A DNA stretch of 64,000 nucleotides from an uncultured Acidobacteriota bacterium. Lineage in GTDB: Bacteria > Acidobacteriota > UBA6911. Positions 1-64,000 of the stretch are shown in pieces (positions within the stretch are counted from its first letter, which is position 1; the number at the start of each line of letters is the position of its first letter). Under the pieces are notes generated by a model. It had not been told where the DNA came from and did not search any database. It saw only the letters and a list, made by a program, of their open reading frames with translations. The stretch is taken from positions 32,001 to 96,000 of the forward strand of contig CAWJKZ010000013.1 of the NCBI GenBank assembly GCA_963843575.1, read 5' to 3'. The position numbers and the translations under genes were made by a program.

Positions 1-1
1 C

Positions 2-484
2 GTGCCGGCTTTCCGCGCGCACCTGCTGGCGTTCCCCAGGCCCGGACTGGCCGATTCGGAGGATTTCCTCTACTGGTCCAAGGAACGCTTCGGCTACAAA
101 CCAGTGGTCAGCATCACTCACGTCACCATCCAGCGGCTGAGGCGCGAGGGGGGGCACGGCGCGGCCGTCATTGCCTCCAAGCAGATCTACGCCAGCCACT
201 ACTTCGCGGCCTCGCTGGGACTCTCGGCCTTTGTGGAAACCGGGGCGCCGGCGGGTGCGTACCTGGTTTACCTGAACCGTTCGCGCTCTGATCTGCTGCA
301 AGGGATGTTCAGCGGCGTGATCCGCTTTTTCCTGCGTCGGCGGGTCCTGGACGGCCTTGACAAGTACCAGCGGCTCACCAAGGAAAAACTCGAGCGCGAC
401 TACCGGGCGACGCGCCAGGTTGGGGAACGCCGAACCGCAGGTCCCCCAGGCGGGTTCCGGCAGCCCGGGCAGTGTTCGATCTGA
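2..484 (+). CDS. hypothetical protein, 5'-truncated by window edge
   Basis: Open frame from the window start with protein-like composition (FLYWSKERFGYKP..., SKQIYASHYF) and GC-rich codon bias. Confidence 0.6.
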   Translation: MPAFRAHLLAFPRPGLADSEDFLYWSKERFGYKPVVSITHVTIQRLRREGGHGAAVIASKQIYASHYFAASLGLSAFVETGAPAGAYLVYLNRSRSDLLQGMFSGVIRFFLRRRVLDGLDKYQRLTKEKLERDYRATRQVGERRTAGPPGGFRQPGQCSI

Positions 485-672
485 ATGCGGTGGCGGCGGC
501 TGAGTTCCACGGTGCGGTCGAGGCCGCATGCCGCGCGTGGACGCAGGGCTACAGTTCGAAAGGACTTCGGCTGCTGACGGCCGACAGCTCTGCGCGGCCG
601 AGTCACGCCTGATCCCTACGATCCGGCTTCAGCCTCGTCAGCGGCGTGTTTTCCCTATCCCTCCGCGACGGC

Positions 673-2720
673 TCAATTTGCACTTGCCTTATTCTTCGGC
701 CCCACGCGGAACTCGTAGCGGTGGAGGTGGCGGGTGTGGAACTGAAACGCCTGATAGAGGGGTTGTGCGCCGTAGCGCACGTCGGGGTGTAGTGGAAGCT
801 CCACGATTCGTTGTCGAGCAGTACCGGGATCGTCGTTCCGGCAGGGGTGTCGGGGGCAAGCCGGATCAGGCTGGTCCTCTCGCGAGCGCCGGTCCACTCG
901 CGCTGCTTGTCCTCCTGGATATCCCCGATCTCCTCGAGCCAGCGCAAGTCGCTGTAGACCTTGCACCTGTGCCAGGTGTTCTTGTCGAACGGGTCCATGC
1001 CCTGCGCGATCTTCACCCACACGGTTGCCTCCTCGCCGGGTTCGAGCACGCCGTTGCCGTTGCCCTTGCCCTCGGTGACGGTGCGATCGACGATCGCAGC
1101 CTCCGCCCTGGTTGCCCGCCTGCCGGAACACCTTGAAGGTGCCGGTGCGGCCGTCGAGGACCTCGACGGCCAGCGGCGCCGGCACGATCTCGGGCACGAC
1201 CAGTACGTCCAGGTCCGCCGCAGTCTCGTACCACCCGTCGTAGGTGAATTTCAGCCGCAGGCGCGCCGGGGCGAAGTAGCCGGCGCCCGCCGTGAAACGC
1301 ACGGCCATCTGTCTCGACATAGTCCGCAGCCTCCCCCGACCCGATCTTGGGCGATCGACACGCTTCCGCGCAGCGATTTTCACGGTGGGATAGGCGCTGC
1401 TCAGCTCGACCGTGACATCGGTCATCGGCTCGCCGCGCGGGTTGTAGATCACGGACCGGAAGCTCGACGTCCGTCCGCGGGGGCAACACGCAGCGGTCTC
1501 CGGAAGTCATCGGGAGAAGCACGGGCGGGTGCGCCCCGGTCCCCGGCCCCACGAAGCTGATCTGGTGCCCCGTGCCGTCGACCGACACCGTGATGCGCCC
1601 TTCGGCATCGGCGTGGTTTCGACGCGCTCCGTTTGCCCGGTGGCCAGGCCGTGGTCGAGCACCGTGTAGCGCGCACCCGGCGCGATAGAGCGGCGCGGTG
1701 CGATCGTGATCCTGCGGCGCCGCGACCGGTGGGCCGTCCGGCGCCCAGCGCCGGGTCGTCACCCGCAGCCCCCACTGCGACACGTCGGTCAGATAGGTGA
1801 AGCCGGGATCCGATCCCGGGAGCCTCGACGCGGTATCCCCACGACCACAAACGAGGCGTACGGGTTGGCGTATGAGAAGAACTCGGGGACATTGTCCAGG
1901 TCCGGTTTCGCAAACGCGCGCTTGTGGAAGTCGAAGGTCTCGGCGATCGAGGTCGCCCAGTGCCTGTGGTATTCGTCCATGCGGTATTCGAAGTCGACCT
2001 CCGTCGCTCGCGCGTACGCCTCGCGCGTCTCCTCGTGGTACTGGCTGATGTAGTCGCCGCTCGCCCGGATCAGCCGTATCATCGAGTGGGTGTGGGCGGT
2101 GACGTGGTCTTTCGGCCGCCAGAGCACGCGACGCCCTGTTTCGCCGACGTAGAATTCCGGCCCAGGGTTGAAGGCGGAGGCGCTGCCGATCAGCTGCGGG
2201 AACCGCGCGCTCAGGTACAGGCTCATGAAGCCGCCCATGCTCAACCCGGAGGTGGCGCGATGCCGCCGGTCGGTCAGAGTCCGGTAGGATCGAGTCGATG
2301 TGCGCAACTAGTTCCTGGAAATAGAGGCCGAAATCCATGTCGCCCCCTTTGAGGAAGACGTCCCACGGCGCTCCGCCGTAAAAGCCCGGTGTAGTCCGTT
2401 GCGACATAGCCGTCCACGCTGACTATGATCACGTCGTTGTTCGCGACGTAGTCCGCCATCTTCGGAATCGTGTCGGTGCCGTTGTCGTATCGCTCGAGCG
2501 TGTATCGGTCGCTGTGCCCGTGGAAGTAGTAGATCACGGGATAGGCCTTTCCGCTGGTTTCGTAGCCGGGAGGGAGCAGGATCCGGTAATTGCGCAGCTC
2601 TCCGAACGTCTTTGGAAAAGTGCGTGCGGTCTTGAAAGCCCTGGAAACCGATGCAGCAGGAGGGCAGGAGCACCAACCAGATTGCGATCCGGACGAGCCT
2701 GCGTAGGGGAATGGGCCATG
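673..2720 (-). pseudogene. secreted alpha/beta-hydrolase (putative esterase family) with long C-terminal domain, frameshifted
   Basis: Consecutive ORF pieces in different frames: YRILLPPGYETSGKAYPVIYYFHG, nucleophile motif GLSMGG (1789-2307 ORF), C-terminus ending KNKASAN at 673. Several frameshifts; boundaries approximate. Confidence 0.6.
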
Positions 2721-2880
2721 ATGCTTTTCTCCTGAACGTATGAGGCGATCGCTTGGACGCCAGATACTAGCACAGACCCGCGGCACTTGCGCCGGGGGGC
2801 GGCCGGGCGTGGGATCTCATTCCCGTAGCGAAAACGGCAGTCTTCGGATAGCCTTCTCCTAATCCATCGTGGAGGGTTCC

Positions 2881-5800
2881 GTGAAAAGTCACTTCTGGTC
2901 GCATTAGCCGCAGTCATAACGCTTCTCGCAAGCATCCCGGCGCAGGCCCAGGTGTCGGTGCGAGAGGAAAAAATCGTCATGCCGACCTGGGAGATCGGGC
3001 CCGCCGGAGGTGCACTCGCTCTCCCCGAACCCGAGAGGGCCGATCTACCCGTACACCCTCAACGAAGTCCTGACCGACAAGAAGGTCGACAAGGAATACA
3101 ACGGGGTTGTGCTCGAAAACGAGTACATCAGGGTCCTCGTGCTGCCCGAAATCGGCGGGCAGGCTTGCACGGCGCTCTGGACAAGACCAACGACTACGTC
3201 TGGCTCTACTGGCAGAAGACCGTCAAGCCGGGGCTGATCAGCATGACCGGCGCGTGGATCTCGGGAGGCATCGAGTGGAACTTTCCCGCACGGCCACCGG
3301 CCCTCGGGCTTCATGCCCGTCGACCACCGGATCGTGCAGAACGCCGACGGCAGCGGCACCGTCTGGGTGGGCGAGACCGAACCGGTGTACCGGATGCGCT
3401 GGCTGGTGGGGATCACGATCTTCCCGGGCCGGAGCTACCTGCGCTGCGACTACGTCTTCATCAACCCGACCGAATCACAAGCAGCCCTTCCAGTACTGGT
3501 CCACCGCCGCCACCCACGCCAACGAGTGGGCACAGGCGCAGTATCCCGGGGACATGGTGACCGGCCACGGCAAGCACGAATTCTGGAACTGGCCCGTCCA
3601 CAACGGCGTCGACCTCACCTGGTGGAAGAACTCGCCGAACGCCAGCAGCTACTTCGCCTTCAACAATCCCTCGGACTGGTTCGGCACCTACGACCACAAG
3701 GCCCAGGGAGGCATGGTGCACGTGGCCGATCACAACGTGCTCCCCGGGCAAGAAACTCTGGACGTGGGGCTCGGGGCCGTCGGGACGCATCTGGGAAGAC
3801 ATACTCACCGGAGGGGGGCGGCGCCTATTTCGAGCCCCAGGCGGGCGTCTGGAGCGACAACCAGCCGGACTACCACTGGATGTGGCCGCACGAGGTGAAG
3901 ACGGCGCACGACTACTGGTACCCCGTGCGCGACACTCGCGGATATCACAACGCCAACGAGGATTTCGCCGTCAACACCGAACTGCAGAACGGGAAGGCAT
4001 TCGTCGCCGTCTACTCCACCGCGGTCGCGAAGTACCAGAAGATCGTACTGAAGAATGCAACAGTCCGGAGCCGTGCTGGTGGAGAAGACGGCCACCATCG
4101 CGCCCGACAAGCCGTTCACCGCGGAGGTGCGCGTCGCAGGCCGACGTGTCCGTCTACGACCTGCACCTGGCGGTTTACGGTCCCGACGGCAAACTCCGGA
4201 TCGAACTGCAGCAGCAACCGGCCAGGAAAGTCGAACTGCCGCCCGGCCAGAAGGATCCAGGCGACCCCGAAGAAGATGACGCAGGACGAGCTGTACCGAT
4301 TCCGGCGAGTGGCTCACAAGTTCGTCGCGACAGAAGAGGCGTGCCGTATTACCGGGAGGCCCTCCGGAAGAACCCGTCCGACTCGCGGGTGAACACCGAA
4401 TGGGCTTCCTCGCCCTCAAGCAGGGGAAATGGACCGAGGCGCTGAAGTACCTCGACACCGCCCTGCAGCACGACTCGGACAATTCGCGCATCTACTTTGG
4501 GAAGGGCCTCGCGTACGCCGGGCTCTCGCCGGTACGACCAGGCGTCCGTCAACTTCTTCCGTGCGACCTACACCTACGACTATTTCGCTCCGGCGTACCT
4601 GAACCTGGCGAAGCTCAGCCTGAGGGCCGGGGACTACCAGGGCGCGCTCGATCCGCGCGGCGAAGCCGAGAACCAGAACGGCAAGTTCGCCGATATCCAG
4701 GCACTTGAAGGCGGCGGCATACCGCCACCTGGGCGACAACGCGAGCGTGCAGCGGCCGCGGCAGACCGTGCCCTGCAGCTCGATCCCATGCACTTCATGG
4801 GCGGGTACGAGAAGCTCTGGCGCAGAACGGCGGCGCGGGTGTCGCCTCGGCCTGGGAAGCCACCTGGAAGTCGTCATGCGCGACGCCGGCAGAACTACCT
4901 CGAGCTCGCTTCGTCGTACGCCGAGGCGGGGCTGTACAAGGAAGCCGACACTGTCCTGGCCGCGTTCGCCGCCGGCAAGGACGACGCCGCGCTGTACCCG
5001 ATGGTCAACTACATGCGCGGCTATTTCAGGAGCGTGCAGGGGGACTGCGAAATCGGCGGCCGAGTTCTATGCCGCGGGCCACGCGTGGACCCGCGGCCTG
5101 GACAAACCCGCACCGGCTCGAGGAGAAGAGCGGCGCTCGAGGCGGCACTCGCGCAGAATCCGACGGACTCGAACGCGCACCTGTTCCTGGGAAACCTGCT
5201 TTATGCCATGGGCCAGCGGGAGCAGGGCTTCGCGCACTGGAAGAAAGCCGTCGAGACCAACGACAGGCTCTCTCTCGCCTGGCGCAACGTCGCGTACGCG
5301 GAAAATCAGCTGAACAAGAACCTGAAGGCATCGCTGCAGGCGTACCGGAAGACGATGGAAATCGCGCCGGACGATGCCCGCGCGCTTCTCGAGATGGACG
5401 AGGTCGCGGAACGGGCGAAAGCTGGCGTCTTCCGAACGGCTGGCCTACCTCAAACAGCACGCGGCGGCAATCGAGATCCGCGACGACCTCGTCGCACGCG
5501 CGATCGACCTGCAGCTGGAGATCGGAGGCGCGGAGAATCTGAAGGCCGCCTACGATACGCTGAAATCGCGGCACTTCCACAGCTGGGAGGGGGGCTACGG
5601 AATCCACGACGCCTGGGTCGAAGTGAACCAGAAACTCGGGGATGCCGCCTTCAAGGCAAAGAACTACGCCGCGGCCCTCGAACGCTACAGGGAGGCGTGC
5701 CTCTACCCGGGTAACCTCGAGGTCGCCGCACGCACGCCCGATTTCCGGGCGCACGTGAACTGGAATCTCGCCAAGGTCAGTCTCGCGCTGGGCAACCGCC

Positions 5801-6146
5801 AGGATACCGACCGCTACCTGAAGAGCATCCTAGCGGAGAAGTACAGCACGCCGCACATCGGCGCGTATTACCAGGCGCTCGCGCAAAAGGCCCTGAGGAA
5901 TGACGCGGCGGCAACGGCCCTGCTGGACGCGCTCGAGAAAAAAGCCCGCGAATACACGTCGGGCAAATTCGAGTACCGCGGCATCCCCGAAATCATCGGC
6001 AACGTGCTGCTGTCCCTGGTCCTGGCCGAGCGCGGCGACAAGCCCAACTCCGAAGCGGCCCGCAAGAAGGCTCTGGCAAAGACCCGCGCGCCCTCCGCCA
6101 GGCCATCCGGGAAGCCCAACTCTCTTTCGCCTCCGCCCATCAATAG
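2881..6146 (+). pseudogene. DUF5107-like + TPR-repeat secreted protein, heavily frameshifted (paralog of 15924-19250)
   Basis: RBS GGAGGG before GTG 2881, signal peptide ...AQAQV. Pieces LENEYIRVLVLPEIGG, GAWISGGIEWN, SDNQPDY and FHSWEGG match the intact paralog across frame changes; last piece ends REAQLSFASAHQ-TAG at 6146. Confidence 0.7.
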
Positions 6147-6213
6147 GGGACCAGGACGAGTGGAAGTGTATTATAAAAAAGAATACTTAAATGAATTTAT
6201 GCTCCCGAAAACC

Positions 6214-6307
6214 CCTTAAATCAAATTTTTGGGGCTGTTTTTTCGAATTAAGCAGCCTGGAATCCGATTTATAGGGGCAAAAACAGGCCCAAAAATCCGA
6301 TTTAAGG
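6214..6307. repeat. AT-rich 29-bp imperfect inverted repeat (MITE-like or hairpin)
   Basis: 6214-6242 CCTTAAATCAAATTTTTGGGGCTGTTTTT versus 6279-6307 AAAAACAGGCCCAAAAATCCGATTTAAGG (26/29 complementary). Confidence 0.7.
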
Positions 6308-6351
6308 AGCTTTAGGATCGACAGGTAAATATTGACTTCATGGAGGTTATC

Positions 6352-7578
6352 GTGGTCCGTCCCCTATTGGCTTTGCTTTTGATGGCATCGATGGGGTGGG
6401 GGCAGCAGGTTTACCAGGAGAAGCGGGTGCCGGCGACGGATTTTGCAGTGATGTCGTGGGGGCCCGCATCGGCCGATCCCCAGCAGTTGCAGTGGATGAA
6501 AGATGTCGGGCTCAACATCGCCGGGTTCGGGAAGGTCGCCGACCTGCCCTCCTTCGAGCAGGCGGGACTCCAGGTGTTCGTCTCGGACCGCCGCGTCAAC
6601 GGCTACGATTTTGACAAGCCGCTGGATGAGGCCCTGGTCCGGAAGAACCTGCAGTCGCTCGCGGCTGAGGTCGGCAAGAGCCCTTCGGTACTCGGGTTCA
6701 TGCTGCAGGACGAGCCGCACGCACGCGCCATGCCGAGCCTGGGACTCGTGGCGAGAGTCATCCAGGAACTCATGCCGGGCAAATTGCCTTACGTGAACCT
6801 CTTCCCCGTCCGCGTCTCCCCGGAGCGCATGGGGACCACCACTTACGACGCGTACGTCCGAATGCTGGTCGACACCATCCACCAGCCCTTTCTCAGCTAC
6901 GACAACTACTCCCTGATAAAGGGGGAGATGCTCGACTGGTTCTACGTGAACCTGGAAGTTGTGCGCCGGCTCTCGGTGCAGACGGGCGTGCCGCTGTGGA
7001 ACTGCGTCCTGTCGAACGCCCATTTCAACTACATGGAAAACACCGACGCCACCTATAATCTCCAGGCCTACGCCACCATGGCCCACGGCGGCCGCGGCAT
7101 CCAATACTTCAGCTACTTCACCTGGTCCAACGGGAACTATCGTCTCGGCCCCATCGACCAGTTCGGAAACAAGACTCCGTCGTGGGACATGATGCGCCGG
7201 GTAAACAACCAGATTCACGCGTTGGCCCCGACACTGAAGAAGCTGAAGAGCACGGGCGTGTATCACTACCCTGACGTGCCGCAGGAGTGCAGACCCCTGA
7301 GCGAAAGCAAACTCGTTCAGTCGGTCGACATGACGCAGCGGTACGTCGTGCCGCCCGTCCAGGGACGCTTCCTGATTGGCGAGCTGGTCGACGACGCCGG
7401 CCGCCCGTACCTGATGCTCGTCAACAAGGACCTGAACAATTCGTTCCAGTACAAAATCAACCTGAAGAAGGGAACGAAGCTGGTCCACGTCTCGCAGTAT
7501 TCCGGACGCGAGGAGCCTTTCGGCCGCGAGATGGATTGGGTGGCCCCCGGCGCCGGCCACCTGTTCCGCGTCGAATAA
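6352..7578 (+). CDS. secreted glycoside-hydrolase-like (TIM-barrel) protein
   Basis: Intact ORF, GGAGG RBS before GTG 6352, signal peptide, GFMLQDEP acid/base-like motif, LSYDNY, GGRGIQYFSY. Confidence 0.6.
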   Translation: MVRPLLALLLMASMGWGQQVYQEKRVPATDFAVMSWGPASADPQQLQWMKDVGLNIAGFGKVADLPSFEQAGLQVFVSDRRVNGYDFDKPLDEALVRKNLQSLAAEVGKSPSVLGFMLQDEPHARAMPSLGLVARVIQELMPGKLPYVNLFPVRVSPERMGTTTYDAYVRMLVDTIHQPFLSYDNYSLIKGEMLDWFYVNLEVVRRLSVQTGVPLWNCVLSNAHFNYMENTDATYNLQAYATMAHGGRGIQYFSYFTWSNGNYRLGPIDQFGNKTPSWDMMRRVNNQIHALAPTLKKLKSTGVYHYPDVPQECRPLSESKLVQSVDMTQRYVVPPVQGRFLIGELVDDAGRPYLMLVNKDLNNSFQYKINLKKGTKLVHVSQYSGREEPFGREMDWVAPGAGHLFRVE

Positions 7579-7602
7579 GCCCGGAAAGCTCGGCCGGGAA
7601 CT

Positions 7603-7770
7603 GACTGGCCTTCATTCCGTGGCCCCAACGCCACCGGCATCTCGGAGGGATATCCTCTGCCCGTGACTTGGGACGTCCAGAAGGGTGAAAACGTCCTCTG
7701 GAAAACCCCAATCCCCGGCCTCCTCATCCGCACACAGAACAGCCTGCTCGCCATCGCCTCCCGCAAGTGA
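7603..7770 (+). pseudogene. internally deleted remnant of a PQQ-like beta-propeller protein
   Basis: Translates [55 protein letters not shown]: the family's typical N-terminal and C-terminal motifs joined directly, with no start codon. Confidence 0.65.
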
Positions 7771-7775
7771 CGCGT

Positions 7776-7810
7776 GTGTGCGGGCTGACACGTCGTGTCA
7801 GCCCGCACAC
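7776..7810. promoter_or_regulatory. perfect 17-1-17 palindrome; candidate enhancer (two GTGT-N8-ACAC sites)
   Basis: GTGTGCGGGCTGACACG-T-CGTGTCAGCCCGCACAC, about 55-90 bp upstream of a sigma54 motif. Confidence 0.55.
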
Positions 7811-7863
7811 GTCCGACTCTGCCTCGCCTGGCCCAAACTCTTTGTTTTTATCAACATAAGTTG

Positions 7864-7879
7864 TGGCAGGCCATTTGCG
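7864..7879 (+). promoter_or_regulatory. sigma54 (-24/-12) promoter
   Basis: TGGCAGGCCATTTGC has GG-N10-GC spacing, is preceded by an AT-rich tract and lies about 33 bp before the LDT start. Confidence 0.7.
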
Positions 7880-7911
7880 GTATCGCTGGTGTAGTGCATT
7901 GGAGACCAGCG

Positions 7912-8517
7912 ATGCGAATCCCGGGAACCCAAACCAGAGCAACAGCCCTCGCCTCGGTGATCCTGATGACGGCCGCGGCAGTCGCAGCCGAGGACCGGAT
8001 CCGGAAAACCAAACCCACGGGTTCTGCAGGCCCCGGGACCGCTTGCCGGACGATCGTGGTGAGCATTCCCGACCGGAAACTCGCGATTCTCGAAGGCGAC
8101 AGGGTGCTCGGAGTCTTCGATACCGCCGTGGGCAAACCGGCCAGCCCGAGCCCTTCGGGCACATTCACGATCGTGAACCGGCTCACCCACCCGACCTATT
8201 ACAGGCCGGGCAAGGTGGTCGAACCCGGAGACGGCAATCCGCTGGGAACCCGATGGATCGGACTCAGCCTGCCGGGGTACGGCATCCACGGCACCAACAG
8301 CACCCGTTCGATCGGCCGCGCCGCGTCACACGGTTGCATCCGGATGCGGAACCGGGAGGTCGAAGAACTGTTCGAGCTCGTGCGGGTGGGCGATGTCGTC
8401 GAACTGCACGCCACGACGGACGAGCGCCTGCACCGCATCTTCGGGCCGGGGCCCGCGCCCGTGTCTGAAACCGCCCAACTGCATGCCCCGGCTTCCGCAA
8501 GAGCAACAGTCCAGTAG
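7912..8517 (+). CDS. L,D-transpeptidase (YkuD/ErfK family)
   Basis: Signal peptide, NPLGTRWIGL, catalytic motif YGIHGT...SHGCIRM. Confidence 0.9.
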   Translation: MRIPGTQTRATALASVILMTAAAVAAEDRIRKTKPTGSAGPGTACRTIVVSIPDRKLAILEGDRVLGVFDTAVGKPASPSPSGTFTIVNRLTHPTYYRPGKVVEPGDGNPLGTRWIGLSLPGYGIHGTNSTRSIGRAASHGCIRMRNREVEELFELVRVGDVVELHATTDERLHRIFGPGPAPVSETAQLHAPASARATVQ

Positions 8518-8531
8518 GGAGGACTCAAACC

Positions 8532-8681
8532 GTGGAAGGTCTGCTCTCTTTCGCGGTCGTCGGCACGGCCATGGCGACATGCGCCGGGTTCGGCGCCCTG
8601 GTCGCCTGGCTGAGCCTTGAAGGAGTGTTCCACCTGATCAACAAATCGCAGGTCCGGCGCGAGCCGGCAAGGAGAAGGTGA
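8532..8681 (+). CDS. small (49 aa) membrane protein, below ORF-track cutoff
   Basis: AGGGAGG RBS then GTG; VEGLLSFAVVGTAMATCAGFGALVAWLSLEGVFHLINKSQVRREPARRR* (hydrophobic segment plus basic tail). Confidence 0.6.
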   Translation: MEGLLSFAVVGTAMATCAGFGALVAWLSLEGVFHLINKSQVRREPARRR

Positions 8682-8914
8682 CTATGATGGTCCCGATGGA
8701 CGGGAAATCCCCCTCACGAATGATGTCCTGCGCAATAATCCGATGAACATCGCAATGCCCGGATCGTCGGAAGACCCCGACAAGTGAGCGGGCTCCCGGC
8801 GGCAGGCCGCCGGAGCCGTCCGATGTCGCACGACGCTTCCGGCAGGCACAGCGTGGGCCTGGGAAGAAGGCGGGTATGGATTTACCCGCGGCGGTGGTGA
8901 GATGATAGGCAGCC

Positions 8915-10066
8915 GTGAGTCCTCGATGGCAGGCTTTTTTCCTCGCCGGGTTCATCTTGCTCGCCGACGCGGCCGGGCAACCGCAGACTTCCGGGGATGC
9001 CCTGCCGGAGTTGGCGGATAAGGTGGTCGGCCTGCTGGGACCGGTCCGCGAGGCCGAAGTGTCCCTCCGCAATCTGACATCCGCGCCGGCTGCGGGAATT
9101 CGGCCGGCGCGGGCTGCGTTCGAGCGTGAGCTGAAACGCGCGGGCCTGATCCTGACGGGATCAGCGGCGACCCGGGTGCTGGTCACGATATCGGAAAGCC
9201 TGGATTCGCGGATCTGGACCGCCGAGATCCTGCGGTCGGACAGGCGCGATGTGGTCATGGTCTCCCGAAAACGACCGCCGGCCGCGGATCAGGCAGGATC
9301 GAGCCTGCCGGCAGAGATCAGGCGCCGTCTCGTCCTCGAGCAGAGCGATCCGATACTCGACGTGGCGATGGCCGGCGACGACCTCCTCGTGCTGAGCCCG
9401 ACTTCGCTTTCGGTTTCCCGCCGTTCCAGTCAAGGCTGGGAAACAAAACAGGAAGTTCCCCTGCCGGAGTCGTACGCCCAGTCCCGCGATCTGCGTGGCC
9501 GGCTGGTCCCGAGGCAGGGTGGTTTCACCGCCTATCTGCCCGGCCTGACTTGCGACGCGGGGATGGATCCGACCCTGCACGCCAGTTGCGGCGCGGGAGA
9601 ACCAGATTGGCCCTTGGGCCTCGGGAACGTTAAGCTCGCACCGGGACGCAATTTCTTCACCCGCGGGACCCTGCCGCCCTTCTTCTCCCTGGCCGCGGTC
9701 CAGGCGGAGGATGCCCGCTGGATCTGCGCGGGGGTGGACGGGCGTGTGCGCGTCCTGGACGGGGACCTTCAGCAGATCGGGTCATTGGACGGCTTCGGCA
9801 GCGATGTCGCGGCGCTTTCGAATCCGTGCGGTCCCGGGGCTGCGCTGATCGCGTCCCTTCCGCCGTCCGCGCCGGGACGGTGCGCCCTCCGCGCGTTCGA
9901 GGTCTCCAGCGGCCAGGCGGTGCCATTGAGCCCGGCACTCGAACTGCCCGGCACGCTGACCGCCCTGTGGCCTTCGGAATCCAGCGCTGCCGTCGTCGCA
10001 GTAACCCGCAACACCCGGAATGGCAACCATGCGGCATATCAGCTGTTTCTTTCTTGCGGCCGTTAG
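8915..10066 (+). CDS. secreted hypothetical protein (beta-rich C-terminal region)
   Basis: Signal peptide, 383-aa ORF overlapping the start of the next gene. Confidence 0.65.
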   Translation: MSPRWQAFFLAGFILLADAAGQPQTSGDALPELADKVVGLLGPVREAEVSLRNLTSAPAAGIRPARAAFERELKRAGLILTGSAATRVLVTISESLDSRIWTAEILRSDRRDVVMVSRKRPPAADQAGSSLPAEIRRRLVLEQSDPILDVAMAGDDLLVLSPTSLSVSRRSSQGWETKQEVPLPESYAQSRDLRGRLVPRQGGFTAYLPGLTCDAGMDPTLHASCGAGEPDWPLGLGNVKLAPGRNFFTRGTLPPFFSLAAVQAEDARWICAGVDGRVRVLDGDLQQIGSLDGFGSDVAALSNPCGPGAALIASLPPSAPGRCALRAFEVSSGQAVPLSPALELPGTLTALWPSESSAAVVAVTRNTRNGNHAAYQLFLSCGR

Positions 10067-11405
10067 CCTCGCGATTCTGCTGCGCGCGCAGACAACGACT
10101 CGTCCGAGATACGGCGGCGTCCTGCGGGTGGAGACGGCGTTTCCCATCCGAGCCCTCGATCCAGCCGCCGGACCGGACGACTGCCCGCCGTGCTCCCGGC
10201 TGACCGGCCTCGTGTTCGATCGCCTGGTTCAATTGGATGAAACCGGGGTCGTGAAGCCCGCGCTGGCAGTCTCCTGGCGTCACGACCTGACTGGAGAGCG
10301 CTGGCATTTCCGGTTGAGGCCCTGGGTGAAATTCCACGATGGCTCCCCCCTCACAGCCGCTTCAGCAGCCGCGGCCTTGAATGCGATCTCCAGGGGTTTG
10401 CGGTTCAGCTCATCCGTGGACGGCGAACTCGTAGTCGAGGCCCCTCCTTCAACCCGTGTCGACCTGGAGCTGGCCGAGCCGCCCAATTACGTCTTCGTCC
10501 GCGGTGCCGACAAGACGTTCTCAGGAACAGGGGCGTACCGCGTGGTGCCTGCTCAGGCGCCGCGGCGGGTTCACCTCCAGGCGAACGAAGAGCATTGGGC
10601 GGGGAGGCCGTTTCTAGATTCCATAACGGTTGAGACGGGGCGGCCGTGGCGCGAGCAACTCCTGGACCTGGAACTCGGCCGGGCGGATGTCGTCGACCTC
10701 CTCCCGGCCGATGAGCGCCGCGTGTCGGAACGCGGGGGGATCGTGTGGACTTCCGGGCCGTCCGTCCTGCTCGCCCTGCGTCTCGACACTACCCGACCGG
10801 CCCTCGAGAGGGCGGCGCTGAGGGAAGCGCTCGCCCTCTCGATCGATCGCGACGCCATCTACCGCGTCCTGCTGCAGAAACACGGGGAACCCGCCGGAGC
10901 GCTTCTGCCGCAATGGCTCAGCGGCTATGCGTTCCTGTTCCCCTCGGCCTATGCTCCGGCCCGCGCCCGGCAACTGCTCGCCCCGGGGAACGCCTCTCAG
11001 CCGCTTGCCTTGACGGTTGATCCCGCGGACGGCCTCGCGAGACTGGTGGCCGACCGAATCGCCGTCAATGCGCGCGAGGTCGGCCTCACGCTGCGGGTGA
11101 CCGCGGGAGGATCCGGGACGGCAGACATCGAGATGGTGCGCATCCCGATAACCTCGTCCCGCCCGGCGGCGGCGCTCGGTGCCATCGCCGCGGCATTGAG
11201 GCTGTCCTTCACGCCGGTCGATACCCCGCCGGGGCTGTACGAGCAGGAACGGACCCTCCTGGCGGATTTCCGGGTCGTCCCACTCTTCCACGTACCCGTA
11301 ATCAGCGCGTCCGCCGCCAGGGTCAGGACTTGGGCGACGCCCGGTGTGGGCCGGCTCGGCGAGTGGCATTTCGAAGACGTGTGGCTGGATCAGGGGGCCC
11401 AGTGA
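10029..11405 (+). CDS. family 5 (peptide/nickel) extracellular solute-binding protein
   Basis: RPRYGGVLRV, LDPA, VFDRLV, PALAVSW, FRLRPWVKFHDGSPLTA, GRPFLDSI motifs. Confidence 0.8.
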   Translation: MRHISCFFLAAVSLAILLRAQTTTRPRYGGVLRVETAFPIRALDPAAGPDDCPPCSRLTGLVFDRLVQLDETGVVKPALAVSWRHDLTGERWHFRLRPWVKFHDGSPLTAASAAAALNAISRGLRFSSSVDGELVVEAPPSTRVDLELAEPPNYVFVRGADKTFSGTGAYRVVPAQAPRRVHLQANEEHWAGRPFLDSITVETGRPWREQLLDLELGRADVVDLLPADERRVSERGGIVWTSGPSVLLALRLDTTRPALERAALREALALSIDRDAIYRVLLQKHGEPAGALLPQWLSGYAFLFPSAYAPARARQLLAPGNASQPLALTVDPADGLARLVADRIAVNAREVGLTLRVTAGGSGTADIEMVRIPITSSRPAAALGAIAAALRLSFTPVDTPPGLYEQERTLLADFRVVPLFHVPVISASAARVRTWATPGVGRLGEWHFEDVWLDQGAQ

Positions 11406-13162
11406 ACTTCCGCAAGCGCCTGCTCCTCATGATCGTACTGGTGGTCTTCGCCGCTGTCGGGCTCGTCACCTGGACGGTCTCGTCTTCGACGACGCGTGTT
11501 TTTGAATCGCTGGAAGAGCAGCGCCTGGCCGCCCTGGTGGCGCAGTTTGACCGCGAGTACGCGCGGTTCGGCGAAGAGGTGGTGCAACGCCTGGAGAGGG
11601 TGGCCGCCACCGATCAGGTTCTGCGGCTCGCCGTCGAGTTGGATCGCGCGGAACTCAACCTGGCCGAGCATGTCGACGACGCGGCAGCCCTCGCCCGCAG
11701 TCACGGACTCGACTTCCTCGAATTCGCGGGTTCCGACGGAACGATAATCTCGTCCGCGCAGTGGCCGGCGCGTTTCGGTTACCGTGCGGCATGGCTTCCG
11801 GATCCCCGCGCCCCCGGGGCATTCCTGAGGCGCGAGGAAATGGCGGACCGCACGGAAATCGCCCTCGTGGCCGTCCGTGAGGTGGGCACGGGGGGGAAAA
11901 GGCTCCTCGTCTCGGGAGGGCAGCGTCTCGACAGCCGCTTCCTTCGTTCACTCCTCCTGCCGACCGGGACCCGTGCCCTGCTCTATGCGAATCTGCGTCA
12001 GGAGTTTTCGCCGGCCCTGCTCGTGGACGCTTCCGGTTCCGCCGCGGAGGCGGGCAAACTGCAGCGCGCTATCCAGCAAGCTCTTCGGACCAACGCGGAA
12101 CGCAGCACCACCGTCCGTTGGGAGTCTGGACCGGAAACCATCCAGGCGATTCCGCTGAACGGCGGCGCAGGCGAGCCGCTCGGAGTGCTGCTGTTTGGCA
12201 GTTCACGGGCCGAACTCGCGGCCCTGGTCCGCCGGATCCGCCTCGCCGGTTATCTCATCGGGGGCGCCGGCGTACTGTTCGGGATCGCGCTGAGCTACTG
12301 GGTCGCCGCCCGCATCACGAGGCCGCTGGGACTGCTGGCTGCCGCAGCCCGCAAGGTCGCCGGCGGGAGCTGGGATACCCGCGTGGAGATCCCTTCCACG
12401 GACGAAATCGGCCAGCTCGCCGGCGCATTCAACGCCATGACCGCCCAGCTTCGCGATCAGAGGGACCGGCTGGTCCAGGCGGAGAGGGTTGCCGCGTGGC
12501 GCGAACTGGCGCGCCGCCTCGCGCACGAGCTGAAGAACCCGCTTTTTCCCCTCCAGATCACGGTGGAGAACCTCCAGCGGAGCCGGAAGCTCCCCGACGC
12601 GCAGTTCGAAGACGTGTTCCGCGAATCGACGGGCATGCTTCTCGCGGAATTGGGGAAGCTGAAAACCATCATCGCGCGGTTCAGCGACTTCGCCAGGATG
12701 CCGCGGCCCCAGCTGGAACCGGTCGACCTGAATGGCCTCGTCGCCGACACCCTCCGGCTTTTCGAGGCACAACTGCGCACGGCCGGCCGGCCGGCGATCG
12801 AAACGGAAACCTCTTGCGACCCTGGGCTCGGGCCGATTCCCGCCGACGCCGAGCAGATGGGAAGGGCGCTGCAGAACCTGATCCTCAATGCCGTCGACGC
12901 GATGCCGGACGGGGGCAAACTCGCGATCCGGACACGGAAAACCAACGACAGCGTCGTGCTCGAGGTGTCCGATTCGGGGGAAGGCCTGACCCGGGAGGAA
13001 ACAGAGCGTCTTTTTACCCCGTATTACACGACCAAGCAGCACGGGAGCGGTCTGGGGCTGGCCATCGTGCAATCGGTGGTCAGCGACCACCACGGCAAGA
13101 TTTCGGTCGAAAGCGAACGCGGTCGAGGCACCACATTCAGGATAGAATTGAACAGGGCCTGA
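11402..13162 (+). CDS. sensor histidine kinase (NtrY-like; HAMP-HisKA-HATPase)
   Basis: Two TM segments, HAMP (DEIGQLAGAFNAM), H-box AWRELARRLAHELKNP, N/G boxes; GTG overlaps upstream stop. Confidence 0.9.
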   Translation: MNFRKRLLLMIVLVVFAAVGLVTWTVSSSTTRVFESLEEQRLAALVAQFDREYARFGEEVVQRLERVAATDQVLRLAVELDRAELNLAEHVDDAAALARSHGLDFLEFAGSDGTIISSAQWPARFGYRAAWLPDPRAPGAFLRREEMADRTEIALVAVREVGTGGKRLLVSGGQRLDSRFLRSLLLPTGTRALLYANLRQEFSPALLVDASGSAAEAGKLQRAIQQALRTNAERSTTVRWESGPETIQAIPLNGGAGEPLGVLLFGSSRAELAALVRRIRLAGYLIGGAGVLFGIALSYWVAARITRPLGLLAAAARKVAGGSWDTRVEIPSTDEIGQLAGAFNAMTAQLRDQRDRLVQAERVAAWRELARRLAHELKNPLFPLQITVENLQRSRKLPDAQFEDVFRESTGMLLAELGKLKTIIARFSDFARMPRPQLEPVDLNGLVADTLRLFEAQLRTAGRPAIETETSCDPGLGPIPADAEQMGRALQNLILNAVDAMPDGGKLAIRTRKTNDSVVLEVSDSGEGLTREETERLFTPYYTTKQHGSGLGLAIVQSVVSDHHGKISVESERGRGTTFRIELNRA

Positions 13163-13163
13163 C

Positions 13164-14543
13164 ATGAACCATGTTCTGATTGTCGACGACGACGCGAGTA
13201 CCCTGGCCTCGCTGGCACGGGCGTTCCGCCTCGCCGGGTACGAGGCGACGGTGTGCGACAGCGCCGTACGCGCGGTCGAACTGATCGGAGCCGGCCATTT
13301 CGACATCATGCTGTCGGATGTGGTCATGCCGGGGAAGGACGGCATCGCCCTGCTGGAAGACCTCAGGAAGCTGGGGGTGGCGATGCCCGTCATCATGATC
13401 TCCGGGCAGGCGACGCTCGAGATGGCCGTCCGGGCGACGCGTCTGGGGGCGGCGGACTTCCTCGAGAAGCCCCTGTCCACCGACAAGCTCCTGCTCACCG
13501 TCGAGACGGCATTGCGGTTGCGGCAGCTGGAGGAGGAAAACCGGCAGCTGAGACAGCGCGTGGGCCGTCACGAAATCGTGGGCACGAGCGTGGCGATGAT
13601 GCGCGTCATGGCGCAGGTCGAACGCGTGGCGGCGAGCGAGTCCCGTGTCGCCATTCTCGGCGAGACAGGCACCGGGAAGGAGCTGGTCGCGCGCGCCCTC
13701 CACGATCGCAGCCCACGCCGCACCAAACCGTTCGTCAGCCTCAACTGCGCCGCGGTGCCCGCGGACCTGATCGAATCCGAGCTGTTCGGCCATGAAAAGG
13801 GATCTTTCACCGGAGCCGTGGAGCGGCACCTGGGGAAGTTCGAGCAGGCCCACGGCGGCACCCTTTTCCTCGACGAGGTCGGCGACATGAGCCCCGTGAT
13901 GCAGGCGAAGCTGCTGCGGGTGCTGGAAGATGGCGAGGTCGAGCGCATCGGGGGCGGCACCCCCGTGGCGGTGAATGTTCGCGTGCTCGTCGCGACGCAC
14001 CGCGATCTCGAAGAGCTCGTCGGGGAGGGGAGATTCCGCGCGGATCTGTTTCACCGGATCTTCGTATTCCCCCTCCGGCTCCCGCCTCTGCGGTCGCACT
14101 TGGACGACATCCCGCTGCTCGTCGACCACTTCGCGCGCCAGGTGGCGACCCGGAACGGCTGGAAACCGCGACTCTTCACCGAAGACGCCATAGAGCGATT
14201 GAAGCGATACCGCTGGCCGGGAAATGTGCGCGAACTGCACAACGTGGTGGAACGCCTGATGCTGCTCTGCGAGTCCCAGGTGGATGCCGATGCGGTCGAG
14301 CTTGCGCTACCCCCGGAAACCGACGCCGCGTCACGGATCCCTGCCGGGGACACGCTCGCTCGCCGGATGGAGGCATTCGAGCGCGCCACGATCTTGTCGG
14401 AGCTGAGGCGGCATGGGTATGGGATGACCGACACGGCGCGGGCCCTCGGCCTGGAGCGCAGCCACCTGTACAAGAAATGCCAGCATCTGGGGATCGACCT
14501 CCGCGCACTCAGGGGCAGGGCAGCGGACAACCCGGCATCGTAG
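13164..14543 (+). CDS. sigma54-dependent response regulator (NtrC/NtrX family)
   Basis: REC domain, GETGTGKE, ESELFGHEKGSFTGA, RWPGNVREL, C-terminal Fis-type HTH. Confidence 0.92.
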   Translation: MNHVLIVDDDASTLASLARAFRLAGYEATVCDSAVRAVELIGAGHFDIMLSDVVMPGKDGIALLEDLRKLGVAMPVIMISGQATLEMAVRATRLGAADFLEKPLSTDKLLLTVETALRLRQLEEENRQLRQRVGRHEIVGTSVAMMRVMAQVERVAASESRVAILGETGTGKELVARALHDRSPRRTKPFVSLNCAAVPADLIESELFGHEKGSFTGAVERHLGKFEQAHGGTLFLDEVGDMSPVMQAKLLRVLEDGEVERIGGGTPVAVNVRVLVATHRDLEELVGEGRFRADLFHRIFVFPLRLPPLRSHLDDIPLLVDHFARQVATRNGWKPRLFTEDAIERLKRYRWPGNVRELHNVVERLMLLCESQVDADAVELALPPETDAASRIPAGDTLARRMEAFERATILSELRRHGYGMTDTARALGLERSHLYKKCQHLGIDLRALRGRAADNPAS

Positions 14544-14624
14544 CGTTCTGGAGTGCGGCGGCTCGACGCCGCCGATGCACCGCACTCCAGATCTGTGTGG
14601 TACGATGCGCAGAACCGAAACTAT

Positions 14625-15836
14625 ATGATTGAAGCGCTGCGGACAAATCCCGCCCTCTTGAAGCTCGACCTTTACTGCAAGGGTCTGAAAATCGATCCTT
14701 CGTGTCTGATCGAGCAGGACGGCGGCCGCAAGGTCCTCCGCACGCGTGCAGGGCTGGGAAGCGGGCTGGAGCTCATTCTTCCCGGCGGGCTGTGGACCAA
14801 CGCGCCCGTGACCGAGCATTTCGTCGCGCGCTCCCCCTACACCATCCACCGGGTCGAGGGCCGCTACGTCGTGCGCTGGAACGACCAGGACGTAACGCCG
14901 GTGACGCTTTCGCCGCGCCCCGGGTGGTACGAAGGAACCACCACGACCGGCAAGTGCATGACCCGGATCGGCACGCTGCAGGGGACCTATCTGGCGGTCT
15001 ATCCCGCGAAAGTCTGCGAGTACTGGACGGCCAAGCCCAACCGGGTCAACTGCAAGTTCTGCTCCGTGGGCCTCAACCTGGGGGTTGACGACGCCGACGA
15101 CAAGTCGGTCGCGGAGGTCATGGAGGTCGTGCGGGCGGCCCGCGCGGAGTCGGGCATCACCTACATCGATTTCAACACGGGGCACTACGAGGGGGACACC
15201 TACCTGGACGTCCTCGAACCGTACATCCTCCGGATCAAGCGGGAGACTAACCTCCTCGTCGGCATCCAGACCCCGCCGCACCGCGATCTAAGGCGTTTCG
15301 ACCACATGCGCGACCTCGGGGTCAACCGAGTCTCGTTCTGCTTTGAAATCTTCGACCCGAAGATCTTCGCGGAGATCTGCCCCGGCAAAGACCGCGAGTA
15401 CGGGCACGAACACTACCTGGAAGCGGTGCGCTACTGCGCGACGCTGGGCAAGCGTGGCCCGCGCACCGAGCCGTGGGTGACGAACGGGGAGATCATCGTC
15501 GGGCTGGAACCCCCGGAATCGTCGATCCGGGCGATCGATTGGATCACCTCCGTCGGTGCCATCCCAACAGTATGCGTGTTCCGCCCCCTGGCAGGCACCG
15601 ACATGCAGGACGAGAACCCGCCCCGCACCGAAGACATGATCCCGGTGTTCCGCCGCCTGTACGAGGCATGCATGGACCGCGGACTCCCCATAGGTTGCGC
15701 GCCCAACATCCTCGTCAGCCTCGTGCTCCTTCCCGAAGAGTGCCGCTACTTCAGCCCGCGACGTTACCCGCTCGGCACCCTCAAGCTCAAGGCCATCTCC
15801 GCTCTCCTGAAATATCGGCTCGGCCGGCACAATTAG
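14625..15836 (+). CDS. radical SAM protein with atypical C-x11-C-x2-C motif
   Basis: CEYWTAKPNRVNCKFC; later FEIFD...CPGK, IIVGLE and FRPLAGT segments resemble biotin-synthase-like/MSMEG_0568-like radical SAM proteins. Confidence 0.75.
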   Translation: MIEALRTNPALLKLDLYCKGLKIDPSCLIEQDGGRKVLRTRAGLGSGLELILPGGLWTNAPVTEHFVARSPYTIHRVEGRYVVRWNDQDVTPVTLSPRPGWYEGTTTTGKCMTRIGTLQGTYLAVYPAKVCEYWTAKPNRVNCKFCSVGLNLGVDDADDKSVAEVMEVVRAARAESGITYIDFNTGHYEGDTYLDVLEPYILRIKRETNLLVGIQTPPHRDLRRFDHMRDLGVNRVSFCFEIFDPKIFAEICPGKDREYGHEHYLEAVRYCATLGKRGPRTEPWVTNGEIIVGLEPPESSIRAIDWITSVGAIPTVCVFRPLAGTDMQDENPPRTEDMIPVFRRLYEACMDRGLPIGCAPNILVSLVLLPEECRYFSPRRYPLGTLKLKAISALLKYRLGRHN

Positions 15837-15923
15837 GCGCACGTTCTTTTTCTGCCTCGGCCGTGCGCGTCTGTGTTAAAGGTAGTTCACCTCGCAGGCC
15901 TCATGAAAGACGCAACGGAGGGC

Positions 15924-18900
15924 ATGATGCGGAACCGGAAAACCCAACAGACAGCATTCGCGGGGGTGGTCGTTCTTCTTGCGCTCGCCGGCTTGGCGGC
16001 GCAGGCGCAGGTCCGCGTCTGGGAAGAACCGCTCACGCTCCCGACGTACAAGGTCGGCGCGGCCGACAAGAATCCGATCTTCTATACCGGCCGGGTTTAC
16101 CAAGGCGCAAAGGGTCCCATCTATCCCTACCCGTTGCTCGACAAGCTCACCGAGACCCGCGAAGACCAGACTTACCGGGCGTTGTATCTCGAAAACAGCT
16201 ATCTCAAGATGAGTGTGCTCCCCGAGATCGGCGGCCGCATTTTCACGGCCCAGGACAAGAGCAACGGCTACGACTTCTTCTATCGACAGCACGTGATCAA
16301 GCCCGCCCTCATCGGGATGCTCGGAGCCTGGATCTCCGGCGGCGTCGAGTGGAACATCCCGCACCACCACCGCGCGACCAGCTTCATGCCGGTAGACTAC
16401 GCGCTCGTGGAGAACGCCGACGGCAGCAGGACCGTCTGGGTCGGCGAGACCGAGTTGCGTCACCGGATGAGGTGGGCCGTCGGGCTGACGCTCTACCCGG
16501 GGAAGTCTTACATCGAAACGACGGTCAGGCTTTTCAACCGCACCCCCCTTGCCCACTCGGTCCTCTACTGGGCCAACCCGGCAGTCCACGCCAATCCCGA
16601 CTACCAGATCCTCTTCCCCCCGTCGACCGAGTTCGCGACCTACCATGCGAAGAACCAGTTCATCCGCTGGCCCGTGTCGGATTCGGTCTTCAATAATGTC
16701 GATTATACGGGCGGCGTGGACTTGAGCTGGTGGAAGAACCACCCGTCGCCGATGTCCTTTTTCGCCTGGAATTACGAAGACGACTTCCACGTCGGCTACG
16801 ATCACGGCAAAAAGGCGGGGGTCGTCAGCGTCGCCGACCACCACGTCATGCCGGGCAAGAAGCTGTGGGAATGGGGTAACGGCCCCGAAGGCCGCATGTG
16901 GGACCAGATCCTGACCGAAACCGACGGGCCGTATATCGAGCTGATGGTCGGCGCGTTCTCCGACAATCAGCCCGATTACAGCTGGTGCCTCCCCTACGAA
17001 CTCAAGACCGTGAAGCACTACTGGTACCCGATCCGCGACATGGGCGGCGTCAAGAACGCGAACCGGGAAGCGGCCGTCAATCTCGAGACCGGCGCGGATC
17101 GCACCGTCCGGTTCGGGTTCAACACGACTTCCGAACTCAGCGACGCCCGCGTCCTGCTCAAGTCGGGCGACAGGATTCTGTTCGAGCAGCGCATCGGGAT
17201 CGCGCCGGACAAACCATTCGTGCGTTCCGTGCCGCTGCCCGAAGGAGTCGGGCCGGAGAGCCTGCGGGCTTCGCTCGAGAACTCTTCCGGAGTCGAGCTC
17301 ATCGGCTACGCCGCCGTTCAGAAGACGCGCTCGCCGATGCCGGAACCGGTTAAGCCCCCGCCGGCGCCGAAGGACATCAAGACCAACGAGGAGCTCTACC
17401 TCGCCGGGTTGCGGCTCGAGCAGTTCTACAGCCCTTATCAGGAGCCCTATCCTTACTACGAGGAGGCGCTCCGGCGCGATCCCGGCGACTACCGCGCCAA
17501 CACAGCCCTCGGAATCCTCGACTGCAAGCGCGGCATGTTCAGGGAGGCGGAGGAAAAACTGCGCACCGCGATCCGCCGAGCCTCTCACGACTACACCACC
17601 CTGAGAGACGGCGAAGCCTACTACTACCTCGGCGTCGCGCTGCGTTCGCAGGGCCGGTACAAGGAAGCGCTCGACGCGTTTTTCAGGTCGACATGGAGTC
17701 AGAGCTGGAAGGCGGCCGGGTACCAAGCGGCGGCTGAACTAACCTGCCGCACCGGGGACCTGACCCGCGCCCTGGAACTCGCGGACCGCGCCGCCACAAC
17801 GAACGGCGACAACACCCGTGCGCTCGTGCTCAAGGCCGCAATCTTGCGGCGCCTGGGCCACGCCGAACAGGGCCGCGAGATCGCGGCAAGAGTTCTCGCC
17901 CTCGACCCGCTCGATTTCTTCGCGGGGAACGAACTCTACCTCGCCGCCAGGTCCAAGCCGGAACTCGAAGTGCTGACGCAGCGGATGCGCGACGACAGCC
18001 AGTCGTACCTCGAACTCGCCCTGGATTACGGGAACGTCGGGTTCCTGGACGAAGCGATCGAGATCCTCAAACGCCGAGTCGACCTGAAAACGGGCGCCAG
18101 GCTCGACCCGATGCTCGTGTATCACCTCGCGGCCTTGCATGCCCAGCAGGGGAATACGGACAAGGCTGCCGATTACTTCAGTCAGGCCGCGCGGATGAAT
18201 CCCGATTACTGCTTCCCCTCCCGGTTCGAGTCCATCGACGTCCTGCGCCGCGCGACGGCGGCCAACCCCGCGGACGCGCGCGCCCCGTATTATTTGGGCA
18301 ATCTGCTCTACGACCTCCAGCCCGACAACGCCATCGCGGAATGGGAAAAGGCGCGGAAACTCGACCCCTCGTTCGCGGTCGTGCACCGCAACCTCAGTTT
18401 CGGTTACGCCGAGCACGAGGGGGACGCAGCGAAGGCCATCGCCAGCCTGGAGGAGGCGATCAAGCGCGACCCTTCAGATCCCCGCTATTTCATGGAGCTC
18501 GATCAGCTTTGTGAGGCCGCGGATGTCGTCGCAGCGAAGAGGCTCCAGGTGCTCGAGCGCAATCACGCCGTGGTCGCGCAACGCGACGACGCGCTCGCTC
18601 GGGAGCTGGCGCTTCAGATCCAGGTCGGCAGCTACGACCAGGCCCTGGAGATCCTGGGTAAGCACCACTTCCACATCTGGGAAGGGGCGCGCGGCGTGCA
18701 CGATCTCTATGTCGATGCGCTGCTTGGCCGGGGCGAAAAGAACGCCCGTGCCGGCCGCCACGCGGAGGCGCTCAAGGACTATCAGGCCGCGCTCGAGTTC
18801 CCGTTCAACCTCGAGGTGGCTCCGCGGCCGGGGCAGGAGTTCCCGCGGATCCGCTACCTGATCGGGCTGGAACTGGTGGCGCTCGGCCGGGCGGCCGAGG

Positions 18901-19250
18901 CCCGTGCGTCGTTCGAGAAGGCGGCAGGGGTCACGGCCGACTGGTCCGAGAACACCTATTATCAGGCGCTGGCCCTGCGCAAGATGGGGCAGGAGGACAT
19001 GGCCCGGACGTTGTTGGCCGACCTGCAGAAGAATGCCTCAGGCCGCGCGGGCGCGGTGCGTTCGCGGGCGGGTTCGAAGCGGCTGGCAGCGCGCCACGCG
19101 GAGCGCACCCGCGAAGCCCAGTCGCACTATGTGCAGGGGTTGGCCCTGCTCGGCCAGGGAAGTCCCGAGCAGGCTCGCGCCGAGTTTAGGAAGGCGGTCG
19201 ATCTCGACATGAACCACACGGCAGCCGCAGCTCAGCTCGCCACGCCGTAG
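15924..19250 (+). CDS. DUF5107-like + TPR-repeat secreted protein
   Basis: GGAGGG RBS, signal peptide, LENSYLKMSVLPEIGGRI, GAWISGGVEWNIP, multiple TPRs, FHIWEG. Confidence 0.85.
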   Translation: MMRNRKTQQTAFAGVVVLLALAGLAAQAQVRVWEEPLTLPTYKVGAADKNPIFYTGRVYQGAKGPIYPYPLLDKLTETREDQTYRALYLENSYLKMSVLPEIGGRIFTAQDKSNGYDFFYRQHVIKPALIGMLGAWISGGVEWNIPHHHRATSFMPVDYALVENADGSRTVWVGETELRHRMRWAVGLTLYPGKSYIETTVRLFNRTPLAHSVLYWANPAVHANPDYQILFPPSTEFATYHAKNQFIRWPVSDSVFNNVDYTGGVDLSWWKNHPSPMSFFAWNYEDDFHVGYDHGKKAGVVSVADHHVMPGKKLWEWGNGPEGRMWDQILTETDGPYIELMVGAFSDNQPDYSWCLPYELKTVKHYWYPIRDMGGVKNANREAAVNLETGADRTVRFGFNTTSELSDARVLLKSGDRILFEQRIGIAPDKPFVRSVPLPEGVGPESLRASLENSSGVELIGYAAVQKTRSPMPEPVKPPPAPKDIKTNEELYLAGLRLEQFYSPYQEPYPYYEEALRRDPGDYRANTALGILDCKRGMFREAEEKLRTAIRRASHDYTTLRDGEAYYYLGVALRSQGRYKEALDAFFRSTWSQSWKAAGYQAAAELTCRTGDLTRALELADRAATTNGDNTRALVLKAAILRRLGHAEQGREIAARVLALDPLDFFAGNELYLAARSKPELEVLTQRMRDDSQSYLELALDYGNVGFLDEAIEILKRRVDLKTGARLDPMLVYHLAALHAQQGNTDKAADYFSQAARMNPDYCFPSRFESIDVLRRATAANPADARAPYYLGNLLYDLQPDNAIAEWEKARKLDPSFAVVHRNLSFGYAEHEGDAAKAIASLEEAIKRDPSDPRYFMELDQLCEAADVVAAKRLQVLERNHAVVAQRDDALARELALQIQVGSYDQALEILGKHHFHIWEGARGVHDLYVDALLGRGEKNARAGRHAEALKDYQAALEFPFNLEVAPRPGQEFPRIRYLIGLELVALGRAAEARASFEKAAGVTADWSENTYYQALALRKMGQEDMARTLLADLQKNASGRAGAVRSRAGSKRLAARHAERTREAQSHYVQGLALLGQGSPEQARAEFRKAVDLDMNHTAAAAQLATP

Positions 19251-19337
19251 CGGCAGCGAAATCCCGGCATGAGGCTTCGGGGTGAGGTGCGGGACTCACC
19301 GAAAGGCTCCCGAGGGCCCGACAAACACCTTGTCCGC

Positions 19338-19979
19338 TCAGACGAGGTGTACGCCGCTGCGCTCGAGGTCGCGGCGGACCGTGTCGTCCGATGCCGGGTC
19401 GACCGGGCGGGTCAGTTCCCAAAACACGTGAACCCGGAACCCCGCAGCGGCGGCATCCTCGGCGCTCCACTTGACGCAGAAGTCGCGGGCCAGGCCGCAC
19501 AGGTAGACCCCGGTTATCCCGCGTTCCATCAGGTAGCCCGCGAGCCCCGTCCCGGGCCTCTGCCCGGCCGGGTCCCAGTTGTTGCGGAAGCCGGAGTACG
19601 AGTCGACCCTGGGGTCGCTCCCCTTGCGGATCACGGCGGCGACCCGTTCCCAGGGCATGCCCGGCGCAAGCTGCGCACCGGCCGTGTTCTGGATGCAGTG
19701 GTCGGGCCACAGGGTCTGGTCGTGCCCGTAGAGCCGGAGGGTCTCGAAGGGCTTCCGGCCCGGGTGCGCTGTGGCGAACGAAATGTGCCCGCGCGGATGC
19801 CAGTCCTGCGTGGCGACCACGACACCGAAACGGTCCGCCGTCATCAGCGTCCGGACGCCGTCGAGGATCTCGTCCCCGCCCCCGACGGCCAGCGCGCCTC
19901 CGGGGAGAAAGTCCGGTTGGATATCCACCACCAGCAGTGCCGACCTCGACCTCTCGCTCATCGACGTTTCCGGACTCAT
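19338..19979 (-). CDS. pncA: nicotinamidase/pyrazinamidase
   Basis: ALLVVDIQPDFLPGGALAV, TQDWHP, WPDHC, KG...DSYSGF, GLARDFCV. Confidence 0.92.
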   Translation of the reverse strand: MSPETSMSERSRSALLVVDIQPDFLPGGALAVGGGDEILDGVRTLMTADRFGVVVATQDWHPRGHISFATAHPGRKPFETLRLYGHDQTLWPDHCIQNTAGAQLAPGMPWERVAAVIRKGSDPRVDSYSGFRNNWDPAGQRPGTGLAGYLMERGITGVYLCGLARDFCVKWSAEDAAAAGFRVHVFWELTRPVDPASDDTVRRDLERSGVHLV

Positions 19980-21148
19980 CGGCTCTCCCGGGTTGCCGGC
20001 GGGGCGCCGTGCCGGCCGTGGTCCAGGGCCTCCACCGCGTTCACAATGCTGCGGGCCGCCTGCTCGATCTCCGACTCCGTCGTCATGCGTCCCGTCGACA
20101 GCCTCAGCGTGCCCATCGCCTGCGAGACGGGAACCTGCATCGCCTCCAGGACGTGAGACATCACCACGCGGTCGGAATGACAGGCGGCGCCGGCCGAACA
20201 TGCCACGTCGTCCAGGCGCGCGAGCAGTCTGTTGGCTTCGATGCCGGGGAAGGAAATCGACAGGGTGTTGGGCAGCCGGAGCTGCGGGTGGCCGTTCAAC
20301 TTGGCCCACGGGACTCGTGCGAGGATCAATTCCTGCAGCAGGTCCCTCATGGCTGCGAGTTGCGCCGCGTGCACGTGAAGTCCGCGCTCAACCACAGCGC
20401 AGGCCTGGCCGAGGCCGACGATCTCGAGCACGTTCTCCGTGCCAGCGCGCCGGTTGCCCTCGTGGGAAGCGCCGTGCATCTGGCGTTGCAGCTCGACACC
20501 GCGCCGGACGCAGAGCGCGCCCACGCCCTTGGGGGCGTAAAGCTTGTGTCCGGCGATGCTGAGCATGTCGAGGTCGGCGGCGGAAAAGCCGACGACGACC
20601 TTGCCCACGGCCTGTGCGGCGTCCGTGTGAAACACGATGCCCCGCTCCAGGGCGATCGCGGCGATTTCACCGATGGGCTCCAGGGTCCCGACCTCGTTGT
20701 TCGCCTGCATGACGGTGATCAGGATCGTCGAGGGCCGCAGCGCGTCGCTCACGGCCTGGGGGTTCAGCACCCCGAAACGGTCCACCGGCACGCAGGTCAC
20801 CTCAAATCCGACCGTCTCGAGGTGCCGGCACACTTCGAGCACTGCGGGGTGTTCGATCGCGGAGGTCACGATGTGGTTGCCCCGGCGGCGGTGCGCCAGC
20901 GCATATCCTTTTATGGCCAGGTTGTTGGCCTCGGTGCCGCCGGAGGTGAAAATGACCTCGTCCGGCTGGCACCCCACCATCTCCGCAACCTGGGCGCGCG
21001 CCTTCGCAACCGCTTCCCGCGCCCGGAGCCCATACCAGTGGGCGCTGGACGGATTCCCGAAGGTCCCCTCCAGGAAGGGCATCATCGCGGCAGCGACTTC
21101 GGGGGCCAGCGGCGTGGTCGCGTTGTAGTCCAGGTAAACGGGCTTCAT
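19976..21148 (-). CDS. cysteine desulfurase / selenocysteine-lyase-like PLP enzyme (NifS group I)
   Basis: YLDYNATTP, FTSGGTEANN, HTDAAQ, PLP Lys in GHKLYAPKG, active-site loop SAGAACHS. Confidence 0.88.
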   Translation of the reverse strand: MKPVYLDYNATTPLAPEVAAAMMPFLEGTFGNPSSAHWYGLRAREAVAKARAQVAEMVGCQPDEVIFTSGGTEANNLAIKGYALAHRRRGNHIVTSAIEHPAVLEVCRHLETVGFEVTCVPVDRFGVLNPQAVSDALRPSTILITVMQANNEVGTLEPIGEIAAIALERGIVFHTDAAQAVGKVVVGFSAADLDMLSIAGHKLYAPKGVGALCVRRGVELQRQMHGASHEGNRRAGTENVLEIVGLGQACAVVERGLHVHAAQLAAMRDLLQELILARVPWAKLNGHPQLRLPNTLSISFPGIEANRLLARLDDVACSAGAACHSDRVVMSHVLEAMQVPVSQAMGTLRLSTGRMTTESEIEQAARSIVNAVEALDHGRHGAPPATRESR

Positions 21149-21238
21149 GGGGACAATTGTATAATGCGGGGAAGCAACCGGAAACCTCCAGAAAGACAGC
21201 CGGCATTATCGAGCCGTAGAGCACCCACCTCGAAGATC

Positions 21239-22462
21239 TCACGGCTCGGATCGGTTCGCCCGGGCCGGTATACTGGCGGCGGCGATCGCGGCGAGGAGTG
21301 CTGCGGCGATCAGCAGCGCGAACCCAAGGTCGTAGCTGCGAGTCACGTCGAAGATCCGGCCGACCAGCACGGGTGCGAACGCCTGCCCGATGGCATCCGT
21401 GGTCAGGATGATGCCCATAAGCCGTCCCAGCGACGCCACCCCAAAACACTGTGCCGTCGTCAGCGGGATGAGCATGTAATCGGCCCCCATCCCGAACCCG
21501 AACACGAACGCGAAAAGGTATACGACGTTCGGCACCCGGACATAGTACAGGAGCGGGATCGAGCAGCCCACCATGAGAAACGCCGCCAGCATCACGTACT
21601 TCTTCGGAAACCGGTCCGCGAGGTAACCCATGACCAGGCGTCCGACGATGCTCGAGACGAGCAGAAAGCTCGCGACGCGAGCGGCGCTTTCCGGGACGAA
21701 ACCCTGGTCGCGGAGAAACAGCTGCAGGTGTTGTATCACGCCGCCCACTGCCCCGATGCTCAGGGCGCTGCCGAGCAGGATCATCCAGAAAGCGCGGGTC
21801 CTGAACGCATCGCGCAGTTTGACCGGAGACGCCTGCGGGTCAGGGCGAACGGAGGCGGGCGGTGCCGGTGCGCCGTCGGGTTGAAGCCCGAGGTCCGACG
21901 GACGGTTCTTCACCAGCACCAGGGTCACCGGTATGAGCACGGCCAGGATCCCGGCGCTCAACGCCAGCATCGCGGTCCGCCACCCGTAGTGGCGGATCAG
22001 GTACTGGGCGAGAACGGGAGCGACCGCGCCACCGACGCCGGCCCCGACGTAGGCGAGCCCCATCGCCCGTCCCCGCATCCGTCTGAACCACTGCGAGATC
22101 AGCACCTGGTTCGGGATCGGCCCCGCGACGACGTACCCGATCGTCTGCATGAAATAGAAAATGTAATACGACGACAGAGACTGCATGAAGGAGAAACCGA
22201 GGAAGGCGGCCCCGGCAGAGATCAAACCCGCCAGCAGAATGCGTTTCGTCCCGTACCGGTCGATCAGGAAGCCGGCCGACACGCCGAACACAGGCCCGAC
22301 CAGCAGAAGGGAGTAAAAGAACCCGGCCGTGACCTGCGCGCGGCTCCAGCCGAAGGACTCGATGAGCGGAGGGTAGAAGACAGGGAAGCTGTAGTAGACG
22401 ATGCCGACGATCACGAACAGGATCGTGAAGCTCGCCGCAGCGATGCGCCAGCCGTAGTACAC
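21239..22462 (-). CDS. MFS transporter (monocarboxylate/oxalate-like)
   Basis: About 12 hydrophobic helices; YYGW start, GFLIDRYG, WFRRMRGRAMG, GYLADRF motifs. Confidence 0.9.
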   Translation of the reverse strand: MYYGWRIAAASFTILFVIVGIVYYSFPVFYPPLIESFGWSRAQVTAGFFYSLLLVGPVFGVSAGFLIDRYGTKRILLAGLISAGAAFLGFSFMQSLSSYYIFYFMQTIGYVVAGPIPNQVLISQWFRRMRGRAMGLAYVGAGVGGAVAPVLAQYLIRHYGWRTAMLALSAGILAVLIPVTLVLVKNRPSDLGLQPDGAPAPPASVRPDPQASPVKLRDAFRTRAFWMILLGSALSIGAVGGVIQHLQLFLRDQGFVPESAARVASFLLVSSIVGRLVMGYLADRFPKKYVMLAAFLMVGCSIPLLYYVRVPNVVYLFAFVFGFGMGADYMLIPLTTAQCFGVASLGRLMGIILTTDAIGQAFAPVLVGRIFDVTRSYDLGFALLIAAALLAAIAAASIPARANRSEP

Positions 22463-22767
22463 GATTCTCCTTCTCGCGGGTCAGGGGCAATCCTAACGCA
22501 CTCCGGCTGGTGTCGCCTTGAGATTCTTCGACCGCAGCGACCGGGCGGATCATGGATGTGCGGCGGGTACCCGCTTCAGATGCCAGCCAAGGAGGGACGC
22601 GGAAGTCACGGAAGCCGGCGGGTGGCACACAGAACCGGCTTTGCGCGCGCATGCCGGGGTGCGTGTGGGGTGCGGGGCCCGACGCCGCACTCAAAATGTC
22701 GGCCTGACGGACGATGCGCTTTTGGGGTAACATGCGTTGCCAACAGGCCTCTAACCAGGAGAAAGCC

Positions 22768-24603
22768 ATGCCGAGCCTCGCGTTTGCCTTCCTTTCTCTG
22801 TTGCTCTGCTCCGCTGTCGCCGGAGCCGCCGACACCAGCGTCCGCGCCGTTTGGGCCGTCAACGACGGCGAACGCATTGAACGCGACGACCTCGCCAACA
22901 AGAACAAGGCCGGGAATTCGGCCTGGGACGGGCGAAGAATCAGGGTTTTCGCCGCCCGGAACGAACTCATCGCGTTCCAGGTCATCGTTGAAGCCGGCGA
23001 CAAGGGCATCGACCGGCTCGGTGTGTCTCTCAACGAACTGGCGCGCCGCGGAGGCAACGGCCGTATCGCCTATGTCGCGCCCGCCAGCGATCCGACCCTG
23101 TACGCCGGCCGGCCCATCCAGCTTTTTTCTGTCAACTACATGAACATCACAACGCCGACCTCGGCCGACTGGATTTTCAAGGTCGGCAAACCCGGTGCCC
23201 CCGCAGACCCGACGGGGTGGAAACCGGTGCAGCTCGTCCCGGAGAACGCCAGGGCGGGCAAAGGGGGATTCCCGGTGAAAGTCGGGCCGCGCCAGAACCA
23301 GGCTTTCTGGATCGAGGTCTATACCAGGCGCGACCTCCCGGCCGGGTTCTACGACGGCAGCGTGCTGATCAAGGCCGACGGCCAGATCCGCAACGTTCCC
23401 GTCGAGCTCGAAGTGTTCGATTTCGCCCTGCCCGACACGAATAGCATGCACGCGATGGTGTACTACTCCGGCGGGCAGCTCGAGCTGTACCACGGCAGGA
23501 ACCTGGACCCCCAATACCACCGGTTTGCCCACCGCAACCGGGTCGAACTGGTCCACGGTTACTCCGTCAATTCCGCCGGGGCCGCCATGGGCCGGCTCTC
23601 CGGGGCCGATTTCACCAAAGCCAACGGGTACGAGGGTCCCGGCGAGAACGTGGGCAACACCATCGTGCCCGCGTCCTTTTACGGCCCAGGGCGGGACTAT
23701 GACGACCGGCAGAGTGCATGGGCGAAATCGGATGCGTGGATGACGTTTCTCCAGGGCAGTTTACCGAAAGCGATTACTTTCCTCTACATGCCCGACGAAC
23801 CGGGCCGCGCGCAGTTCGCCTACATCCGCAAGCTCGCCGAGAACATCCACTCGAATCCCGGGCCCGGCAAAAAGCTGCCCGTGTTCGTGACACGACACTA
23901 CACACCGGAACTCGAGGGTGCTATCGACATCTGGGACTCCGGTCCGGCGGGTTACGACATCGATCAGGCGCGCAAGGAGCGCGCGAAGGGGCGCGATTTC
24001 TGGATCTATAACGGCGGGCGCCCCGCCGGTGGCGCCATCACCAACGACGCACCCGCGACCGACGCGCGCGCCACCATCTGGGCCTGTTTCAAGCACGACA
24101 TCAAGGTCTATTTCTATTGGCACGGCGTTCACTGGGAGCACAACTCCCAGAAACAGGGCGAACGCAAACAGAACGTGTGGGCCGACCCGATCACGTTCGA
24201 CAACCGGGGCCAGCCGAGAAAACCCATCCCCGACCAGGGATTCGCCAACGGCGACGGCGTGCTCATGTACCCCGGGGAGGAGAAGGTCCACCCCGAAGAG
24301 GACCGTGGGATCGCCGGACCCTGCCCGACCATGCAGCTGGCCAACTTCCGCCGGGGCCTGCAGGACCACCAGTACCTGACGCTCGCCCGCAAGCTGGGCC
24401 TCAACGACCTGGTCGAGGAGACTCTGAAAGCGGTTGTTCCCCGCGTCTTCTCCGACGCCAAGGGGAGCGTGGGGTTCGCCGAGGACGGAAACGCCTACGA
24501 GACAGCCCGCCTGAAGCTTGCCCAGGCGATCGCGGCTCTTTCCGGGAGAGTGGGGCGTGGCGGCTCGCCGCCGCCCACCGTTCCTGGCCGCCCGGTGGGT
24601 TGA
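22768..24603 (+). CDS. secreted DUF4091/GH123-like glycoside hydrolase
   Basis: AGGAG RBS, signal peptide, AARNELIAFQV, YMPDEP, NGDGVLMYPG, RRGLQDHQYL. Confidence 0.75.
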   Translation: MPSLAFAFLSLLLCSAVAGAADTSVRAVWAVNDGERIERDDLANKNKAGNSAWDGRRIRVFAARNELIAFQVIVEAGDKGIDRLGVSLNELARRGGNGRIAYVAPASDPTLYAGRPIQLFSVNYMNITTPTSADWIFKVGKPGAPADPTGWKPVQLVPENARAGKGGFPVKVGPRQNQAFWIEVYTRRDLPAGFYDGSVLIKADGQIRNVPVELEVFDFALPDTNSMHAMVYYSGGQLELYHGRNLDPQYHRFAHRNRVELVHGYSVNSAGAAMGRLSGADFTKANGYEGPGENVGNTIVPASFYGPGRDYDDRQSAWAKSDAWMTFLQGSLPKAITFLYMPDEPGRAQFAYIRKLAENIHSNPGPGKKLPVFVTRHYTPELEGAIDIWDSGPAGYDIDQARKERAKGRDFWIYNGGRPAGGAITNDAPATDARATIWACFKHDIKVYFYWHGVHWEHNSQKQGERKQNVWADPITFDNRGQPRKPIPDQGFANGDGVLMYPGEEKVHPEEDRGIAGPCPTMQLANFRRGLQDHQYLTLARKLGLNDLVEETLKAVVPRVFSDAKGSVGFAEDGNAYETARLKLAQAIAALSGRVGRGGSPPPTVPGRPVG

Positions 24604-24632
24604 TCGTGCGCGCCGGCTTGCCGGCCGCCCAC
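24550..24632. repeat. two GTGG/CCCAC-tagged REP-like palindromes
   Basis: 24550-24578 GTGGGGCGTGGCGGCTCGCCGCCGCCCAC and 24606-24632 GTGCGCGCCGGCTTGCCGGCCGCCCAC. Confidence 0.5.
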
Positions 24633-24664
24633 GCGGTGAGTCGTCCGATTGAAAGGAGCACTGC

Positions 24665-24955
24665 ATGAAGCCGATCCTCGCCGTGGTCCTGGCCGCGCTC
24701 AGCCTGGCCGCGGCGCCGCAGCAGGACGACCCGTTCCGCGTCAAACGAGCCCCCCTGCTGCCGCCCGGTCCGCAGATCACCTCTTACCTGCAGTACCAGG
24801 TAGACCAGGCATGGCGGCAGGACCAGCGGCGCGCCGCCGAATTCGCGGGCATCCGCACGGAAGCCGAGGATGCGTGCCGAGTTCAGGTCGAACGGCCGCA
24901 CTCGACAGGAGGTGACACATGCGCGTCTGGTGCTGCGCGTTACCCCTCGCGATAA
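24665..24955 (+). pseudogene. probable truncated N-terminus of a secreted hydrolase
   Basis: AAAGGAG RBS, signal peptide and about 70 well-formed codons, then degenerate sequence running into the next gene. Confidence 0.4.
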
Positions 24956-26223
24956 TGATGCTGTGCCCGGCTGCGCCGCAGCGCCCGGAGTTTCCGCCCG
25001 ATGTGCGGATGGCCCAGCTGGTCCAGGCAAATATCGTCGCGGTGCACGCGTACCAGGTATTGCTTGCCAGGCGGGCGGCGAAAGGGGACTCCGCCTGTTA
25101 TTCCGCCGGATCCCTGTCCGATGCCGGACTGGAGGCGTTGGTCGCCCATCAAGCCGCGCTCCTCGCATCGGATCGCACCGCCCTCAAGGCGTGGACCAAG
25201 GGGCAGCCCTCGAAATTCGATCCGGCTGCGGATCTCGATCCCATACTCCAATCGCCGCTCCGGATCCCGGACACCGCGCCGGTCAACGTGTTCTCCGGCT
25301 ACCTGCGCCAGCAGGTCGTCGCCCCCGCCGCGCACGTGCGCGCCATCGCCAACCTGTACCAGACTGTCCTGGAGGTCGACCGGGACGGGGATTTGCTCCA
25401 GGCGGAGTTTGACTTCTACATCGCTCTGGGGCTGCCCGTCTACCTGGGCCGGTTCCAGGTGGAGGGGACCGACGCGGCATTTCTGGCGGTCGGCCGGGAA
25501 CTCGCACCCCTGACCTGCGCATCCCCGTTCGACACGGACGCTGCCGCCTGGCAAATCGCAGGGCGCAAGATCTGGAACTGGGCGGAAAAGAATCTTCACA
25601 TCCGCGACGAGCGGGTTGTCGGGCTGGAGCTCCTGAAAGACCCGGAGTGTGCCCGTCTGCTCCCCGCCATCCGGGCGCTCCCGGCCCTCCGCATCGCTAT
25701 CATCGGCCACTCTTTCACCATGGGGGCGCACTGGTCCTCGCCTTCGAGCTTTGTCCCGATCGTCTCGGCGATGGTGTCGCGCGAAAACCGTCGGGTCGTG
25801 TTCCGGCAGTATCAAGGCGGCGGATTGACGGCCTCGCGCGCGCAGCGGGACTTCTACAAAGAAGCGCTCGCGTGGAAACCGAACAAGGTCCTGCTGGTGG
25901 TTCTCACGCGGCGCGACGAGGACTACAGGGCCCTCAAGGAGATGGGGGAAGGTTTCGCGCAAGCCGGCGTCGAGTGCCTGGTCTTCGACAACATTCACGA
26001 CCCGGAGGCGAGGGATCCCGAGGTTGTGGCGCGATTCAACGCCACGGCCCGGTCCGCGGGAATGACCATCATCGAAGTCGACCGGATCCTCTCGGCGGCC
26101 CCGGACCGCGCGGCGTTTGTCTGTCTGGACGGTATTCACATGACGGAGCCGTACCACCGGCTCATGGCAAAGGAATGGCTCGGGTTTCTCGCGGGAGCCC
26201 GCCCCGCAGGAGGTTCGCGATGA
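24919..26223 (+). CDS. secreted protein with C-terminal SGNH/GDSL-like domain
   Basis: AGGAGG RBS; IAIIGHSFT (GxS block I) and DGIHMTEPYH (DxxH block V). Confidence 0.65.
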   Translation: MRVWCCALPLAIMMLCPAAPQRPEFPPDVRMAQLVQANIVAVHAYQVLLARRAAKGDSACYSAGSLSDAGLEALVAHQAALLASDRTALKAWTKGQPSKFDPAADLDPILQSPLRIPDTAPVNVFSGYLRQQVVAPAAHVRAIANLYQTVLEVDRDGDLLQAEFDFYIALGLPVYLGRFQVEGTDAAFLAVGRELAPLTCASPFDTDAAAWQIAGRKIWNWAEKNLHIRDERVVGLELLKDPECARLLPAIRALPALRIAIIGHSFTMGAHWSSPSSFVPIVSAMVSRENRRVVFRQYQGGGLTASRAQRDFYKEALAWKPNKVLLVVLTRRDEDYRALKEMGEGFAQAGVECLVFDNIHDPEARDPEVVARFNATARSAGMTIIEVDRILSAAPDRAAFVCLDGIHMTEPYHRLMAKEWLGFLAGARPAGGSR

Positions 26224-28004
26224 GAGTTACGTGCGGATTTCTGGTTCTTGCTGCCCTGGCAGCCGCGCCCGGCGGCGCGGGCGTGCCGGGTTACGGTCAG
26301 GACCTGCGGGTCGTGGTCGAGAACGGGGTCTCGGTCCGGATGCGGGACGGTACCACGCTCGTGGCCGACGTCTACCGGCCGGGCGAGCCCGGCAAATACC
26401 CGGTCCTGCTGCAGCGCACGCCCTACAACCGGCGCGATCCGGTGACCGGGACCCAGCTGGCGGCCGCCGGCTACGTCGTCATCTTTCAGGACACGCGCGG
26501 CCGCTTTGATTCGGGCGGTGAGTTCTATCCTTTCCGCGACGAAGCCAATGACGGGTTCGACACGGTCGAGTGGGCGGCGGCGCTGGACTACTGCAACGGG
26601 CAGGTCGGCATGTTCGGCGGCTCCTACGTCGGAGCTACCCAGATGCTGGCCGCCACGACCGCGCCCCCGCACCTGGCCGCCATCTTCCCCTACGTGACCG
26701 CCTCCGAGTACTACGACGGCTGGACCTACCAGAACGGCGCCTTCATGCAGTGGTTCGCCGGCTCGTGGACCTCCGGGCTCGCCGAGGACACCCTGCGCCG
26801 CCGCGCCGACTCTCTCTCCCGGCCCCGGGATTGGATCGACCGGCTCCCCGTGGAGGCCTACCGCATCATCGCACTCCCCGAGGTGGCCGAGCTGGCGCAC
26901 TACCACAGGGACTGGATCGAACACGAGCGCGACGACGCCTACTGGCGGCAGTGGCGCGTCTCCGATCACTACGGCCGGATGACCGCAAAAGGGCTGCATG
27001 CGGGGGGGTGGCACGACCTGTTCCTGAAGGGATCGATCGCGAACTACCTCGGCATGCGGAAGGGCGCGGCGACCCAGGCCGCCCGCGACGGCCAGCGGCT
27101 GCTTGTCGGCCCGTGGGCCCACGCGGCCACGTCGCCCGAAGGAAAAATCGGCGACATCGTGTTCGGCCAGGACGCGGTCCTGGATATGAACAGGACCATG
27201 CTCGAGTGGTTCGATTACGCGTTGAAGGGATCGCAGAACGCCTACGCCTCGGGGGCCCCGGTGCGCCTGTTCATCATGGGCGAAAACGCGTGGCGCGACG
27301 AACAAGAGTTCCCGCCGGCCCGCACCCGCTACACCCGCTACTTCCTGCACTCGACGCGGGGCGCGAATTCACTGGCGGGCGACGGCGCCCTGTCCCCCGA
27401 CGCCCCGCACACCGAGCGGGCCGACGTATTCGAGTACGATCCCGCTAATCCCGTACCGACCCTCGGAGGACGCCTTTGCTGCGGCCCGGGGATTCCCCCG
27501 GGACCCTTTGACCAGCGCCCCAACGAGGACCGCCGCGACGTGCTCGTCTTCTCGACGCCGCCCCTGACGCAGGAGGTCGAGGTCACCGGTTATGTCAGCC
27601 TAGATCTGTACGCCTCGACCACCGCGGTCGACACGGATTTCACGGCGCTCCTGGCCGACGTCGAGCCGAACGGTTACGCGCGCTTCCTCACCGACGGAAT
27701 CGTCCGCGGGCGCTACCGCAACTCGACGGAAAAACCCGAACCACTGCAACCGGGCGAGATTCAAAAATACCGGGTCGACCTGTGGGCGACGGGCAACCTG
27801 TTCAAGGCCGGCCACCGGATCCGGCTCTATGTCTCGAGCAGCAATTTCCCGCGCTTCGACCGCAACCTGAACACCGGCGAGCCGATCCTCGGGGCGACTC
27901 GAATGGTCCGGGCGACCCAGACGATTTACCACGACGCCACGCACCCTTCGGCCCTGGTCTTGCCCGTTATCCCGCGCGCATCGCAGGGTGCGCGTGCACG
28001 CTGA
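26220..28004 (+). CDS. CocE/NonD family serine hydrolase
   Basis: MRDGTTLVADVYRP, RTPY, GGSYVG nucleophile, GPWAH, SSNFPRFDRNLNTG. Confidence 0.92.
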   Translation: MRVTCGFLVLAALAAAPGGAGVPGYGQDLRVVVENGVSVRMRDGTTLVADVYRPGEPGKYPVLLQRTPYNRRDPVTGTQLAAAGYVVIFQDTRGRFDSGGEFYPFRDEANDGFDTVEWAAALDYCNGQVGMFGGSYVGATQMLAATTAPPHLAAIFPYVTASEYYDGWTYQNGAFMQWFAGSWTSGLAEDTLRRRADSLSRPRDWIDRLPVEAYRIIALPEVAELAHYHRDWIEHERDDAYWRQWRVSDHYGRMTAKGLHAGGWHDLFLKGSIANYLGMRKGAATQAARDGQRLLVGPWAHAATSPEGKIGDIVFGQDAVLDMNRTMLEWFDYALKGSQNAYASGAPVRLFIMGENAWRDEQEFPPARTRYTRYFLHSTRGANSLAGDGALSPDAPHTERADVFEYDPANPVPTLGGRLCCGPGIPPGPFDQRPNEDRRDVLVFSTPPLTQEVEVTGYVSLDLYASTTAVDTDFTALLADVEPNGYARFLTDGIVRGRYRNSTEKPEPLQPGEIQKYRVDLWATGNLFKAGHRIRLYVSSSNFPRFDRNLNTGEPILGATRMVRATQTIYHDATHPSALVLPVIPRASQGARAR

Positions 28005-28188
28005 GGTCCTCGCCTATGCGCCAAGCAGACGGTGCGCGGCCGCAGCTACCGGCATGCGCACCTGACGCAGATCGCCGAGTCGGCGATCCAGATGCGGCGC
28101 GACCTGGAGGAGCTCGGCGCGCGCCCCATCACGACCACAGGGTCTTCGCCCGGAACCTATAGAGGGCGCCGCATCCCGGCGCCCACCC

Positions 28189-29175
28189 TCAGAGGGTGAG
28201 GACGGCCGCGCCGCGGATCTTACCCGCCCGCAGGCGGCCGAGCGCCTCGTTGGCGTCGGCGAGGTCAAACGGTTCGATTTCGGTTCGCACGGGCACTTGC
28301 GGCGCAATCCGCAGCAGCTCGTCCCCGTCCTGCCTCGTGAGGTTCGCCACCGACCGGACGACGCGTTCCCCCCAGAGGATTTCGTAGGGAAACGAAGGGA
28401 TGTCGCTCATGTGGATACCGGCGCACACGACAACTCCGCCTTTCCCGACCGCCCGCAGCGCCTCTGGGACGAGCGCCCCCACCGGTGCGAAGACGATGGC
28501 CGCATCCAGTTCCTCGGGGGGGAGGTCCGTCGACGGACCAACCCAGACTGCGCCGAGTCCCAGCGCGAACTGCTGACCTTCGACGTCGCCGGCCCTGGTG
28601 AAAGCAAACAGCCGCTTCCCCTGGTGCACAGCCACCTGCGCGATGATGTGGGCGGCGGCGCCGAAACCGTAAAGCCCGATCCGCTCCGCTTCGGCTCCGA
28701 TCATCCGGTAGGAGCGGTAACCGATCATCCCGGCGCAAAGCAGCGGTGCCATCTCGGCGTCGCTCACATCCCCACCCAGAGCGAAACAGTAGCGCTGGTC
28801 GGCGACCGTGCAGACCGCGTAGCCGCCATCACGGGTGTAGCCGGTAAAGAGGGCCTTGTCGCACAGGTTCTCGCGGCCTCGCAGGCAGTGTCGGCACGCG
28901 CCACACGACCAGCCGAGCCAGGGTACGCCGACCCGGTCCCCTTCCCTGAAGCCGCGCACGCGCTCCCCGGTTCGCATCACCCGCCCCACAATTTCGTGCC
29001 CGGGCACGAGGGGGAGCTTGGGTCGCGACAACTCTCCATCGAGGATGTGCAGATCCGTCCGGCAGACACCGCACGCGCTGACCTTGATGAGGATTTCGCC
29101 GGGGCCGGGTTCCGGGACCGGCAGGTCCCTCTCCTGCAACGCGTGACCCGCGGCTTCCAACACCATCGCACGCAT
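28189..29175 (-). CDS. zinc-dependent alcohol dehydrogenase family protein
   Basis: CGVCRTDLH, GHEIVG, structural Zn motif CGACRHC...C, GFGAAAH. Confidence 0.92.
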   Translation of the reverse strand: MRAMVLEAAGHALQERDLPVPEPGPGEILIKVSACGVCRTDLHILDGELSRPKLPLVPGHEIVGRVMRTGERVRGFREGDRVGVPWLGWSCGACRHCLRGRENLCDKALFTGYTRDGGYAVCTVADQRYCFALGGDVSDAEMAPLLCAGMIGYRSYRMIGAEAERIGLYGFGAAAHIIAQVAVHQGKRLFAFTRAGDVEGQQFALGLGAVWVGPSTDLPPEELDAAIVFAPVGALVPEALRAVGKGGVVVCAGIHMSDIPSFPYEILWGERVVRSVANLTRQDGDELLRIAPQVPVRTEIEPFDLADANEALGRLRAGKIRGAAVLTL

Positions 29176-29298
29176 GTTATCCCCCACAAGCCCAGGCGTG
29201 GGTCCTTTCGGACCCGCGGCGTTGATGGGGCTACCGGTGCCCCAGGATCGATGATCTGCACTCCGGTCCCAAAGCTGGCTGCGGCCTTGGCGGCCCCG

Positions 29299-30087
29299 CT
29301 AATCACCCGCCACGAGCCAGTTCACCGCATTGCACCAGAACCGCGGATACTGCTCCCAGTACACGAAGTTGCAGCCCCAGTGCGGTGCAGGATCGGACGT
29401 GTACGCGAGCACGCGCCCGGCTCCGAACCGGCCGACGGCGATCATGGGGTCGTCGGTGCCCTCCCAGACCGCGACGACGTCGCAGCCCGCGCGCGGCGCG
29501 ACAGTATTGTAGCCCAGGATGGGCGGCATCTGCGCCAGGTCGAGTCCCGCAAGCACAGGGTGGTCGCACAGAACGGCGCGGCCGCGCCAACCTTCAGTGC
29601 TTTCGCGCAGGTCCTCCCAGCGCAAGCATTCCACCGGCAGGATTTCGCGCAACTGGGTGCGTCCCCAGCCTCCCTTCCCAGCCTCCCCGTTGAAGCTCAG
29701 CCAGCCGCCGAGAAACATCATGTGCACACCCGACCGGAGCGCCTCGACCGTGAGCCGCACACGGTCCGGAAAAGTCAGCGGCACCTTGCCGAACTTGGTC
29801 CGGTCAAAGAAACTGGGAGCCAGCTGAAAATTCTTCGCCTCGACGTCGGAGAAGATGACGACGTCGTAGTCGGAAAGAATCTGCTCGTAGCGGCCCGGCG
29901 GCAGCCCATAGAATTCCCAGGTCGGCACGCTGGTTACGGTGTGGTCTCCTCCGGATTCGATCGCCTCCTTGAGCCATTTTCCGTAGTTGAAGATGTCCGT
30001 CCCCTTCCAGGCGTAGTTGAAGGGCGTTTCCGCAAACATCGGACCGAGCAACACCGCCCAGTCCCCGACATAGTAGACCTTAGCCAT
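29299..30087 (-). CDS. class I glutamine amidotransferase-like (DUF1355-type) protein
   Basis: YDVVIFSDV, GGWLSF, GRVLAYTSDPAPHWG. Confidence 0.75.
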   Translation of the reverse strand: MAKVYYVGDWAVLLGPMFAETPFNYAWKGTDIFNYGKWLKEAIESGGDHTVTSVPTWEFYGLPPGRYEQILSDYDVVIFSDVEAKNFQLAPSFFDRTKFGKVPLTFPDRVRLTVEALRSGVHMMFLGGWLSFNGEAGKGGWGRTQLREILPVECLRWEDLRESTEGWRGRAVLCDHPVLAGLDLAQMPPILGYNTVAPRAGCDVVAVWEGTDDPMIAVGRFGAGRVLAYTSDPAPHWGCNFVYWEQYPRFWCNAVNWLVAGD

Positions 30088-30238
30088 AAGTCCTCCCCTT
30101 GGGCCGAACATCCCATCATACTCTGGAGCCTGGCGGCTCGACCTGGACCTTTTGCGTAGGCCGGGGCTGCAGCGAGATTGGCCTGCGGATTGTGAAGAGT
30201 TGAATTTTGGAGGGGCAGAACAGGGGCGAGAACCTGCG

Positions 30239-30276
30239 GGTCTTCGAGGTGAGCCGTTGGGCCCACCTCGAAGACC
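30239..30276. repeat. 13-bp-stem palindrome (REP/terminator-like); right arm recurs at 21224-21236
   Basis: GGTCTTCGAGGTG...CACCTCGAAGACC. CCCACCTCGAAGA also occurs at 21224; both copies lie just past minus-strand stop codons. Confidence 0.55.
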
Positions 30277-30285
30277 GGGGACTGC

Positions 30286-31476
30286 TTAAGCTACGGCGCG
30301 CCTCAGGACGCGGTTGGTCATCGTGTAGAGTTCGTCGGGGGTGAAGGGCTTCGCCATGTAGTCGTTGGCGCCGCACTTGATGGCTTCCACGGCGGTGTCT
30401 ATGGAGGCGTACCCGGTAACGATGACGACCTTGAGGCTGGGCTTGCGCTTCCTGATGTCCGCGACGAGCTCCAGGCCGTTGGCGTCCGGCAACCGCATAT
30501 CCAGCAGCACGAGATCGTAGTTCCCGGCGGAGATGCGGGAGAGCGCCTCCTGGCCGGAGAAGGCTTCTTCCACCTTGAAAGCTTTGCGGGCAAGGGTCTT
30601 GCGGATGCTGTTGACGACGACGGCTTCGTCGTCGACCACCAACACCTTCGGGACGGCCGAGCCCGTGTCGGAGCGCCAGAACCCAACCACCGGAAGGTCG
30701 GATCGCCCCAGCGCGTTGACGTACGCCTCGCTTGTCATCGAGGCCACCTCGCGTCGTGAGAACGGCATGTCGACATCGATCGGATCCGGCACGATGGAGG
30801 TCACGTTGCCCAGCTTGGCCGCTTTTTTGCGCTCGGCGACAATCTGCGGACATTCCGGCTGCTTGCACATGCCGCTCTTGAGCATGCGCTTGCAGGAGCG
30901 CTGACCCAGGCTGCAGTAATCCGGCGCGGGGGGAGCCGGCTGCGCGATGACCGTGAGGTCGGATCGGGTCAGGTGCTCCACGAAGCGCGCCGAAGTGGCT
31001 TCCGCAACCTCGCGGCCGTCAAACGGCATGTCCACATCAATAGGGCCCGATTCCGGCATCTCCCCGTCGCACACGATTCCGGTCGACGTGCCCGACATTA
31101 CCTTCGTAACCGCGGTTTCCAGCTCTTCAGGCGTGAACGGCTTCGGGAGGTAACCCACCGCACCGAACCGGGTTGCCTCGACTGCGGAAGCGATCGACGC
31201 GAATCCCGTGATGATCAGCACTGGAGTTCCAGGCCACCGCTCGCGCACGATCTTCAGCAGCTCGATTCCGCCGGCCTGCGGCATCATCAGGTCCGCGATA
31301 ACCATGTCGAAGCCGGCGCCGGCCTCGAGCGTTTCCAGGGCCGCTGAAACGCACAGCGCCTGCTTCACTTCGTATCCCTTGCGACGCAGTATCTTTTGAA
31401 CGCTCTGGCAGACGGTGGGCTCGTCGTCCACGACCAGGATGTTGCTCTTTTCGGCTACCGTCTCGCTATTTCCCAT
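30286..31476 (-). CDS. dual receiver-domain protein with duplicated linker and 4-Cys motif
   Basis: Two REC domains (ILVVDDE...D...K; VLVVDDE...D...K) flank two IDVDMPF repeats and CSLGQRSCKRMLKSGMCKQPEC; RBS GAGGAG. Confidence 0.85.
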   Translation of the reverse strand: MGNSETVAEKSNILVVDDEPTVCQSVQKILRRKGYEVKQALCVSAALETLEAGAGFDMVIADLMMPQAGGIELLKIVRERWPGTPVLIITGFASIASAVEATRFGAVGYLPKPFTPEELETAVTKVMSGTSTGIVCDGEMPESGPIDVDMPFDGREVAEATSARFVEHLTRSDLTVIAQPAPPAPDYCSLGQRSCKRMLKSGMCKQPECPQIVAERKKAAKLGNVTSIVPDPIDVDMPFSRREVASMTSEAYVNALGRSDLPVVGFWRSDTGSAVPKVLVVDDEAVVVNSIRKTLARKAFKVEEAFSGQEALSRISAGNYDLVLLDMRLPDANGLELVADIRKRKPSLKVVIVTGYASIDTAVEAIKCGANDYMAKPFTPDELYTMTNRVLRRAVA

Positions 31477-31506
31477 GATCCGCTCCTCGCTGTATGCCTT
31501 GGATAG

Positions 31507-31523
31507 AGCACGCGGCGTGCCAA
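31507..31523 (-). promoter_or_regulatory. sigma54 (-24/-12) promoter
   Basis: Minus strand TTGGCACGCCGCGTGCT (GG-N10-GC), about 30 bp upstream of ATG 31476. Confidence 0.75.
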
Positions 31524-31608
31524 TGCAGCAGCAAGCGGAATAAATTATGTAACTACATGTAAACAATTAACTTTCTATACTATTCATCCAAGGCGCGTCC
31601 GGATGAGA

Positions 31609-31749
31609 TGCATGTAATCGCCATGCACCCGTGGACCTCACGGTGGAGTCACTGCAGATCAATCCATTCATAATCAATGGCTTATAGCTATCATAGCGAT
31701 CCTCGCCCAGGCGCCTGTCGGCCCAATGCCTGTATATTGTTTATATGCA
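31609..31749. promoter_or_regulatory. candidate enhancer sites and IHF site
   Basis: TGCATG-N7-CATGCA (31609-31627), TGTATA-N7-TATGCA (31731-31749), and IHF consensus AATCAATGGCTTA (31672-31684). Confidence 0.55.
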
Positions 31750-32000
31750 TTACGCACGGGGACGGACATGAGTAAAACCTTGTGATGCAGTACTTTGAGA
31801 GAGAAATTCGGTAAAATTAAGGTGCCTTAAGCGAGATATTTCAGGCCGAAAATCGAGAAAAGGGAGATACAGGGGCATGGCTGTGGGCGGCTGCGCCCTA
31901 TTTTGAGATTTCGGGCTCGAAAACGTGAAATAAACCGGTTTTTTGGGGCAAAAAATCTAGTTAATCATTGTTTATACAAGGGTTGCCTTTGTCCGTCCCC

Positions 32001-33395
32001 TCATGGGCGAATATTGTGTTTGCGCATGATGGCCTGGAAGTTGGGGCGGGCGATGCCGACCTCCTGGGCCGCGCGACTGACGTTCCAGCCGTTGCGCTCC
32101 AAGGCAGCGAGGGCAAACTCGCGTTCGAGGTCGGCGACGGCCTGTTCCCGGAGCTTCTTCTTGAGCTGCAGGAACTCGTCGTTGTTGCGCGGGATGGGGG
32201 TTTCGCTGGTGAATCCACGGGGTCGGACAGCGCTTGGGAGGTGCCGGGGCTCGATAATCTTCCCGTCGCAAGAGATCGCGGCCCACTCGATGGCGCTCTC
32301 GAGCTGGCGCACGTTCCCCGGCCAGTCGTGCTGGGTCAGGATGCGCAGGGCTTCTTCAGAGATGCGGTCGACTTCCTTGCCGCTGCGTTCGCGAATCCTG
32401 GCCAGGAGGAGTCCCGCCAGGCACGGGACATCCTGCCGGCGGTCGCGCAGGGGCGGCAGATAGATAGGGAAGACGTGCAGCCTGTAGTAAAGGTCCTCCC
32501 GGAACGAGCCTTCCGCCACCATCCGGCTCAGGTCACGGTTGGTCGCGAAGATGAGCCGGACGTCTATGTGTTTCGGTTCGGTGCCGCCGACGGGGAGGAA
32601 CTCGCGCTCCTGGATGAACCGCAGCAGTTTGCCCTGCACTTCGAGATCGACGTTGCAGATCTCGTCCAGGAAGACCGTCCCGTGGTCCGCAGCCTCGAAC
32701 ATCCCTTTCTTGGTCGCGACCGCACCGGTGAACGAACCCTTCACGTGCCCGAAGAGTTCGCTTTCGAGGAGATTGACCGAGAGCGTGCCGCAATCCACGG
32801 CGAAGAAGCGCTGATTCTTCCTTGTGCTGGCGCTGTGGATGGCTCGGGCCACGAGCTCTTTCCCGGTGCCGCTCTCGCCGACGATGAGGACCGTGCTCGA
32901 GGTCGGCGCGACTTTTCTGATCAGCTTGAAAACCTCCTGCATCGGTGGGCTTTCGCCGACCATCCCTTCAAAACCTTGCACCGGCGCGCCGCTTTCCATC
33001 GCACGGCTTTCGAGGATGCGTCGCCGTTTCTCCCAGGCACTGGCCACCACGGCCCGCATCTCCTCAGGAGTGAAGGGCTTGGGCAGGTAATCGAAGGCGC
33101 CCAGCTTCATCGTCTCGACCACCGATGCGATGGTCGAATACCCGGTGATCACGACCGGAACGATGTCGGGGAATCGGTTGCGCAGCTCCTGCAACAGCTC
33201 CATCCCACCCATCTCCGCCATTTTGAGATCGGTGAAGACGAGATCGAACGGCTCCTGCTCGAGCAGCGCCAAGGCTTGCTTGCCCGAGAGGACGCTCCTT
33301 ACTTCGTAGCCGTGGCGGCCGAGGATCTTCTCGCAGGACTTGCAGATGGAAAGCTCGTCGTCCACGACGAGTACCCGGGGCAGGGGGCTAGTCAT
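32001..33395 (-). CDS. sigma54-dependent response regulator (NtrC/AtoC family)
   Basis: REC domain, GESGTGKE, ESELFGHVKGSFTGA, WPGNVRQL, HTH. Confidence 0.92.
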   Translation of the reverse strand: MTSPLPRVLVVDDELSICKSCEKILGRHGYEVRSVLSGKQALALLEQEPFDLVFTDLKMAEMGGMELLQELRNRFPDIVPVVITGYSTIASVVETMKLGAFDYLPKPFTPEEMRAVVASAWEKRRRILESRAMESGAPVQGFEGMVGESPPMQEVFKLIRKVAPTSSTVLIVGESGTGKELVARAIHSASTRKNQRFFAVDCGTLSVNLLESELFGHVKGSFTGAVATKKGMFEAADHGTVFLDEICNVDLEVQGKLLRFIQEREFLPVGGTEPKHIDVRLIFATNRDLSRMVAEGSFREDLYYRLHVFPIYLPPLRDRRQDVPCLAGLLLARIRERSGKEVDRISEEALRILTQHDWPGNVRQLESAIEWAAISCDGKIIEPRHLPSAVRPRGFTSETPIPRNNDEFLQLKKKLREQAVADLEREFALAALERNGWNVSRAAQEVGIARPNFQAIMRKHNIRP

Positions 33396-35433
33396 CGGGA
33401 TCCTTCTCGTCGGCGGGGACGCGAATGGTGATCTTTGTCCCCCTCCCGGGAGACCTGTCGATGTCTATCGTACCCTTGTGGCGTTCCACGATGCCGTAGG
33501 CGATGGCGAGTCCCAACCCGGTACCCGTCTTCTTCGTGGTGAAAAACGGCTCGAAGAGTTTGCCCATGATTTCCTGCGGGATACCTGGTCCCGTGTCGCT
33601 GATGGAAAGCCGCACGCGGCCCGCGCCGTCTAGCCCCGACGCCACACGGAGCTCGCCGCCGTCGGGCATGGCTTCGGCGGCATTGATGACGATATTGAGC
33701 ACAACCTGGCGCATCTGGTCGTGATCGGCCATCACTGCCGGCAGGTTGGGATCGAGCATGGTGTGTAGATCGATGTTGCGGAAAATGGCCTGGTTGCGCA
33801 CCAGGCTCAGGATGTCGTCGACCACGCCGTTGAGGTCCACCTTCTGCTTCTGGGGCTTGGTCTGCCGGGCGAAATCCAACAGCCCCTTGACGATCTTGCG
33901 GCAGCGCAGCGTCTCGTCCACGATCAGCTGCAGGTCCTCCCGGCGCGGGTCTCCGTGCGGGAAGTCCTCGACCATGAGGCTACTGTTGGTAAGGATGCCG
34001 GTGAGTGGGTTGTTGATCTCGTGGGCGACGCCCGCCGCCAGCTTGCCGATGGCCGCGAGCTTCTCGGTCTGGATGAGGTTCCCCTGCATCGCTTTGAGCT
34101 GGGCGGTGCGCTCTTCGACCTTCGATTCGAGATTGGCGGCCGACTCCCGCAGTTCCCGGGCGGAGCTCTCCAGTTCCCGCGTCATGCGGTTGAAACACTC
34201 GGCCAGGTGTCCGATCTCGTCATGGGTGGTCACCTCCACCTGCGGCGTATAGTCGCCGTCGGCCACCTTCTGCGCGGCCTCTGCCATGGCGTGGATCGGG
34301 CGAGAGATACGGCCTGCGACCGTGACGGCCACCCAGCTCACGATGGCGACGCCGAGCAGCGTGATCCCCAGAAAGAGAATGAGTGTGCGCCAGAGGCTGT
34401 CGGAATACGGGCGCTCCAAAGTACCGACGTACAGCATGCCGATAATGTCGTCGTTCGGCCCGCGGATGGGAGCGTAGGCCGACAGGTACCAGTCGTTGAC
34501 GACGAAGGCGCGGCCGCGCCAGGTCTGCCCGCGCCGCAGTACGGCCTCGGCTACCTCCGCCGAGACCCGGGTCGTGATCGCCCGGGTGCCGTCGGCGTTG
34601 TAGACATTGGTCGAGATACGCACGTCGTCCTGGAAGATCGTGGCCGTACCGACCTCGCGCCCCCGGTACATCTCCTCCTTGAAGACGATCTTGCGCACCC
34701 GGTCCACGATGTCGTAGCTGCGGTTGATGAGCACGCCGCCGTACAGGACGCCGATGAGTCTCCCGCGCGGGCTGAAAACCGGCGCGGCCGCCTTGAAGAC
34801 CATTCCGGATGTCTGTCGCCGCTTGGCCGAAGGCTCGGCCATGGGGGTCGGGGTGAGCTCCATCAGCGCCTGCCTGGCAAGTTCGGGCGACTCCGCCGCC
34901 AATTCCGCCGCGGAAACTATGACGGCGGAGGCGCAGGGGGCTTTCTCCCGGATCGTCCTGCTCACCAGATCGTCCCCCGCCTGGCTGTCGCCTTTGAGCG
35001 CCGGGTTGCGTGTCCGATAAAACACGCGGCCCGAGTCGTCGGTCAGGGTCAGGATATCGAGCCCCTCGGCCGCTCTTACCCGTTCCATCTCGGGGCCGAG
35101 GGCGCCGTCGTCGTTGCGATCGAGCGCGCCATAGATGATCATCCGGGTGGCGTGGATGCGGAGTGCATCCTGGAGTCTCTCCAGATAGTTACGGGAGATT
35201 TCGCGCGCACCCTCCAAGTCCGAGTCCACCTGTGTCTGGGCGCGCGTGTAGATCTGGTCATAGATCACCTTCACGCCAACGACAACGGTGACGAGCGAAG
35301 GGATCAGGATGGCGCTGGTGAAACTGCTGATGAGTTTCCGGCGGATGCTCGATCTGGTAACAGGCTTGGTCCCGCCAACCTGCTCCTCAGATGCGGCGGT
35401 TCTGACACTGGACACGGCCAACAACCCCCTCAC
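33388..35433 (-). CDS. Cache-domain sensor histidine kinase
   Basis: TM-Cache (TATIFQDDVRISTNV, GRAFVVNDWYLSAYAPI)-TM-HAMP-H box AHEINNP-HATPase; start uncertain (GTG overlapping the MarR stop). Confidence 0.88.
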   Translation of the reverse strand: MRGLLAVSSVRTAASEEQVGGTKPVTRSSIRRKLISSFTSAILIPSLVTVVVGVKVIYDQIYTRAQTQVDSDLEGAREISRNYLERLQDALRIHATRMIIYGALDRNDDGALGPEMERVRAAEGLDILTLTDDSGRVFYRTRNPALKGDSQAGDDLVSRTIREKAPCASAVIVSAAELAAESPELARQALMELTPTPMAEPSAKRRQTSGMVFKAAAPVFSPRGRLIGVLYGGVLINRSYDIVDRVRKIVFKEEMYRGREVGTATIFQDDVRISTNVYNADGTRAITTRVSAEVAEAVLRRGQTWRGRAFVVNDWYLSAYAPIRGPNDDIIGMLYVGTLERPYSDSLWRTLILFLGITLLGVAIVSWVAVTVAGRISRPIHAMAEAAQKVADGDYTPQVEVTTHDEIGHLAECFNRMTRELESSARELRESAANLESKVEERTAQLKAMQGNLIQTEKLAAIGKLAAGVAHEINNPLTGILTNSSLMVEDFPHGDPRREDLQLIVDETLRCRKIVKGLLDFARQTKPQKQKVDLNGVVDDILSLVRNQAIFRNIDLHTMLDPNLPAVMADHDQMRQVVLNIVINAAEAMPDGGELRVASGLDGAGRVRLSISDTGPGIPQEIMGKLFEPFFTTKKTGTGLGLAIAYGIVERHKGTIDIDRSPGRGTKITIRVPADEKDPDD

Positions 35434-36044
35434 CGTTTGCCGGCGGGGCGCACGCGGGGCTCTCCCGCCCCTTTTCGCTCGCCGTCCTTCTGGCGCATGT
35501 AAAGACACTGCCGGCTCATCTCCTGCCCGAGTAGACAGCGCTCCCGGAAGTAGATCCCGCACTGCACGCAGACATCCTCCGACTTGGCGGAGTACGCGAT
35601 GATCAGGGCCGACACCCGATCCAGCAATCGCGTCAAGTCGGACAGGGCGTCGGGCGGCATTTCGCCGAGTATTTCCGCGAGCTTCTCCCGTGTGGCCGAT
35701 TCATGCGCCTCAAGCAATCGCCGGCCCGGCCCGGTGACCGACAGGTGGATGGCACGCCGATCCGCTTCCCCCTCGCTCCGCCTCAGGAACATGCGGCGCA
35801 CCAGCTTGTCCACTGCTTTGCTCGCCGCCGCATTGCTGATCCCCAGGAACGCAGCCACGTCGCCGATCTTGTGCTCCCCCGAGAGCGCAACCAGCTTGAG
35901 CAGCTTTAACTGCGAGACTGTCAACTGATTGCCCGCCGCCTCGCGCCAGACCTTTTCCTCGATGATCTGCGAGACCGCGTTCGCGAAGATATGAGCGCTC
36001 CCCAGGAAGGCCCGGATCACGTCCGCCTTGTTCGCATCCGACAT
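35430..36044 (-). CDS. MarR-family transcriptional regulator with C-terminal Cys motif
   Basis: LTVSQLKLL, wHTH AASKAVDKLV, DRRAIHLSVT, tail CVQCGIYFRERC...QC. Confidence 0.85.
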   Translation of the reverse strand: MSDANKADVIRAFLGSAHIFANAVSQIIEEKVWREAAGNQLTVSQLKLLKLVALSGEHKIGDVAAFLGISNAAASKAVDKLVRRMFLRRSEGEADRRAIHLSVTGPGRRLLEAHESATREKLAEILGEMPPDALSDLTRLLDRVSALIIAYSAKSEDVCVQCGIYFRERCLLGQEMSRQCLYMRQKDGERKGAGEPRVRPAGKR

Positions 36045-36404
36045 GGGATCAGCCCCTCCTCGGCTTGCCCTGCAGCCGTTACCCACCACCGTTGGGCGAC
36101 CTCACGCATCCCGGTACGCTCCGATGCACACCCGCGGGTTATTCCACCCAGAGATGGTCATTTAACCAAGTTTACTATAATTCAGGTTTACTATCACGTG
36201 TGTTTCACATGTGCACGATCTGACTATTTTACTTCATCCGGTTCATTTCAGTGAAGTTATTCGACTTCGCAGATAGGGCGTCCCGCCGGGGCTCGTTGGA
36301 AGGACATGTGCATGGGTCTTCGTGACAACTCTTGGAGGCCAGTACGCGAACCCCGTTCATCAGCGGCCGTCCCACCCAATCGTCCACACCCAGGAGGATC
36401 TGCC

Positions 36405-36986
36405 ATGGGGGCAGTGCAACAAACCGTTCTTTATGAACAGGCGATGGACCCGCACCTGCTCGAGGAGATCTGCTCCACGCCCGGGGGCGCCAAGATAAAG
36501 GACTGCATCCAGTGCGGCACCTGCAGCGGATCGTGCCCGGTGTCCTGGGCGATGGAGGAGACGCCGCGTCAGATCTTCGCGATGATCCGGGCCGGAATGA
36601 AGGAAAGACTCCTCGACACTCTTACGATCTGGACGTGCGCGTCCTGCTACCAGTGCGCGAGCCGCTGCCCGCAGCAGATCAAGATCACCGACGTCATGTA
36701 TGCGCTCAAGCGCATGGCCATCCGCGAAAACCGCACCCGCAGCAAGAAAGCCCGGCTGTTCGCCCAGGAATTCGCGGCGGTGGTCAACCGGCACGGGCGG
36801 GGCCGAGAGACGGAGCTGATGGTGCGCTACATGCTGGCCACCAACCCTCTCGGCGCGTTGTCCGCGGCCCCTGTCGGCATCAACCTGTTCACGCGCGGCC
36901 GGCTTCCGCTCGGCGGGGGATCGGTGCGCGACATCGCAGGCCTCCGGAAGATCATCGCCAAGGCCGGTGAACTGGGAGGTGAGTGA
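36405..36986 (+). CDS. hdrC: heterodisulfide reductase subunit C
   Basis: AGGAGG RBS; CIQCGTCSGSCP and WTCASCYQCASRCP. Confidence 0.9.
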   Translation: MGAVQQTVLYEQAMDPHLLEEICSTPGGAKIKDCIQCGTCSGSCPVSWAMEETPRQIFAMIRAGMKERLLDTLTIWTCASCYQCASRCPQQIKITDVMYALKRMAIRENRTRSKKARLFAQEFAAVVNRHGRGRETELMVRYMLATNPLGALSAAPVGINLFTRGRLPLGGGSVRDIAGLRKIIAKAGELGGE

Positions 36987-37864
36987 TGCGGTACGCGTAT
37001 TTTCCGGGTTGTTCGCTCGATTCCACGGCACGACCTTACGGCGAGTCGGTTGAGGCGGTCGCTTCCGCACTGGGCATGGAACTGGTCGAGGTAGACGACT
37101 GGAACTGTTGCGGCGCGACCGCCTACATGTGCGTAAACGAGATCCTCTCGTTCAGCCTGAACGCCCGCAACCTGTGCCAGGCCTCCAAGACGGGAGGGCC
37201 GCTGGTCACGCCGTGCAGCGCCTGCTTTACGAACCTGCGCAAGACCGAGAAGTATCTGGCAGACTTCCCGGACATAAAGAAGAAGGTCGACGCTGCCCTG
37301 GCCGAGGCGGGTTTGCGCTACGACGGCGGCATCGAGACGAAGCACCTGTTACAGGTGGTCGTCGAGGATGTCGGGCTGGAGCGCCTGAAGAGCGCGGTGA
37401 AAAAGCCGCTAGCAGGGTTGCGGGTCGCACCGTACTACGGCTGCCAGATCGCCAGGCCGTACGGCATCGAAGACGACAGCGACGACCCGACGATGCTCGA
37501 TCGCCTCCTGGCCGGGCTTGGGGCGACGCCCACCCACTTCCCGATGAAGACGGTCTGCTGCGGCGGCTCCCTCATCGGAACCCGCGAGGAAGTCGCCCTG
37601 CGGCTCTGCCGTAACCTGCTCATGTGCGCCCAGCAGGATGCGGCCGACTGTATCGCGGTCGCCTGCCCCGTGTGTCAACTCAACCTGGACGCCTACCAGG
37701 CGGCGATCAACAAGTCCTACGGGACGGACTTCAACATCCCTGTCGTCTATTTCACCCAGCTGATCGGTCTCGCGCTGGGGCTCGAGTCCGACGCCCTCGG
37801 ACTGCAGCGCTGCATCGTGCCGGCGACGAGAGTTTTCGCCCGGTTTGCACAGGAGACGCGATGA
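36983..37864 (+). CDS. hdrB: heterodisulfide reductase subunit B
   Basis: YFPGCSL, DWNCCGA, YYGCQ, CCGG, CPVCQLNLD (two CCG domains). Confidence 0.93.
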   Translation: MMRYAYFPGCSLDSTARPYGESVEAVASALGMELVEVDDWNCCGATAYMCVNEILSFSLNARNLCQASKTGGPLVTPCSACFTNLRKTEKYLADFPDIKKKVDAALAEAGLRYDGGIETKHLLQVVVEDVGLERLKSAVKKPLAGLRVAPYYGCQIARPYGIEDDSDDPTMLDRLLAGLGATPTHFPMKTVCCGGSLIGTREEVALRLCRNLLMCAQQDAADCIAVACPVCQLNLDAYQAAINKSYGTDFNIPVVYFTQLIGLALGLESDALGLQRCIVPATRVFARFAQETR

Positions 37865-38724
37865 ACACCAAAATCGGGGTTTATATCTGCCACTGCGGCA
37901 CCAATATTTCCGGCAAGGTAAACGTCTCCGAAGTCACGGAGTTCGCCCGGACGCTCCCCGCCGTAGCGGTCGCGCGGGAGTACAAGTTCATGTGCTCGGA
38001 TCCCGGCCAGATCCTCATACAGGACGATATCAAGAACGCGGGGCTGGACCGGGTCGTGGTGGCTTCCTGCTCCCCTCTGATGCACGAGCCGACCTTCCGA
38101 GGCGCCTGCGAGCGCGCGGACCTCAATCGCTATCTCTTCCAGATGGCGAACATCCGCGAGCATTGTTCCTGGGTGACGGTCGACCCGAATGCGGCGACCG
38201 ACAAGGCGAAGGCACTGGTGGCGGCCGCGGTCGCAAAGGCGTCGGCGCTGGACCCGCTCCCGCGCAAGACGGTCCCAGTCAAAAATGCCGCCGTGGTGGT
38301 TGGGGGCGGCATCGCGGGGATACAGGCGGCACTCGACATCGCGGATTCCGGGCGCACCGTGTACCTGATCGAGCGCGAGCCCTCGATCGGGGGGCACATG
38401 GCCCGCTTCGACAAGACCTTCCCGACGCTCGACTGCGCGGCGTGCATCCTCACGCCGAAGATGGTGCAGGTGGGCAAGCACCCCAACATCAAGCTGATGC
38501 CCTCGACCGAGGTGGAGGAGGTCAGCGGCTTTGTCGGCAACTTCCGGGTGAAGGTCCGGCACAAGGCGACCTACGTGGACAAGGACAAGTGTTCGGGGTG
38601 CGGCATGTGCTGGGAGTCCTGCCCGGCCCGGAAGATCCCTGCGCGCCGGGTGATTCGAAAGGGAAAGCTCATGATCGGTCGGAGCGCCAACGGGAACGGT
38701 TTCCACGGCGGCAGCGCGAAATGA
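37861..38724 (+). CDS. hdrA: heterodisulfide reductase subunit A, N-terminal half (split HdrA)
   Basis: IGVYICHCGTNI, VVASCSPLMHEPTF, NIREHCSWV, GGGIAG, DKTFPTLDCAAC, then a single CxxCxxCxxxCP and stop. Confidence 0.88.
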   Translation: MNTKIGVYICHCGTNISGKVNVSEVTEFARTLPAVAVAREYKFMCSDPGQILIQDDIKNAGLDRVVVASCSPLMHEPTFRGACERADLNRYLFQMANIREHCSWVTVDPNAATDKAKALVAAAVAKASALDPLPRKTVPVKNAAVVVGGGIAGIQAALDIADSGRTVYLIEREPSIGGHMARFDKTFPTLDCAACILTPKMVQVGKHPNIKLMPSTEVEEVSGFVGNFRVKVRHKATYVDKDKCSGCGMCWESCPARKIPARRVIRKGKLMIGRSANGNGFHGGSAK

Positions 38725-39083
38725 ACTCACTGCCACAACCGCGGACCCTGACCCTGGCCCAGGTACGGGACATGCTGAACGCCCAGGCCTTCACCGAACT
38801 CGATCTCTCGGCTCCTGTCCAGCGGGTGGGCGCGGCGGATCTGATGAGCGACGTGCTCGCTCTGGGCTGGCCGGGGATGCTCCTGCTGACGGGCCTGGTC
38901 GGCCCCCAGGTGATTCGGACTGCCATCGTGGCGGACCTGTGCGGGGTCGTTTTCGTGCGCGGGAAAAAGCCTAGCGATGACATCCTGGCACTGGCGTTGA
39001 AGGCCCGAATCCCGGTCCTGGGGACGGCACTGACGATGTTCGAGGCGGCGGGGGTGCTCTACGGAGCAATCGGCGGCAGGTGA
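38721..39083 (+). CDS. DRTGG-domain protein
   Basis: AADLMSDVLA, LLLTGL, QVIRTA, VVFVRGKKP. Confidence 0.85.
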   Translation: MNSLPQPRTLTLAQVRDMLNAQAFTELDLSAPVQRVGAADLMSDVLALGWPGMLLLTGLVGPQVIRTAIVADLCGVVFVRGKKPSDDILALALKARIPVLGTALTMFEAAGVLYGAIGGR

Positions 39084-39086
39084 GCG

Positions 39087-39518
39087 ATGGAGCGCGAGGA
39101 GTTCGAGTCCAGCTACCAGGTCGCCGGCCGCGACTTCACGAACGCCGGGAGGGTCTCGACCGACATTAAGGACACGCTCAAGCGCCTCGGCGTCGCCCCG
39201 TCGATCATGCGCAGGGTCGCGATCGCCTGCTACGAGGCGGAGATGAACATAGTCATGTACGCCCATCGCGGGCGGATGGCCCTCCGGGTCAGCCCCCGGG
39301 TGGTGACCATCGAAGCCGCCGACGAAGGACCGGGCATCCAGGACATTGAGCTTGCGATGCAGGAGGGTTATTCGACGGCGACGCCGGAGATGAGAGAAAT
39401 GGGGTTCGGCGCCGGGATGGGGCTGCCGAACATCCGCAGAAACAGCGACGAACTCGAGATCAGTTCCACCGTCGGCCGGGGCACACGGCTGGTGATCCGC
39501 GTGCTCCAATCCGCGTGA
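39087..39518 (+). CDS. anti-sigma factor / Ser-Thr kinase (RsbT-like HATPase)
   Basis: YEAEMNIV, DEGPGI, EGYSTA, GFGAGMGLPNI. Confidence 0.9.
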   Translation: MEREEFESSYQVAGRDFTNAGRVSTDIKDTLKRLGVAPSIMRRVAIACYEAEMNIVMYAHRGRMALRVSPRVVTIEAADEGPGIQDIELAMQEGYSTATPEMREMGFGAGMGLPNIRRNSDELEISSTVGRGTRLVIRVLQSA

Positions 39519-40852
39519 GGAAGAACGTGGCCGCTCAGTACCATCATTCGTTGCGGTTCGATTCCGAGAATTGCGACGGCTGCATGTCCTGTCTGCGTGC
39601 CTGCCCGACGGCAGCGGTGCGGGTGCGCAACGGCCACGCGGTCAAGCTGGCGGACCGGTGCATCGATTGCGGCGAGTGCATCCGGGTCTGCCCCCGCGGC
39701 GCCATCGTTCCCCTCACAAACCACATGGCCGACCTGTCGAAGTTCGAGTGCACGGTGGCCGTGCCCTCGCCGGCCCTCTACGCCCAGTTCGACGCCGATG
39801 TGTCGCCGGGCGCCATCTTCGCCGCCCTCCGCCAGTGCGGCTTTGACGATGTGGAGTGCCTGTCGCCGGCCTGCGATTCCGTCAGCGCGGCCACCGAGAT
39901 GTACCTCAACGCGTACCGGGGCCAGTATCCTCTTATCTCGTCGTTCTGCCCGACCGTGGTCCGGCTAGTCCAGGTGAAGTATCCCGAACTGGTGGACCAA
40001 CTGCTGCCGGTACTGGCTCCGCGCGAGGTTTCCGCCCGGGACGCCAAGGCCCGCAAATCGGCCGAGACCGGCCTTGCCCCCGATCAGATTGGCGCGGTGT
40101 ACATCACCCCGTGCCCCGGCAAGATGGTGGCCATCCTGGAACACCCCGGCATGCAGAGGTCATATCTTGACACCGCCATCTCCATCAGCGACCTCTTCCA
40201 GACCCTTGCGGCGGCAGTCGCCGGTATCGACGATTCCGAGGCGTACCGGCAGGCCGCCGAAACCGCCTCGGGTGTGAGCTGGGCCTTCATGGGCGGTTTG
40301 CCGCGTTCGCTCCCCGCCGAGAACACCCTCGCGGTCGCCGGCCTCCCCAACGTGATCCGCATCCTGGACGACGTCGAAAAGGGGAAGCTTCGGAGGTACT
40401 CGTTCATCGACTGCCACGCCTGCGCCGAGGGGTGTGTGGGCGGATGCCTCACGGTGGAAAACCCGTACGTGGCGCGCGGCAAGATGATCATGTTGTGGCA
40501 GACACTCCCTGCCGGCCCGGCGCTTGACCGCGACGACGTGGAGCGGCGCTACCGCGAAGGCGCGTTCCTGATGGACGAGCCCCTGGCGAGCCGCCCGCTC
40601 AGGCCGCTCGACGAGGACATCTCGCGTGCCATCGCCAAGATGAAGCAGAGGGACCGGATCGTGGCGACCCTGCCCGGGATCGACTGCGGCGCCTGCGGCG
40701 CTCCGTCTTGCCGGGCCTTTGCCGAGGACGTGGTCCTCGGGGACGCCGGGGAAGAGTCGTGCGTCTTCTTTCTCCAGCAGGAGCTCACCGACAGGATCGA
40801 AGGGCTCGCACGCCTCGTCCAGGGCAAGCGCCCCGATGGAGGCCTGAAATGA
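39515..40852 (+). CDS. [FeFe]-hydrogenase-like Fe-S protein (degenerate H-cluster motifs, C-terminal FeS domain)
   Basis: Two N-terminal ferredoxin motifs; SSFCP / TPCPGK / CAEGCVGG; LPGIDCGACGAPSC. Confidence 0.85.
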   Translation: MRKNVAAQYHHSLRFDSENCDGCMSCLRACPTAAVRVRNGHAVKLADRCIDCGECIRVCPRGAIVPLTNHMADLSKFECTVAVPSPALYAQFDADVSPGAIFAALRQCGFDDVECLSPACDSVSAATEMYLNAYRGQYPLISSFCPTVVRLVQVKYPELVDQLLPVLAPREVSARDAKARKSAETGLAPDQIGAVYITPCPGKMVAILEHPGMQRSYLDTAISISDLFQTLAAAVAGIDDSEAYRQAAETASGVSWAFMGGLPRSLPAENTLAVAGLPNVIRILDDVEKGKLRRYSFIDCHACAEGCVGGCLTVENPYVARGKMIMLWQTLPAGPALDRDDVERRYREGAFLMDEPLASRPLRPLDEDISRAIAKMKQRDRIVATLPGIDCGACGAPSCRAFAEDVVLGDAGEESCVFFLQQELTDRIEGLARLVQGKRPDGGLK

Positions 40853-41202
40853 ACGTCGAACAGCTTGCAGCGCAGCTCGGTGCGGAAGTGGTATGCGGGG
40901 GGGCTCGGGCCGCGAGCCGCGAGATCCTCGGCGGCTACGCCTCGGACCTGCTTTCGGACGTGATGGCCAATAGCTGCGAAGGGGACCTCTGGGTGACGCT
41001 GCAGCGGCACGTCAATGTCGTGGCGGTGGCCCAGCTCAAAGGGCTGGCCGGGATCCTCCTGGTGAACGGGCGCCGGCCCGAGCCGGCCGCAGCCGAACGC
41101 GCGGACGTGGAGGGCATTCCGATCGTCACCACGGGATTGCCGGCGTTTGAGGTGATCGGCCGCCTTTGCGGGATGGGCATCGGGGGAAGGAGGTCGGGCT
41201 GA
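40849..41202 (+). CDS. DRTGG-domain protein
   Basis: GGYASDLLSDVMAN, WVTLQRHVNVVAVA. Confidence 0.85.
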   Translation: MNVEQLAAQLGAEVVCGGARAASREILGGYASDLLSDVMANSCEGDLWVTLQRHVNVVAVAQLKGLAGILLVNGRRPEPAAAERADVEGIPIVTTGLPAFEVIGRLCGMGIGGRRSG

Positions 41203-41204
41203 GA

Positions 41205-42482
41205 GTGTTCATGCTGGACACCCACGTGCACACGTGCCTGTCGCCCTGCGCGGAACTGGAGATGCACCCGGCCGCCGTGGCCGGGGCGGCGGTCTCCTCC
41301 GGGCTGGATGCCGTCGCGGTGTGCGATCACAACTCGGCCGAGAATGCGGCCGCCGTGGCGCGCGCCGCGCACAGGTCCGGCCTCGCGGTGATTCCCGGCA
41401 TGGAGATCACCAGCGCCGAGGAGGTTCACGTCCTCGGCCTCTGTCCGGACCTCGAGGCGGCGCTGGAGCTGCAGGCACGTGTTTACCGCTGTCTGCCCGG
41501 CCGCAACGACGCGCGCGCATTCGGCATGCAGGTGGTGGCCAACGAAGACGAGGAGGTGCTCGGCTTCAACGACCACCTCCTGGCCGGCGCGACCACGATG
41601 GCCGTCGACGCCGTGGTCGACGCGATTCACCGGGTGGACGGCCTCGCCGTGGCGTCGCACGTCGACCGCGAGGCTTTTGGAATCTTCGGGCAGCTCGGCA
41701 TGATCCCGGCCGACCTCCGGTTGGATGCCCTGGAGGTCTCGCGACGCACCCCCCTGCCGTCCGCGCGTGCGTCGTTCGCCCCCGGCGGGGAGTGGACTAT
41801 CCTGTGCGCCTCCGATGCGCACGAGCCGAAGGATGTCGGGCAGGCGGCCACGTACATGCTGCTGCAGGAGCCGACCGTCGCGGAACTGCGCCGCGCTTTC
41901 GCCGGCGAAGGGGGACGGACGGTGCTCGGCGGAGGAATGCCGATGGAGGACTTGGCACTGCACATCCTGGACATCGCACGCAACAGCATCGATGCGGGGG
42001 CGACGGAGATCGAGATCGTCATCGAGGAAGACCTCGCCGGCAACCGGCTCACGATCGAGCTGCGCGACAACGGGCGCGGCATGAGCCCGGAAACACTCTC
42101 CCGGGCCGCGGATCCCTTCTTTACCACGCGCACCACGCGCCGGGTCGGCATGGGGCTGCCGCTGCTCGCCCAGGCCGCCCGCAGCGCCGGAGGCGGGCTC
42201 TCGCTGGAGTCGCAACCCGGGCGCGGGACGAGCGTGCGCGCGGTTTTCGAGCACGGCCACATCGATAGGGCACCCCTGGGAGACCTGGAAACAACCCTGA
42301 TGGTGCTGCTCGCAGGTCATTCGGAGATCGACATCAGGTTCCGGCACAGAGTAGACCACGCGGAGTACGAGCTCGACTCCGCCGACCTGCGCGCTGCCGG
42401 GATCGACGTGGGCTCCCCCGAGGGCCTGATGGCGGTGCGCGGCGTCATACGACAGGGAGAGAGATCGTTGTCCAGGAGCTGA
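41205..42482 (+). CDS. PHP phosphoesterase fused to HATPase (kinase-like) domain
   Basis: DTHVHTCLSPC, CDHNS, SDAH, then in frame MEDLALHILDIARNS...DNGRGM...DPFFTTRTTRRVGMG; start uncertain. Confidence 0.8.
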   Translation: MFMLDTHVHTCLSPCAELEMHPAAVAGAAVSSGLDAVAVCDHNSAENAAAVARAAHRSGLAVIPGMEITSAEEVHVLGLCPDLEAALELQARVYRCLPGRNDARAFGMQVVANEDEEVLGFNDHLLAGATTMAVDAVVDAIHRVDGLAVASHVDREAFGIFGQLGMIPADLRLDALEVSRRTPLPSARASFAPGGEWTILCASDAHEPKDVGQAATYMLLQEPTVAELRRAFAGEGGRTVLGGGMPMEDLALHILDIARNSIDAGATEIEIVIEEDLAGNRLTIELRDNGRGMSPETLSRAADPFFTTRTTRRVGMGLPLLAQAARSAGGGLSLESQPGRGTSVRAVFEHGHIDRAPLGDLETTLMVLLAGHSEIDIRFRHRVDHAEYELDSADLRAAGIDVGSPEGLMAVRGVIRQGERSLSRS

Positions 42483-42539
42483 ACCGGGCGTGGTCGAGGG
42501 AACGCGAGACGCGGACAGGAACTGACTTTGGGAGGAAAC

Positions 42540-43028
42540 ATGGTCGACGTCACAAGGGTTCGGGAAATCGTCGGTCGTCACGGCGGTAAACGGGAGCACA
42601 TGATCGCCATCCTGCTCGACTGCCAGGAAGAATACTGCTATCTGCCGCGGGAGGTTCTCGAGGAGCTGTCGGTCCAGATCGACACGCCGCTGACCTCCGT
42701 GCTTTCGATCGCCACGTTCTTCCGTGCCTTCAGCCTCAAGCCGGTGGGCCGCCACCAGGTCCACGTCTGCATGGGCACCGCCTGCAACATCCAGGGGGGG
42801 CCCCGGCTGGTCGAGGCGCTCGAACGCGAGCTGAAGATCAAGAAGGGCGAAACCACGCCGGACATGCAGTTCAGCCTCGACACGGTCAACTGTGTCGGGT
42901 GCTGCGGGCTCGCCCCGGTCATCACCGTCGGACAGGACGTGCACGGAAAACTGAAGCAGTCTTCCATCCCGAGGATTCTGAAGAAGTACAGGTCAAAGGA
43001 GGCAAGCGATGCCGAGACTGTCCATTGA
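42540..43028 (+). CDS. nuoE: NuoE/HydC-like [2Fe-2S] subunit
   Basis: GGAGG RBS; VCMGTAC ... NCVGCCGLAP. Confidence 0.88.
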   Translation: MVDVTRVREIVGRHGGKREHMIAILLDCQEEYCYLPREVLEELSVQIDTPLTSVLSIATFFRAFSLKPVGRHQVHVCMGTACNIQGGPRLVEALERELKIKKGETTPDMQFSLDTVNCVGCCGLAPVITVGQDVHGKLKQSSIPRILKKYRSKEASDAETVH

Positions 43029-43392
43029 GGATCTCAAGCGGATACGCGACGAGTCGCGGCACATCCTCACGCTCAGGTCGGGGGAGGCCCGGGCGAAGGT
43101 GACGGTCCACATGGGTACCTGCGGCATTTCGGCCGGTGCGCGCGACGTCATGGGCGCCCTGCTGAAGGCCATCGAGGAACGCAAGATCACCGACGTGATC
43201 GTCACTACGTCGGGTTGTGCCGGGCTCTGCAGCCGGGAGCCGATGGCGACCGTGGAGCTCGCCGGCCAGCCACCGGTCAAGTACGTCGACCTCAAACCGG
43301 ACCGCATGATCCGCATACTGCAGGAGCACGTGCTCGAGGGCAGAATCGTCACCGACTTCGCGCTGGCCAGGGGCTGTGAGACGACCGGCTAG
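43009..43392 (+). CDS. thioredoxin-like [2Fe-2S] ferredoxin (HydD-like)
   Basis: VHMGTCGISAGA, SGCAGLCSREP. Confidence 0.85.
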   Translation: MPRLSIEDLKRIRDESRHILTLRSGEARAKVTVHMGTCGISAGARDVMGALLKAIEERKITDVIVTTSGCAGLCSREPMATVELAGQPPVKYVDLKPDRMIRILQEHVLEGRIVTDFALARGCETTG

Positions 43393-43469
43393 CCTTCCGG
43401 GACGCCCCGAAAACATCGGAAGGCGCGCAGCGCTTTGATCCGCACGTTTTTGCTGGAGGGAAGGGAGAG

Positions 43470-45309
43470 ATGGCATTCCGCACAAATGTTCTGGTTTGCG
43501 CAGGGACCGGGTGCGTGTCCGGGAACTCCTTTGCGACGGCCCGGGCGCTGGAGACCGAGGTGAAGAAACGGGGCCTGGGAGACGAAATCCAGGTGATACG
43601 CACAGGGTGCCAGGGCTTCTGCGCCGAGGGACCCATCGTGATTGTGCAGCCGGACGGCGTCTTCTACTGCGGCGTGGCCGCCAAGGACGCGCCGTACCTG
43701 GTGGAGGAACATTTCCTGAAAGGCCGGCCGGTGCAGAGGCTGATGTACTCGCCGCCGAAGGAAAAGAGCCCCATCCCGGCGCTCAAGGAGATTCCCTTCT
43801 TCGCCAAGCAGAAGCTGGTCGTGCTGCGCAACCGCGGGGCCATCGACCCGGAGCGCATCGACGACTACATCGCCGTGGACGGTTACACCGCACTGGTCAA
43901 AGCCCTGAGAGATGACGCCCGAGCAGATCATCCGGGAGATCAAGAAGTCGGGGCTGCGCGGGCGCGGCGGCGGCGGCTTTCCGACCGGCATCAAGTGGGA
44001 GACCTGCCGCCACGCAGCGAAACAGCGCAACGAGGAACCCGTCGTCGTCTGCAACGCCGACGAAGGCGACCCCGGGGCCTTCATGGACCGCAGCATCATC
44101 GAGAGCGACCCGCACTCCGTCCTCGAGGGGATGATCATCGGCGCGCGGGCGATCGGCTGCAAAGAGGGCTTCGTCTACATCCGGCACGAGTATCCCATTG
44201 CGCGCGAACGCCTGCTCAAGGCCATCGAGCAGGCGCGCGACTACGGCCTCCTCGGCAAGGGCATCCTGGGCTCCGAAATGGATTTCGACGTCGAGATCGT
44301 CCAGGGGGCGGGCGCATTCGTCTGCGGCGAATCGACGGCTCTCATGGCTTCGCTGGAGGGGAAGGCCGGCGAACCGCGCGCCAAGTACATCCACACGGTG
44401 GAGTACGGGTACAAGAACCGGCCGACGAACCTGAACAACGTCGAGACCTGGGCCAACGTCCCGCTGATCATCAGCCGCGGCGCCGAGTGGTTCGCGTCGA
44501 TGGGGACCGGCGAGGTCAGCGAGAATCCCTGGAACGGAAGCAGCGGGACCAAGGTGTTCTCGATGGTCGGCAAGGTGAACAACACCGGGCTGATCGAGGT
44601 CCCGATGGGCCTGACGCTGCGCGAGATCGTCTTCGACATTGGCGGCGGCATCGCGGGCGGCAGCAAATTCAAGGCGGTGCAGACCGGTGGTCCTTCCGGA
44701 GGGTGCCTCCCGGAAGAGCTGCTGGACATGCCGGTCGACTTCGACAGCCTGACCGAAGCGGGCTCGATGATGGGGTCCGGGGGCATGATCGTCATGGACG
44801 ACCAGACCTGCATGGTCGACGTGGCGCGCTACTTCATCGCCTTCCTGACCGAGGAGTCGTGCGGCAAGTGCGTGCCGTGCCGTGAGGGGTTGCGCACCTC
44901 GCTCGACACCCTCACCCGCATCTCGGAAGGCAAGGGGACCGAACACGACATCGAGCTCCTGTACGAGATCGGCGCCGTCATGCAGGACTGCTGTCTGTGC
45001 GCGCTGGGCACGTCCGCCCCGAACCCGGTGCTGTCGACGCTGCGCTATTTCAAGGAGGAGTACGACGCCCACATCAAGGACCACGTCTGCCCGGCGGGCG
45101 TCTGCAAGGACCTGATCGAGTACAGGATCGACGCGGAGAAGTGCGACGGGTGCCACGCCTGTGTGAAAGGCTGCTCCCCCGCGGCCATCGGGGGCGCGGT
45201 CAAGGAGAAGCACTCCATCGACGGGGACAAGTGCATCAAGTGCGGCGCCTGCCTTGAGGTGTGCAAGCGCGACGCGATCGTGAAAGTTCCGAGGAGTCAT
45301 GCGGCATGA
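43470..45309 (+). CDS. nuoF: NuoF/HydB-like FMN/NADH subunit (one frameshift near 43908, likely a sequencing error)
   Basis: N-terminal [76 protein letters not shown], two C-terminal ferredoxin motifs. Confidence 0.88.
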
Positions 45310-47064
45310 AGACCATCAAAGTGAAGATCAACGGGATCGAAGCCGAGGCTGCGGACCGCACCCCCATCCTGAACATCGCCGAAAAACTGGGGATCAAGAT
45401 CCCCACGCTGTGCCACCACCCGATCCTGGAACCCTATGGCGTGTGCCGCGTGTGCACCGTCGAGGTCCGCTCGGGCAAACGCGTCCGGATGGTGACGGCC
45501 TGCAATTACCCGGCGACGAACGGCATCGAGGTGCTGACCGATTCCGAGCGGGTCCGGCGCGACCGTAAGCTGATCATCGAGTGGCTGATGTCGCGCTGCG
45601 GGCACGTGCCGGTGATCGAGCAGCTCGCGGCCGAGTACGGCATCACGGAACCGCGGTTCGGACGCGGCGACGACGACTGCATCCTGTGCGGGCTCTGCGT
45701 GCGCGTCTGCTCCGACGTCGTCGGCGCCAATGTCCTCGGGTTCTTCAACCGCGGCACGACTCGCGAGGTCTCGACCGCCTACGGCGAGACCTCGGACAAA
45801 TGCATCGCCTGCGGGGCGTGTGCCCACGTCTGCCCCACAGGCGCAATCCGGATCGAGGACGACGCGGCCCTGGTCCAGAAAGAGCTCCCGATGGGGCCGC
45901 TCACCCCGATCGGCATCCCGTTCATGCAGGCGGTGCCGCACCAGCCGGTGATCGACCGCGATTCGTGCATTCACTTCAAGACCGGCGCGTGCAAGGTGTG
46001 CGAAAAGGTCTGCGAGGTGAAGGCGATCGACCACAGCCAGCAGGACCGCGTCGAGGAACTCGAGGTCGGGGCCGTCGTGCTGGCCACCGGCTTCCAGACC
46101 TTCGACGCCAGGAAGATCCCCGAGTACGGCTACGGCAGGTTCGACAACGTCCTGACCGGCATGGAGTTCGAAAAAATGAACAGCGCTTCGGGCTCGACCG
46201 GCGGCCGGATCCTCATGGCCGACGGCAAGGCCCCGAAGTCGGTGGGGATCATTCACTGCGTCGGCAGCCGCGACCAGCGCCACAACAAGCACTGCTCGCG
46301 CGTCTGCTGCATGTACGCGCTGAAGTTCGCACACCTGATCAAGGAGAAGACCGAGGCCGAGGTCTACAACTTCTACATCGACATGCGCTGCTTCGGAAAG
46401 GGCTACGAGGAGTTCTATCACCGCCTGCTGGAGGAGGGAGTGCGGTTCATCCGGGGCCGGGCCGCGTCGGTCACGGACTTCCCGTTGAACGAACACGAGC
46501 GCGGCAAGCTGATCATCCGCGTCGAGGACACGCTGCTCGGCCAGGTGCGGCGCATCCCGGTCGACATGGTCGTGCTGGCCACAGGGCTCGAAGCCGCAGA
46601 AGGCGCGGCCGAACTCGCCCGCACCTTCCACATCAGCTGCCAGCGGCGGTTTCTTCACCGAGCGGCACCCGAAGCTCGCCCCGGTGTCGACGGCCACGGA
46701 CGGGATCTACATCGCCGGCGCGTGCCAGGGGCCGAAGGACATCCCCGACACGGTCGCACAGGCCTCCGCGGCGGCGTCGCAGGTGCAGGCGCTGATGGCC
46801 AAGGGGGAGATCGAGGTCGAGTCCGCCACGAGCATCGTGGATGCCGAGAAGTGCGCCGGGTGCAGGATCTGCAACACCCTCTGCTCGCTCTCGGCCATCA
46901 GCTTCGACGAGGAGAGGCACGTGTCGGTGATCAACGACGTGCTCTGCAAAGGGTGCGGCACCTGCGCTGCGGCATGCCCGAGCGCTGCCATCATCGCGCG
47001 GCACTTCACCGACGAGCAGCTGTTCGCCGAAATAGAAGGAGCTCTGTATGACGTTCGAGCCTAA
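45306..47064 (+). CDS. hdrA: fusion of NuoG/HydA-N-like FeS domain with the C-terminal half of HdrA (frameshift near 46645)
   Basis: IPTLCHH..CRVC..C ([2Fe-2S]) and two ferredoxin motifs, then [36 protein letters not shown]; after the shift [17 protein letters not shown] and a C-terminal 2x[4Fe-4S]. Confidence 0.85.
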
Positions 47065-47485
47065 GATCGTGGGCATTCTCTGCAACTGGTGCTCGTACAC
47101 GGGCGCGGACCTGGCCGGAACCGCCCGCATCAAGTACGCCCCGAACGTGCGCATGATGCGTGTCATGTGCTCCGGCCGAGTCGACCCGACCTTCGTGCTG
47201 AAGGCGTTCGCCGACGGGGCCGACGGGGTGCTCGTCGCCGGGTGCCACCCGGGAGACTGCCACTACATCGACGGGAACTACAAGACCCTGCGCCGCATGG
47301 CGCTGCTGAAGAAGCTGCTCGCCGACTACGGTATCGAGCCGGAACGGTTCCGGCTGGAGTGGGTGTCCGCCTCGGAGGGCGACCGCTGGGCCGAGGTCGT
47401 CAACGGCATCACCGAAGACGTCCGCAGGCTCGGTCCGGCGAAGTTCAAGTCGAAAGGGAAAAAACGAGCCGCCCCGGCGGCCTAG
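47048..47485 (+). CDS. mvhD: methyl-viologen-reducing hydrogenase delta subunit
   Basis: CNWCSYTGADLAG, VMCSGRVDP, GCHPGDCHY, WVSASEG. Confidence 0.95.
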   Translation: MTFEPKIVGILCNWCSYTGADLAGTARIKYAPNVRMMRVMCSGRVDPTFVLKAFADGADGVLVAGCHPGDCHYIDGNYKTLRRMALLKKLLADYGIEPERFRLEWVSASEGDRWAEVVNGITEDVRRLGPAKFKSKGKKRAAPAA

Positions 47486-47633
47486 CACACAGTCTCATAA
47501 GTACGCTGACCTATTTTTCAGGACGCAGAAAACACGGGCGATGAAAGAGAAAAGCCAAAACAGAACGCAGATTCCGCGGGAATCCGCCTCCTGAAAAATG
47601 CGTTAGCGTATTTGCGAACATCAGTACCTAGCA
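47481..47633. mobile_element. MITE-like element with long imperfect inverted repeats and CCTAGCA direct repeat
   Basis: CCTAGCA at 47481-47487 and 47627-47633; arms 47498-47529 and 47583-47614 about 25/32 complementary; lower GC than flanks. Confidence 0.55.
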
Positions 47634-47670
47634 GACGCGGGCTGCACATCTACCGGTATTCGGAGGAAGC

Positions 47671-48627
47671 ATGGCGAAACTGAAATTGGCGTCCTACTGG
47701 GCGGCCGCATGCGGGGGATGCGACGTGGGGATCCTGGACCTGCACGAGAAGATCCTGGACCTCGCGGCAGCCGCGGACATCGTCTTCTGGCCCATCGCGC
47801 TCGATTTCAAGTACGAGGATGTCGAGGCCATGCCGGACGGCCACATCGACGTGACCCTGTTTCACGGGGCCGTCCGCAACTCCGAGAACGAGCATCTGGC
47901 GCGGCTGCTGCGCGCCAAGTCCAAGGTCCTGGTCGCATTCGGGACCTGCGCCCACATCGGCGGCATACCGGGCCTGGCCAACCTGTTCGACAAGAAGTCG
48001 ATCTTTCAGCGTGTCTACCACGACTCCCCCTCGACGGTGAACCCCGACGGCGTCGAACCCCAGCCTCGCTCCAGGGTGCCGGAAGGTGAAATTACGATCC
48101 CGGAGTTCTACGACACGGTCCGGTCCCTGGACCAGGTGGTCGACGTCGAGTACTATGTCCCCGGCTGCCCGCCGACCCCGAAGCAGATCTGGAAGGTGGT
48201 GGAGACGATCGTGTCGGGGCAACTGCCACCGCCCGGCGCCGTCATCGGCGCGTCGGAAAAGACGCAGTGCGACGAGTGCACGCGCAAGAAGAGCGAAAAG
48301 AAGATCACCGGATTCAAACGGATCGCGACCGCACAGCCCGATCCGGACACCTGTTTTCTCGACCAGGGTTTCCTGTGCGTCGGCCCCGTGACCCGGGGCG
48401 GATGCGACACCCGCTGCCAGCTGTCGGGAGTCGCCTGCCGCGGCTGCTATGGCCCGCCGCCGGGAGTGCTCGACCAGGGAGCAAAGGCGATCTCGGCCAT
48501 CGCCTCCGTGATCGAGGCCAAGGACGAGGCTGAGGTAGAACGCATAATCGCAGAGATCCCCGACCCGCTCCGGAGCTTTAACCGGTTCGGCATCCCGGGA
48601 TCCTTATTGGTGAGGAAAGCATTATGA
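47671..48627 (+). CDS. mvhG: group 3c [NiFe]-hydrogenase small subunit
   Basis: GGAGG RBS; AACGGC, AFGTCA, PGCPP, CVGPVTRGGC, CRGCYGP. Confidence 0.92.
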   Translation: MAKLKLASYWAAACGGCDVGILDLHEKILDLAAAADIVFWPIALDFKYEDVEAMPDGHIDVTLFHGAVRNSENEHLARLLRAKSKVLVAFGTCAHIGGIPGLANLFDKKSIFQRVYHDSPSTVNPDGVEPQPRSRVPEGEITIPEFYDTVRSLDQVVDVEYYVPGCPPTPKQIWKVVETIVSGQLPPPGAVIGASEKTQCDECTRKKSEKKITGFKRIATAQPDPDTCFLDQGFLCVGPVTRGGCDTRCQLSGVACRGCYGPPPGVLDQGAKAISAIASVIEAKDEAEVERIIAEIPDPLRSFNRFGIPGSLLVRKAL

Positions 48628-50084
48628 AGCGCATTTCGATTGATCCCATCACGCGGCTGGAGGGGCACGGCAAGATCGACATCTTCCTGGCCGACGACGG
48701 CAGCGTCGCAAACTGCTACTTCCAGGTGCCCGAGCTGCGCGGCTTCGAGAAGTTCGTCGAAGGCATGCCGGCCGAGGAAGTCCCGCGCGTGGTGTCGCGC
48801 ATCTGCGGCGTCTGACCGGCCGCACACCATTTGGCCTCGGGTAAGGCCATAGATGCAGTCTACAAGGTCGATCCGCCGGTCACGGCGAAGAAGCTGCGCG
48901 AGCTCTACTACAGCGCTCACTTCATGCACAGCCACATAGCCCACTTCTACGCGCTCGCCGCCCCCGACTTCGTCGTGGGCCCGGACGCCGATCCCGCGAA
49001 GCGGAACATCCTCGGCATCGTGGAAAAAGTCGGGGTCCCCGTGGCGGCCGAAGTCCTCAAACACCGCGCCATCGCGCAGGACATCCAGATCATGGTGGGG
49101 GGCAGGTCGACCCACCCCGTCTGGACTCTGCCGGGCGGCGTGTCCAAGGGGATCACCGACGCTCAGCGGCTGGAGATCGTCGAGAAGGCGAAATCGTGCG
49201 TGGAGTTCGCCAGGTTCTCCCTGAAGCTGTTCGAGGACATCGTACTCCAGAACAAGACCTACCTCGACCTGGTCCTCTCGGACATCTACGAGCTCGACTC
49301 GTACTGGATCGGGACCGTCGACGAGAAAAACCGGGTGAACTTCTACCAGGGCGAGCACCGCGTCGTGGATCAGGACGCCAAGGAAGTCTTCCGGTACAAG
49401 GACCACGAGTACCTCGATTTCATCTCGGAACGGGTCGAGCAGTTCAGCTACCTGAAGTTCCCCTTCCTGAAGAAGATCGGCTGGAAGGGGCTCGTAGCCG
49501 GACGTGACTCGGGCGTGTACCAGGCGACCCCGCTCTCGCGGCTCAACGCGGCCGACGGGATGGCGACGCCGCTGGCGCAGGCCGAGTACGAGAAGATGTA
49601 CAAAACCCTCGGCGGCAAACCTGTGAAAAAGCTCCTGGCCACGCACTGGGCGCGGCTGGTCGAGTTGCTGTACGCGGCCGAGCGGATGCTCGAGCTGGCC
49701 CAGGACCCGCAGGTCGCGTCGACCGACATCCGCACCCTCCCGACGGCGGTCCCGGAAGAGGGCATCGGGATCGTCGAGGCGCCGCGTGGAATCCTGACCC
49801 ATCACTACAAGACAGACCGGAACGGGCTCATCACCGAAGCGAACCTCGTCGTGGGAACGACGAATAATCATGCGCCGATCTCGCTGGCGATCAAGCAGGC
49901 CGCCCAGCGGCTCATCCAGCCCGGAAAGGCGATCGGGCAGGATCTCCTCAACATGGTGGAGATGGCGTTCCGGATCTTTGACCCGTGCTTCTCGTGCGCG
50001 ACCCACTCCCTGCCGGGGGAAATGCCCCTCGTCGTGGAGGTCCACGCCGCCGACGGCACCGTGGTCCACCGCGTTTCGCGGTAG
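48624..50084 (+). CDS. mvhA: group 3c [NiFe]-hydrogenase large subunit with in-frame UGA (putative selenocysteine) in the L1 motif
   Basis: IDPITRLEGH, LRGFEKF, RICGV-TGA(48813-48815)-PAAHH continues in frame to EAPRG and RIFDPCFSCATH plus a cleavable tail. Confidence 0.9.
48828..48855 (+). promoter_or_regulatory. putative bacterial SECIS hairpin
   Basis: CATTTGGCCT-CGGGTA-AGGCCA(TA)GATG. The stem begins 12 nt and the G-containing loop 22 nt after the UGA. Confidence 0.7.
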
Positions 50085-50125
50085 CACCTGCGCGTCGGGC
50101 GGCGCGTGGCAATCAGCGGAATAAC

Positions 50126-50182
50126 GAAGCCGGAAGTCAGGACCCGGGAACGGCTGCTGGCTTCCGGCTTTTGGCTTTTGGC
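50126..50182. repeat. heptamer-based inverted repeat / terminator-like hairpin
   Basis: AAGCCGGAAGTCAG pairs with CTGGCTTCCGGCTT, followed by TTGGCTT TTGGC. Confidence 0.45.
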
Positions 50183-50234
50183 GCGAACCAGATTCACGTT
50201 ACGCAGCACATAACGGACTGCCGCGATACACCCT

Positions 50235-50732
50235 ATGCGAACGCGGGTAATTGGTCTGGGCAACAGCCTCCTGTCCGACGACGGCGTCGGGATTTACGCG
50301 GCCCGGGAAGTGGCGCGCCGACTCGCCGGGACCGCTCGCGCGGATCCGGTGGACGTAACCGAGTCGGAAGTGGCGGGCTTCGCCCTGATGGAGCTGATGG
50401 CCGGCTGGGACCGCGTCGTGCTCGTCGACTCCGTTGTGTTCGAAGGAGTCGAACCGGGTACGGTCCTGCAGCTGGCGGCCGACGACCTGCACACCTCTCT
50501 CCGGCTGCGTTCCGTGCACGATATCGACCTCCCTACCGCCCTCGAACTCGGCCGTCGCCTCGGCCTGAGTATGCCGTCCGATGTCGTGATCTTCGGCATC
50601 CAGGTCCTGGATCCGTACACCCTGGGGGAAACCCTCACGGAACCTGCAGCCGCCGGACTGCGCGCCGCGACAGACCTGATCCTCCGGGAATTAATTCCCG
50701 CCGACTGCCCCAATTTCCTGCCGCCCTTGTAG
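50235..50732 (+). CDS. hydrogenase maturation protease
   Basis: IGLGNSLLSDDGVG, VVLVDS, SVHD. Confidence 0.92.
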   Translation: MRTRVIGLGNSLLSDDGVGIYAAREVARRLAGTARADPVDVTESEVAGFALMELMAGWDRVVLVDSVVFEGVEPGTVLQLAADDLHTSLRLRSVHDIDLPTALELGRRLGLSMPSDVVIFGIQVLDPYTLGETLTEPAAAGLRAATDLILRELIPADCPNFLPPL

Positions 50733-50784
50733 TTGTGCCTCGGACAAGTCAGAATTGGTACAAACAGCTCGGAGGGTTCGTGGA

Positions 50785-51795
50785 ATGAAAAGCATGCGTT
50801 TGCTGATCTGCCTGACACTGTGCGCCGCTCTCTGCGCGGCTTTGCCGCTCGAGGCCGCGGTAAAGACCGAACAGAAGAGCCAGATGAAATTCGAGGGGAT
50901 GATGGGCCGCATGATGGGTCTCTTCGGCGGCAAGGCCATGAAGGAGGGGGTCGTCAACACCGTCGCGGTCAAGGGGAACCGCAAGGCGACCTTCAGCGAC
51001 AACGGCGGCGAGATCATCGACCTGGATGAAGAAAAGGTCTACACGATCGACGCCAAGAAGAAGACCTACGACGTGACCACCTTCGCCGAGATGAAGCGCC
51101 GGATGGAGGAGGCCAGGGAGAAGGCCGAGAAGCAGGCGCGCCAGGAGGCGGGCAAGAAGGAAGCGGAGCCGTCGCAACAGCAGCAAGAACAGAAGATGGA
51201 AATCGACGTTTCGCTCAAGGAATCCGGACAGAAACGAACCATCAACGGCTTCGACTGCCGCGAGGTCGTCATGACCGTCACGGCGCGCGAGAAGGGAAAG
51301 ACGCTCGAGCAGGCCGGCGGAATGGTCCTTACCTCGAACATGTGGCTGGCCCCACGCATCGAGGCCATGAAGGAGGCGGAGGAATTCGACTGCCGTTACG
51401 CGCAGAAGCTGGGCGAGATCGTCGGCGTTCCGTCGGGGGAACAGGCCACCGCCGCGCTGGCGATGTACCCGGGGTTCAAGGACATGATGGGCAAGATGCA
51501 GACCGAAAAGGTCAACATGGACGGCACGGCGATCCTGACCGTGATGACCATGGAGGCGGTCAAGAGCCCCGAGCAGATGTCCCAGCAGCAGCGCGAGAGC
51601 GAGTCGTCGGATACGCCCGCCCGCGGCATCGGCGGGCTGATCGGCCGCAGAATCATGCGGAAAAAGGAGGAGAGTCCCTCACAGGCTCCCAACCGCGCGA
51701 CGATCATGACCATGAACAGCGAACTGCTCAAGGTCACGCCCGACGTGACCGCCGCCGACCTGGCCATACCTGCGGGCTTCCGCGAAACAAAGTGA
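50785..51795 (+). CDS. secreted hypothetical protein (DUF4412-like, Met-rich)
   Basis: GGAGG RBS, signal peptide, IIDLDEEKVY, GQKRTINGFDC, C-terminal IPAGF. Confidence 0.7.
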   Translation: MKSMRLLICLTLCAALCAALPLEAAVKTEQKSQMKFEGMMGRMMGLFGGKAMKEGVVNTVAVKGNRKATFSDNGGEIIDLDEEKVYTIDAKKKTYDVTTFAEMKRRMEEAREKAEKQARQEAGKKEAEPSQQQQEQKMEIDVSLKESGQKRTINGFDCREVVMTVTAREKGKTLEQAGGMVLTSNMWLAPRIEAMKEAEEFDCRYAQKLGEIVGVPSGEQATAALAMYPGFKDMMGKMQTEKVNMDGTAILTVMTMEAVKSPEQMSQQQRESESSDTPARGIGGLIGRRIMRKKEESPSQAPNRATIMTMNSELLKVTPDVTAADLAIPAGFRETK

Positions 51796-51800
51796 CCGGC

Positions 51801-52033
51801 GAAGTGGGCCGCGTCGGCCCGACGCGGCCCCAGTCTTCCTCCTGTAAACCGCCCGGATATTGCGGACGAAAAGCAGCGGTACACCTTCGTCGGTTCGCCG
51901 CGGAAGCTTTGGTTCGCACAAACGGCAGACTCTTGCCTTGTGGGCAGGTGGACTCGTCCTTCAGCTCGTCGCACGTGAAAGTTGTGTCAGCCGGTACGTC
52001 TGTGGCCCGCGTCGGCCCGACGCGGCCCACTTC
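51801..52033. repeat. inverted pair of GTGG-tagged REP palindromes (REPIN/MITE-like, 17-bp perfect TIR)
   Basis: GAAGTGGGCCGCGTCGG starting at 51801 and CCGACGCGGCCCACTTC ending at 52033; each end is itself a hairpin. Confidence 0.75.
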
Positions 52034-52125
52034 AATCCGGACCCACGTGGCTCGAAGAATACGCAGAAACACCACAATCCTGAGCGGCCGCCGTGCTAGA
52101 TTCAACCCCCGAGGAGGAGGCAAGC

Positions 52126-53016
52126 ATGACGGCGACACTGATCAGGGGCGCCGCAATTGCGGCGTCGATCCGGGAAGAACTCAAGCGCGAGGTCGACAGC
52201 CTTAAACAGAAGCACGGTGTCACGCCGGGCCTGGTGACGGTGCTGGTGGGGCACAATCCGGCGTCCGAGAGCTATGTTCGGGCGAAGCAAAAGACCGCGC
52301 ACGAGCTCGAGTTTCACTCGATCCAGGAGGACCGGCCCCAGGACATGACCCAGGAAAGCCTCCTGGAGCTCGTGCGGAGCTACAATGCCGATCCTGCGAT
52401 TCACGGCATTCTCGTCCAGCTGCCGCTCCCTCCCCACATCAACGAGACACGGGTGTTGTATGCCCTGGACCCCCGCAAGGACGTCGACGCGTTCCACCCC
52501 GTGAACGTCGGCAAGCTCGTGATCGGCGAAGCCGACTACCTCCCGTGCACGCCGGCCGGCATCCAGCAGCTCCTCGTCCGCTCCGGTGTCAAAGTGGAAG
52601 GCGCGGAGGTCGTGGTCGTCGGGCGTTCGAACATCGTGGGGAAGCCGATCGCGAACATCCTGATGCAGAAAGCGAAGGGGGCCAACGCCACCGTAACCGT
52701 GTGCCACACCCGCACGCGCGACATCGCGTCACACTGCCGCCGCGCCGACATCCTGATCGTCGCCGCAGGGGTACCGGAGTACGTGCGCGGGGAGATGATC
52801 AAGCCCGGCGCCGTGGTGATCGACGTGGGGGTGAACGAGGTGGGAAAAACCGCCGAGGGGAAACGCATCCTCAAGGGGGACGTGGCGTTCGAAGAAGCCG
52901 TCCAGGTTGCCGGGGCCATCACGCCCGTGCCCGGCGGCGTAGGCCCGATGACGATCACCATGCTCATGCGCAACACCGTCAGGGCCTGCAAGGTCTGGAA
53001 CGGGATCGCCGACTAG
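52126..53016 (+). CDS. folD: bifunctional methylene-THF dehydrogenase/cyclohydrolase
   Basis: HGILVQLPLP, KDVDAFHP, PCTPAG, GRSNIVGKP, TPVPGGVGPMT. Confidence 0.97.
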   Translation: MTATLIRGAAIAASIREELKREVDSLKQKHGVTPGLVTVLVGHNPASESYVRAKQKTAHELEFHSIQEDRPQDMTQESLLELVRSYNADPAIHGILVQLPLPPHINETRVLYALDPRKDVDAFHPVNVGKLVIGEADYLPCTPAGIQQLLVRSGVKVEGAEVVVVGRSNIVGKPIANILMQKAKGANATVTVCHTRTRDIASHCRRADILIVAAGVPEYVRGEMIKPGAVVIDVGVNEVGKTAEGKRILKGDVAFEEAVQVAGAITPVPGGVGPMTITMLMRNTVRACKVWNGIAD

Positions 53017-53036
53017 CCGTTTCCGCAAAAATAACC

Positions 53037-53067
53037 AGTGGGTCCGGGCGTTCAGCCCGGACCCACT
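53037..53067. repeat. REP-like palindrome between convergent genes (possible bidirectional terminator)
   Basis: AGTGGGTCCGGGC-GTTCA-GCCCGGACCCACT, perfect 13-bp stem; same family at 56458-56564. Confidence 0.75.
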
Positions 53068-53086
53068 TGCTAGGTTGAGACACCCG

Positions 53087-54907
53087 TTACGCGTAGCGTC
53101 CGTAGACGGGGCCGAAGGTCCGGCAGGCGCGCATGTCCGCGGCGGCCAGGTCGCCGGTCCCGAATGCGGTCCAGGCGCTGGGCCGGAATATGCGCTCCTC
53201 GGCGACGTTGTGCATGTACACGGGGATACGGAGTATCGACGCCAGCGTAATCAGGTCCGCCCCGACGTGGCCGTAGCACAGGGCTCCGTGATTGGCGCCC
53301 CAGTTGTTCATCACCGAATACACGTCGCGGAAAGCGGAGCTCCCGTTCAGGATCGGCGCAAACCACGTCGTCGGCCAGCTGGGGTCGGTCCGCTCGTTGA
53401 GCACGCGGTGCACCCTGGCCGGGATATCGACGGAATACCCTTCGGCGATCTGCAGGGCCGGCCCGAGGCCCTTGATCATGTTGAGGCGGGTCATGGTGAG
53501 CGGGATGCCGCCACGAGTCTTGAAGCACGTCGACCAGCCGCCGCCGCGCATGTATTCGGTCACCGCCGGCCGAAACCGCGTCGCCTCCAGGCAACGCCGC
53601 ACGTCGGCAGCCGTGATTTCCCAGAACGGCTTGAGCAAAGGGTTCCCTCCTGCCTCCTCCCCTCCCGAACCGTCGAGGGCGGCGGCTCCCGAGTTGATCA
53701 GGTGGAGCATTCCTCCCTCCGCGGCCCCCGACAGCTTGTGCTGGGTGACGCGGCGGACCGCGGCGGGGCTCCAGAACGTGCGGACGTCGGCGAAGATCTG
53801 GGCCGTGTGGGTCAGGAGGTTCCCCATCAGCATGCACACGCCGTTGAGGCTGTCGTTCTCGGTGGCGACGACGTAGGGGGCGCGGATCCCGTTCCAGTCA
53901 AAGGAGCTGTTGAGGATCGTCTCCAGGAAGTCGCCGTTCGGGTAGTAGTCCGTCCACTGCCGCTGTCCCTGGAACCCGGCGGCGATGGCGTTGTGGCCGA
54001 GCGCCTCCTCGCCGTGACCGAGGTCGTGTAGCAGGGGGTTTCCGATCATGAGATCGCGTGCGATGAGCGCCATCTTCACCGAGGTTTCCCATTCCATGTC
54101 GAGGTGCTCGCGACTGCGGCGGCTCTTGGGCGGGTTGTTGTCCTCCCCCTCTTTGCAGTTGGCGCGGACCCACTCGAGGGCGCGCTGGTACTCGCCGGTG
54201 TCGTAGATGCCGGAGCCGGTGCGCCGGGCGAACTCGGTCAGGTCTATGCTGACGACGCGCATCCCGAGATAGCTCTCGAAAAGCGACTGATCCACGATGG
54301 AACCGGCGATCCCCATCGAGACTCCGCCCATCGAGAGGTAAGTCTTGCCCCGCATGATCGTGGCGGCCAGCGCGCCACGCGCAAACCGGAGGAGCTTGTC
54401 CTTTACGTCTTCGGGGATCGAACGGTCCCCGGCGTCCTGCACGTCGCGGCCGTAGATACCGAACGCGGGCAGCCCTTTCTGGTTGTGCGCCGCCAGCACG
54501 GCGGCCAGGTACACGGCGCCGGGGCGTTCGGTGCCGTTGAAGCCCCAGACCGCCTTGGGCGAGAGCGGGTCCATGTCCATCGTCTCGGAACCGTAGCACC
54601 AGCAGGGCGTGACGGTGAGTGACACGGTGGCCCCCTCGCGGGCGAACTTGTCGGCCGCCATGGCCGCCTCGGCCGCCCCGCCGATGCAGGTATCGGAGAT
54701 GACGCACTCGATCGGCTGGCCGTTCGGGTAGCGCACGTGGGCGGAGAGCAGGGCGGCGACGGAGCGTGCCATTTCCATCGTCTGTCCCTCGAGCGACTCC
54801 CGCACGCCGTGGCGCCGCCCGTCGATGATCGGACGGATGCCGATCTTGGGCAGACGTCCGATCCACCGGTTGACCTGCGCATCCACTGTGGATTCCCTGC
54901 TAGCCAT
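53087..54907 (-). CDS. fucI: L-fucose isomerase
   Basis: [47 protein letters not shown]. Confidence 0.97.
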
Positions 54908-56420
54908 GGTGTGTCTTCTCCTCTTCTCGCAACGATGGTTGACACGCGGAACGTATCCGCGTGAAATCGCCGAATCGCTGTTCCCAAACCTGCACGTCGC
55001 CCGGCTCGTATGTGACCGTCTCGAAGGAACGCCGTATCAAGTCGCGCCCTTCTTCGCGTGACGCGATGGAGCCGGTGCCCGCCATCTGCATCAGGATGTT
55101 ACCAGCCGATGTCGCTTCCACCGGTCCGGTCACGACCGGGCGGTTGAGCGCGTTGGCGGTGAACTGGTTCAACAGCCTGTTGCGCGACCCCCCTCCGACG
55201 ATGTGGAGCACGTCCAGGCGATACCCGAGCAAATCCTCCAGCTGCTCCAGAACGAGGCGGTATTTGAATGCCAGGCTCTCCAGGGCGGTCCGCACCAAGG
55301 CCCCTTTGCCCGCTGGCGGCTCCTGCCCGGTGCGCCGGCAGAATTCCTGGATGCGGGCAGGCATGTCCCCCGGGGGCGCGAATTCCGGAGCATCGGGATC
55401 GATCGCGGCCGCAAACGAAGGGGCCGCCGCAGCAAGCGCGGTCAGGTCGTTGTAGCTCGTGTCGTCGCCCTTGGACGCCCAGGTGCGCTTGCACTCCTGG
55501 ACGAGCCAGAGCCCGCTGATGTTCTTCAGCAGCCTGACGGTGTCGAAAACCCCGATTTCATTAGTAAAACCGGCGGCGAGGGTTCTCGAGTCGATGACCG
55601 GATCCCGTAATTCCACCCCCATAAGCGACCAGGTCCCGGAGCTGAGATAGGCGTGCCGGGCACCCCGCGCAGGGACGGCCGCGACGCCCGAAGCCGTGTC
55701 GTGGCAGCCCGGCGCCACGACCTGGATCGGCCCCGCGCCGGTTTCCTCGGCGACTTCGGGCAGCAGCGGCCCGAGCGCGGTCCCCGGGTCCACGATCTCG
55801 CCGAAGATGCGGTCCGGCAACTCCAGGGCACCGATCACCCGGCGGGACCACTTCTTCTTTCTCGGGTCGTAGAGCTGGCTTGTGCTTGCGATCGTCCTCT
55901 CGTTGACGCCGGCGCCGCACAGCCAGGAATTCAGCAGGTCGGGGATGAACAGCAACCGGCTGGCGATCGAGAGCGCCGGCGCGCCAGCCACCACCTCCGA
56001 GAGCAGCTGATATATGGTGTTGAAGAACATGAACTGGATGCCGGTCTCGGCATAGATGTCCGCCTTCGGCAGCCTGCGGAAAGCCTCGTCCATCATTCCG
56101 TCGGTCCGGCGGTCACGGTAGTGAACGGGTTGGCCGAGCAGGCAGCCGCCGGCGTCGACCAATCCATAATCCACACCCCAGGTGTCGACCCCGACGCTCA
56201 CGACGCCGGATCCGTAAGCCCGGGCGGCCAGCGCGATGCCCCGCTTGATCTCCGAATACAGGTAAAGGACATCCCAGTACAGGCTGCCGCGCAGCCGCAC
56301 GGGAACGTTGGCAAAACGGTGGACCTCCTCGATGCGCAGCCGCGCGCCGTCAAAGCGGCCGGCCATCACACGGCCGCTCTCGGCCCCCAGGTCCACGGCC
56401 AGGTAGACCTTTTCCCTCAT
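54900..56420 (-). CDS. rhaB: rhamnulokinase/L-fuculokinase (FGGY family)
   Basis: [39 protein letters not shown]; adjacent to fucI. Confidence 0.88.
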
Positions 56421-56457
56421 GATTGAACGAGTATCCAACAGAGACACCCGCAGAGCA

Positions 56458-56564
56458 AGTGGGTCCGGGCTTGCAGCCCGGACGCCGTTTGCGGTCGCTA
56501 TCGAATGCGACTGTCGTCAAATAGGGCAGATCAAAAGACGTCCGGGCTGAAGCCCGGACCCACT
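56458..56564. repeat. inverted doublet of REP-like palindromes
   Basis: AGTGGGTCCGGGCTTGCAGCCCGGAC (56458-56483) and GTCCGGGCTGAAGCCCGGACCCACT (56540-56564). Confidence 0.75.
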
Positions 56565-56569
56565 CGGGG

Positions 56570-57274
56570 TCAGATCTGGTAGAACCAGGAGTCTTCCGGC
56601 GACGAGCCTGGCTGCGAGTCCGCGCCGCCGGTCCGCTTCTCCAGCCGTTCGATGCGCTCGGCCAGCCTGCGGAGGGCTCGGGCGGTCATGTCGGGCAATG
56701 CGCCGTGTTCCAGGTCGACCGCGTGGGCGTGACCGTGGTCGACGTAGACCACTTTCTCCCCGGCGCGGTGCGTCACGCGGCCGGGGACGCCGACGACGAC
56801 CGAGTCGGGCGGAACGTCCTTGACCACGACCGCGTTGGCTCCGATGCGTGTGCCCGACCCGATCGTGATCGGCCCCAGGATCTTGGCTCCGGCACCCACG
56901 ACGACGTCGTCCTGGAGCGTGGGGTGGCGCTTCCCCTTGTTCCAGCTGGTGCCGCCGAGCGTGACCCCGTGGTACAGGGTCACGTTGGCACCCACCTCGG
57001 CAGTCTCGCCGATGACGACGCCCATACCGTGATCGATGAAGAAACCGGGGCCGATGCGGGCCCCGGGATGGATTTCGATGCCGGTAAGGTGGCGGCCGAC
57101 GTGCGACACCACTCGTCCCAGCCAGAACAGGCCGTGCGTCCAGAACCAGTGAGCCATGCGGTAGAACCAGAGCGCGTGGAGCCCCGGGTAGGCCGCGACG
57201 ATCTCGTACCAGCTGCGCGCAGCCGGGTCGCGATCGAAGACGGCCCTTATGTCGCTCCGCACTGTTCTGAACAT
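56570..57274 (-). CDS. cysE: serine O-acetyltransferase
   Basis: [34 protein letters not shown]. Confidence 0.96.
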
Positions 57275-57289
57275 CTGCGCCTCGCCCTG

Positions 57290-58222
57290 TCAGTCCGCCA
57301 GGTGCTGGAAAAGGGCTGTCGAGAGATAACGCTCGCCGAACGACGGGATGATCACCACGATCAGCTTGTCCCGGCTTTCGGGGCGCTGGGCCACGTGCAT
57401 CGCGGCCCAGGTCGCCGCACCAGACGAAATCCCGACCAGGAGCCCCTCTTCCTTGGCCATGCGGCGCGCGATGGCGAAGGCGTCGTCGGGCTGCACCTGC
57501 ACGACTTCGTCGATCAACGCCGTGTTGAGCACCTTGGGTATGAATCCCGCCCCGATCCCCTGGATAGGGTGCGGCCCCGCGGGCCCTCCCGAAAGGACCG
57601 CCGAGGTCGTCGGCTCGACCGCGACGCAACGGAACGACGGCTTGCGCGCCTTGATCACCTCGCCGACCCCCGTCAACGTGCCGCCGGTGCCCACGCCTGA
57701 GATGAGGATATCTGCCGTACTGTCCGTGTCCCGCCAGATCTCCTCCGCGGTGGTGCGCCGGTGGACCTCCGGGTTGGCCGGGTTCTCGAACTGGTTGAGC
57801 ATGACGTAACGCGAGTCACCCGCCGCCAGTTCCTCCGCCCGCCGTATGGCCCCCTTCATACCCTCGCTGCCGCGGGTCAGGATGAGATCGGCACCGTAGG
57901 CGCGCAGCAGCATGCGGCGCTCCCGGCTCATGGTTTCCGGCATCGTAAGTACCAGTCGGTAGCCTCTCTCGGCCGCAACGAAGGCCAGCGCGATCCCAGT
58001 GTTGCCGCTGGTCGATTCTATCAGGATCGTGTCGCTTTTGATCTTTCCATCCCGTTCGGCAGCCTCGACCATCGCCAGGCCAATGCGGTCTTTTACGCTC
58101 TTGGCAGGATTGTAGTACTCGAGCTTGGCGACGACCCGGCCCGGCATACCCTGCGTGAGGCGGTTTAACTGGACCAGCGGGGTATTACCCACCAGCTCGG
58201 TCACATCCCGAAAGATTCTCAT
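57290..58222 (-). CDS. cysK: cysteine synthase A
   Basis: [43 protein letters not shown]. Confidence 0.96.
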
Positions 58223-58326
58223 CTGTTCTCTGCCCCTTTCTGTCACCCGAAAACTCACTCGAATCGTCAGATCTATAGCACACGGGGTCAGTCATTTGAA
58301 GGGTGCGATCGCGCCGGGTGTGCGCG

Positions 58327-58933
58327 TCAGGCGGATTCGGAGACGAACCGGAGTGTGCGGTGCTTGTCCAGCGTGTCGCTCCCGAGAACCTTGCTCAGAT
58401 ACACCTTGGACTCGTCGTTGTCCGAGGGATTGCGCTTGAAACCGACCACGTTGAAACCCAGGTCGGCCAGTGTGGCTCGCATTGTGTGGAACTTGTTCTT
58501 CGTCTTGACGGCCAACTCCTGGTATCCGTGCTCGACGGCCCACACTTCCTGCTGCTCGGTGAGCGCGCGATAGTGACCCGCGCCGCGCCAGGGGCCCCGC
58601 GTCCCGCCGATCCAGCTGTAGAAGATCCTGCGTCCGCCGAATTCGAGTGCCGTCTCGGAACTCGGCGACAAGTTCCTGAAGCTGCGGGTCGTTCTCCTGC
58701 GCGCTCAGCGCGTGTCCCACCTTGAATGCCACCGGGATGAGCCGGTCGTCGTCGTCGTCGGGGATGGGCGCGAGCGACAGCAGGATCAGATGCTCCCGGG
58801 CGTTCAGGCGGCGGATGATTTCGTCGGCCGTCTTCTTCTTTCTGAACTCGTGAAAGTAGTCCTCGATGTACTGGACTTCGAGCGCCCCTTGCTCCAGCCT
58901 GTACTGACGAATGATGTGCCCCGTTTGCGCCAT
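58327..58933 (-). CDS. GNAT-family acetyltransferase-like protein (frameshift near 58655)
   Basis: N-part ...PVAFKVGH; C-part YSWIGGTRGPWRGAGH...VKTKNKF in another frame. Confidence 0.6.
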
Positions 58934-59012
58934 GCCCGCAGCTTAATGCATCGACGGGGTTTGTGTCCAAGCCGTTGTGCGAGACGCGGCGTTCGCATAC
59001 ACTCGTCGCCCT

Positions 59013-59813
59013 ATGATTCCGCACGATTACCACATGCACACCAAGTACTCGATCGACTCCAAAGCCTCGATGTCCGAAATGTGCCGCGCCGCCGTCGACG
59101 TCGGGATCGCGGAGATCGGTTTTGCCGAACATTTCGACCTTTACCCGGAAGACGAGGCCCCGGACTGGTTCAGGCTGGAGCCCTGGGCGTCCGATCTCGA
59201 GAGCTGCCGGACGGAATTTGGCGGCCGGCTGACGGTGCGTGCCGGCATCGAGGTGGGCGAGCCCCACCTCTTCCGGCAGGGAACGCGGGAGATGCTGGAG
59301 CGCTACCCGTTCGATCTGGTTCTCGGGTCGCTCCATTGGTTCGGCGGGCTGCATGCATTCCGGCGCGACGTCTTCGCGCGCCCGGCGGAACAGGTGTTCA
59401 AGCTCTACTTCGAGGAACTCAGGGAAATGACCGCGCAGGGCGGCTTCGACATCCTGGCCCACCTCGACGTCCCGGCGCGGGTGGCCAGCGGGGTTTACGG
59501 CGGATACGACCCGCTCCCGTACGAGGGCCTCATCCGTCCCGTCCTGGCCGAGTGCATATCCGGCGGGATCGCCCTCGAAGTGAACACGGCAGCGCTCAGA
59601 AGAGAGGCGCGCATTCTGAACCCAGGGCTGACGGTCGTGCGCTGGTATGCTGAAATGGGCGGCACCCTCGTGACCCTGGGCTCCGATGCGCACCGACCCG
59701 ACCACGTGGGGGCCGGCCTGCAGACCGCGTTACACGTCCTGAGCGACGCCGGCTTCCGCCAACTCACGCATTTCGAGAGACGCCAGCACCGGCAGATGCC
59801 CTTCTCCCTTTAA
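59013..59813 (+). CDS. histidinol-phosphatase, HisJ/PHP family
   Basis: DYHMHTKYS, FAEH, LGSLH, LEVNT, TLGSDAH. Confidence 0.85.
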   Translation: MIPHDYHMHTKYSIDSKASMSEMCRAAVDVGIAEIGFAEHFDLYPEDEAPDWFRLEPWASDLESCRTEFGGRLTVRAGIEVGEPHLFRQGTREMLERYPFDLVLGSLHWFGGLHAFRRDVFARPAEQVFKLYFEELREMTAQGGFDILAHLDVPARVASGVYGGYDPLPYEGLIRPVLAECISGGIALEVNTAALRREARILNPGLTVVRWYAEMGGTLVTLGSDAHRPDHVGAGLQTALHVLSDAGFRQLTHFERRQHRQMPFSL

Positions 59814-59845
59814 TACTCACGGGGAGCTTCGGGGAGAGACACGGA

Positions 59846-61253
59846 TCACTTCGCCTCAAAGCGAGTCCAGGGGTGGGATTTTAGATCGCGCAGGACCGGC
59901 TTGATCCAGTCGAACTCCGGGTGGCGCGCCAGGTGCCTGGCCGCGTCGAAATCGATGCCGCACGAGTGCCCCATCGACGCGGTGAACGACATGCGCGCCG
60001 CCAGCACGGCATCGGTCACCTTCGCCTGGACAGCACCCGCCACACCGAAGGGCGGCTGCCACCCCTTCATCCCGCGCGGGGACAGTTCCACGTGCCCGCA
60101 CAGCGTCCGCTCGTTAGGGTCGTTCTTGCCCGTGAACGAATCGATATGGTCCGAGAGGAATCTCTGCCCCGCCTCGACATCGATCTTCCCCTTGTGCTCG
60201 GCCATCAACTGCCCCCACCGGACCTTCCGCGCGTTGGCACTCAGCGACATGTCCTTCGGGTCGAAGTCGGTCTCTTCCCGGATGAGTTTCTCGTTCACAG
60301 GGAAATTGGATCCGACAAAGTACCCATCCTTCTTGCGCAGCAGGTTCACGTTCTTCAGCCCGAGTTCCAGGCTGCCGATTTCGTTCGTGTTCCGGTCCGC
60401 CACGAGCCAGTTGTTGGCGTACCCGCCGTTGTTCCCCTCTTTCATCAGCCGGGCGAAGTCGTCGATGCTCGCCGCGTACTGCATCGCCCTGCGAGCGCGG
60501 ACGAATTCCGGGACGCCGTCGGGGTTCCAACCGGAAAAACCTGTGATGGTCGTCTCGGTGATCATGATCCCGGCCGCATTGACCCCGAAGTCGTCGGCGC
60601 TGTGAATCAGGCCCGGGAACCCGTCCATGAGGATCCGGTGGCCGGTCGCCGGCACGATGTCGAAGATGATGTTCCAGCGCTCCCCGTCCGCATAATAGGT
60701 CCAGGCGTTGTGGCCGATCACCGGCCTGCCGTCCCTGGTGTAGCTTCCGGTAGCCACGAAGGCACTGCAACGCTCCGCGACCGGGACGGGCTTGCGCGAG
60801 GCGGACTCCGGGTGCTGCTTCCCGTACCAGGTGGCATATCCGGGAAGTTCGAGCCAGGCGTTCATTGCAACCACGTCCCAGAGGTCCAGCTTGATCCCCT
60901 TCGCCTTCAAGCCTTCCGCGATTCCTGTCAGCTCGTCCCGGTACTCCGGGCTGACCCTGGGCCACAGCACCGTTTGGGCGGCGGCACGGAAGAACGGCCA
61001 ATCCCTGGAAGTGTCGTGCTTCAGCTCAACCTCAATCACCCTCTGCGCGTCGCCGATTTCACGGCGCCAGCAGGTACCCGTGCTGGAAACCGATTTCGGC
61101 AGGGCTCCCCTCCAGGTGAACGAACACCCACCCGTTCTGCGCGGGGTTGCGGTGCGCGGATTTCAGCCGCGCGTCCGTTGGCAGGTCGCGCGGTAACAGC
61201 GAGACGGCGGAAAGCGCCACCAGCACCGTGGCAGCCGAGAAGATGTGCCGCAT
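59846..61253 (-). CDS. secreted C45 peptidase / phospholipase B-like Ntn hydrolase (frameshift near 61050)
   Basis: Signal peptide and GFQHGYLLA in one frame; nucleophile CSAFVATG, GHN, ETTI, GYANNWL in the next. Confidence 0.8.
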
Positions 61254-61399
61254 GAGATAGCTCCAGGAAGAGAGAATTCACAGCGAACCGTTCCGTACGA
61301 GTGAATTTAGCTTTTTCGCGATCGCCGTTCCAGCGGTTTCGCAGACGGGGACGGAACATGTTATGCTGCTGCCGGAATCCCCATACCGGAGTTGCGAAA

Positions 61400-62710
61400 A
61401 TGACCGACACGAAAATCACCTTGTCCGAAAAGGACATCCCGACGCACTTCTACAACATCGTATCCGACCTGCCGACGCCGTTGCAGCCCCCGCTGCACCC
61501 CGGGACGCGGCAGCCGCTCGGCCCTGAGGCGCTTGCGCCGATTTTCCCGATGGGCCTCATCCGGCAGGAGGTTTCACAGGAGCGCTACATCGAAATCCCG
61601 GACGAGGTGCGTGACATCTATCGTCTCTACCGCCCCACCCCACTTTTCCGGGCGCGCGCGTTCGAGGAATACCTCGACACTCCGGCGCGGATCTACTACA
61701 AGTCCGAGCACGTCAGCCCGGTCGGGAGTCACAAGCTCAACACCGCCCTCATGCAGGCCTACATGAACAAAAAGGAGGGGGTGAAGCGGCTCGCCACCGA
61801 GACCGGCGCCGGGCAGTGGGGCAGCGCGCTCGCGTGCGCGTGCCGGTTGATGGAACTCGAGTGCATGGTGTACATGGTCCGGGTCAGCTACGACCAGAAG
61901 CCCTACCGGCGCATAATGATGAAAACGTACGGCGCCGACGTGGTCGCGAGCCCGTCGGAACTGACCGAAGCGGGGAGGGCCATCCTCGCCGAAGATCCCG
62001 CATCGCCCGGCAGTCTCGGGATCGCGATCTCGGAGGCGGTCGAAGACGCGGTCAAGAGGGACGACACGAAGTATGCCCTGGGCAGCGTCCTCAACCACGT
62101 GCTCCTGCACCAGACTGTGATCGGGCTGGAAACGAAGAAGCAGATGGAGCTCGCCGGGGACTACCCCGACATCCTGATCGGGTGCCACGGTGGCGGGAGC
62201 AATTTCGCCGGGCTGGCCTTTCCGTTTCTTCAGGACAAGCTCAAGGGCGACCGGAAGAACCTGCGCGCGATCGCCGTCGAGCCCAGCGCCTGCCCCAGCC
62301 TGACCGCCGGCAAACGAGAGTACGATTTCGGGGATGTCGCCGGCATGACGCCGCTGATGATGATGCACACCCTCGGCCACAAGTTCGTGCCCGCCCCGGT
62401 GCACGCGGGCGGCCTGCGCTACCACGGCTCGGCCCCGCTGGTCAGCCACCTCCTGTCCGAAAAAGTCATCGAGGCGGAAGCGTACCACCAGGGCGATATC
62501 TTCGAGAGTGCCATAAAGTTCGCCCGTTGCGAGGGGACGATCCCGGCTCCGGAGTCGGCGCATGCCGTGCACAGCGTCGTCGTGCACGCGCAGCGAGCCC
62601 GCGAATCCGGCGAGCGTAAGGTCATCGTCTTCAATCTCTCGGGACACGGCCACTTCGACCTCGCCTCCTACGAGTCTTTTCTCAACGGCACCATGAACCG
62701 GGAGGCGTAA
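61400..62710 (+). CDS. trpB2: TrpB-like PLP enzyme (tryptophan synthase beta chain 2)
   Basis: [47 protein letters not shown]. Confidence 0.93.
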
Positions 62711-62739
62711 TTCGGGGGGACGGGGACGCCTCCTTTTTT
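62701..62739 (+). terminator. putative rho-independent terminator
   Basis: GGAGGCGT...ACGCCTCC followed by TTTTTT. Confidence 0.45.
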
Positions 62740-62765
62740 CCCGGCCGTTGCGGCGACACCCGTTT

Positions 62766-64000
62766 ATGCACGAACCGTTTCAATTTCACACTCTGGACCA
62801 GCTGCGCGGGAGGATCGCCGAACTCGCGCTCGAGCTCCCCGTCTCGGACGATATCGGCCCGCTGTTTGAGCCGGTTCAGGTCGGCCCCTTCCTGCTGCCG
62901 AACCGGTTTGTGGTTCTGCCGATGGAGGGATGCGACGGCCTGGCCGACGGTTCCCCCGACGAACTCACGTTTCGGAGGTATCGAAGGTTCGCCGAGGGGG
63001 GAGCCGGTCTGCTCTGGATGGAAGCGACCGCCGTCGTCGAGGTGGGGAGGGCCAACCCTAGGCAACTCTGGCTCAGGGAGGCGAATCTCTCCGCCTTTTC
63101 CCGCCTCGTGCGCGAAACCCGCGACGCGGCCGTGCGGGCACTCGGCCCACGACAGGGTCCCGTGCTCGTAGTGCAGTTGACGCATTCGGGGCGGTACAGC
63201 CGGCCCGGGAGGCTGGCAGCCCCGATAATCGCGCACCGCTCGCCCTTCCTGGATCCCATCCACGACCTGCCGCTTGACTACCCGGTGATCTCGGACGACG
63301 AACTGGAGCGCCTGGAGGACGAATACGTGCGCGCGGCCGTGTGTGCGGCCCGAGCGGGCTTCGACGCGGTTGACATAAAGGCGTGTCACCGCTACCTGGT
63401 TTCGGAGTTGCACGCCTCCCATACCCGCGAGGGACGCTACGGTGGTTCGTTCGAAAACCGTTCCCGCTTTTTCCGCAACATCGTCGCCAAGATCAGGGAC
63501 GCCGTCCCGGGCCTGACGGTCACATCCCGCATGAACGCGTACGACGCCATGGCCTATCCCTATGGCTTCGGCGTCGACCGCACCGACCCGCGCCGGAGTG
63601 ACCTGAGCGAGCCGCTCGAACTGGTGCGGTACCTGCAGGGACTGGGCACTCCGCTGGTTAACGTCACGATCGGCAACCCCTATTTCAACCCGCACGTCAA
63701 CCGTCCCTTCGATCTTCCCGTTGCGGGCGGAGCGGTTCCGCCGGAACCGCCGCTCGCAGGCGTGGCGCGCTTTTCCGGGATCGTGGGCCAGATCCAGTCG
63801 GCCTTTCCCGGCATGGCCGTCGTGGGCGGCGGCTACTCGTGGCTCCGTCAGTTCTTCCCGCATGTCGCCGCCGCGAATGTGAAGCGGGGAGCGGTCGCGC
63901 TGGTCGGGCTCGGCCGCATGGCTTTCGCCTACCCCGAGTTTGTCCGCGACCTGGCCGACCACGGCCGTCTCGACCCGGAACGCGTGTGCGTCGCCTGTTC
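62766..64000 (+). CDS. NADH:flavin oxidoreductase (old yellow enzyme family), 3'-truncated by window edge
   Basis: My own translation: PNRFVVLPMEGCDG, GGAGLLWMEAT, QLTHSGRYS, AGFDAVDIKACHRYL, GRYGGSFENR. Confidence 0.88.
   Translation, partial: MHEPFQFHTLDQLRGRIAELALELPVSDDIGPLFEPVQVGPFLLPNRFVVLPMEGCDGLADGSPDELTFRRYRRFAEGGAGLLWMEATAVVEVGRANPRQLWLREANLSAFSRLVRETRDAAVRALGPRQGPVLVVQLTHSGRYSRPGRLAAPIIAHRSPFLDPIHDLPLDYPVISDDELERLEDEYVRAAVCAARAGFDAVDIKACHRYLVSELHASHTREGRYGGSFENRSRFFRNIVAKIRDAVPGLTVTSRMNAYDAMAYPYGFGVDRTDPRRSDLSEPLELVRYLQGLGTPLVNVTIGNPYFNPHVNRPFDLPVAGGAVPPEPPLAGVARFSGIVGQIQSAFPGMAVVGGGYSWLRQFFPHVAAANVKRGAVALVGLGRMAFAYPEFVRDLADHGRLDPERVCVAC

Follow-up and report, generated by a model that had tools for sequence, protein, structure and literature searches.

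The window, a stretch of 64,000 nucleotides from an uncultured Acidobacteriota bacterium, carries one long operon on the forward strand at positions 36405-50732. The gene order is hdrC-hdrB-hdrA(N), five regulatory genes (DRTGG, HATPase, HydS-like, DRTGG, PHP-kinase), hydC-hydD-hydB, a fusion gene, and mvhD-mvhG-mvhA-protease (Table 1). The fusion, lying between hydB and mvhD, joins a HydA/BfuA-type FeS domain to the C-terminal half of HdrA. Pfam domains and translations bear out the order, strand and coordinates given in a preliminary description of this DNA. At 9 of the 15 gene junctions the genes overlap at start and stop or are at most 9 nt apart; hdrB, for example, starts inside the stop region of hdrC. 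Six gaps are wider: hydC is preceded by 57 nt and hydB by 77 nt, 185 nt separate mvhD from mvhG and 150 nt mvhA from the protease gene, and two others are smaller. A scan of the operon for consensus promoters and terminators gave nothing above shuffled sequences; co-transcription is suggested by the gene overlaps. Neither the first DRTGG-like gene nor hydD has a Pfam match, and hdrC is 40-90% identical to its syntenic matches in relatives (tblastn). The HydS-like product is a putative H2 sensor. Pfam scans found no candidate gene for a disulfide carrier beside the operon.

Table 1. Features of the operon, with positions in the window
Feature	Position	Strand	Basis
hdrC, 2x[4Fe-4S] subunit	36405..36986	+	Pfam Fer4_8/Fer4_17 dicluster
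hdrB, two CCG domains, predicted disulfide-reducing site	36983..37864	+	Pfam CCG 7.7e-25, 2 stretches
hdrA(N)	37861..38724	+	Pfam FAD/Pyr_redox_2 and one Fer4 motif
DRTGG-like regulatory protein 1	38721..39083	+	37% identity to second DRTGG gene
Small HATPase_c_2 kinase-like protein	39087..39518	+	Pfam
HydS-like putative H2-sensing [FeFe]-hydrogenase homologue	39515..40852	+	Pfam Fe_hyd_lg_C 9.2e-28, FeS 3.5e-13, N-terminal Fer4 dicluster
DRTGG-domain protein 2	40846..41202	+	Pfam DRTGG 9.4e-6
PHP phosphoesterase-HATPase_c fusion	41211..42482	+	Pfam
hydC/BfuC, NuoE-like [2Fe-2S]	42540..43028	+	Pfam 2Fe-2S_thioredx 1.5e-45
hydD, small Trx-like [2Fe-2S] protein	43009..43392	+	phmmer to BfuB N-terminal domains, best 9n5u_B 7.8e-14
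hydB/BfuB, two frames	43470..45309 (43470-43907, then 43909/43912-45309)	+	Pfam, phmmer
BfuA/HydA-type N-domain::HdrA C-half fusion	45306..47064	+	Pfam Fer2_4, Fer4 dicluster and Pyr_redox_2
mvhD, [2Fe-2S] adaptor	47048..47485	+	Pfam FlpD 3.4e-55
mvhG, [NiFe] hydrogenase small subunit	47671..48627	+	Pfam Oxidored_q6 3.2e-25
mvhA, [NiFe] large subunit	48624..50084	+	Pfam NiFeSe_Hases
SECIS-like hairpin (UGGCCU-CGGGUA-AGGCCA)	48832..48849	+	Starts 17 nt past the mvhA TGA
HycI-type hydrogenase maturation protease	50235..50732	+	Pfam HycI 2.7e-11

The gene for HdrA is split. The cut separates the two Cys motifs that the inserted ferredoxin domain contains, and hydC, hydD and hydB sit within this cut. 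Alignment with unsplit bacterial HdrA places it between motif 1 (CxxCxxCxxxCP) and a conserved PIxIPFxQAxP...C-x7-C-x2/3-C-x3-C segment. HdrA(N) consists of the N-terminal domain, the first half of the FAD/TrxR-like domain, the first motif, and then a tail of ~30 residues; its residues 4-256 match 5odc_A 5-258 (phmmer, E 5.7e-99). The fusion holds the second motif, the remaining TrxR domain and the C-terminal ferredoxin domain, its residues 156-442 matching 5odc_A 236-509 (phmmer, 2.9e-66). Its N-domain has a [2Fe-2S] and two [4Fe-4S] sites of the BfuA/HydA type. Residues 4-186 match the short BfuA-like chain 9mqx_A at 5-188 (phmmer, 5e-39), and all 12 FeS cysteines are invariant in an alignment of 16 sequences. 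Intact homologues of the fusion are 584-618 aa long. Because the FAD-binding fold is shared between HdrA(N) and the fusion, the two proteins would have to assemble, and this assembly would tether the BfuA-type arm to HdrA. A linker of ~35 residues leaves room for other placements of the arm relative to the HdrA clusters.

Published structures bear on electron flow at the cut. In the parts of PMC13518236 and of a preprint (10.64898/2026.04.10.717634, section 7) that treat it, HdrA's inserted ferredoxin domain is the low-potential output of the bifurcating FAD. In L085, a near relative of the HdrL type, the same loop of this domain holds an insert of ~500 residues, an NAD(P)H module resembling GltD/NfnB; the mvhA of L085 is 78% identical to that of the window and also has a TGA.

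HydB contains Complex1_51K, NADH_4Fe-4S and SLBB domains and a C-terminal Fer4 dicluster (Pfam, 43912-45309). The N-terminal part matches 7t2r_B 4-147 (6.9e-46), and the C-terminal part matches 7t2r_B 150-597 and 7q4w_B (8.7e-179). Its nearest solved chains are thus Bfu-type B subunits, matched with the C-terminal ferredoxin domain covered and E values of 1e-150 to 1e-179; NuoF matches at about 1e-97 with that domain uncovered. Neither the B-cluster cysteines nor H387 vary among 16 sequences, and the motifs listed for HydB in the preliminary description, including two C-terminal CxxCxxCxxxC, are all found in the translation. Because of its nearest solved relatives and invariant cysteines, HydB is assigned to the Bfu type and carries the corresponding cofactor set, as judged from its ligand motifs.

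A structure prediction for the complex of the HydB C-terminal part with fusion residues 1-228 scored 0.82, and the best of three controls scored 0.00. This level is reached by 116 of 157 solved pairs and by 2 of 215 mismatched pairs. The runs share at least 98% of contacts, partner pLDDT is at least 76, and the predicted interface lies between HydB 313-362 and fusion 44-97 and 117-153. The prediction supports binding of HydB to the fusion N-domain; since solved complexes of like kind (HydABC) exist, the interface may owe its score to likeness with them.

The arrangement recurs in many uncultured bacteria. The fusion is present in 35 of the best 80 related loci, spread over several phyla and with the core order kept. 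Every one of the 35 has hydB upstream of the fusion, immediately next to it in 32 and on the far side of the regulatory cassette in 3. The hdrC-hdrB-hdrA(N) genes are also upstream in 28, the remaining 7 being cut by contig ends, and mvhD follows in 34, the other being cut. Synteny in dozens of other genomes argues that the arrangement is not due to chance. Coverage of the query reaches 99% or more in 116 of the best 120 protein clusters, and a sample of 300 genomes from the same phylum contains 20 with a full-length fusion. A tree of the HdrA C-half did not tell a single origin of the split from several.

Several known enzymes share parts of this set. In FlxABCD-HdrABC of sulfate reducers, the genes for HdrABC and an MvhD-like protein are accompanied by those of a module linked to NAD(H). 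Flx uses a different family of NADH-binding flavoprotein and is not known to include a hydrogenase, and Pfam scans of the operon locus found no Flx-type domains. All six subunit types of MvhAGD-HdrABC from hydrogenotrophic methanogens (5ODC, 8RVU) are present in the operon, in the gene order of unsplit bacterial hdrCBA-mvhDGA operons. Shared features are the two HdrB CCG domains, the FlpD-type MvhD, the NiFe motifs in MvhA, and an HdrA whose halves here tile 5odc_A (5-258, then 236-509 onward). The operon differs from the methanogen enzyme in three ways: HdrA is two polypeptides cut in the inserted ferredoxin domain, the cut has gained an entire Bfu core together with a BfuA-type arm, and MvhA has a TGA at the second N-terminal Cys ligand. 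CoM-S-S-CoB is presumably an unlikely substrate of this Hdr, because the host is a bacterium.

With the Bfu family, FeFe-HydABC and NiFe-HydABCSL (PMC9304861; 7T2R, 7Q4V, 7P5H, 8A6T), the operon shares the NuoE-like HydC. It also shares a HydB with an N-terminal Trx-like [2Fe-2S], an FMN/NAD site, a NuoF-type [4Fe-4S], an H/Cys linker site and a C-terminal 2x[4Fe-4S]. The short BfuA-type domain resembles 9mqx_A, a chain of 247 residues, most closely, and translation and alignment reveal in it no His-ligated cluster motif of the long HydA/NuoG kind. In contrast to this family, BfuA here lacks a catalytic domain and has half of HdrA fused instead, so that an Mvh-Hdr, itself flavin-bifurcating, would act as the third-substrate module. 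HdrL, a fusion of HdrA with a glutamate-synthase-type partner (Strittmatter et al. 2009, PMC2702500), likewise joins a pyridine-nucleotide module to HdrA beside mvhD. However, the NAD(P)H module of HdrL is a single domain within one polypeptide, whereas here the gene is split and the module is a multi-subunit FMN/FeS Bfu core.

The closest precedent, and the only characterised complex of Bfu and HdrA that we found, is class II benzoyl-CoA reductase, Bam[(BC)2DEFGHI]2 (BCRII, or Bam-Bfu). According to the portions consulted of 10.64898/2026.04.10.717634 and Schut 2022, it combines a Bfu module (BamGHI) with HdrA-type BamE, MvhD-like BamF and HdrBC-like BamD. The same portions of the preprint report sequential confurcation and bifurcation as demonstrated. 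They place the Bfu arm at the mid-potential input, through the C-terminal ferredoxin-like domain and BamF rather than the low-potential port, with the inserted ferredoxin domain leading to BamBC. The operon differs in having neither the tungsten BamBC nor a hydrogenase-free input. Its input side is taken by MvhAGD, and its Bfu arm is fused within the inserted ferredoxin domain. BamE, as described there, is a fused, permuted HdrA dimer, whereas HdrA here is split. The principle of joining Bfu and HdrA modules is thus not unprecedented, a correction to the preliminary description. Our literature search found no paper naming or characterising the hydrogenase version with a split hdrA, and no BfuA-half-HdrA type was found in the main text and one supplement of Schut 2022 (PMC9304861).

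By domain content, the operon encodes a group-3c-type [NiFe] hydrogenase MvhAGD, HdrABC, and a module of the Bfu type for NAD(H) and ferredoxin, made of HydB, HydC and HydD with a BfuA-type arm. These parts likely form one complex, and we put at about even the chance of the reading in which low-potential electrons of HdrA enter its HydBC core through the inserted ferredoxin domain and the BfuA arm. Against this wiring, BCRII, the one solved complex of Bfu and HdrA, has its Bfu arm at the mid-potential input. One HdrA would be rebuilt from HdrA(N) and the fusion, which would jointly supply the ligands of two [4Fe-4S] clusters. HydB and HydC would dock onto the BfuA-type domain as in solved HydABC. 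In the H2-oxidising direction, electrons would pass from MvhG through MvhD to the FAD of HdrA. One electron would then go through HdrC and HdrB to a disulfide, and the other through the inserted ferredoxin domain and the BfuA arm to the HydB FMN/FeS centre, which would share its electrons between NAD+ and ferredoxin. The net reaction would be approximately 4 H2 + 2 RSSR + NAD+ + 2 Fdox -> 4 RSH + NADH + 2 Fdred, and is probably reversible. The cassette of HydS-like, kinase, PHP and DRTGG genes may tune expression or activity to H2. The split HdrA fold, the Bfu-type HydB, the cross-phylum gene order and the predicted binding lend support to the proposal of the preliminary description, a composite complex for H2, NAD(H), ferredoxin and disulfide in which bifurcation could take place at two sites.

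The same single complex could instead serve to evolve H2, acting in fermentation as a sink for electrons that the HydS-like sensor adjusts. NADH and reduced ferredoxin would be confurcated at the Bfu core, their electrons would travel along the BfuA arm to the HdrA FAD, possibly joined there by thiol electrons from HdrBC, and MvhAGD would release H2. In fermenters the HydS-like/PHP-kinase/DRTGG cassette accompanies H2-evolving HydABC, and it lies beside the Bfu genes in 24 of the 35 fusion loci, although 7 lack it. Reversibility is described both for Bfu enzymes and for Mvh-Hdr (Schut 2022, PMC9304861), and a paper on Asgard archaea, in the part consulted, calls HdrABC-MvhADG H2-evolving. However, net oxidation of thiols to disulfide coupled to H2 release has no obvious benefit, and nothing in the sequence fixes direction. 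We consider this physiological role rather unlikely.

It is less probable still that one complex is wired in parallel, with the BfuA arm joining the mid-potential side (MvhD or the C-terminal ferredoxin domain of HdrA) like BamI in BCRII. Two bifurcating centres would then draw on MvhAG independently of each other, HydB (NAD+ and ferredoxin) and HdrA (disulfide and ferredoxin), the former run as in NiFe-HydABCSL, where a [NiFe] module drives a Bfu core, as outlined in the parts consulted of PMC8880783 and Schut 2022 (PMC9304861). Against this, the two parts of the fusion meet within the inserted ferredoxin domain, not beside the C-terminal one or MvhD, and L085 has another module in that loop. 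Cutting a cluster-binding domain would be hard to explain if it were outside the electron path.

Gene neighbourhood by itself is no proof of a complex, and the operon could encode two enzymes that work independently, a HydBC(D) diaphorase and an Mvh-Hdr of the conventional kind, the fusion N-domain being a vestigial or generic FeS extension. We regard this as very improbable: the BfuA-type domain is covalently joined to the HdrA C-half, its cluster cysteines are invariant, hydB precedes the fusion in every fusion locus, and the predicted interface passes its controls, with the reservation about likeness to solved complexes given above.

The deposited sequence has frame changes near 43908 (hydB) and near 46640 (fusion). 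Comparison of junctions shows the window 2 nt shorter than relatives at CTGA[CC]GAG in hydB, and at the fusion site it has 1 extra nt. In addition, a TGA lies in frame in mvhA (48813-48815) and takes the second Cys position of RxCGxCxxxH; DPCFSC is present at the C-terminus. This TGA was absent from the preliminary description. Among 64 homologous loci the codon is TGA in 9 and TGC or TGT in 55. The hairpin core GGCCTCGGGTAAGGCC is identical in the window and 8 of the 9 TGA-bearing loci, and the remaining one, L043, carries another hairpin equally far from the TGA. The hairpin is absent from the nine Cys-type loci examined. The fold z-score of the wider stretch around it is not significant. 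The genome has tRNA-SeC, selB, selA and selD, and the mvhA TGA probably encodes selenocysteine.

Because rpoB (5 pieces), rpoC (3), selA (at least 5) and selD (2) of the same genome are also frame-broken and relatives are intact, both frameshifts are most likely assembly errors. A decaying pseudo-operon, with two real frameshifts and a premature stop in the source organism, would fit the sequence as deposited and the contigs from four sequencing runs, which do not cover the two sites with near-identical sequence, but it is extremely unlikely: breaks in essential rpoB and rpoC point to a property of the assembly, identity to intact relatives is 81-93% past both shifts with no further stops, and the TGA falls exactly on the alternating Cys position, before a conserved hairpin, in a genome that encodes the selenocysteine machinery.

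If the Mvh, Hdr and Bfu parts do form the single complex with low-potential electrons entering the HydBC core, one enzyme would perform two electron bifurcations in series. The drive of disulfide reduction would let the Bfu core work at H2 pressures below the reach of a plain bifurcating hydrogenase.

Electron bifurcation is the route by which anaerobes reach very low redox potentials without ATP, and MvhAGD-HdrABC and the hydrogenases of the bifurcating HydBC-type (Bfu) family are known as separate systems. With H2 as donor, MvhAGD-HdrABC reduces CoM-S-S-CoB and ferredoxin, while Bfu enzymes bifurcate between NAD(H), ferredoxin and a third substrate. The operon carries parts of both on one strand. 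Because the G+C content of the window is 62-69%, off-frame open reading frames stay open over long stretches, and genes were therefore mapped by three-frame translation, Pfam and comparison with relatives. This bore out the gene order of the preliminary description, and the HydB motifs that it quoted are found in the translation. As in MvhAGD-HdrABC, MvhG (Oxidored_q6, 3.2e-25) and MvhD (FlpD, 3.4e-55) are encoded with hdrA, HdrB has two CCG stretches and HdrC is a two-[4Fe-4S] protein (Fer4 dicluster). Gene junctions are mostly overlaps of 4-20 nt or spacings of a few nucleotides, and mvhD begins before the fusion gene ends. Gaps are widest between mvhD and mvhG (185 nt) and between mvhA and the protease gene (150 nt). 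A consensus scan of positions 35800-51200 gave one promoter-like site (1.7 in shuffles) and 11 terminator-like sites (8.1 in shuffles). The genes divergent from hdrC may regulate the operon. Elsewhere in the window, two regions gave only partial Pfam matches (Esterase positions 110-159 of 251; DUF5107 positions 5-49 of 310) and have overlapping same-strand open reading frames around an SBP_bac_5 gene; these are probably further frame errors or decayed genes.

Features of the operon, its surroundings and the compared genomes (window positions unless a locus or contig is named; G000 is the genome of the window)
Feature	Position	Strand
Operon, hdrC to protease	36405-50732	+
hdrC, hdrB, then hdrA(N), the 287-residue hdrA N-terminal piece	start of operon; hdrA(N) 37861..38724	+
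Five regulatory-type genes: DRTGG-like, HATPase_c_2, HydS-like Fe_hyd_lg_C+FeS, DRTGG, PHP fused to HATPase_c	after hdrA(N)	+
hydC (NuoE-like), hydD (small Trx-like [2Fe-2S]), hydB (NuoF-like with extra FeS domains)	after regulatory genes; hydB frame junction near 43908	+
Fusion: HydA/NuoG-type FeS N-domain and HdrA C-terminal part	45306..47064, after hydB; frame change near 46640	+
mvhD, mvhG, mvhA, then HycI-type protease	end of operon	+
TGA codon in mvhA	48813-48815	+
TGA with downstream hairpin	48813-48849	+
Sigma-54 response regulator, Cache/HAMP histidine kinase, MarR-family gene	32004-36101	-
Fragmentary regions	1-5300; 7800-13200	
Broken rpoB, rpoC, selA, selD (outside the window)	G000 contigs C24:253259-261310, C8:2469-3523, C13:704799-705723	
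Unsplit HdrL-type HdrA	L085:7538-11074	
Larger fusion-like relatives	G166:C16:28374-29696; G319:C23:6300-7631; G022:C169:18771-20141	

HdrA is a single polypeptide in MvhAGD-HdrABC, whereas here it is divided. All of its domains are present but shared between two genes that lie 6.6 kb from each other, and the downstream one has an added BfuA-type domain. Residues 4-256 of HdrA(N) correspond to residues 5-258 of 5odc_A (E 5.7e-99), and residues 156-442 of the fusion to 5odc_A residues 236-509 (2.9e-66). Fusion residues 4-186 match residues 5-188 of 9mqx_A, a NuoG-like chain of 247 residues (5e-39), and also HydA and NuoG N-termini. The cut site was placed by alignment of both pieces to the unsplit HdrA encoded in bacterial hdrCBA-mvhDGA operons. 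HdrA(N) extends just past the first motif (CxxCxxCxxxCP) of the inserted ferredoxin domain and closes with a tail of about 30 residues. HdrA homology restarts in the fusion before a C-x7-C-x2-C-x3-C motif, the remainder of the inserted domain; next come the other half of the FAD (TrxR-like) domain and then the ferredoxin domain of the C-terminus. The BfuA-type domain lies about 35 residues upstream of this second motif; in its [2Fe-2S] and two [4Fe-4S] motifs, 12 of 12 cysteines are invariant across 16 sequences. Judged from these alignments, the FAD fold is shared by HdrA(N) and the fusion, and the two inserted-domain [4Fe-4S] clusters would take ligands from both polypeptides. Since fold and cluster ligands are divided in this way, we infer that the two proteins must assemble.

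The nearest solved chains to the C part of hydB are Bfu-type B subunits (7q4w_B, 7q4v_B, 9mqx_B, 7t2r_B, 8a6t_B and 7p5h_B; E 1e-150 to 1e-179). Their alignments cover its residues 1-457 and reach into the C-terminal 2x[4Fe-4S] domain, whereas those of complex I NuoF chains (about 1e-97) end short of it. The N part, 146 residues in the other frame, matches 7t2r_B residues 4-147 over its residues 3-146 and adjoins the match of the C part, which runs from residue 150. Invariant positions among 16 split-operon homologues are the NuoF-type cysteines C317, C320, C323 and C363, the linker-site residues H387, C393 and C398, and the two C-terminal CxxCxxCxxxC motifs (C411-C421 and C441-C451). Given one frame change, HydB thus has every BfuB feature: the FMN/NAD site, N-terminal [2Fe-2S], NuoF-type [4Fe-4S], linker and C-terminal 2x[4Fe-4S]. 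Two genes upstream, hydC is NuoE-type (2Fe-2S_thioredx, 1.5e-45, Pfam). By the criteria in the portion of Schut et al. 2022 (PMC9304861) available to us, the module is, from its sequence, a BfuBC core whose BfuA is short. When the HydB C part was modelled together with residues 1-228 of the fusion, the predicted complex had a score of 0.82, and the best of three controls 0.00; 116 of 157 solved pairs and 2 of 215 mismatched pairs reach this score. Contact agreement between runs was at least 98%, partner pLDDT was at least 76, and the predicted interface lies around the four-helix [4Fe-4S] region of HydB, residues 313-362. The model supports binding of HydB to the fusion N-domain but may reflect memory of solved homologous complexes, so the interface is a likeness and not independent proof.

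In the deposited sequence, both hydB and the fusion are broken by a frameshift. Where the two hydB frames meet, the window has CTGA-GAGATG against CTGACCGAGATG in a relative, two bases shorter; in the fusion it is one base longer than relatives after ATCAGCTGC. Downstream of both shifts, identity to intact relatives is 81-93% with zero further stops. The same assembly has the essential gene rpoB in five frame pieces, rpoC in three, selA in at least five and selD in two. With all four broken, frame errors are a trait of this assembly, and no individual frameshift within it should be trusted. A same-genus genome has the operon broken at many more, and other, positions. Programmed frameshifting as an explanation for hydB and the fusion was rejected, because relatives have a single frame for each and the assembly also breaks rpoB and rpoC. 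Both shifts are most likely consensus errors. Real frameshifts had been named as grounds for giving up the composite complex; the shifts do stand in the deposited sequence, but on the same evidence they are most likely not real. Among contigs from four sequencing runs at 88% likeness, none was near-identical across 43908 or 46640, the runs holding at most 0.09 of sampled words.

In mvhA, RICGV-TGA-PAAHH and DPCFSC are present. The TGA stands in place of the second cysteine of the N-terminal RxCGxC motif (RICGVC-PAAHH), the second N-terminal ligand, and by homology the replaced cysteine would bridge Ni and Fe. Homologous loci with abutting flanking matches have TGA at this site in 9 of 64 cases and TGC or TGT in 55. 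A hairpin, UGGCCU/CGGGUA/AGGCCA, lies 17 nt downstream of the TGA. The window and eight of the nine TGA loci share its core letter for letter despite differing synonymous sites nearby; at this offset the ninth, labelled Neomarinimicrobiota, has another hairpin with a GGU loop. The nine Cys-type loci inspected (of the 55) lack it. The fold of 48810-48880 is not significant alone (z = -0.47), and Rfam gave zero matches at E up to 1 across 35800-51200, this hairpin included. The genome encodes tRNA-SeC, selB (above cut-off), selA and selD. The TGA likely encodes selenocysteine, and MvhA probably belongs to a group 3c [NiFeSe] hydrogenase of the rare CxxU type. Such N-terminal CxxU motifs are rare but reported, with two in group 1 and one in group 3 from Baltazar et al. 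2011, as cited in the part available to us of a 2026 group 4 paper (PMC13582414). In selD of this genome, too, a TGA stands in frame close to the N-terminus and may encode selenocysteine.

Relatives carry the same arrangement. Among 40 of them, six genomes of four other genera have full-length fusion genes (81-85% identity, open frames of 589-613 aa) and one more distant relative has a fusion at 52% identity. Four of these relatives, at loci L017-L020, have the entire hdrC-to-protease order of the window, with hydB and the fusion each in one frame. Species-representative genomes gave 560 confirmed relatives, and the best 80 loci comprise 35 with the fusion, about 40 with ordinary unsplit hdrCBA-mvhDGA, one of HdrL type and a partial remainder. 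The synteny search called for in the preliminary description thus finds the order hdrCB-hdrA(N)-hydC(D)B-fusion-mvhDGA recurring. hydB lies upstream of the fusion in all 35 fusion loci, directly in 32 and behind the regulatory cassette in three that are labelled Planctomycetota, and hdrC-hdrB-hdrA(N) lies upstream in 28, contig ends cutting the other seven. Since the cassette is missing in 7 of the 35, we take this order as the core unit and the cassette as accessory. In three Planctomycetota-labelled loci (L058, L060, L065), a DRTGG-HATPase-DRTGG-PHP cassette without a HydS-like match sits between hydB and the fusion rather than between hdrA(N) and hydC, so the cassette moved or entered independently.

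Fusion loci are labelled Acidobacteriota (several orders), Aminicenantes, Neomarinimicrobiota/Fidelibacterota, Eisenbacteria, Sumerlaeota, Nitrospirales (Nitrospirota), Planctomycetota, Clostridia and, in one case, an "archaeon" bin. With these loci of other phyla and a full-length fusion in 20 of 300 other genomes sampled evenly from the window's phylum, the fusion is not a single-genome curiosity. Three of the 20 have two copies (G210, G278 and G177); in two of these, both copies are on one contig, on opposite strands and 17-18 kb apart. At the protein level, 116 of the 120 best clusters span at least 99% of the 444-residue query, under database names that are only "heterodisulfide reductase subunit A/A2", "4Fe-4S binding protein" and similar. 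Three larger relatives have open frames of 1076-1102 aa and are 39-46% identical to the query along almost its full length, which suggests additional ways of fusing BfuA-type with HdrA-type parts. A quick tree of the HdrA C-half (74 rows; L035, L036, L055, L069, L089, L098 and L102 left out) has split forms in several places, and its starred branches force at least four changes, some labels being doubtful (those of L049, L067 and L071, with cut or partial matches). The "archaeon" locus clusters there with a Nitrospirales-labelled sequence, which makes mis-binning or transfer possible.

Coupled Bfu and HdrA modules are known from class II benzoyl-CoA reductase (BCRII, Bam-Bfu), where the coupling was proposed by Schut et al. 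2022 (PMC9304861) and shown by cryo-EM and assays in an April 2026 preprint (10.64898/2026.04.10.717634). From the available parts of these sources, BCRII is the only enzyme found that has been shown to chain the two types of bifurcation module. Its cluster includes the BamB/BamC tungsten catalytic module, which the operon lacks; Pfam found no aldehyde-oxidoreductase-type domain among the open reading frames of window 32-64 kb. In BCRII, as far as that preprint is available to us, the Bfu arm feeds the mid-potential input via MvhD-like BamF and a hydrogenase is absent. Here, in contrast, a hydrogenase is encoded, and we propose that the Bfu core sits on the low-potential exit of HdrA instead of feeding its input. 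HdrL, as defined in the accessible part of PMC2702500, is a single large HdrA with a GltD/NfnB-like NAD(P)H/FAD insert, whereas the HdrA of the window is split and without such a domain. The operon of a near relative (L085), whose mvhA is 78% identical and also has the TGA, encodes an unsplit 1179-residue HdrA of this type; its GltD/NfnB-like NAD(P)H/FAD module of about 500 residues occupies the same inserted-domain loop. Open frames of comparable size (1133-1178 aa) occur in six sampled genomes of the phylum. We found no description of an Mvh-Hdr-Bfu operon or of a split HdrA fused to BfuA, and so no identical architecture already characterised, in the literature searched; the HdrA review of Appel et al. 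2021 (BBA 1862:148379) lay outside its scope and may bear on novelty. One supplement of Schut et al. 2022 has no Hdr, Mvh or Acidobacteria term; the clade tables of that paper could list this type. We conclude that the operon is a real, conserved and uncharacterised recombination of known modules in a new way.

How might the two modules be wired? In the available parts of a methanogen super-assembly paper (PMC13518236) and the BCRII preprint (10.64898/2026.04.10.717634), the low-potential output of the bifurcating FAD of HdrA is the inserted ferredoxin domain. Polyferredoxins dock there in methanogens (PMC13518236), and in BCRII it leads to the tungsten module (10.64898/2026.04.10.717634). We propose serial wiring because this domain is cut here and covalently continued by a BfuA arm with a BfuBC-core partner. 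H2 would be oxidised at MvhA, with electrons passing through MvhG and MvhD to the FAD. The high-potential electron would then go through HdrC and HdrB to a candidate disulfide; the low-potential one would reach HydB by way of the re-formed inserted domain and the BfuA arm, and HydB would distribute electrons to NAD+ and ferredoxin. Arithmetic from textbook potentials is compatible with this route: H2 at about 10 Pa (roughly -300 mV) and a -140 mV disulfide would give electrons near -450 mV, enough for a Bfu core needing about -390 mV on average. With the L085 insert in the same loop, the port would have been used twice to attach pyridine-nucleotide modules, which fits the serial idea. It is possible, though on balance doubtful, that the operon encodes a hard-wired two-stage cascade, in which a selenocysteine-bridged [NiFe] hydrogenase feeds the HdrA FAD, whose low-potential branch plugs into the Bfu FMN/FeS centre. 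Uncultured Acidobacteriota and several other phyla could then, at the cost of a disulfide, make both NADH and reduced ferredoxin from H2 at concentrations thermodynamically too low for any known bifurcating hydrogenase.

If this is true, the operon would add a second case of Bfu and HdrA modules together, with different wiring, and the first tied to a hydrogenase. It bears on the long-open question of the substrate of bacterial HdrBC. The cascade would also offer a natural test bed for the gating of two bifurcating centres in series, and models of anoxic habitats would have to treat H2 thresholds, NADH/ferredoxin balance and thiol/disulfide turnover differently.

Follow-up and report, generated by a model that had tools for sequence, protein, structure and literature searches.

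Flavin-based electron bifurcation is the way in which many anaerobes obtain low-potential reductant. To our knowledge, the sole described enzyme that joins an HdrA-type module with a Bfu-type module is the Bam benzoyl-CoA reductase. In this class II enzyme (BamBCDEFGHI), a HydBC/Bfu-type NADH and ferredoxin module (BamGHI) is combined with a bifurcating flavoprotein of the HdrA type (BamE), along with an MvhD-like adaptor and a subunit resembling HdrBC, so that Bfu and HdrA modules can operate within one complex, a coexistence that the 2026 cryo-EM preprint on the enzyme calls previously unreported (bioRxiv 10.64898/2026.04.10.717634). In Bam, the donor port lies at the C-terminal ferredoxin domain and the MvhD-like BamF, which receive electrons from BamI, the homologue of BfuA, and from the inserted ferredoxin domain the path continues to the tungsten subunits (bioRxiv 10.64898/2026.04.10.717634). 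In canonical HdrA, the inserted ferredoxin domain is the exit to ferredoxin, and in the HdrA9-11 proteins of ANME-1 the same domain carries an NfnB-like insertion (PMC9012536).

The locus described here lies in a 64,000-nucleotide stretch of DNA from an uncultured Acidobacteriota bacterium (hereafter the window), with all genes of the locus on the + strand. Its subunits and HdrA domains match those of the MvhAGD-HdrABC complex of methanogens (5ODC, 7BKB, 8RVU), with hdrC, hdrB, mvhD, mvhG and mvhA as flanking genes. It departs from that complex in that HdrA is cut within the inserted ferredoxin domain, that the C-terminal half is joined to a BfuA-type FeS module, that the genes for NuoE and NuoF lie between the two halves, and that the hosts are bacterial. 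The features by which Bam is recognized, Bfu at the HdrA donor side and the tungsten subunits BamBC, were not found: the inserted ferredoxin domain is where Bfu is joined, the donor port is occupied by a [NiFe] hydrogenase, HdrA is divided in two instead of being duplicated and fused, and no match to an aldehyde-oxidoreductase-type family appeared among the 17 genes from hdrC to mvhA (Pfam, NCBIfam). BfuB, at full length with both extra FeS domains, and BfuC are present, as in the Bfu family (HydABC, NiFe-HydABCSL, NfnABC, Wor-Bfu), and the cluster motifs of the truncated BfuA (BfuA') resemble those of Type 2 BfuA; unlike in the Bfu types listed in the same paper, BfuA' has neither a catalytic domain nor a separate partner subunit and runs into half an HdrA (PMC9304861). 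Section 5 of that paper names no BfuA'-HdrA type. The ANME-1 proteins likewise carry a nucleotide-linked module in the inserted ferredoxin domain, but as one in-frame domain of a single polypeptide, whereas the window has a multi-gene set and a split protein (PMC9012536). Our literature searches turned up no account of an HdrA divided in two with NuoEF encoded in between, though supplementary tables or a 2021 review might hold one.

Results

HdrA is encoded in two parts

The first part, hdrA-N (37861..38724), codes for a protein of 287 aa that covers positions 1-256 of the 777 in the NCBIfam HdrA2 profile and residues 5-258 of 5ODC_A. By both matches the protein ends directly past the first CxxCxxCxxxCP of the inserted ferredoxin domain, as an earlier note made from the sequence alone had claimed, and its alignment to solved HdrA chains is nearly full-length (E 2e-101). 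It comprises the N-terminal Cys-cluster domain and the start of the TrxR-like FAD domain with its GxGxxG, both of which mark a protein as HdrA, followed by Cys motif 1 of the insert and a conserved tail. The stop codon overlaps the next start codon as ATGA, which is confirmed in the open reading frames. The tail itself, seen by the earlier note as foreign to HdrA, is present but cannot be dismissed as junk: conservation across phyla extends over its first ~20 residues, and the motif P..R.I..G is kept in 20 sequences.

The second part lies ~6.6 kb further on, where the earlier note had placed it, behind a [2Fe-2S]+2x[4Fe-4S] module of the BfuA/HydA type in a fusion gene (bfuA'::hdrA-C, 45303..47064) whose family has products of ~585 aa. 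[quoted passage not shown] Residues 3-81 match Fer2_4 and residues 123-183 a 4Fe-4S dicluster domain; the N-terminus, BfuA', carries three cluster motifs, aligns to the 247-aa BfuA-like chain 9mqx_A (E 5e-41) and matches the [FeFe] hydrogenase A6 model (E 2.4e-37). Residues 200-446 match HdrA2 profile positions 268-507, and a second frame of the gene (46648-47061) matches positions 511-640. The fusion covers 5ODC_A residues ~268-652, which completes the alignment of both halves to a solved HdrA, and the intact fusion protein of a relative (L023) aligns to solved HdrA chains over nearly its full length (E 8e-118).

The insert with two Cys motifs and the C-terminal 2x[4Fe-4S] domain, which also belong to HdrA, are thus found across two polypeptides, HdrA-N having motif 1 and the fusion having both motif 2 and the C-terminal domain. 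None of these varies: every Cys ligand is kept in an alignment of 33 fusion sequences (A2), and the Cys ligands and Gly motifs in one of 20 HdrA-N sequences (A1). The FAD-binding GxGxxG lies on HdrA-N and is missing from HdrA-C. No single polypeptide reaches the curated family score, the three HdrA pieces scoring 371.9, 272.4 and 151.4 bits against an HdrA2 cut-off of 1100, and the split HdrA is the only one detected in the genome. The predicted HdrA products are HdrA-N and BfuA'-HdrA-C.

A Bfu-type core is encoded between the halves

Upstream of hdrA-N lie hdrC, for an HdrC-like FeS subunit (36405..36986; TIGR03290 CoB_CoM_SS_C, E 2.7e-23, below cut-off, syntenic in relatives), and hdrB, for a CCG-domain subunit (36983..37864; TIGR03288 CoB_CoM_SS_B, E 7.6e-57, below cut-off). 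The genes following hdrA-N begin with a regulatory DRTGG-domain protein (38721..39083; PF07085, E 2.9e-4, below cut-off, syntenic) and a regulatory histidine-kinase-like ATPase (39087..39518; PF13581, E 4.2e-9). Next comes a HydS-like [FeFe]-hydrogenase homologue (39515..40852; PF02906 Fe_hyd_lg_C, E 9.2e-28; PF04060, E 3.5e-13), a putative H2 sensor that matches [FeFe] hydrogenase NCBIfam models below cut-off, and then a second DRTGG-domain protein (40849..41202; PF07085, E 3.3e-6) and a regulatory PHP-domain/HATPase protein (41166..42482; PF02518, E 7.5e-17; PF02811, E 1.8e-6).

Three further genes complete the inserted set. The [2Fe-2S] thioredoxin-like subunit NuoE/BfuC is encoded at 42528..43028 (PF01257, E 1.5e-45; HoxE and NuoE models match). 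A small protein with Cys motifs (43009..43392), syntenic at 76-91% identity and with no Pfam or NCBIfam match, is presumably HndB-like, to judge by its motifs. The FMN and NAD(H) subunit NuoF/BfuB (43470..45309) has both extra FeS domains, an N-terminal [2Fe-2S] and a C-terminal 2x[4Fe-4S] domain. In the window it is read in two frames, 43470-43910 matching a 2Fe-2S ferredoxin model and 43912-45306 matching nuoF_fam (E 5e-131). Residues 3-606 of 613 of a NuoF ortholog align to residues 4-596 of 597 of the bifurcating BfuB 7t2r_B (E 6e-228), and BfuB also matches HydB chains. With BfuC encoded alongside, the genes between the HdrA halves are, as their sequences read, a Bfu-type (HydABC-like) NADH and ferredoxin core with H2-sensor-like regulators. 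The earlier note spoke of an NADH module; by the 7t2r_B match, this is predicted to be a full Bfu-type NADH and ferredoxin bifurcating core and more than a plain diaphorase.

Downstream of the fusion gene lie mvhD, for a [2Fe-2S] adaptor (47048..47485; HdrA2 profile 647-775, E 1.3e-54; VhuD model, E 2.3e-38), and the [NiFe] hydrogenase small and large subunit genes mvhG (47671..48627; VhuG model, E 2.1e-68) and mvhA (48624..50084; VhuA model, E 9.6e-89). All three Vhu matches are the best models for their genes and fall under curated cut-offs; the hdr genes are syntenic.

Frameshifts and an in-frame TGA

Two genes of the window carry frameshifts that the earlier note overlooked: nuoF is 2 nt short near 43909 compared with four relatives, one of them of the same genus, and the fusion gene has one extra base near 46640, again compared with four relatives. 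This extra base puts the listed 596-aa ORF (45261-47051) out of frame past about residue 447; the HdrA-C fusion that the note had recognized is real. If the frameshifts were real, the window copy would be inactive, and the operon could be a recent pseudogene in this genome, the enzyme having been lost. The frame kept in relatives at both sites is consistent with this, yet past each shift the protein is still 82-93% identical to relatives with no further damage. Frame breaks also occur elsewhere in the assembly, with selA in at least 5 pieces in different frames despite the presence of selB, tRNA-Sec and a TGA-bearing mvhA; the same-genus genome G001 has many breaks at the same locus, and the assembly is 88% complete in 27 contigs. 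We therefore regard loss of the enzyme as rather improbable and the frameshifts as probably assembly errors. Contigs of four sequencing runs gave patchy cover that came from relatives, leaving 43905-43912 and 46640-46650 unbridged, and the runs matched the window in small shares (0.05-0.09 of sampled words).

In mvhA, an in-frame TGA (48813-48815), also overlooked earlier, stands at a Ni-ligand cysteine position in the context RICGV*PAAHH. Cys and TGA alternate at this site across loci, and the TGA is probably read as selenocysteine. The 68 nt past the TGA fold no better than shuffles (z -0.76), which neither shows nor excludes a SECIS.

The layout is conserved across genera and phyla

The 17-gene order was found in four other genera of the family. 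Four of eight relatives' regions have it in full with intact frames; of the others, the same-genus G001 has broken frames, two are cut by contig ends and one has a compact form. Among the best 120 protein clusters matching the 447-aa query, 114 were 581-603 aa long and covered 98-100% of it. The ~585-aa fusion is present in MAGs labelled as about ten phyla, with record titles pointing to lineages from soil, wetland, groundwater and sediment, Acidobacteriota, Aminicenantes and Planctomycetota among them. The conservation elsewhere that the earlier note had asked for is thereby borne out, with Cys ligands invariant in both alignments. Since many genomes share this break point and gene order, the split goes beyond chance. 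It might still be an assembly chimera of two unrelated loci joined at similar ferredoxin-motif sequence, given that ferredoxin Cys motifs are repetitive and the genome is a draft; this reading, to which we give next to no credence, is refuted by junctions and gene order shared by independent assemblies from several studies and phyla.

We sorted 80 named loci by HdrA architecture. In a scan of 41 genomes, G034 gave a weak match only, and no claim here depends on it. Of the 80 loci, a split HdrA with separate HdrA-N was found in 21 (20 and L064), an HdrA-N::NuoE fusion in six, a fusion without a scored HdrA-N in nine (most of them with contig ends or broken frames) and an intact HdrA in 32; the remainder were three long forms, seven partial or broken and two unclassed. 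Bacterial counterparts of the ANME-1 proteins, with lengths of 1120-1122 aa, occur at L070 and L083, and a long HdrA of ~1130 aa also at L064.

These loci bear on whether HdrA-N is a functionless leftover beside a BfuA'-HdrA-C that works alone, as its being a short separate ORF and its lack of a score in the nine loci might suggest. We consider this very improbable: HdrA-N carries the GxGxxG that HdrA-C lacks, its Cys ligands do not vary, and its dN/dS of 0.03-0.09 (pairs with computable dS) reveals that it is under purifying selection. In the six loci with predicted HdrA-N::NuoE fusions, moreover, nature itself ties HdrA-N physically to the inserted module.

We dropped the idea that the split forms are one clade from a single insertion. 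The quick HdrA-C tree needs 7 changes for the split architecture, and an AU test rejects monophyly of the split forms (p 0.0044; the group was defined by architecture but named once the tree was seen). The lack of monophyly points to a history more complex than a single insertion.

The two halves are modelled together

A complex model of HdrA-N with the fusion protein places them together, as the earlier note proposed, with an ipSAE of 0.87 compared to 0.00 for the best of 3 controls. Runs agreed in at least 90% of contacts, with partner pLDDT of at least 88; the mark applied is passed by 58 of 80 solved complexes, compared with 2 of 110 mismatched pairs. In the modelled contacts, Cys motif 1 of HdrA-N (243-268) lies against Cys motif 2 of the fusion (208-243) and also against the BfuA dicluster domain (160-175). 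The pass may stem from the resemblance of the halves to solved HdrA. We infer that the clusters are assembled in trans across the two polypeptides and that an electron path runs through them. HMMER aligned BfuA' motif b to HdrA motif 1, which raised the alternative of an insert built in cis from motif b and HdrA motif 2. This seems unlikely, as motifs a and b together match the whole of a BfuA dicluster domain (9mqx_A residues 5-187), and the contacts of the model set the HdrA-N motif against motif 2.

Discussion

We think it likely that the locus represents a conserved operon in which HdrA is made as two polypeptides and chained to a Bfu core. An hdrCBA-mvhDGA cluster, for a group-3c-type [NiFe] hydrogenase and heterodisulfide reductase, would have acquired the front of a HydABC/Bfu-type cluster (regulators, nuoE/bfuC, the small ferredoxin, nuoF/bfuB and the FeS N-terminus of bfuA) within the hdrA region coding for the inserted ferredoxin domain. 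HdrA-N and BfuA'-HdrA-C would rebuild the FAD domain and contribute one Cys motif each to a composite 2x[4Fe-4S] insert. Where canonical HdrA passes low-potential electrons to free ferredoxin, this insert would instead be linked by the three clusters of BfuA' to the BfuBC core with its FMN, NAD(H) and ferredoxin site. The H2 port would stay with MvhD and MvhAG and the disulfide port with HdrBC. H2 oxidation and disulfide reduction would then push low-potential electrons into Bfu, which would co-reduce NAD+ and ferredoxin.

The same architecture could run in reverse, evolving H2 from NADH and reduced ferredoxin confurcated in BfuBC, as in HydABC. Electrons would leave BfuA', cross the clusters and FAD of HdrA and reach MvhD and MvhAG, which would replace the H-cluster, and HdrBC would be a side branch or redox valve. 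The resemblance of the inserted genes to bifurcating hydrogenases (BfuA' to the [FeFe] A6 model, BfuB to HydB chains) fits this direction, as does the HydS-like sensor that travels with them together with regulators; [FeFe] hydrogenase genes of groups C3 and A3 usually occur clustered together (PMC11406978). The split/Bfu arrangement is found without hydrogenase genes at three loci, L057, L059 and L068, which are labelled Desulfobacterales or Deltaproteobacteria, so that H2 is not always the partner and Bfu would there be the input or the sole nucleotide port. On thermodynamic reasoning, however, entry by the low-potential arm with exit at MvhD needs a higher-potential donor at HdrBC or wastes the bifurcating site, and hdrB and hdrC are kept in every complete locus, which argues for an active disulfide branch. 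We thus hold H2 evolution to be unlikely.

In the favored direction of H2 oxidation, the locus may even code for a tandem two-stage electron-bifurcating hydrogenase that spread between phyla as an hdrA-flanked gene set, the insert serving as a general docking or insertion site; we offer this extension tentatively, as possible but doubtful. The HdrA flavin would divide H2 electrons between the disulfide and a very low-potential arm, and this arm would feed a second, Bfu-type bifurcation site instead of free ferredoxin, where NAD+ and ferredoxin would be reduced together. If true, disulfide reduction would pay for the two reduced carriers even at H2 levels that do not suffice for enzymes of the HydABC type.

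In public databases these proteins are named only "heterodisulfide reductase subunit A" or "4Fe-4S binding protein", generic names by which metabolic reconstructions probably misread them. A Bfu module within HdrA would be a second, far more widespread case of HdrA joined with Bfu, at a different port from that of Bam. It would provide a natural test of the inserted ferredoxin domain of HdrA as low-potential exit, and would exemplify a 2x[4Fe-4S] fold and a flavin site to which two polypeptides contribute. The layout would unite two energy-coupling modules in one enzyme across many uncultured bacterial phyla, and may be a route by which the host organisms pass electrons from H2 to NADH and ferredoxin.

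Results

Split point and operon layout

Between 36.4 and 50.1 kb, the plus strand of the window carries 17 collinear genes, whose families were assigned by profile matches (NCBIfam, Pfam). hdrC and hdrB come first and are followed by hdrA-N (37861-38724), which encodes a 287-aa N-terminal half of HdrA, then by five regulatory-type genes (DRTGG, kinase-like ATPase, HydS-like, second DRTGG, PHP/HATPase), nuoE, a small Cys-rich ferredoxin-like gene and nuoF. Next comes a fusion gene (45303-47064), in which a [2Fe-2S]+2x[4Fe-4S] BfuA/HydA-type module precedes the remainder of HdrA, and mvhD, mvhG and mvhA close the operon.

The NCBIfam HdrA2 profile has 777 positions, of which 1-256 are matched by HdrA-N, 268-507 by the first, in-frame part of the fusion gene, 511-640 by its second frame and 647-775 by MvhD; on the solved HdrA 5ODC_A, HdrA-N matches residues 5-258 and a relative's intact fusion protein matches about 268-652. 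This coverage places the cut between the two Cys motifs of the ferredoxin domain inserted in HdrA (the insert), with hardly any HdrA sequence lost, and bears out the earlier note's reading that HdrA-N stops after the first motif and that the other half is fused behind an FeS module. The overlap it described is likewise present in the window sequence, the TGA stop of hdrA-N overlapping the ATG of the next gene. A search of the genome (G000, a 6.68-Mb draft in 27 contigs, 88% complete) found no second HdrA elsewhere.

The layout in other genomes

The split layout is no artefact and is not unique to the window. When the in-frame 447 residues of the fusion were used as a protein query, 114 of the best 120 clusters were 581-603 aa long, with query coverage of 98-100% and identity of 57-100%, and 6 were shorter. 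The full fusion is present in 6 of 41 related genomes at 81-85% identity and in one more at 52%, some others holding pieces at contig ends. Eight regions were fetched from relatives; four, from four other genera, have the full set of 17 genes, collinear and with frames intact, and the rest comprise one from the same genus (G001) with broken frames, two truncated by contig ends, and a compact one without regulators.

A scan of species-representative genomes yielded 80 loci, every one from MAGs. HdrA is split with a separate HdrA-N in 21 of these, the recurrence in other genomes that the earlier note had proposed to look for, and in 6 HdrA-N is fused in frame to NuoE (labelled Planctomycetota, one "archaeon" and one Deltaproteobacteria). 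In 9 loci the fusion is present and HdrA-N was not scored, mostly because a contig stopped short or reading frames were interrupted. The canonical arrangement, hdrCBA-mvhDGA with hdrA intact, was found in 32, a ~1120-aa HdrA with an NfnB/GltD-like insert at the split site in 2, and a 777-aa single-chain HdrA with tail and BfuA dicluster in 1; 7 were partial or broken and 2 were given no class. Record titles of the split forms include Acidobacteriota (several orders), Aminicenantes, Eisenbacteria, Neomarinimicrobiota, Sumerlaeota, Planctomycetota, Nitrospirales, Desulfobacterales and others, these MAG phylum labels being loose (a "Clostridia" MAG and one labelled Aminicenantes are nearly identical).

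Judged by sequence conservation, both HdrA halves are maintained. Across 20 HdrA-N sequences, the Cys of the N-terminal cluster, GxGxxG, LDCAAC and all four Cys of motif 1 are invariant, and the CP of motif 1 is followed by a tail of about 20 residues with the pattern P..RVIRKGKLVIG, in which Pro is invariant and Arg, Ile and Gly are nearly so. The earlier note had read HdrA-N as an apparently domesticated ORF ending in a non-HdrA tail; in that tail, only the residues past these first ~20 are variable. In the fusion protein, too, every Cys ligand is invariant, across 33 sequences. The dN/dS of HdrA-N is 0.03-0.09 in three of six pairs, dS being saturated in the other three, and the 20-codon tail gives a dN of 0.10-0.26 against a dS of 1.4-2.0 in the computable pairs.

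Frameshifts and a selenocysteine candidate

The window copy itself shows two indels, both overlooked in the earlier note: one extra base in the fusion gene near 46640 relative to four relatives, and 2 nt missing from nuoF near 43909 relative to four relatives, one of them of the same genus. Past both frameshifts the protein sequence is still 82-93% identical to relatives, and G001 has many frame breaks in the same locus. Elsewhere in the draft, selA (G000:C8:2469-3523) is broken into five or more overlapping pieces whose frames differ, suggesting frequent indel errors in some regions of this assembly; the genome keeps selB (score over cut-off), tRNA-Sec and a TGA-bearing mvhA. The two indels are probably assembly errors; no public contigs spanning either site were found.

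The in-frame TGA of mvhA (48624-50084, plus strand, its start overlapping the mvhG stop as ATGA) lies at 48813-48815, codon 64, where the translation reads RICGV*PAAHH and a Ni-ligand Cys is expected. Among 77 locus rows, in which one genome may appear more than once, the same codon is TGC in 45, TGT in 19 and TGA in 13, with TAA or TAG in none. This TGA probably encodes a CxxU selenocysteine, which would then be a ligand shared by Ni and Fe. The 68 nt that follow it show no convincing SECIS fold (z -0.76 against shuffled sequence). According to PMC13582414, a single N-terminal CxxU sequence had been reported in Group 3.

Genes between the two halves

Along its whole length, the NuoF ortholog matches 7t2r_B, the BfuB of the electron-bifurcating NiFe-HydABCSL (E 6e-228); it also aligns with HydB of bifurcating [FeFe] hydrogenases and NfnB of NfnABC, in alignments that span N- and C-terminal FeS domains absent from plain NuoF. 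Residues 1-186 of the fusion match the 247-aa "NuoG-like" chain 9mqx_A (E 5e-41) and HydA N-termini. As set out in PMC9304861, the Bfu family is defined by its BfuBC core, and Type 2 BfuA has three clusters only; the BfuA-like part of the fusion, with three invariant motifs, resembles this type. Genes for group C3 sensory and group A3 bifurcating [FeFe] hydrogenases usually adjoin (PMC11406978), an arrangement that the HydS-like gene in the window operon fits. We infer that a HydABC-type cluster was the source of the genes between the halves.

The HydS-like [FeFe]-hydrogenase homologue (39515-40852, plus strand) keeps Fe_hyd_lg_C and has a C-terminal PF04060 FeS domain. It travels together with the two DRTGG, kinase-like ATPase and PHP/HATPase genes in most split loci, and the group looks like an H2-sensing regulatory set kept beside a [NiFe] enzyme.

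Regulator position is variable, and some loci have no regulators; three loci that keep them (L054, L056 and L058, with Planctomycetota/Planctomycetaceae labels) carry them between nuoF and the fusion gene, not before nuoE. The in-frame HdrA-N::NuoE ORFs of L054, L056, L058, L063, L067 and L068 (e.g. L054:3371-4672) are 423-437 aa long. In L057, L059 and L068 (Desulfobacterales/Deltaproteobacteria labels), hdrA-N, nuoEF, the fusion and mvhD are present, and more HdrA-like genes and a second hdrCB pair stand in place of mvhG and mvhA, the HdrA-N match in L057 being limited to query residues 143-255. Such hydrogenase-less variants exist, and the module is therefore used in more than one setting.

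History of the split

Two kinds of junction occur among the split loci. In the first (Acidobacteriota, Aminicenantes and similar labels), the linker is short and HdrA-N bears the RVIRKGKLVIG tail; in the second (Planctomycetota, Desulfobacterales and Myxococcota labels), the fusion protein retains the canonical segment SEFDEGL...IY.PF, and HdrA-N is mostly fused to NuoE. A quick HdrA-C tree (71 rows) implies 7 changes for the split forms, and constraining them to one group lowers the log-likelihood by 87 units (p-AU 0.0044, for a group named after the tree was seen).

Repeated capture at one hot spot may explain this pattern, and NfnB-type inserts at the same HdrA site speak for it, both in ANME-1 archaea (PMC9012536) and in bacterial MAGs here: L070:7712-11077, L083:6981-10340 and L064:11984-15391 encode HdrAs of 1120-1136 aa, in which a large NfnB/GltD-like insertion replaces the second half of the insert, that is, at the split site. 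Possibly, the inserted genes spread laterally instead, via recombination in flanking hdrA sequence. Re-fusions are a further possibility, as in L072:2820-5150 (a Syntrophobacteraceae-labelled MAG), where a single 777-aa HdrA has the tail motif and a BfuA-type dicluster between its halves; it may be a re-fused descendant, because the tree groups it with the split forms. No nuoEF was seen near it on its short contig.

Modelled association of the halves

A relative's HdrA-N (289 aa, with its own alignment) was modelled with the same relative's fusion protein (585 aa, likewise) and FAD. The complex scored 0.87, against 0.00 for the best of three controls; among 80 solved complexes 58 attain the tool's score mark, as do 2 among 110 mismatched pairs, a calibration that holds only roughly here because our own alignments were supplied and a ligand was included. 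Contact agreement between runs was at least 90% and partner pLDDT at least 88. The modelled interface includes residues 243-268 and 270-275 of HdrA-N (motif 1 and tail) and residues 208-222 and 229-243 (motif 2) and 124-175 (BfuA dicluster domain) of the fusion. The model thus supports binding of HdrA-N to the fusion protein, the association that the earlier note had proposed to check in this way, although a pass may reflect likeness and not binding, because the halves belong to a protein with solved structures.

Discussion

In the predicted proteins, two polypeptides share the FAD-binding fold between them, each with one of the insert's Cys motifs, and the C-half of HdrA forms a single chain with a three-cluster BfuA module. 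The insert is HdrA's path to free ferredoxin (PMC9012536; bioRxiv 10.64898/2026.04.10.717634), and in the Bfu family electrons move by way of BfuA between the BfuBC core, where NAD(H) and ferredoxin are handled jointly, and a third partner (PMC9304861). HdrA's low-potential arm would be wired into Bfu, and free ferredoxin would be reduced, or oxidised, only at BfuB, jointly with NAD(H). We favour the H2-oxidising, disulfide-driven direction, in which every port would keep its canonical role; the reverse direction is a live rival.

The components of the operon belong to known families. As a whole system, it comes closest to the Bam class II benzoyl-CoA reductase. According to bioRxiv 10.64898/2026.04.10.717634, BamGHI (Bfu) there feeds the HdrA-like BamE via its C-terminal ferredoxin domain and the MvhD-like BamF, and the tungsten subunits are reached through the inserted ferredoxin domain. 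The window operon appears as the mirror image of Bam, with Bfu on the insert and the hydrogenase on the MvhD side. The literature searched gave no account of an HdrA divided in two with NuoEF encoded in between. The earlier interpretation, a ferredoxin arm of HdrA hard-wired into an NADH module, is supported in substance by in-silico evidence, and the layout is widespread, unnamed and mechanistically suggestive.

Follow-up and report, generated by a model that had tools for sequence, protein, structure and literature searches.

Gene cluster and large subunit

The window (the whole stretch of 64,000 nucleotides that was analysed) carries a hydrogenase gene cluster on its plus strand, in the order NuoE-NuoF-NuoG/HdrA-MvhD-MvhG-MvhA (Acidobacteriota type). 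The upstream genes encode a NuoE-like thioredoxin-like [2Fe-2S] subunit (42528..43028; PF01257, 155.1 bits) and a NuoF-like FMN/NADH-binding subunit (43912..45309; PF01512, 149.5 bits; PF10589, 106.4 bits). They are followed by a fusion gene (45261..47051), for which profile matches indicated 2Fe-2S and 4Fe-4S domains together with an HdrA-like flavoprotein core (NuoG/HdrA-like), and by mvhD of the FlpD family (47048..47485; PF02662, 185.7 bits). The small subunit gene mvhG was identified by profile matches at 47671..48627, and its TGA stop overlaps the start of mvhA (ATGA). Directly downstream of mvhA lies a gene for a hydrogenase maturation endopeptidase (50235..50732, plus strand; TIGR00072, 98.1 bits, matching at G000:C13:82247-82693, which is 50247-50693 of the window). 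HdrB and HdrC are encoded in the window approximately 8-10 kb upstream and are not adjacent. The organism bearing mvhA is a soil-type bacterium.

The gene mvhA (48624..50084, plus strand) is a full-length open reading frame of 486 codons if a single in-frame TGA at 48813-48815 is read as selenocysteine (Sec). The TGA stands in the context ...SRICGV[TGA]PAAHH, at the second Cys of RICGVxP, and the 422 codons beyond it are uninterrupted. The C-terminal motif DPCFSCATH (L2; 49980..50006, plus strand; residues 453-461) is encoded with TGC codons and has the ordinary Cys form, not DPUxxC. These three features had been described in the original prediction, with about 420 open codons after the TGA, and all of them were confirmed.

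Profile and structure matches identify the predicted product as the large subunit of a group 3c [NiFe]-hydrogenase of the MvhA type ([NiFe(Se)] with the proposed Sec). It matched PF00374 with 130.9 bits (cut-off 25.8). The best-scoring NCBIfam model was VhuA (NF041785); its 400.4 bits fall below the equivalog cut-off of 800, so we class the product as a bacterial relative of the MvhA kind rather than as a VhuA equivalog. The NCBIfam model for VhuU matched residues 438-462. The best solved structure was MvhA 5odc_F (371 bits, residues 2-466), and matches were also obtained with 7t2r (333 bits), 5jsu_B (138.6 bits) and 1cc1_L (112 bits). In the alignment to 5odc_F the L1 motif reads R59-I-C61-G-V-U64 (48798..48815, plus strand), with residue 64 placed at the second Cys of RICGIC. 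The position of Cys61 corresponds to that of the terminal Ni ligand, and residue 64 falls on the ligand that bridges Ni and Fe; these roles are known from established [NiFe] structures and are predicted for MvhA. In Hyd-1 of Escherichia coli the terminal ligands are C76 and C576 and the bridging ligands C79 and C579 (PMC8020662).

Selenocysteine machinery in the genome

The genome of the window (G000, 88% complete) was found to encode a tRNA-Sec (74.6 bits, anticodon UCA, 8-bp acceptor stem, G73) and SelB (373 bits, above the cut-off). SelD is of the Sec type, with its own canonical ...SCAG[TGA]ASKL codon and one frameshift in the assembly. A SelA-like sequence at C8:2469-3523, on a 17-kb contig, falls into at least four frame pieces, the best of which scored 116 bits and none of which exceeded the cut-off. 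HypD is also present with one frameshift. The frameshifts in SelA, SelD and HypD fit indel errors of the assembly, and SelA could instead be broken or inactive. The Sec genes that the original prediction had proposed to look for were therefore detected in part, namely tRNA-Sec, SelB and the frameshifted SelD, whereas SelA was represented by pieces below the cut-off.

Among the related genomes, tRNA-Sec was detected in all five that hold a Sec form of mvhA (G000 included). This co-occurrence is uninformative, because tRNA-Sec was found in 38 of the 41 relatives, among them G004, G014 and G017, which have the Cys form. In the genome tallies, G034 had a tRNA-Sec match and no MvhA match. Formate dehydrogenase was searched for in G000 as a second selenoprotein marker (TIGR01553), giving only weak partial matches and no TGA; the sole MvhD of G000, which is the one of this operon, has no TGA either. 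TGA is the stop of 8 out of 11 neighbouring ORFs, mvhG among them. It is thus a normal stop for the neighbours, and recoding in mvhA would therefore be site-specific.

Only one of the 48 tRNAs found in G000 has a UCA anticodon, and it has the shape of a tRNA-Sec with the discriminator G73, which is an identity mark for serine and not for cysteine. The second G000 match above the tRNA-Sec cut-off was rejected as an ordinary tRNA-Ser(UGA). These findings, together with the use of UGA at a canonical Sec site in SelD of the same genome, argue against a recoding of the mvhA codon to Cys or another standard residue, either by a Cys-charged UCA tRNA (tRNA-ReC/selC* type) or by near-cognate read-through. 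In genomes with tRNA-ReC such a UGA may be read as Cys (PMC13582414), and a tRNA of this kind could be missed at 88% completeness; even so, we regard this recoding as improbable and decoding as Sec as the preferred reading.

Recurrence of the UGA codon and alternation with cysteine

In total 30 genomes had TGA at the same L1 column of mvhA: the window, 4 relatives, 23 of the 80 named genome loci and 2 from a sample of the phylum. The first three groups make up 28 close Sec forms, and the 2 further TGA forms are distant. TGA was present in 5 out of 8 close orthologs in related genomes (84-91% identity), and the remaining 57 of the 80 named loci had Cys. The alternation of UGA and Cys among group 3c homologs, which had been suggested as a check, was therefore found. 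According to the record titles, the TGA-bearing named loci span Acidobacteriota, Chloroflexota/Dehalococcoidia, Krumholzibacteriota, Latescibacterota and Bacillota, and one Sec form is from a cultured isolate, Desulfotruncus alcoholivorax DSM 16058 (L076). DPCxxC was kept downstream of the TGA, with no other stop, in all 25 full-length Sec forms. The order MvhD-MvhG-MvhA was common to Sec and Cys forms at the related loci with enough upstream flank. A locus from the same bacterial family with 43% identity (L043) carries the classical DP[TGA]LSC. One further locus that had been flagged with one TGA (L144, from G295) turned out to be a frameshifted Cys form and was discarded.

It had also been predicted that annotators would mishandle the gene, and this was borne out by the metagenome database, where 101 of the 120 short proteins listed (641 matches in total) end at ...CG[V/I], just before the TGA column. 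As gene callers split CXXU mvhA genes in this way, hydrogenase surveys undercount or misfile them.

Recurrence also bears on whether the TGA arose from an error of assembly or sequencing, or whether mvhA is a pseudogene. The assembly does contain errors, as the frameshifts in SelA, SelD and HypD indicate, and the mvhA ortholog of G001, from the same genus, lies in three frame pieces. However, the errors seen were indels rather than substitutions, and the same TGA recurs across different assemblies, in 28 genomes with close forms and 2 with distant ones, as well as in 101 or more database clusters. Furthermore, the other 422 codons are intact, and full-length alignment of the product with orthologs from related genomes gives 84-85% identity. 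Cover by public sequencing runs was taken from Logan contigs, where the best match reached a share of 0.21 of the words sampled. A near-identical DNA contig of 370 nt from a public run (X1) spans the TGA with 2 differences, none of those listed being at 48813-48815. Contigs of relatives from RNA libraries (X19 and X20) also bridge the TGA, again with no listed difference at the codon; such libraries may hold DNA. The contig cover is compatible with a genuine codon and is not a proof of it, and stretches that lack cover carry no weight either way. An error or pseudogene is already contradicted by the comparative sequence data and is extremely improbable, and we retain a functional Sec codon as the explanation.

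A conserved SECIS-like hairpin downstream of the UGA

A SECIS-like hairpin was located at 48832..48849 (plus strand) by comparison of Sec and Cys forms. It consists of a 6-bp stem, UGGCCU (48832-48837) with AGGCCA (48844-48849), and the loop CGGGUA (48838-48843). The hairpin starts 16 nt and the loop 22 nt after the UGA of mvhA. The original prediction had described a hairpin with this core and spacing and with an additional outer stem (CAU.../...GAUG). The core was upheld by the comparison. The outer stem was rejected as not conserved, since only 9 of the 28 Sec forms can make pair 19-38 and likewise only 9 pair 18-39. Pairing of 18 with 40 instead is possible in all 28, but this is weak evidence because G is invariant at position 40.

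All 28 close Sec forms have kept the hairpin as UGGCCU-CG[G/U]G[U/C]A-AGGCC[A/G], with GGCC-N8-GGCC at a fixed offset from the UGA. The loop was CGGGUA in 21, CGUGUA in 4 and CGUGCA in 3 of them. Five of the pairs are invariant and one (20-37) varies on one side only, between U-A and U.G. All six pairs were canonical in every Sec form, as compared to 11 of the 81 Cys forms, and only 4 of the 81 also had the loop G. The usual distance from UGA to loop is 16-37 nt (bSECISearch). A bacterial SECIS is described as a stem-loop after the UGA with G at position 1 or 2 of the apical loop (PMC13582414); G was present at loop position 2, with the loop 22 nt from the UGA, in 28 out of 28 Sec forms.

Codon choice gave a comparison at constant peptide. 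Where the hairpin region encodes ASGKA, every one of the 18 Sec forms has the codons GCC, TCG, GGT, AAG and GCC, whereas the 13 Cys forms with the same peptide vary at every third position and have GGT in only 3 cases. The synonymous sites of the hairpin are frozen only in the Sec forms. In mvhA itself, the original prediction had noticed AT-ending or rare codons in this region, which the counts substantiated: GGT is used for 1 of 33 Gly, ATA for 2 of 30 Ile, TTG for 2 of 43 Leu and CAT for 3 of 18 His, in a gene with a GC3 of 0.89.

As regards covarying hairpins in homologs, the hairpin was there in all 28 Sec forms, but within this main clade, with its invariant core, compensatory covariation was absent. 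A distant Sec form with 49% identity (L145) has a different hairpin, of 8 bp and -17.4 kcal/mol, in which both sides of pair 22-35 are altered and the offset is the same, and a TGA form (L143) is without a convincing hairpin. The hairpin alone is no proof of recoding, because one Cys form (L034) retains the whole of it. The 81-nt fold was unremarkable in an energy test (z = -0.79; 42 of 200 shuffles were as stable or better), and the support for the hairpin is therefore comparative and not energetic. An Rfam scan of 48700-48950 in E-value mode gave two chance-level matches (13 and 12.6 bits), none of them on the hairpin.

The hairpin also bears on whether the UGA mainly terminates translation, either as a selenium-dependent gate or in a split gene that yields a 63-residue peptide and a 417-residue protein restarted at TTG 48831. 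The ORF lists give exactly these two pieces, and Methanococcus is known to have split large subunits (VhuA/VhuU), the VhuU model matching here at residues 438-462. Sec decoding is generally incomplete and some termination is expected. However, we know of no precedent for a split that separates the two cysteines of a single CxxC metal-binding motif. The TTG sits inside the hairpin, and the restart codon is not conserved, as ATG, CTG and TTG alternate there among the Sec forms. The strict link between TGA and the SECIS-like hairpin is what Sec insertion predicts. Termination as the main outcome is therefore very unlikely, and gating by selenium supply is compatible with Sec insertion and not opposed to it.

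Proposed decoding and active site

We consider it probable, at roughly 85%, that the UGA at 48813-48815 directs SelB- and SECIS-dependent insertion of Sec64 at the Ni-Fe bridging position. SelB-GTP with Sec-tRNA(Sec) would bind the mRNA hairpin (UGGCCU, CGGGUA and AGGCCA) during translation of mvhA and deliver Sec to the ribosome, resulting in a full-length MvhA of 486 residues in which Sec64 replaces the second Cys of RxCGxC. From homology with solved [NiFe] enzymes we infer the bridging geometry, and the mature site would be Ni(Cys61)(Cys455)(mu-Sec64)(mu-Cys458)Fe(CO)(CN)2. The product would thus be a CXXU-type [NiFeSe] hydrogenase and not one of the classical DPUxxC type. Maturation is expected to involve the Hyp proteins and the endopeptidase encoded just downstream.

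The likely partners of this cytoplasmic hydrogenase are MvhG, MvhD and the NuoE/NuoF/HdrA-like flavoprotein module. The physiological electron partners are probably NAD(P)H and ferredoxin, with the enzyme bifurcating or confurcating electrons. The idea of a natural hydrogenase with a selenium bridge, put forward in the original prediction, is supported by the alternation, the hairpin in 28 out of 28 Sec forms, the intact frame and the Sec machinery, from which we infer that selenium is inserted.

Going beyond this locus, it is an even call whether the group 3c CXXU MvhA forms make up a large clade with a selenolate Ni-Fe bridge that spans several phyla (Acidobacteriota, Dehalococcoidia, Krumholzibacteriota/Latescibacterota and Bacillota). 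Its SECIS GGCCUCGGGUAAGGCC would be near-invariant and dictate the peptide ASGKA/ASCKA, and Sec and Cys would have been exchanged at least 6-9 times. Such a clade would be an uncatalogued class of selenoproteins, and may be a natural type of [NiFeSe] hydrogenase that is common in soils and sediments, its catalysis being unlike that of the terminal-Sec enzymes.

Discussion

In all characterised natural [NiFeSe] hydrogenases, to our knowledge, selenium is a terminal Ni ligand. In the classical enzymes Sec is the first residue of the C-terminal DPUxxC, and this position has been credited with the O2 tolerance and high H2 production of [NiFeSe] hydrogenases. As examples we take the Group 1a HysAB of Desulfovibrio vulgaris and Desulfomicrobium baculatum (PDB 2wpn, 1cc1) and the Group 3 Vhu/Fru of Methanococcus. 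The mvhA product resembles them in belonging to PF00374 and in the predicted replacement of one Ni ligand by a UGA-encoded Sec. [quoted passage not shown]

The novelty implied for Sec at the bridging position was not upheld. One Group 3 sequence and two Group 1 sequences with an N-terminal CXXU, predicted to bridge Ni and Fe, had been described from in silico work (Baltazar et al. 2011, via PMC13582414), and purported examples of a substituted bridging Cys are mentioned in PMC8020662. More recently 47 Group 4 [NiFeSe] sequences, 27 of them of the CXXU type, were predicted in silico (Takano et al. 2026, PMC13582414). A selenoprotein table lists MvhA/VhuA/VhuU only as UxxC in the part available (PMC13188914), and a Sec-containing MvhA2DG of Desulfobacterium autotrophicum is mentioned, with no position given in the accessible text (PMC2702500). 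The CXXU idea for mvhA is thus not new, and the breadth of the group 3c clade is absent from the papers searched. No paper describing such a clade was found in the main texts of the literature searched. As far as the available parts of these sources go, the CXXU variant is rare, in print from sequences only, and without a study of it as a natural enzyme. Our comparison turns a 'purported' oddity into a well-supported and widespread clade with a cultured member, D. alcoholivorax DSM 16058. If true, a natural enzyme with bridging selenium would be a test of how ligand position tunes the Ni-Fe site, an effect for which an engineered E. coli variant has so far been the only probe.

The Group 4 CXXU sequences share with mvhA the ligand position and, after the UGA, a stem-loop whose loop has G in position 1 or 2, as well as a mosaic spread of Sec and Cys, unchanged gene clusters and SECIS-like remnants in some Cys forms, as far as the available text of PMC13582414 describes them. 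They are membrane-bound, whereas the mvhA product is a predicted cytoplasmic group 3c enzyme. The group 3c Sec clade is also much larger here than the single Group 3 sequence cited in that text.

The engineered variant, C79U of E. coli Hyd-1, likewise carries Sec at the N-terminal bridging cysteine, as is predicted for MvhA. It had 13% of the native H2 oxidation activity, the highest of four Cys-to-Sec variants, and its KM for H2 was lower (Evans et al. 2021, PMC8020662). Unlike in mvhA, its Sec was inserted artificially by UAG/EF-Tu, into an O2-tolerant Group 1d enzyme, and its properties may not carry over to group 3c.

Among solved enzymes, a close structural relative is MvhADG-HdrABC of Methanothermococcus thermolithotrophicus (5odc, 371 bits), which is alike in the adjacent MvhD and MvhG and differs in the placement of HdrB and HdrC, these being approximately 8-10 kb away from the operon in our window. 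Similar to the NiFe hydrogenase 7t2r (333 bits for the large subunit), which we take to be the electron-bifurcating NiFe-HydABCSL of Acetomicrobium mobile and presumably to have a module of this kind, mvhA is accompanied by an upstream NuoE/NuoF-like module. Both the 5odc and the 7t2r enzyme have four cysteine ligands, in contrast to the three cysteines and one bridging Sec predicted for MvhA.

Large subunit and hydrogenase operon

The mvhA gene (48624-50084, forward strand) was found to be a single frame of 486 codons with only one in-frame TGA, at 48813-48815. Its product matched the Pfam family PF00374 with 130.9 bits, indicating a [NiFe]-hydrogenase large subunit, and the top NCBIfam model was VhuA (400 bits, under the equivalog cut-off of 800). 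The nearest solved relative was MvhA of Methanothermococcus thermolithotrophicus (5odc_F, 371 bits, residues 2-466). RICGV[U]P of the window protein aligned on its RICGIC, which gives Cys61, residue 64 (UGA), Cys455 and Cys458 as metal ligands. The Ni-Fe bridge of [NiFe] enzymes is formed by the second residue of both CxxC pairs, C79 and C579 in Hyd-1 (PMC8020662). The original prediction had located the TGA at the second N-terminal Cys and an ordinary DPCFSC motif at the C terminus, and this site description was correct. Its selenocysteine (Sec) interpretation of the UGA was supported by comparative evidence, and Sec is very probably (about 85%) inserted at the bridging position of this MvhA.

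Family matches placed mvhA behind genes for NuoE-like (42528-43028), NuoF-like (43912-45309) and Fe-S/HdrA-like fusion (45261-47051) proteins, MvhD (47048-47485) and MvhG (47671-48627, its stop overlapping the mvhA start), and ahead of a maturation endopeptidase gene (50235-50732), all on the forward strand. Of the 11 neighbouring ORFs, 8 end in TGA, mvhG among them, so the UGA of mvhA occurs without genome-wide reassignment. HdrC-like (4Fe-4S dicluster) and HdrB-like (CCG domain) genes (36306-37864, forward strand) lie upstream of mvhDGA at a distance of approximately 8-10 kb; in most relatives outside the acidobacteria such genes precede mvhD by at most about 4 kb, an HdrA-like gene lying between. 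The Complex1_51K domain begins at residue 10 of the NuoF-like ORF, which is overlapped in another frame by a 471-aa ORF (43470-44885) without family match, and the true N terminus of the protein may have been lost to a frameshift. Upstream of the NuoE/NuoF genes, a [FeFe]-hydrogenase-like gene (Fe_hyd_lg_C and a putative Fe-S domain; 39515-40852) is followed by one for a PHP-domain/HATPase_c protein (41166-42482), both on the forward strand. This pair resembles a hydrogenase module with a sensory or regulatory role beside the [NiFeSe] operon. A FolD gene (methylene-tetrahydrofolate dehydrogenase/cyclohydrolase; 52093-53016, forward strand) is located shortly downstream.

TGA at the bridging position in relatives

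Among 41 related genomes, eight carried an ortholog at 84-91% identity, counting the window's own genome (G000). TGA occupied the bridging-Cys column in five of them (G000, G001, G006, G011, G021) and TGC or TGT in three (G004, G014, G017). The UGA/Cys alternation that the original prediction had proposed to look for was also present in 80 named genome loci retrieved with the MvhA protein (23 TGA versus 57 Cys). Judged by record title, the nearest TGA forms were from Acidobacteriota MAGs (83-85% identity), and further ones from Dehalococcoidia, Krumholzibacteriota, Latescibacterota and Bacillota, the last including Ca. Desulfopertinax cowenii, a Peptococcaceae MAG and the cultured Desulfotruncus alcoholivorax DSM 16058. 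An error at the TGA, or the decay of mvhA into a pseudogene, can in practice be ruled out, because the TGA recurs in relatives and all 25 full-length TGA forms run to DPCxxC with no further stop.

A large protein collection queried with a 63-residue N-terminal piece gave 641 matches of 34-111 residues. Among the 120 matches listed, 101 stopped at ...CG[V/I], immediately ahead of the bridging column, so gene callers evidently truncate mvhA very often. An MvhA-like N terminus was detected in 96 of 401 genomes sampled evenly from the phylum, with TGA at the bridging column in 4 of these. L143 (G265:C57) and L145 (G306:C3), two MvhA-like genes of the phylum that are more distant, have TGA there. 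An MvhA-like paralog with 43% identity (L043; G012:C56:15310-16701, minus strand), encoded by a member of the same bacterial family, carries the classical C-terminal DP[TGA]LSC, and both Sec positions thus occur in the same lineage.

Hairpin downstream of the UGA

Comparison of Sec forms defined a SECIS-like hairpin at 48832-48849 (forward strand). Numbered from the U of the UGA, pairs 20-37, 21-36, 22-35, 23-34, 24-33 and 25-32 were present in all 28 close Sec forms, around a six-base loop of CGGGUA (21), CGUGUA (4) or CGUGCA (3). The outer stem of the original prediction was not conserved across Sec forms. Five pairs were invariant and pair 20-37 was U-A (12) or U.G (16); being near-invariant, the pairs showed no compensatory covariation within the clade. 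Support for the hairpin instead comes from three sequence comparisons. Of 81 Cys forms, just 11 could form all six pairs, and just 4 also had G at loop position 2. Where ASGKA is encoded, 18/18 Sec forms used GCC-TCG-GGT-AAG-GCC and the 13 Cys forms varied at every third codon position, a contrast that is not a formal test because the sequences are related. At the same distance from the UGA, the distant Sec form L145 (49% identity) had a different and strong hairpin of 8 bp, in which both bases of pair 22-35 are changed.

The fold energy of an 81-nt segment was not unusual (z = -0.79), no Rfam model matched the hairpin in a search of the region, and a convincing hairpin was absent from L143. 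One Cys form (L034, G004:C16, TGC) still has the Sec-type hairpin in full, together with the ASGKA codons, and looks like a recent Sec-to-Cys conversion.

Selenocysteine machinery

The G000 assembly (6.68 Mb, 27 contigs, 88% complete) contained one tRNA-Sec (74.6 bits, anticodon UCA, 8-bp acceptor stem, G73), SelB (373 bits) and SelD with a canonical Sec codon (SCAG[TGA]ASKL). The machinery that the original prediction had proposed to look for was found, SelA in the form of a SelA-like sequence (G000:C8:2469-3523, on a 17-kb contig) broken into several frames. Single frameshifts were detected in selD (G000:C13:704799-705723, beside a run of C) and hypD (G000:C21:15011-16091), and the mvhA ortholog of G001, from the same genus, was in three frame pieces. 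We read these breaks as pointing to indel errors of the assemblies, although selA may instead be a broken gene; such errors would make ORF-based annotation of G000 unreliable. A second [NiFe] large-subunit-like locus (G000:C24:489902-491790; 44% identity over the N-terminal 120 residues, open frame of 288 aa, own maturation protease) may also be frameshifted. UGA could alternatively be read as Cys by a tRNA-ReC-type tRNA; no second UCA-anticodon tRNA was found in G000, which argues against such recoding.

Evolution of the Sec and Cys forms

For 106 large subunits, a quick IQ-TREE search under LG+G4 gave a maximum-likelihood tree with an outgroup of 12 distant rows; L042, L049, L058 and L064, which miss the C-terminal motif, were not included. 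All 25 Sec rows fell within one well-supported clade of 70 rows. At least nine Sec/Cys changes were needed, six of them forced by starred branches; the mean over shuffles was 22.7, and none of the 500 reached so low a number. The resulting picture is of one or few origins of the Sec form, followed by repeated loss or regain and transfer between phyla.

Comparison with known selenium hydrogenases

The Discussion of PMC13582414 places the Sec of Groups 1 and 3 at the C terminus, and the selenoprotein table of PMC13188914 gives MvhA/VhuA/VhuU as UxxC only. As exceptions, PMC13582414 credits to Baltazar et al. (2011) two Group 1 and one Group 3 N-terminal CXXU sequences, with Sec predicted to bridge Ni and Fe. 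The N-terminal CXXU kind was thus already known from sequences, to which the window mvhA adds a further one, and the novelty is lower than the original prediction had assumed. None of the literature searched was found to describe a group 3c CXXU clade, whose size and spread seem not to have been presented there. Natural bridging substitutions are termed 'purported' in PMC8020662, in which engineered Hyd-1 C79U kept 13% of native activity. Mechanistically this is Sec/Cys exchange of the ordinary type; the active-site position concerned has never been characterised in a natural selenium form. D. alcoholivorax DSM 16058, a publicly deposited strain, has the CXXU form with the same hairpin (L076, NZ_AUMW01000038.1), and makes the Sec hypothesis testable at the bench. 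The loop G and UGA spacing of the window hairpin fit the Group 4 elements described in PMC13582414, and Group 4 as presented there shows the same Sec/Cys mosaic as the MvhA clade.
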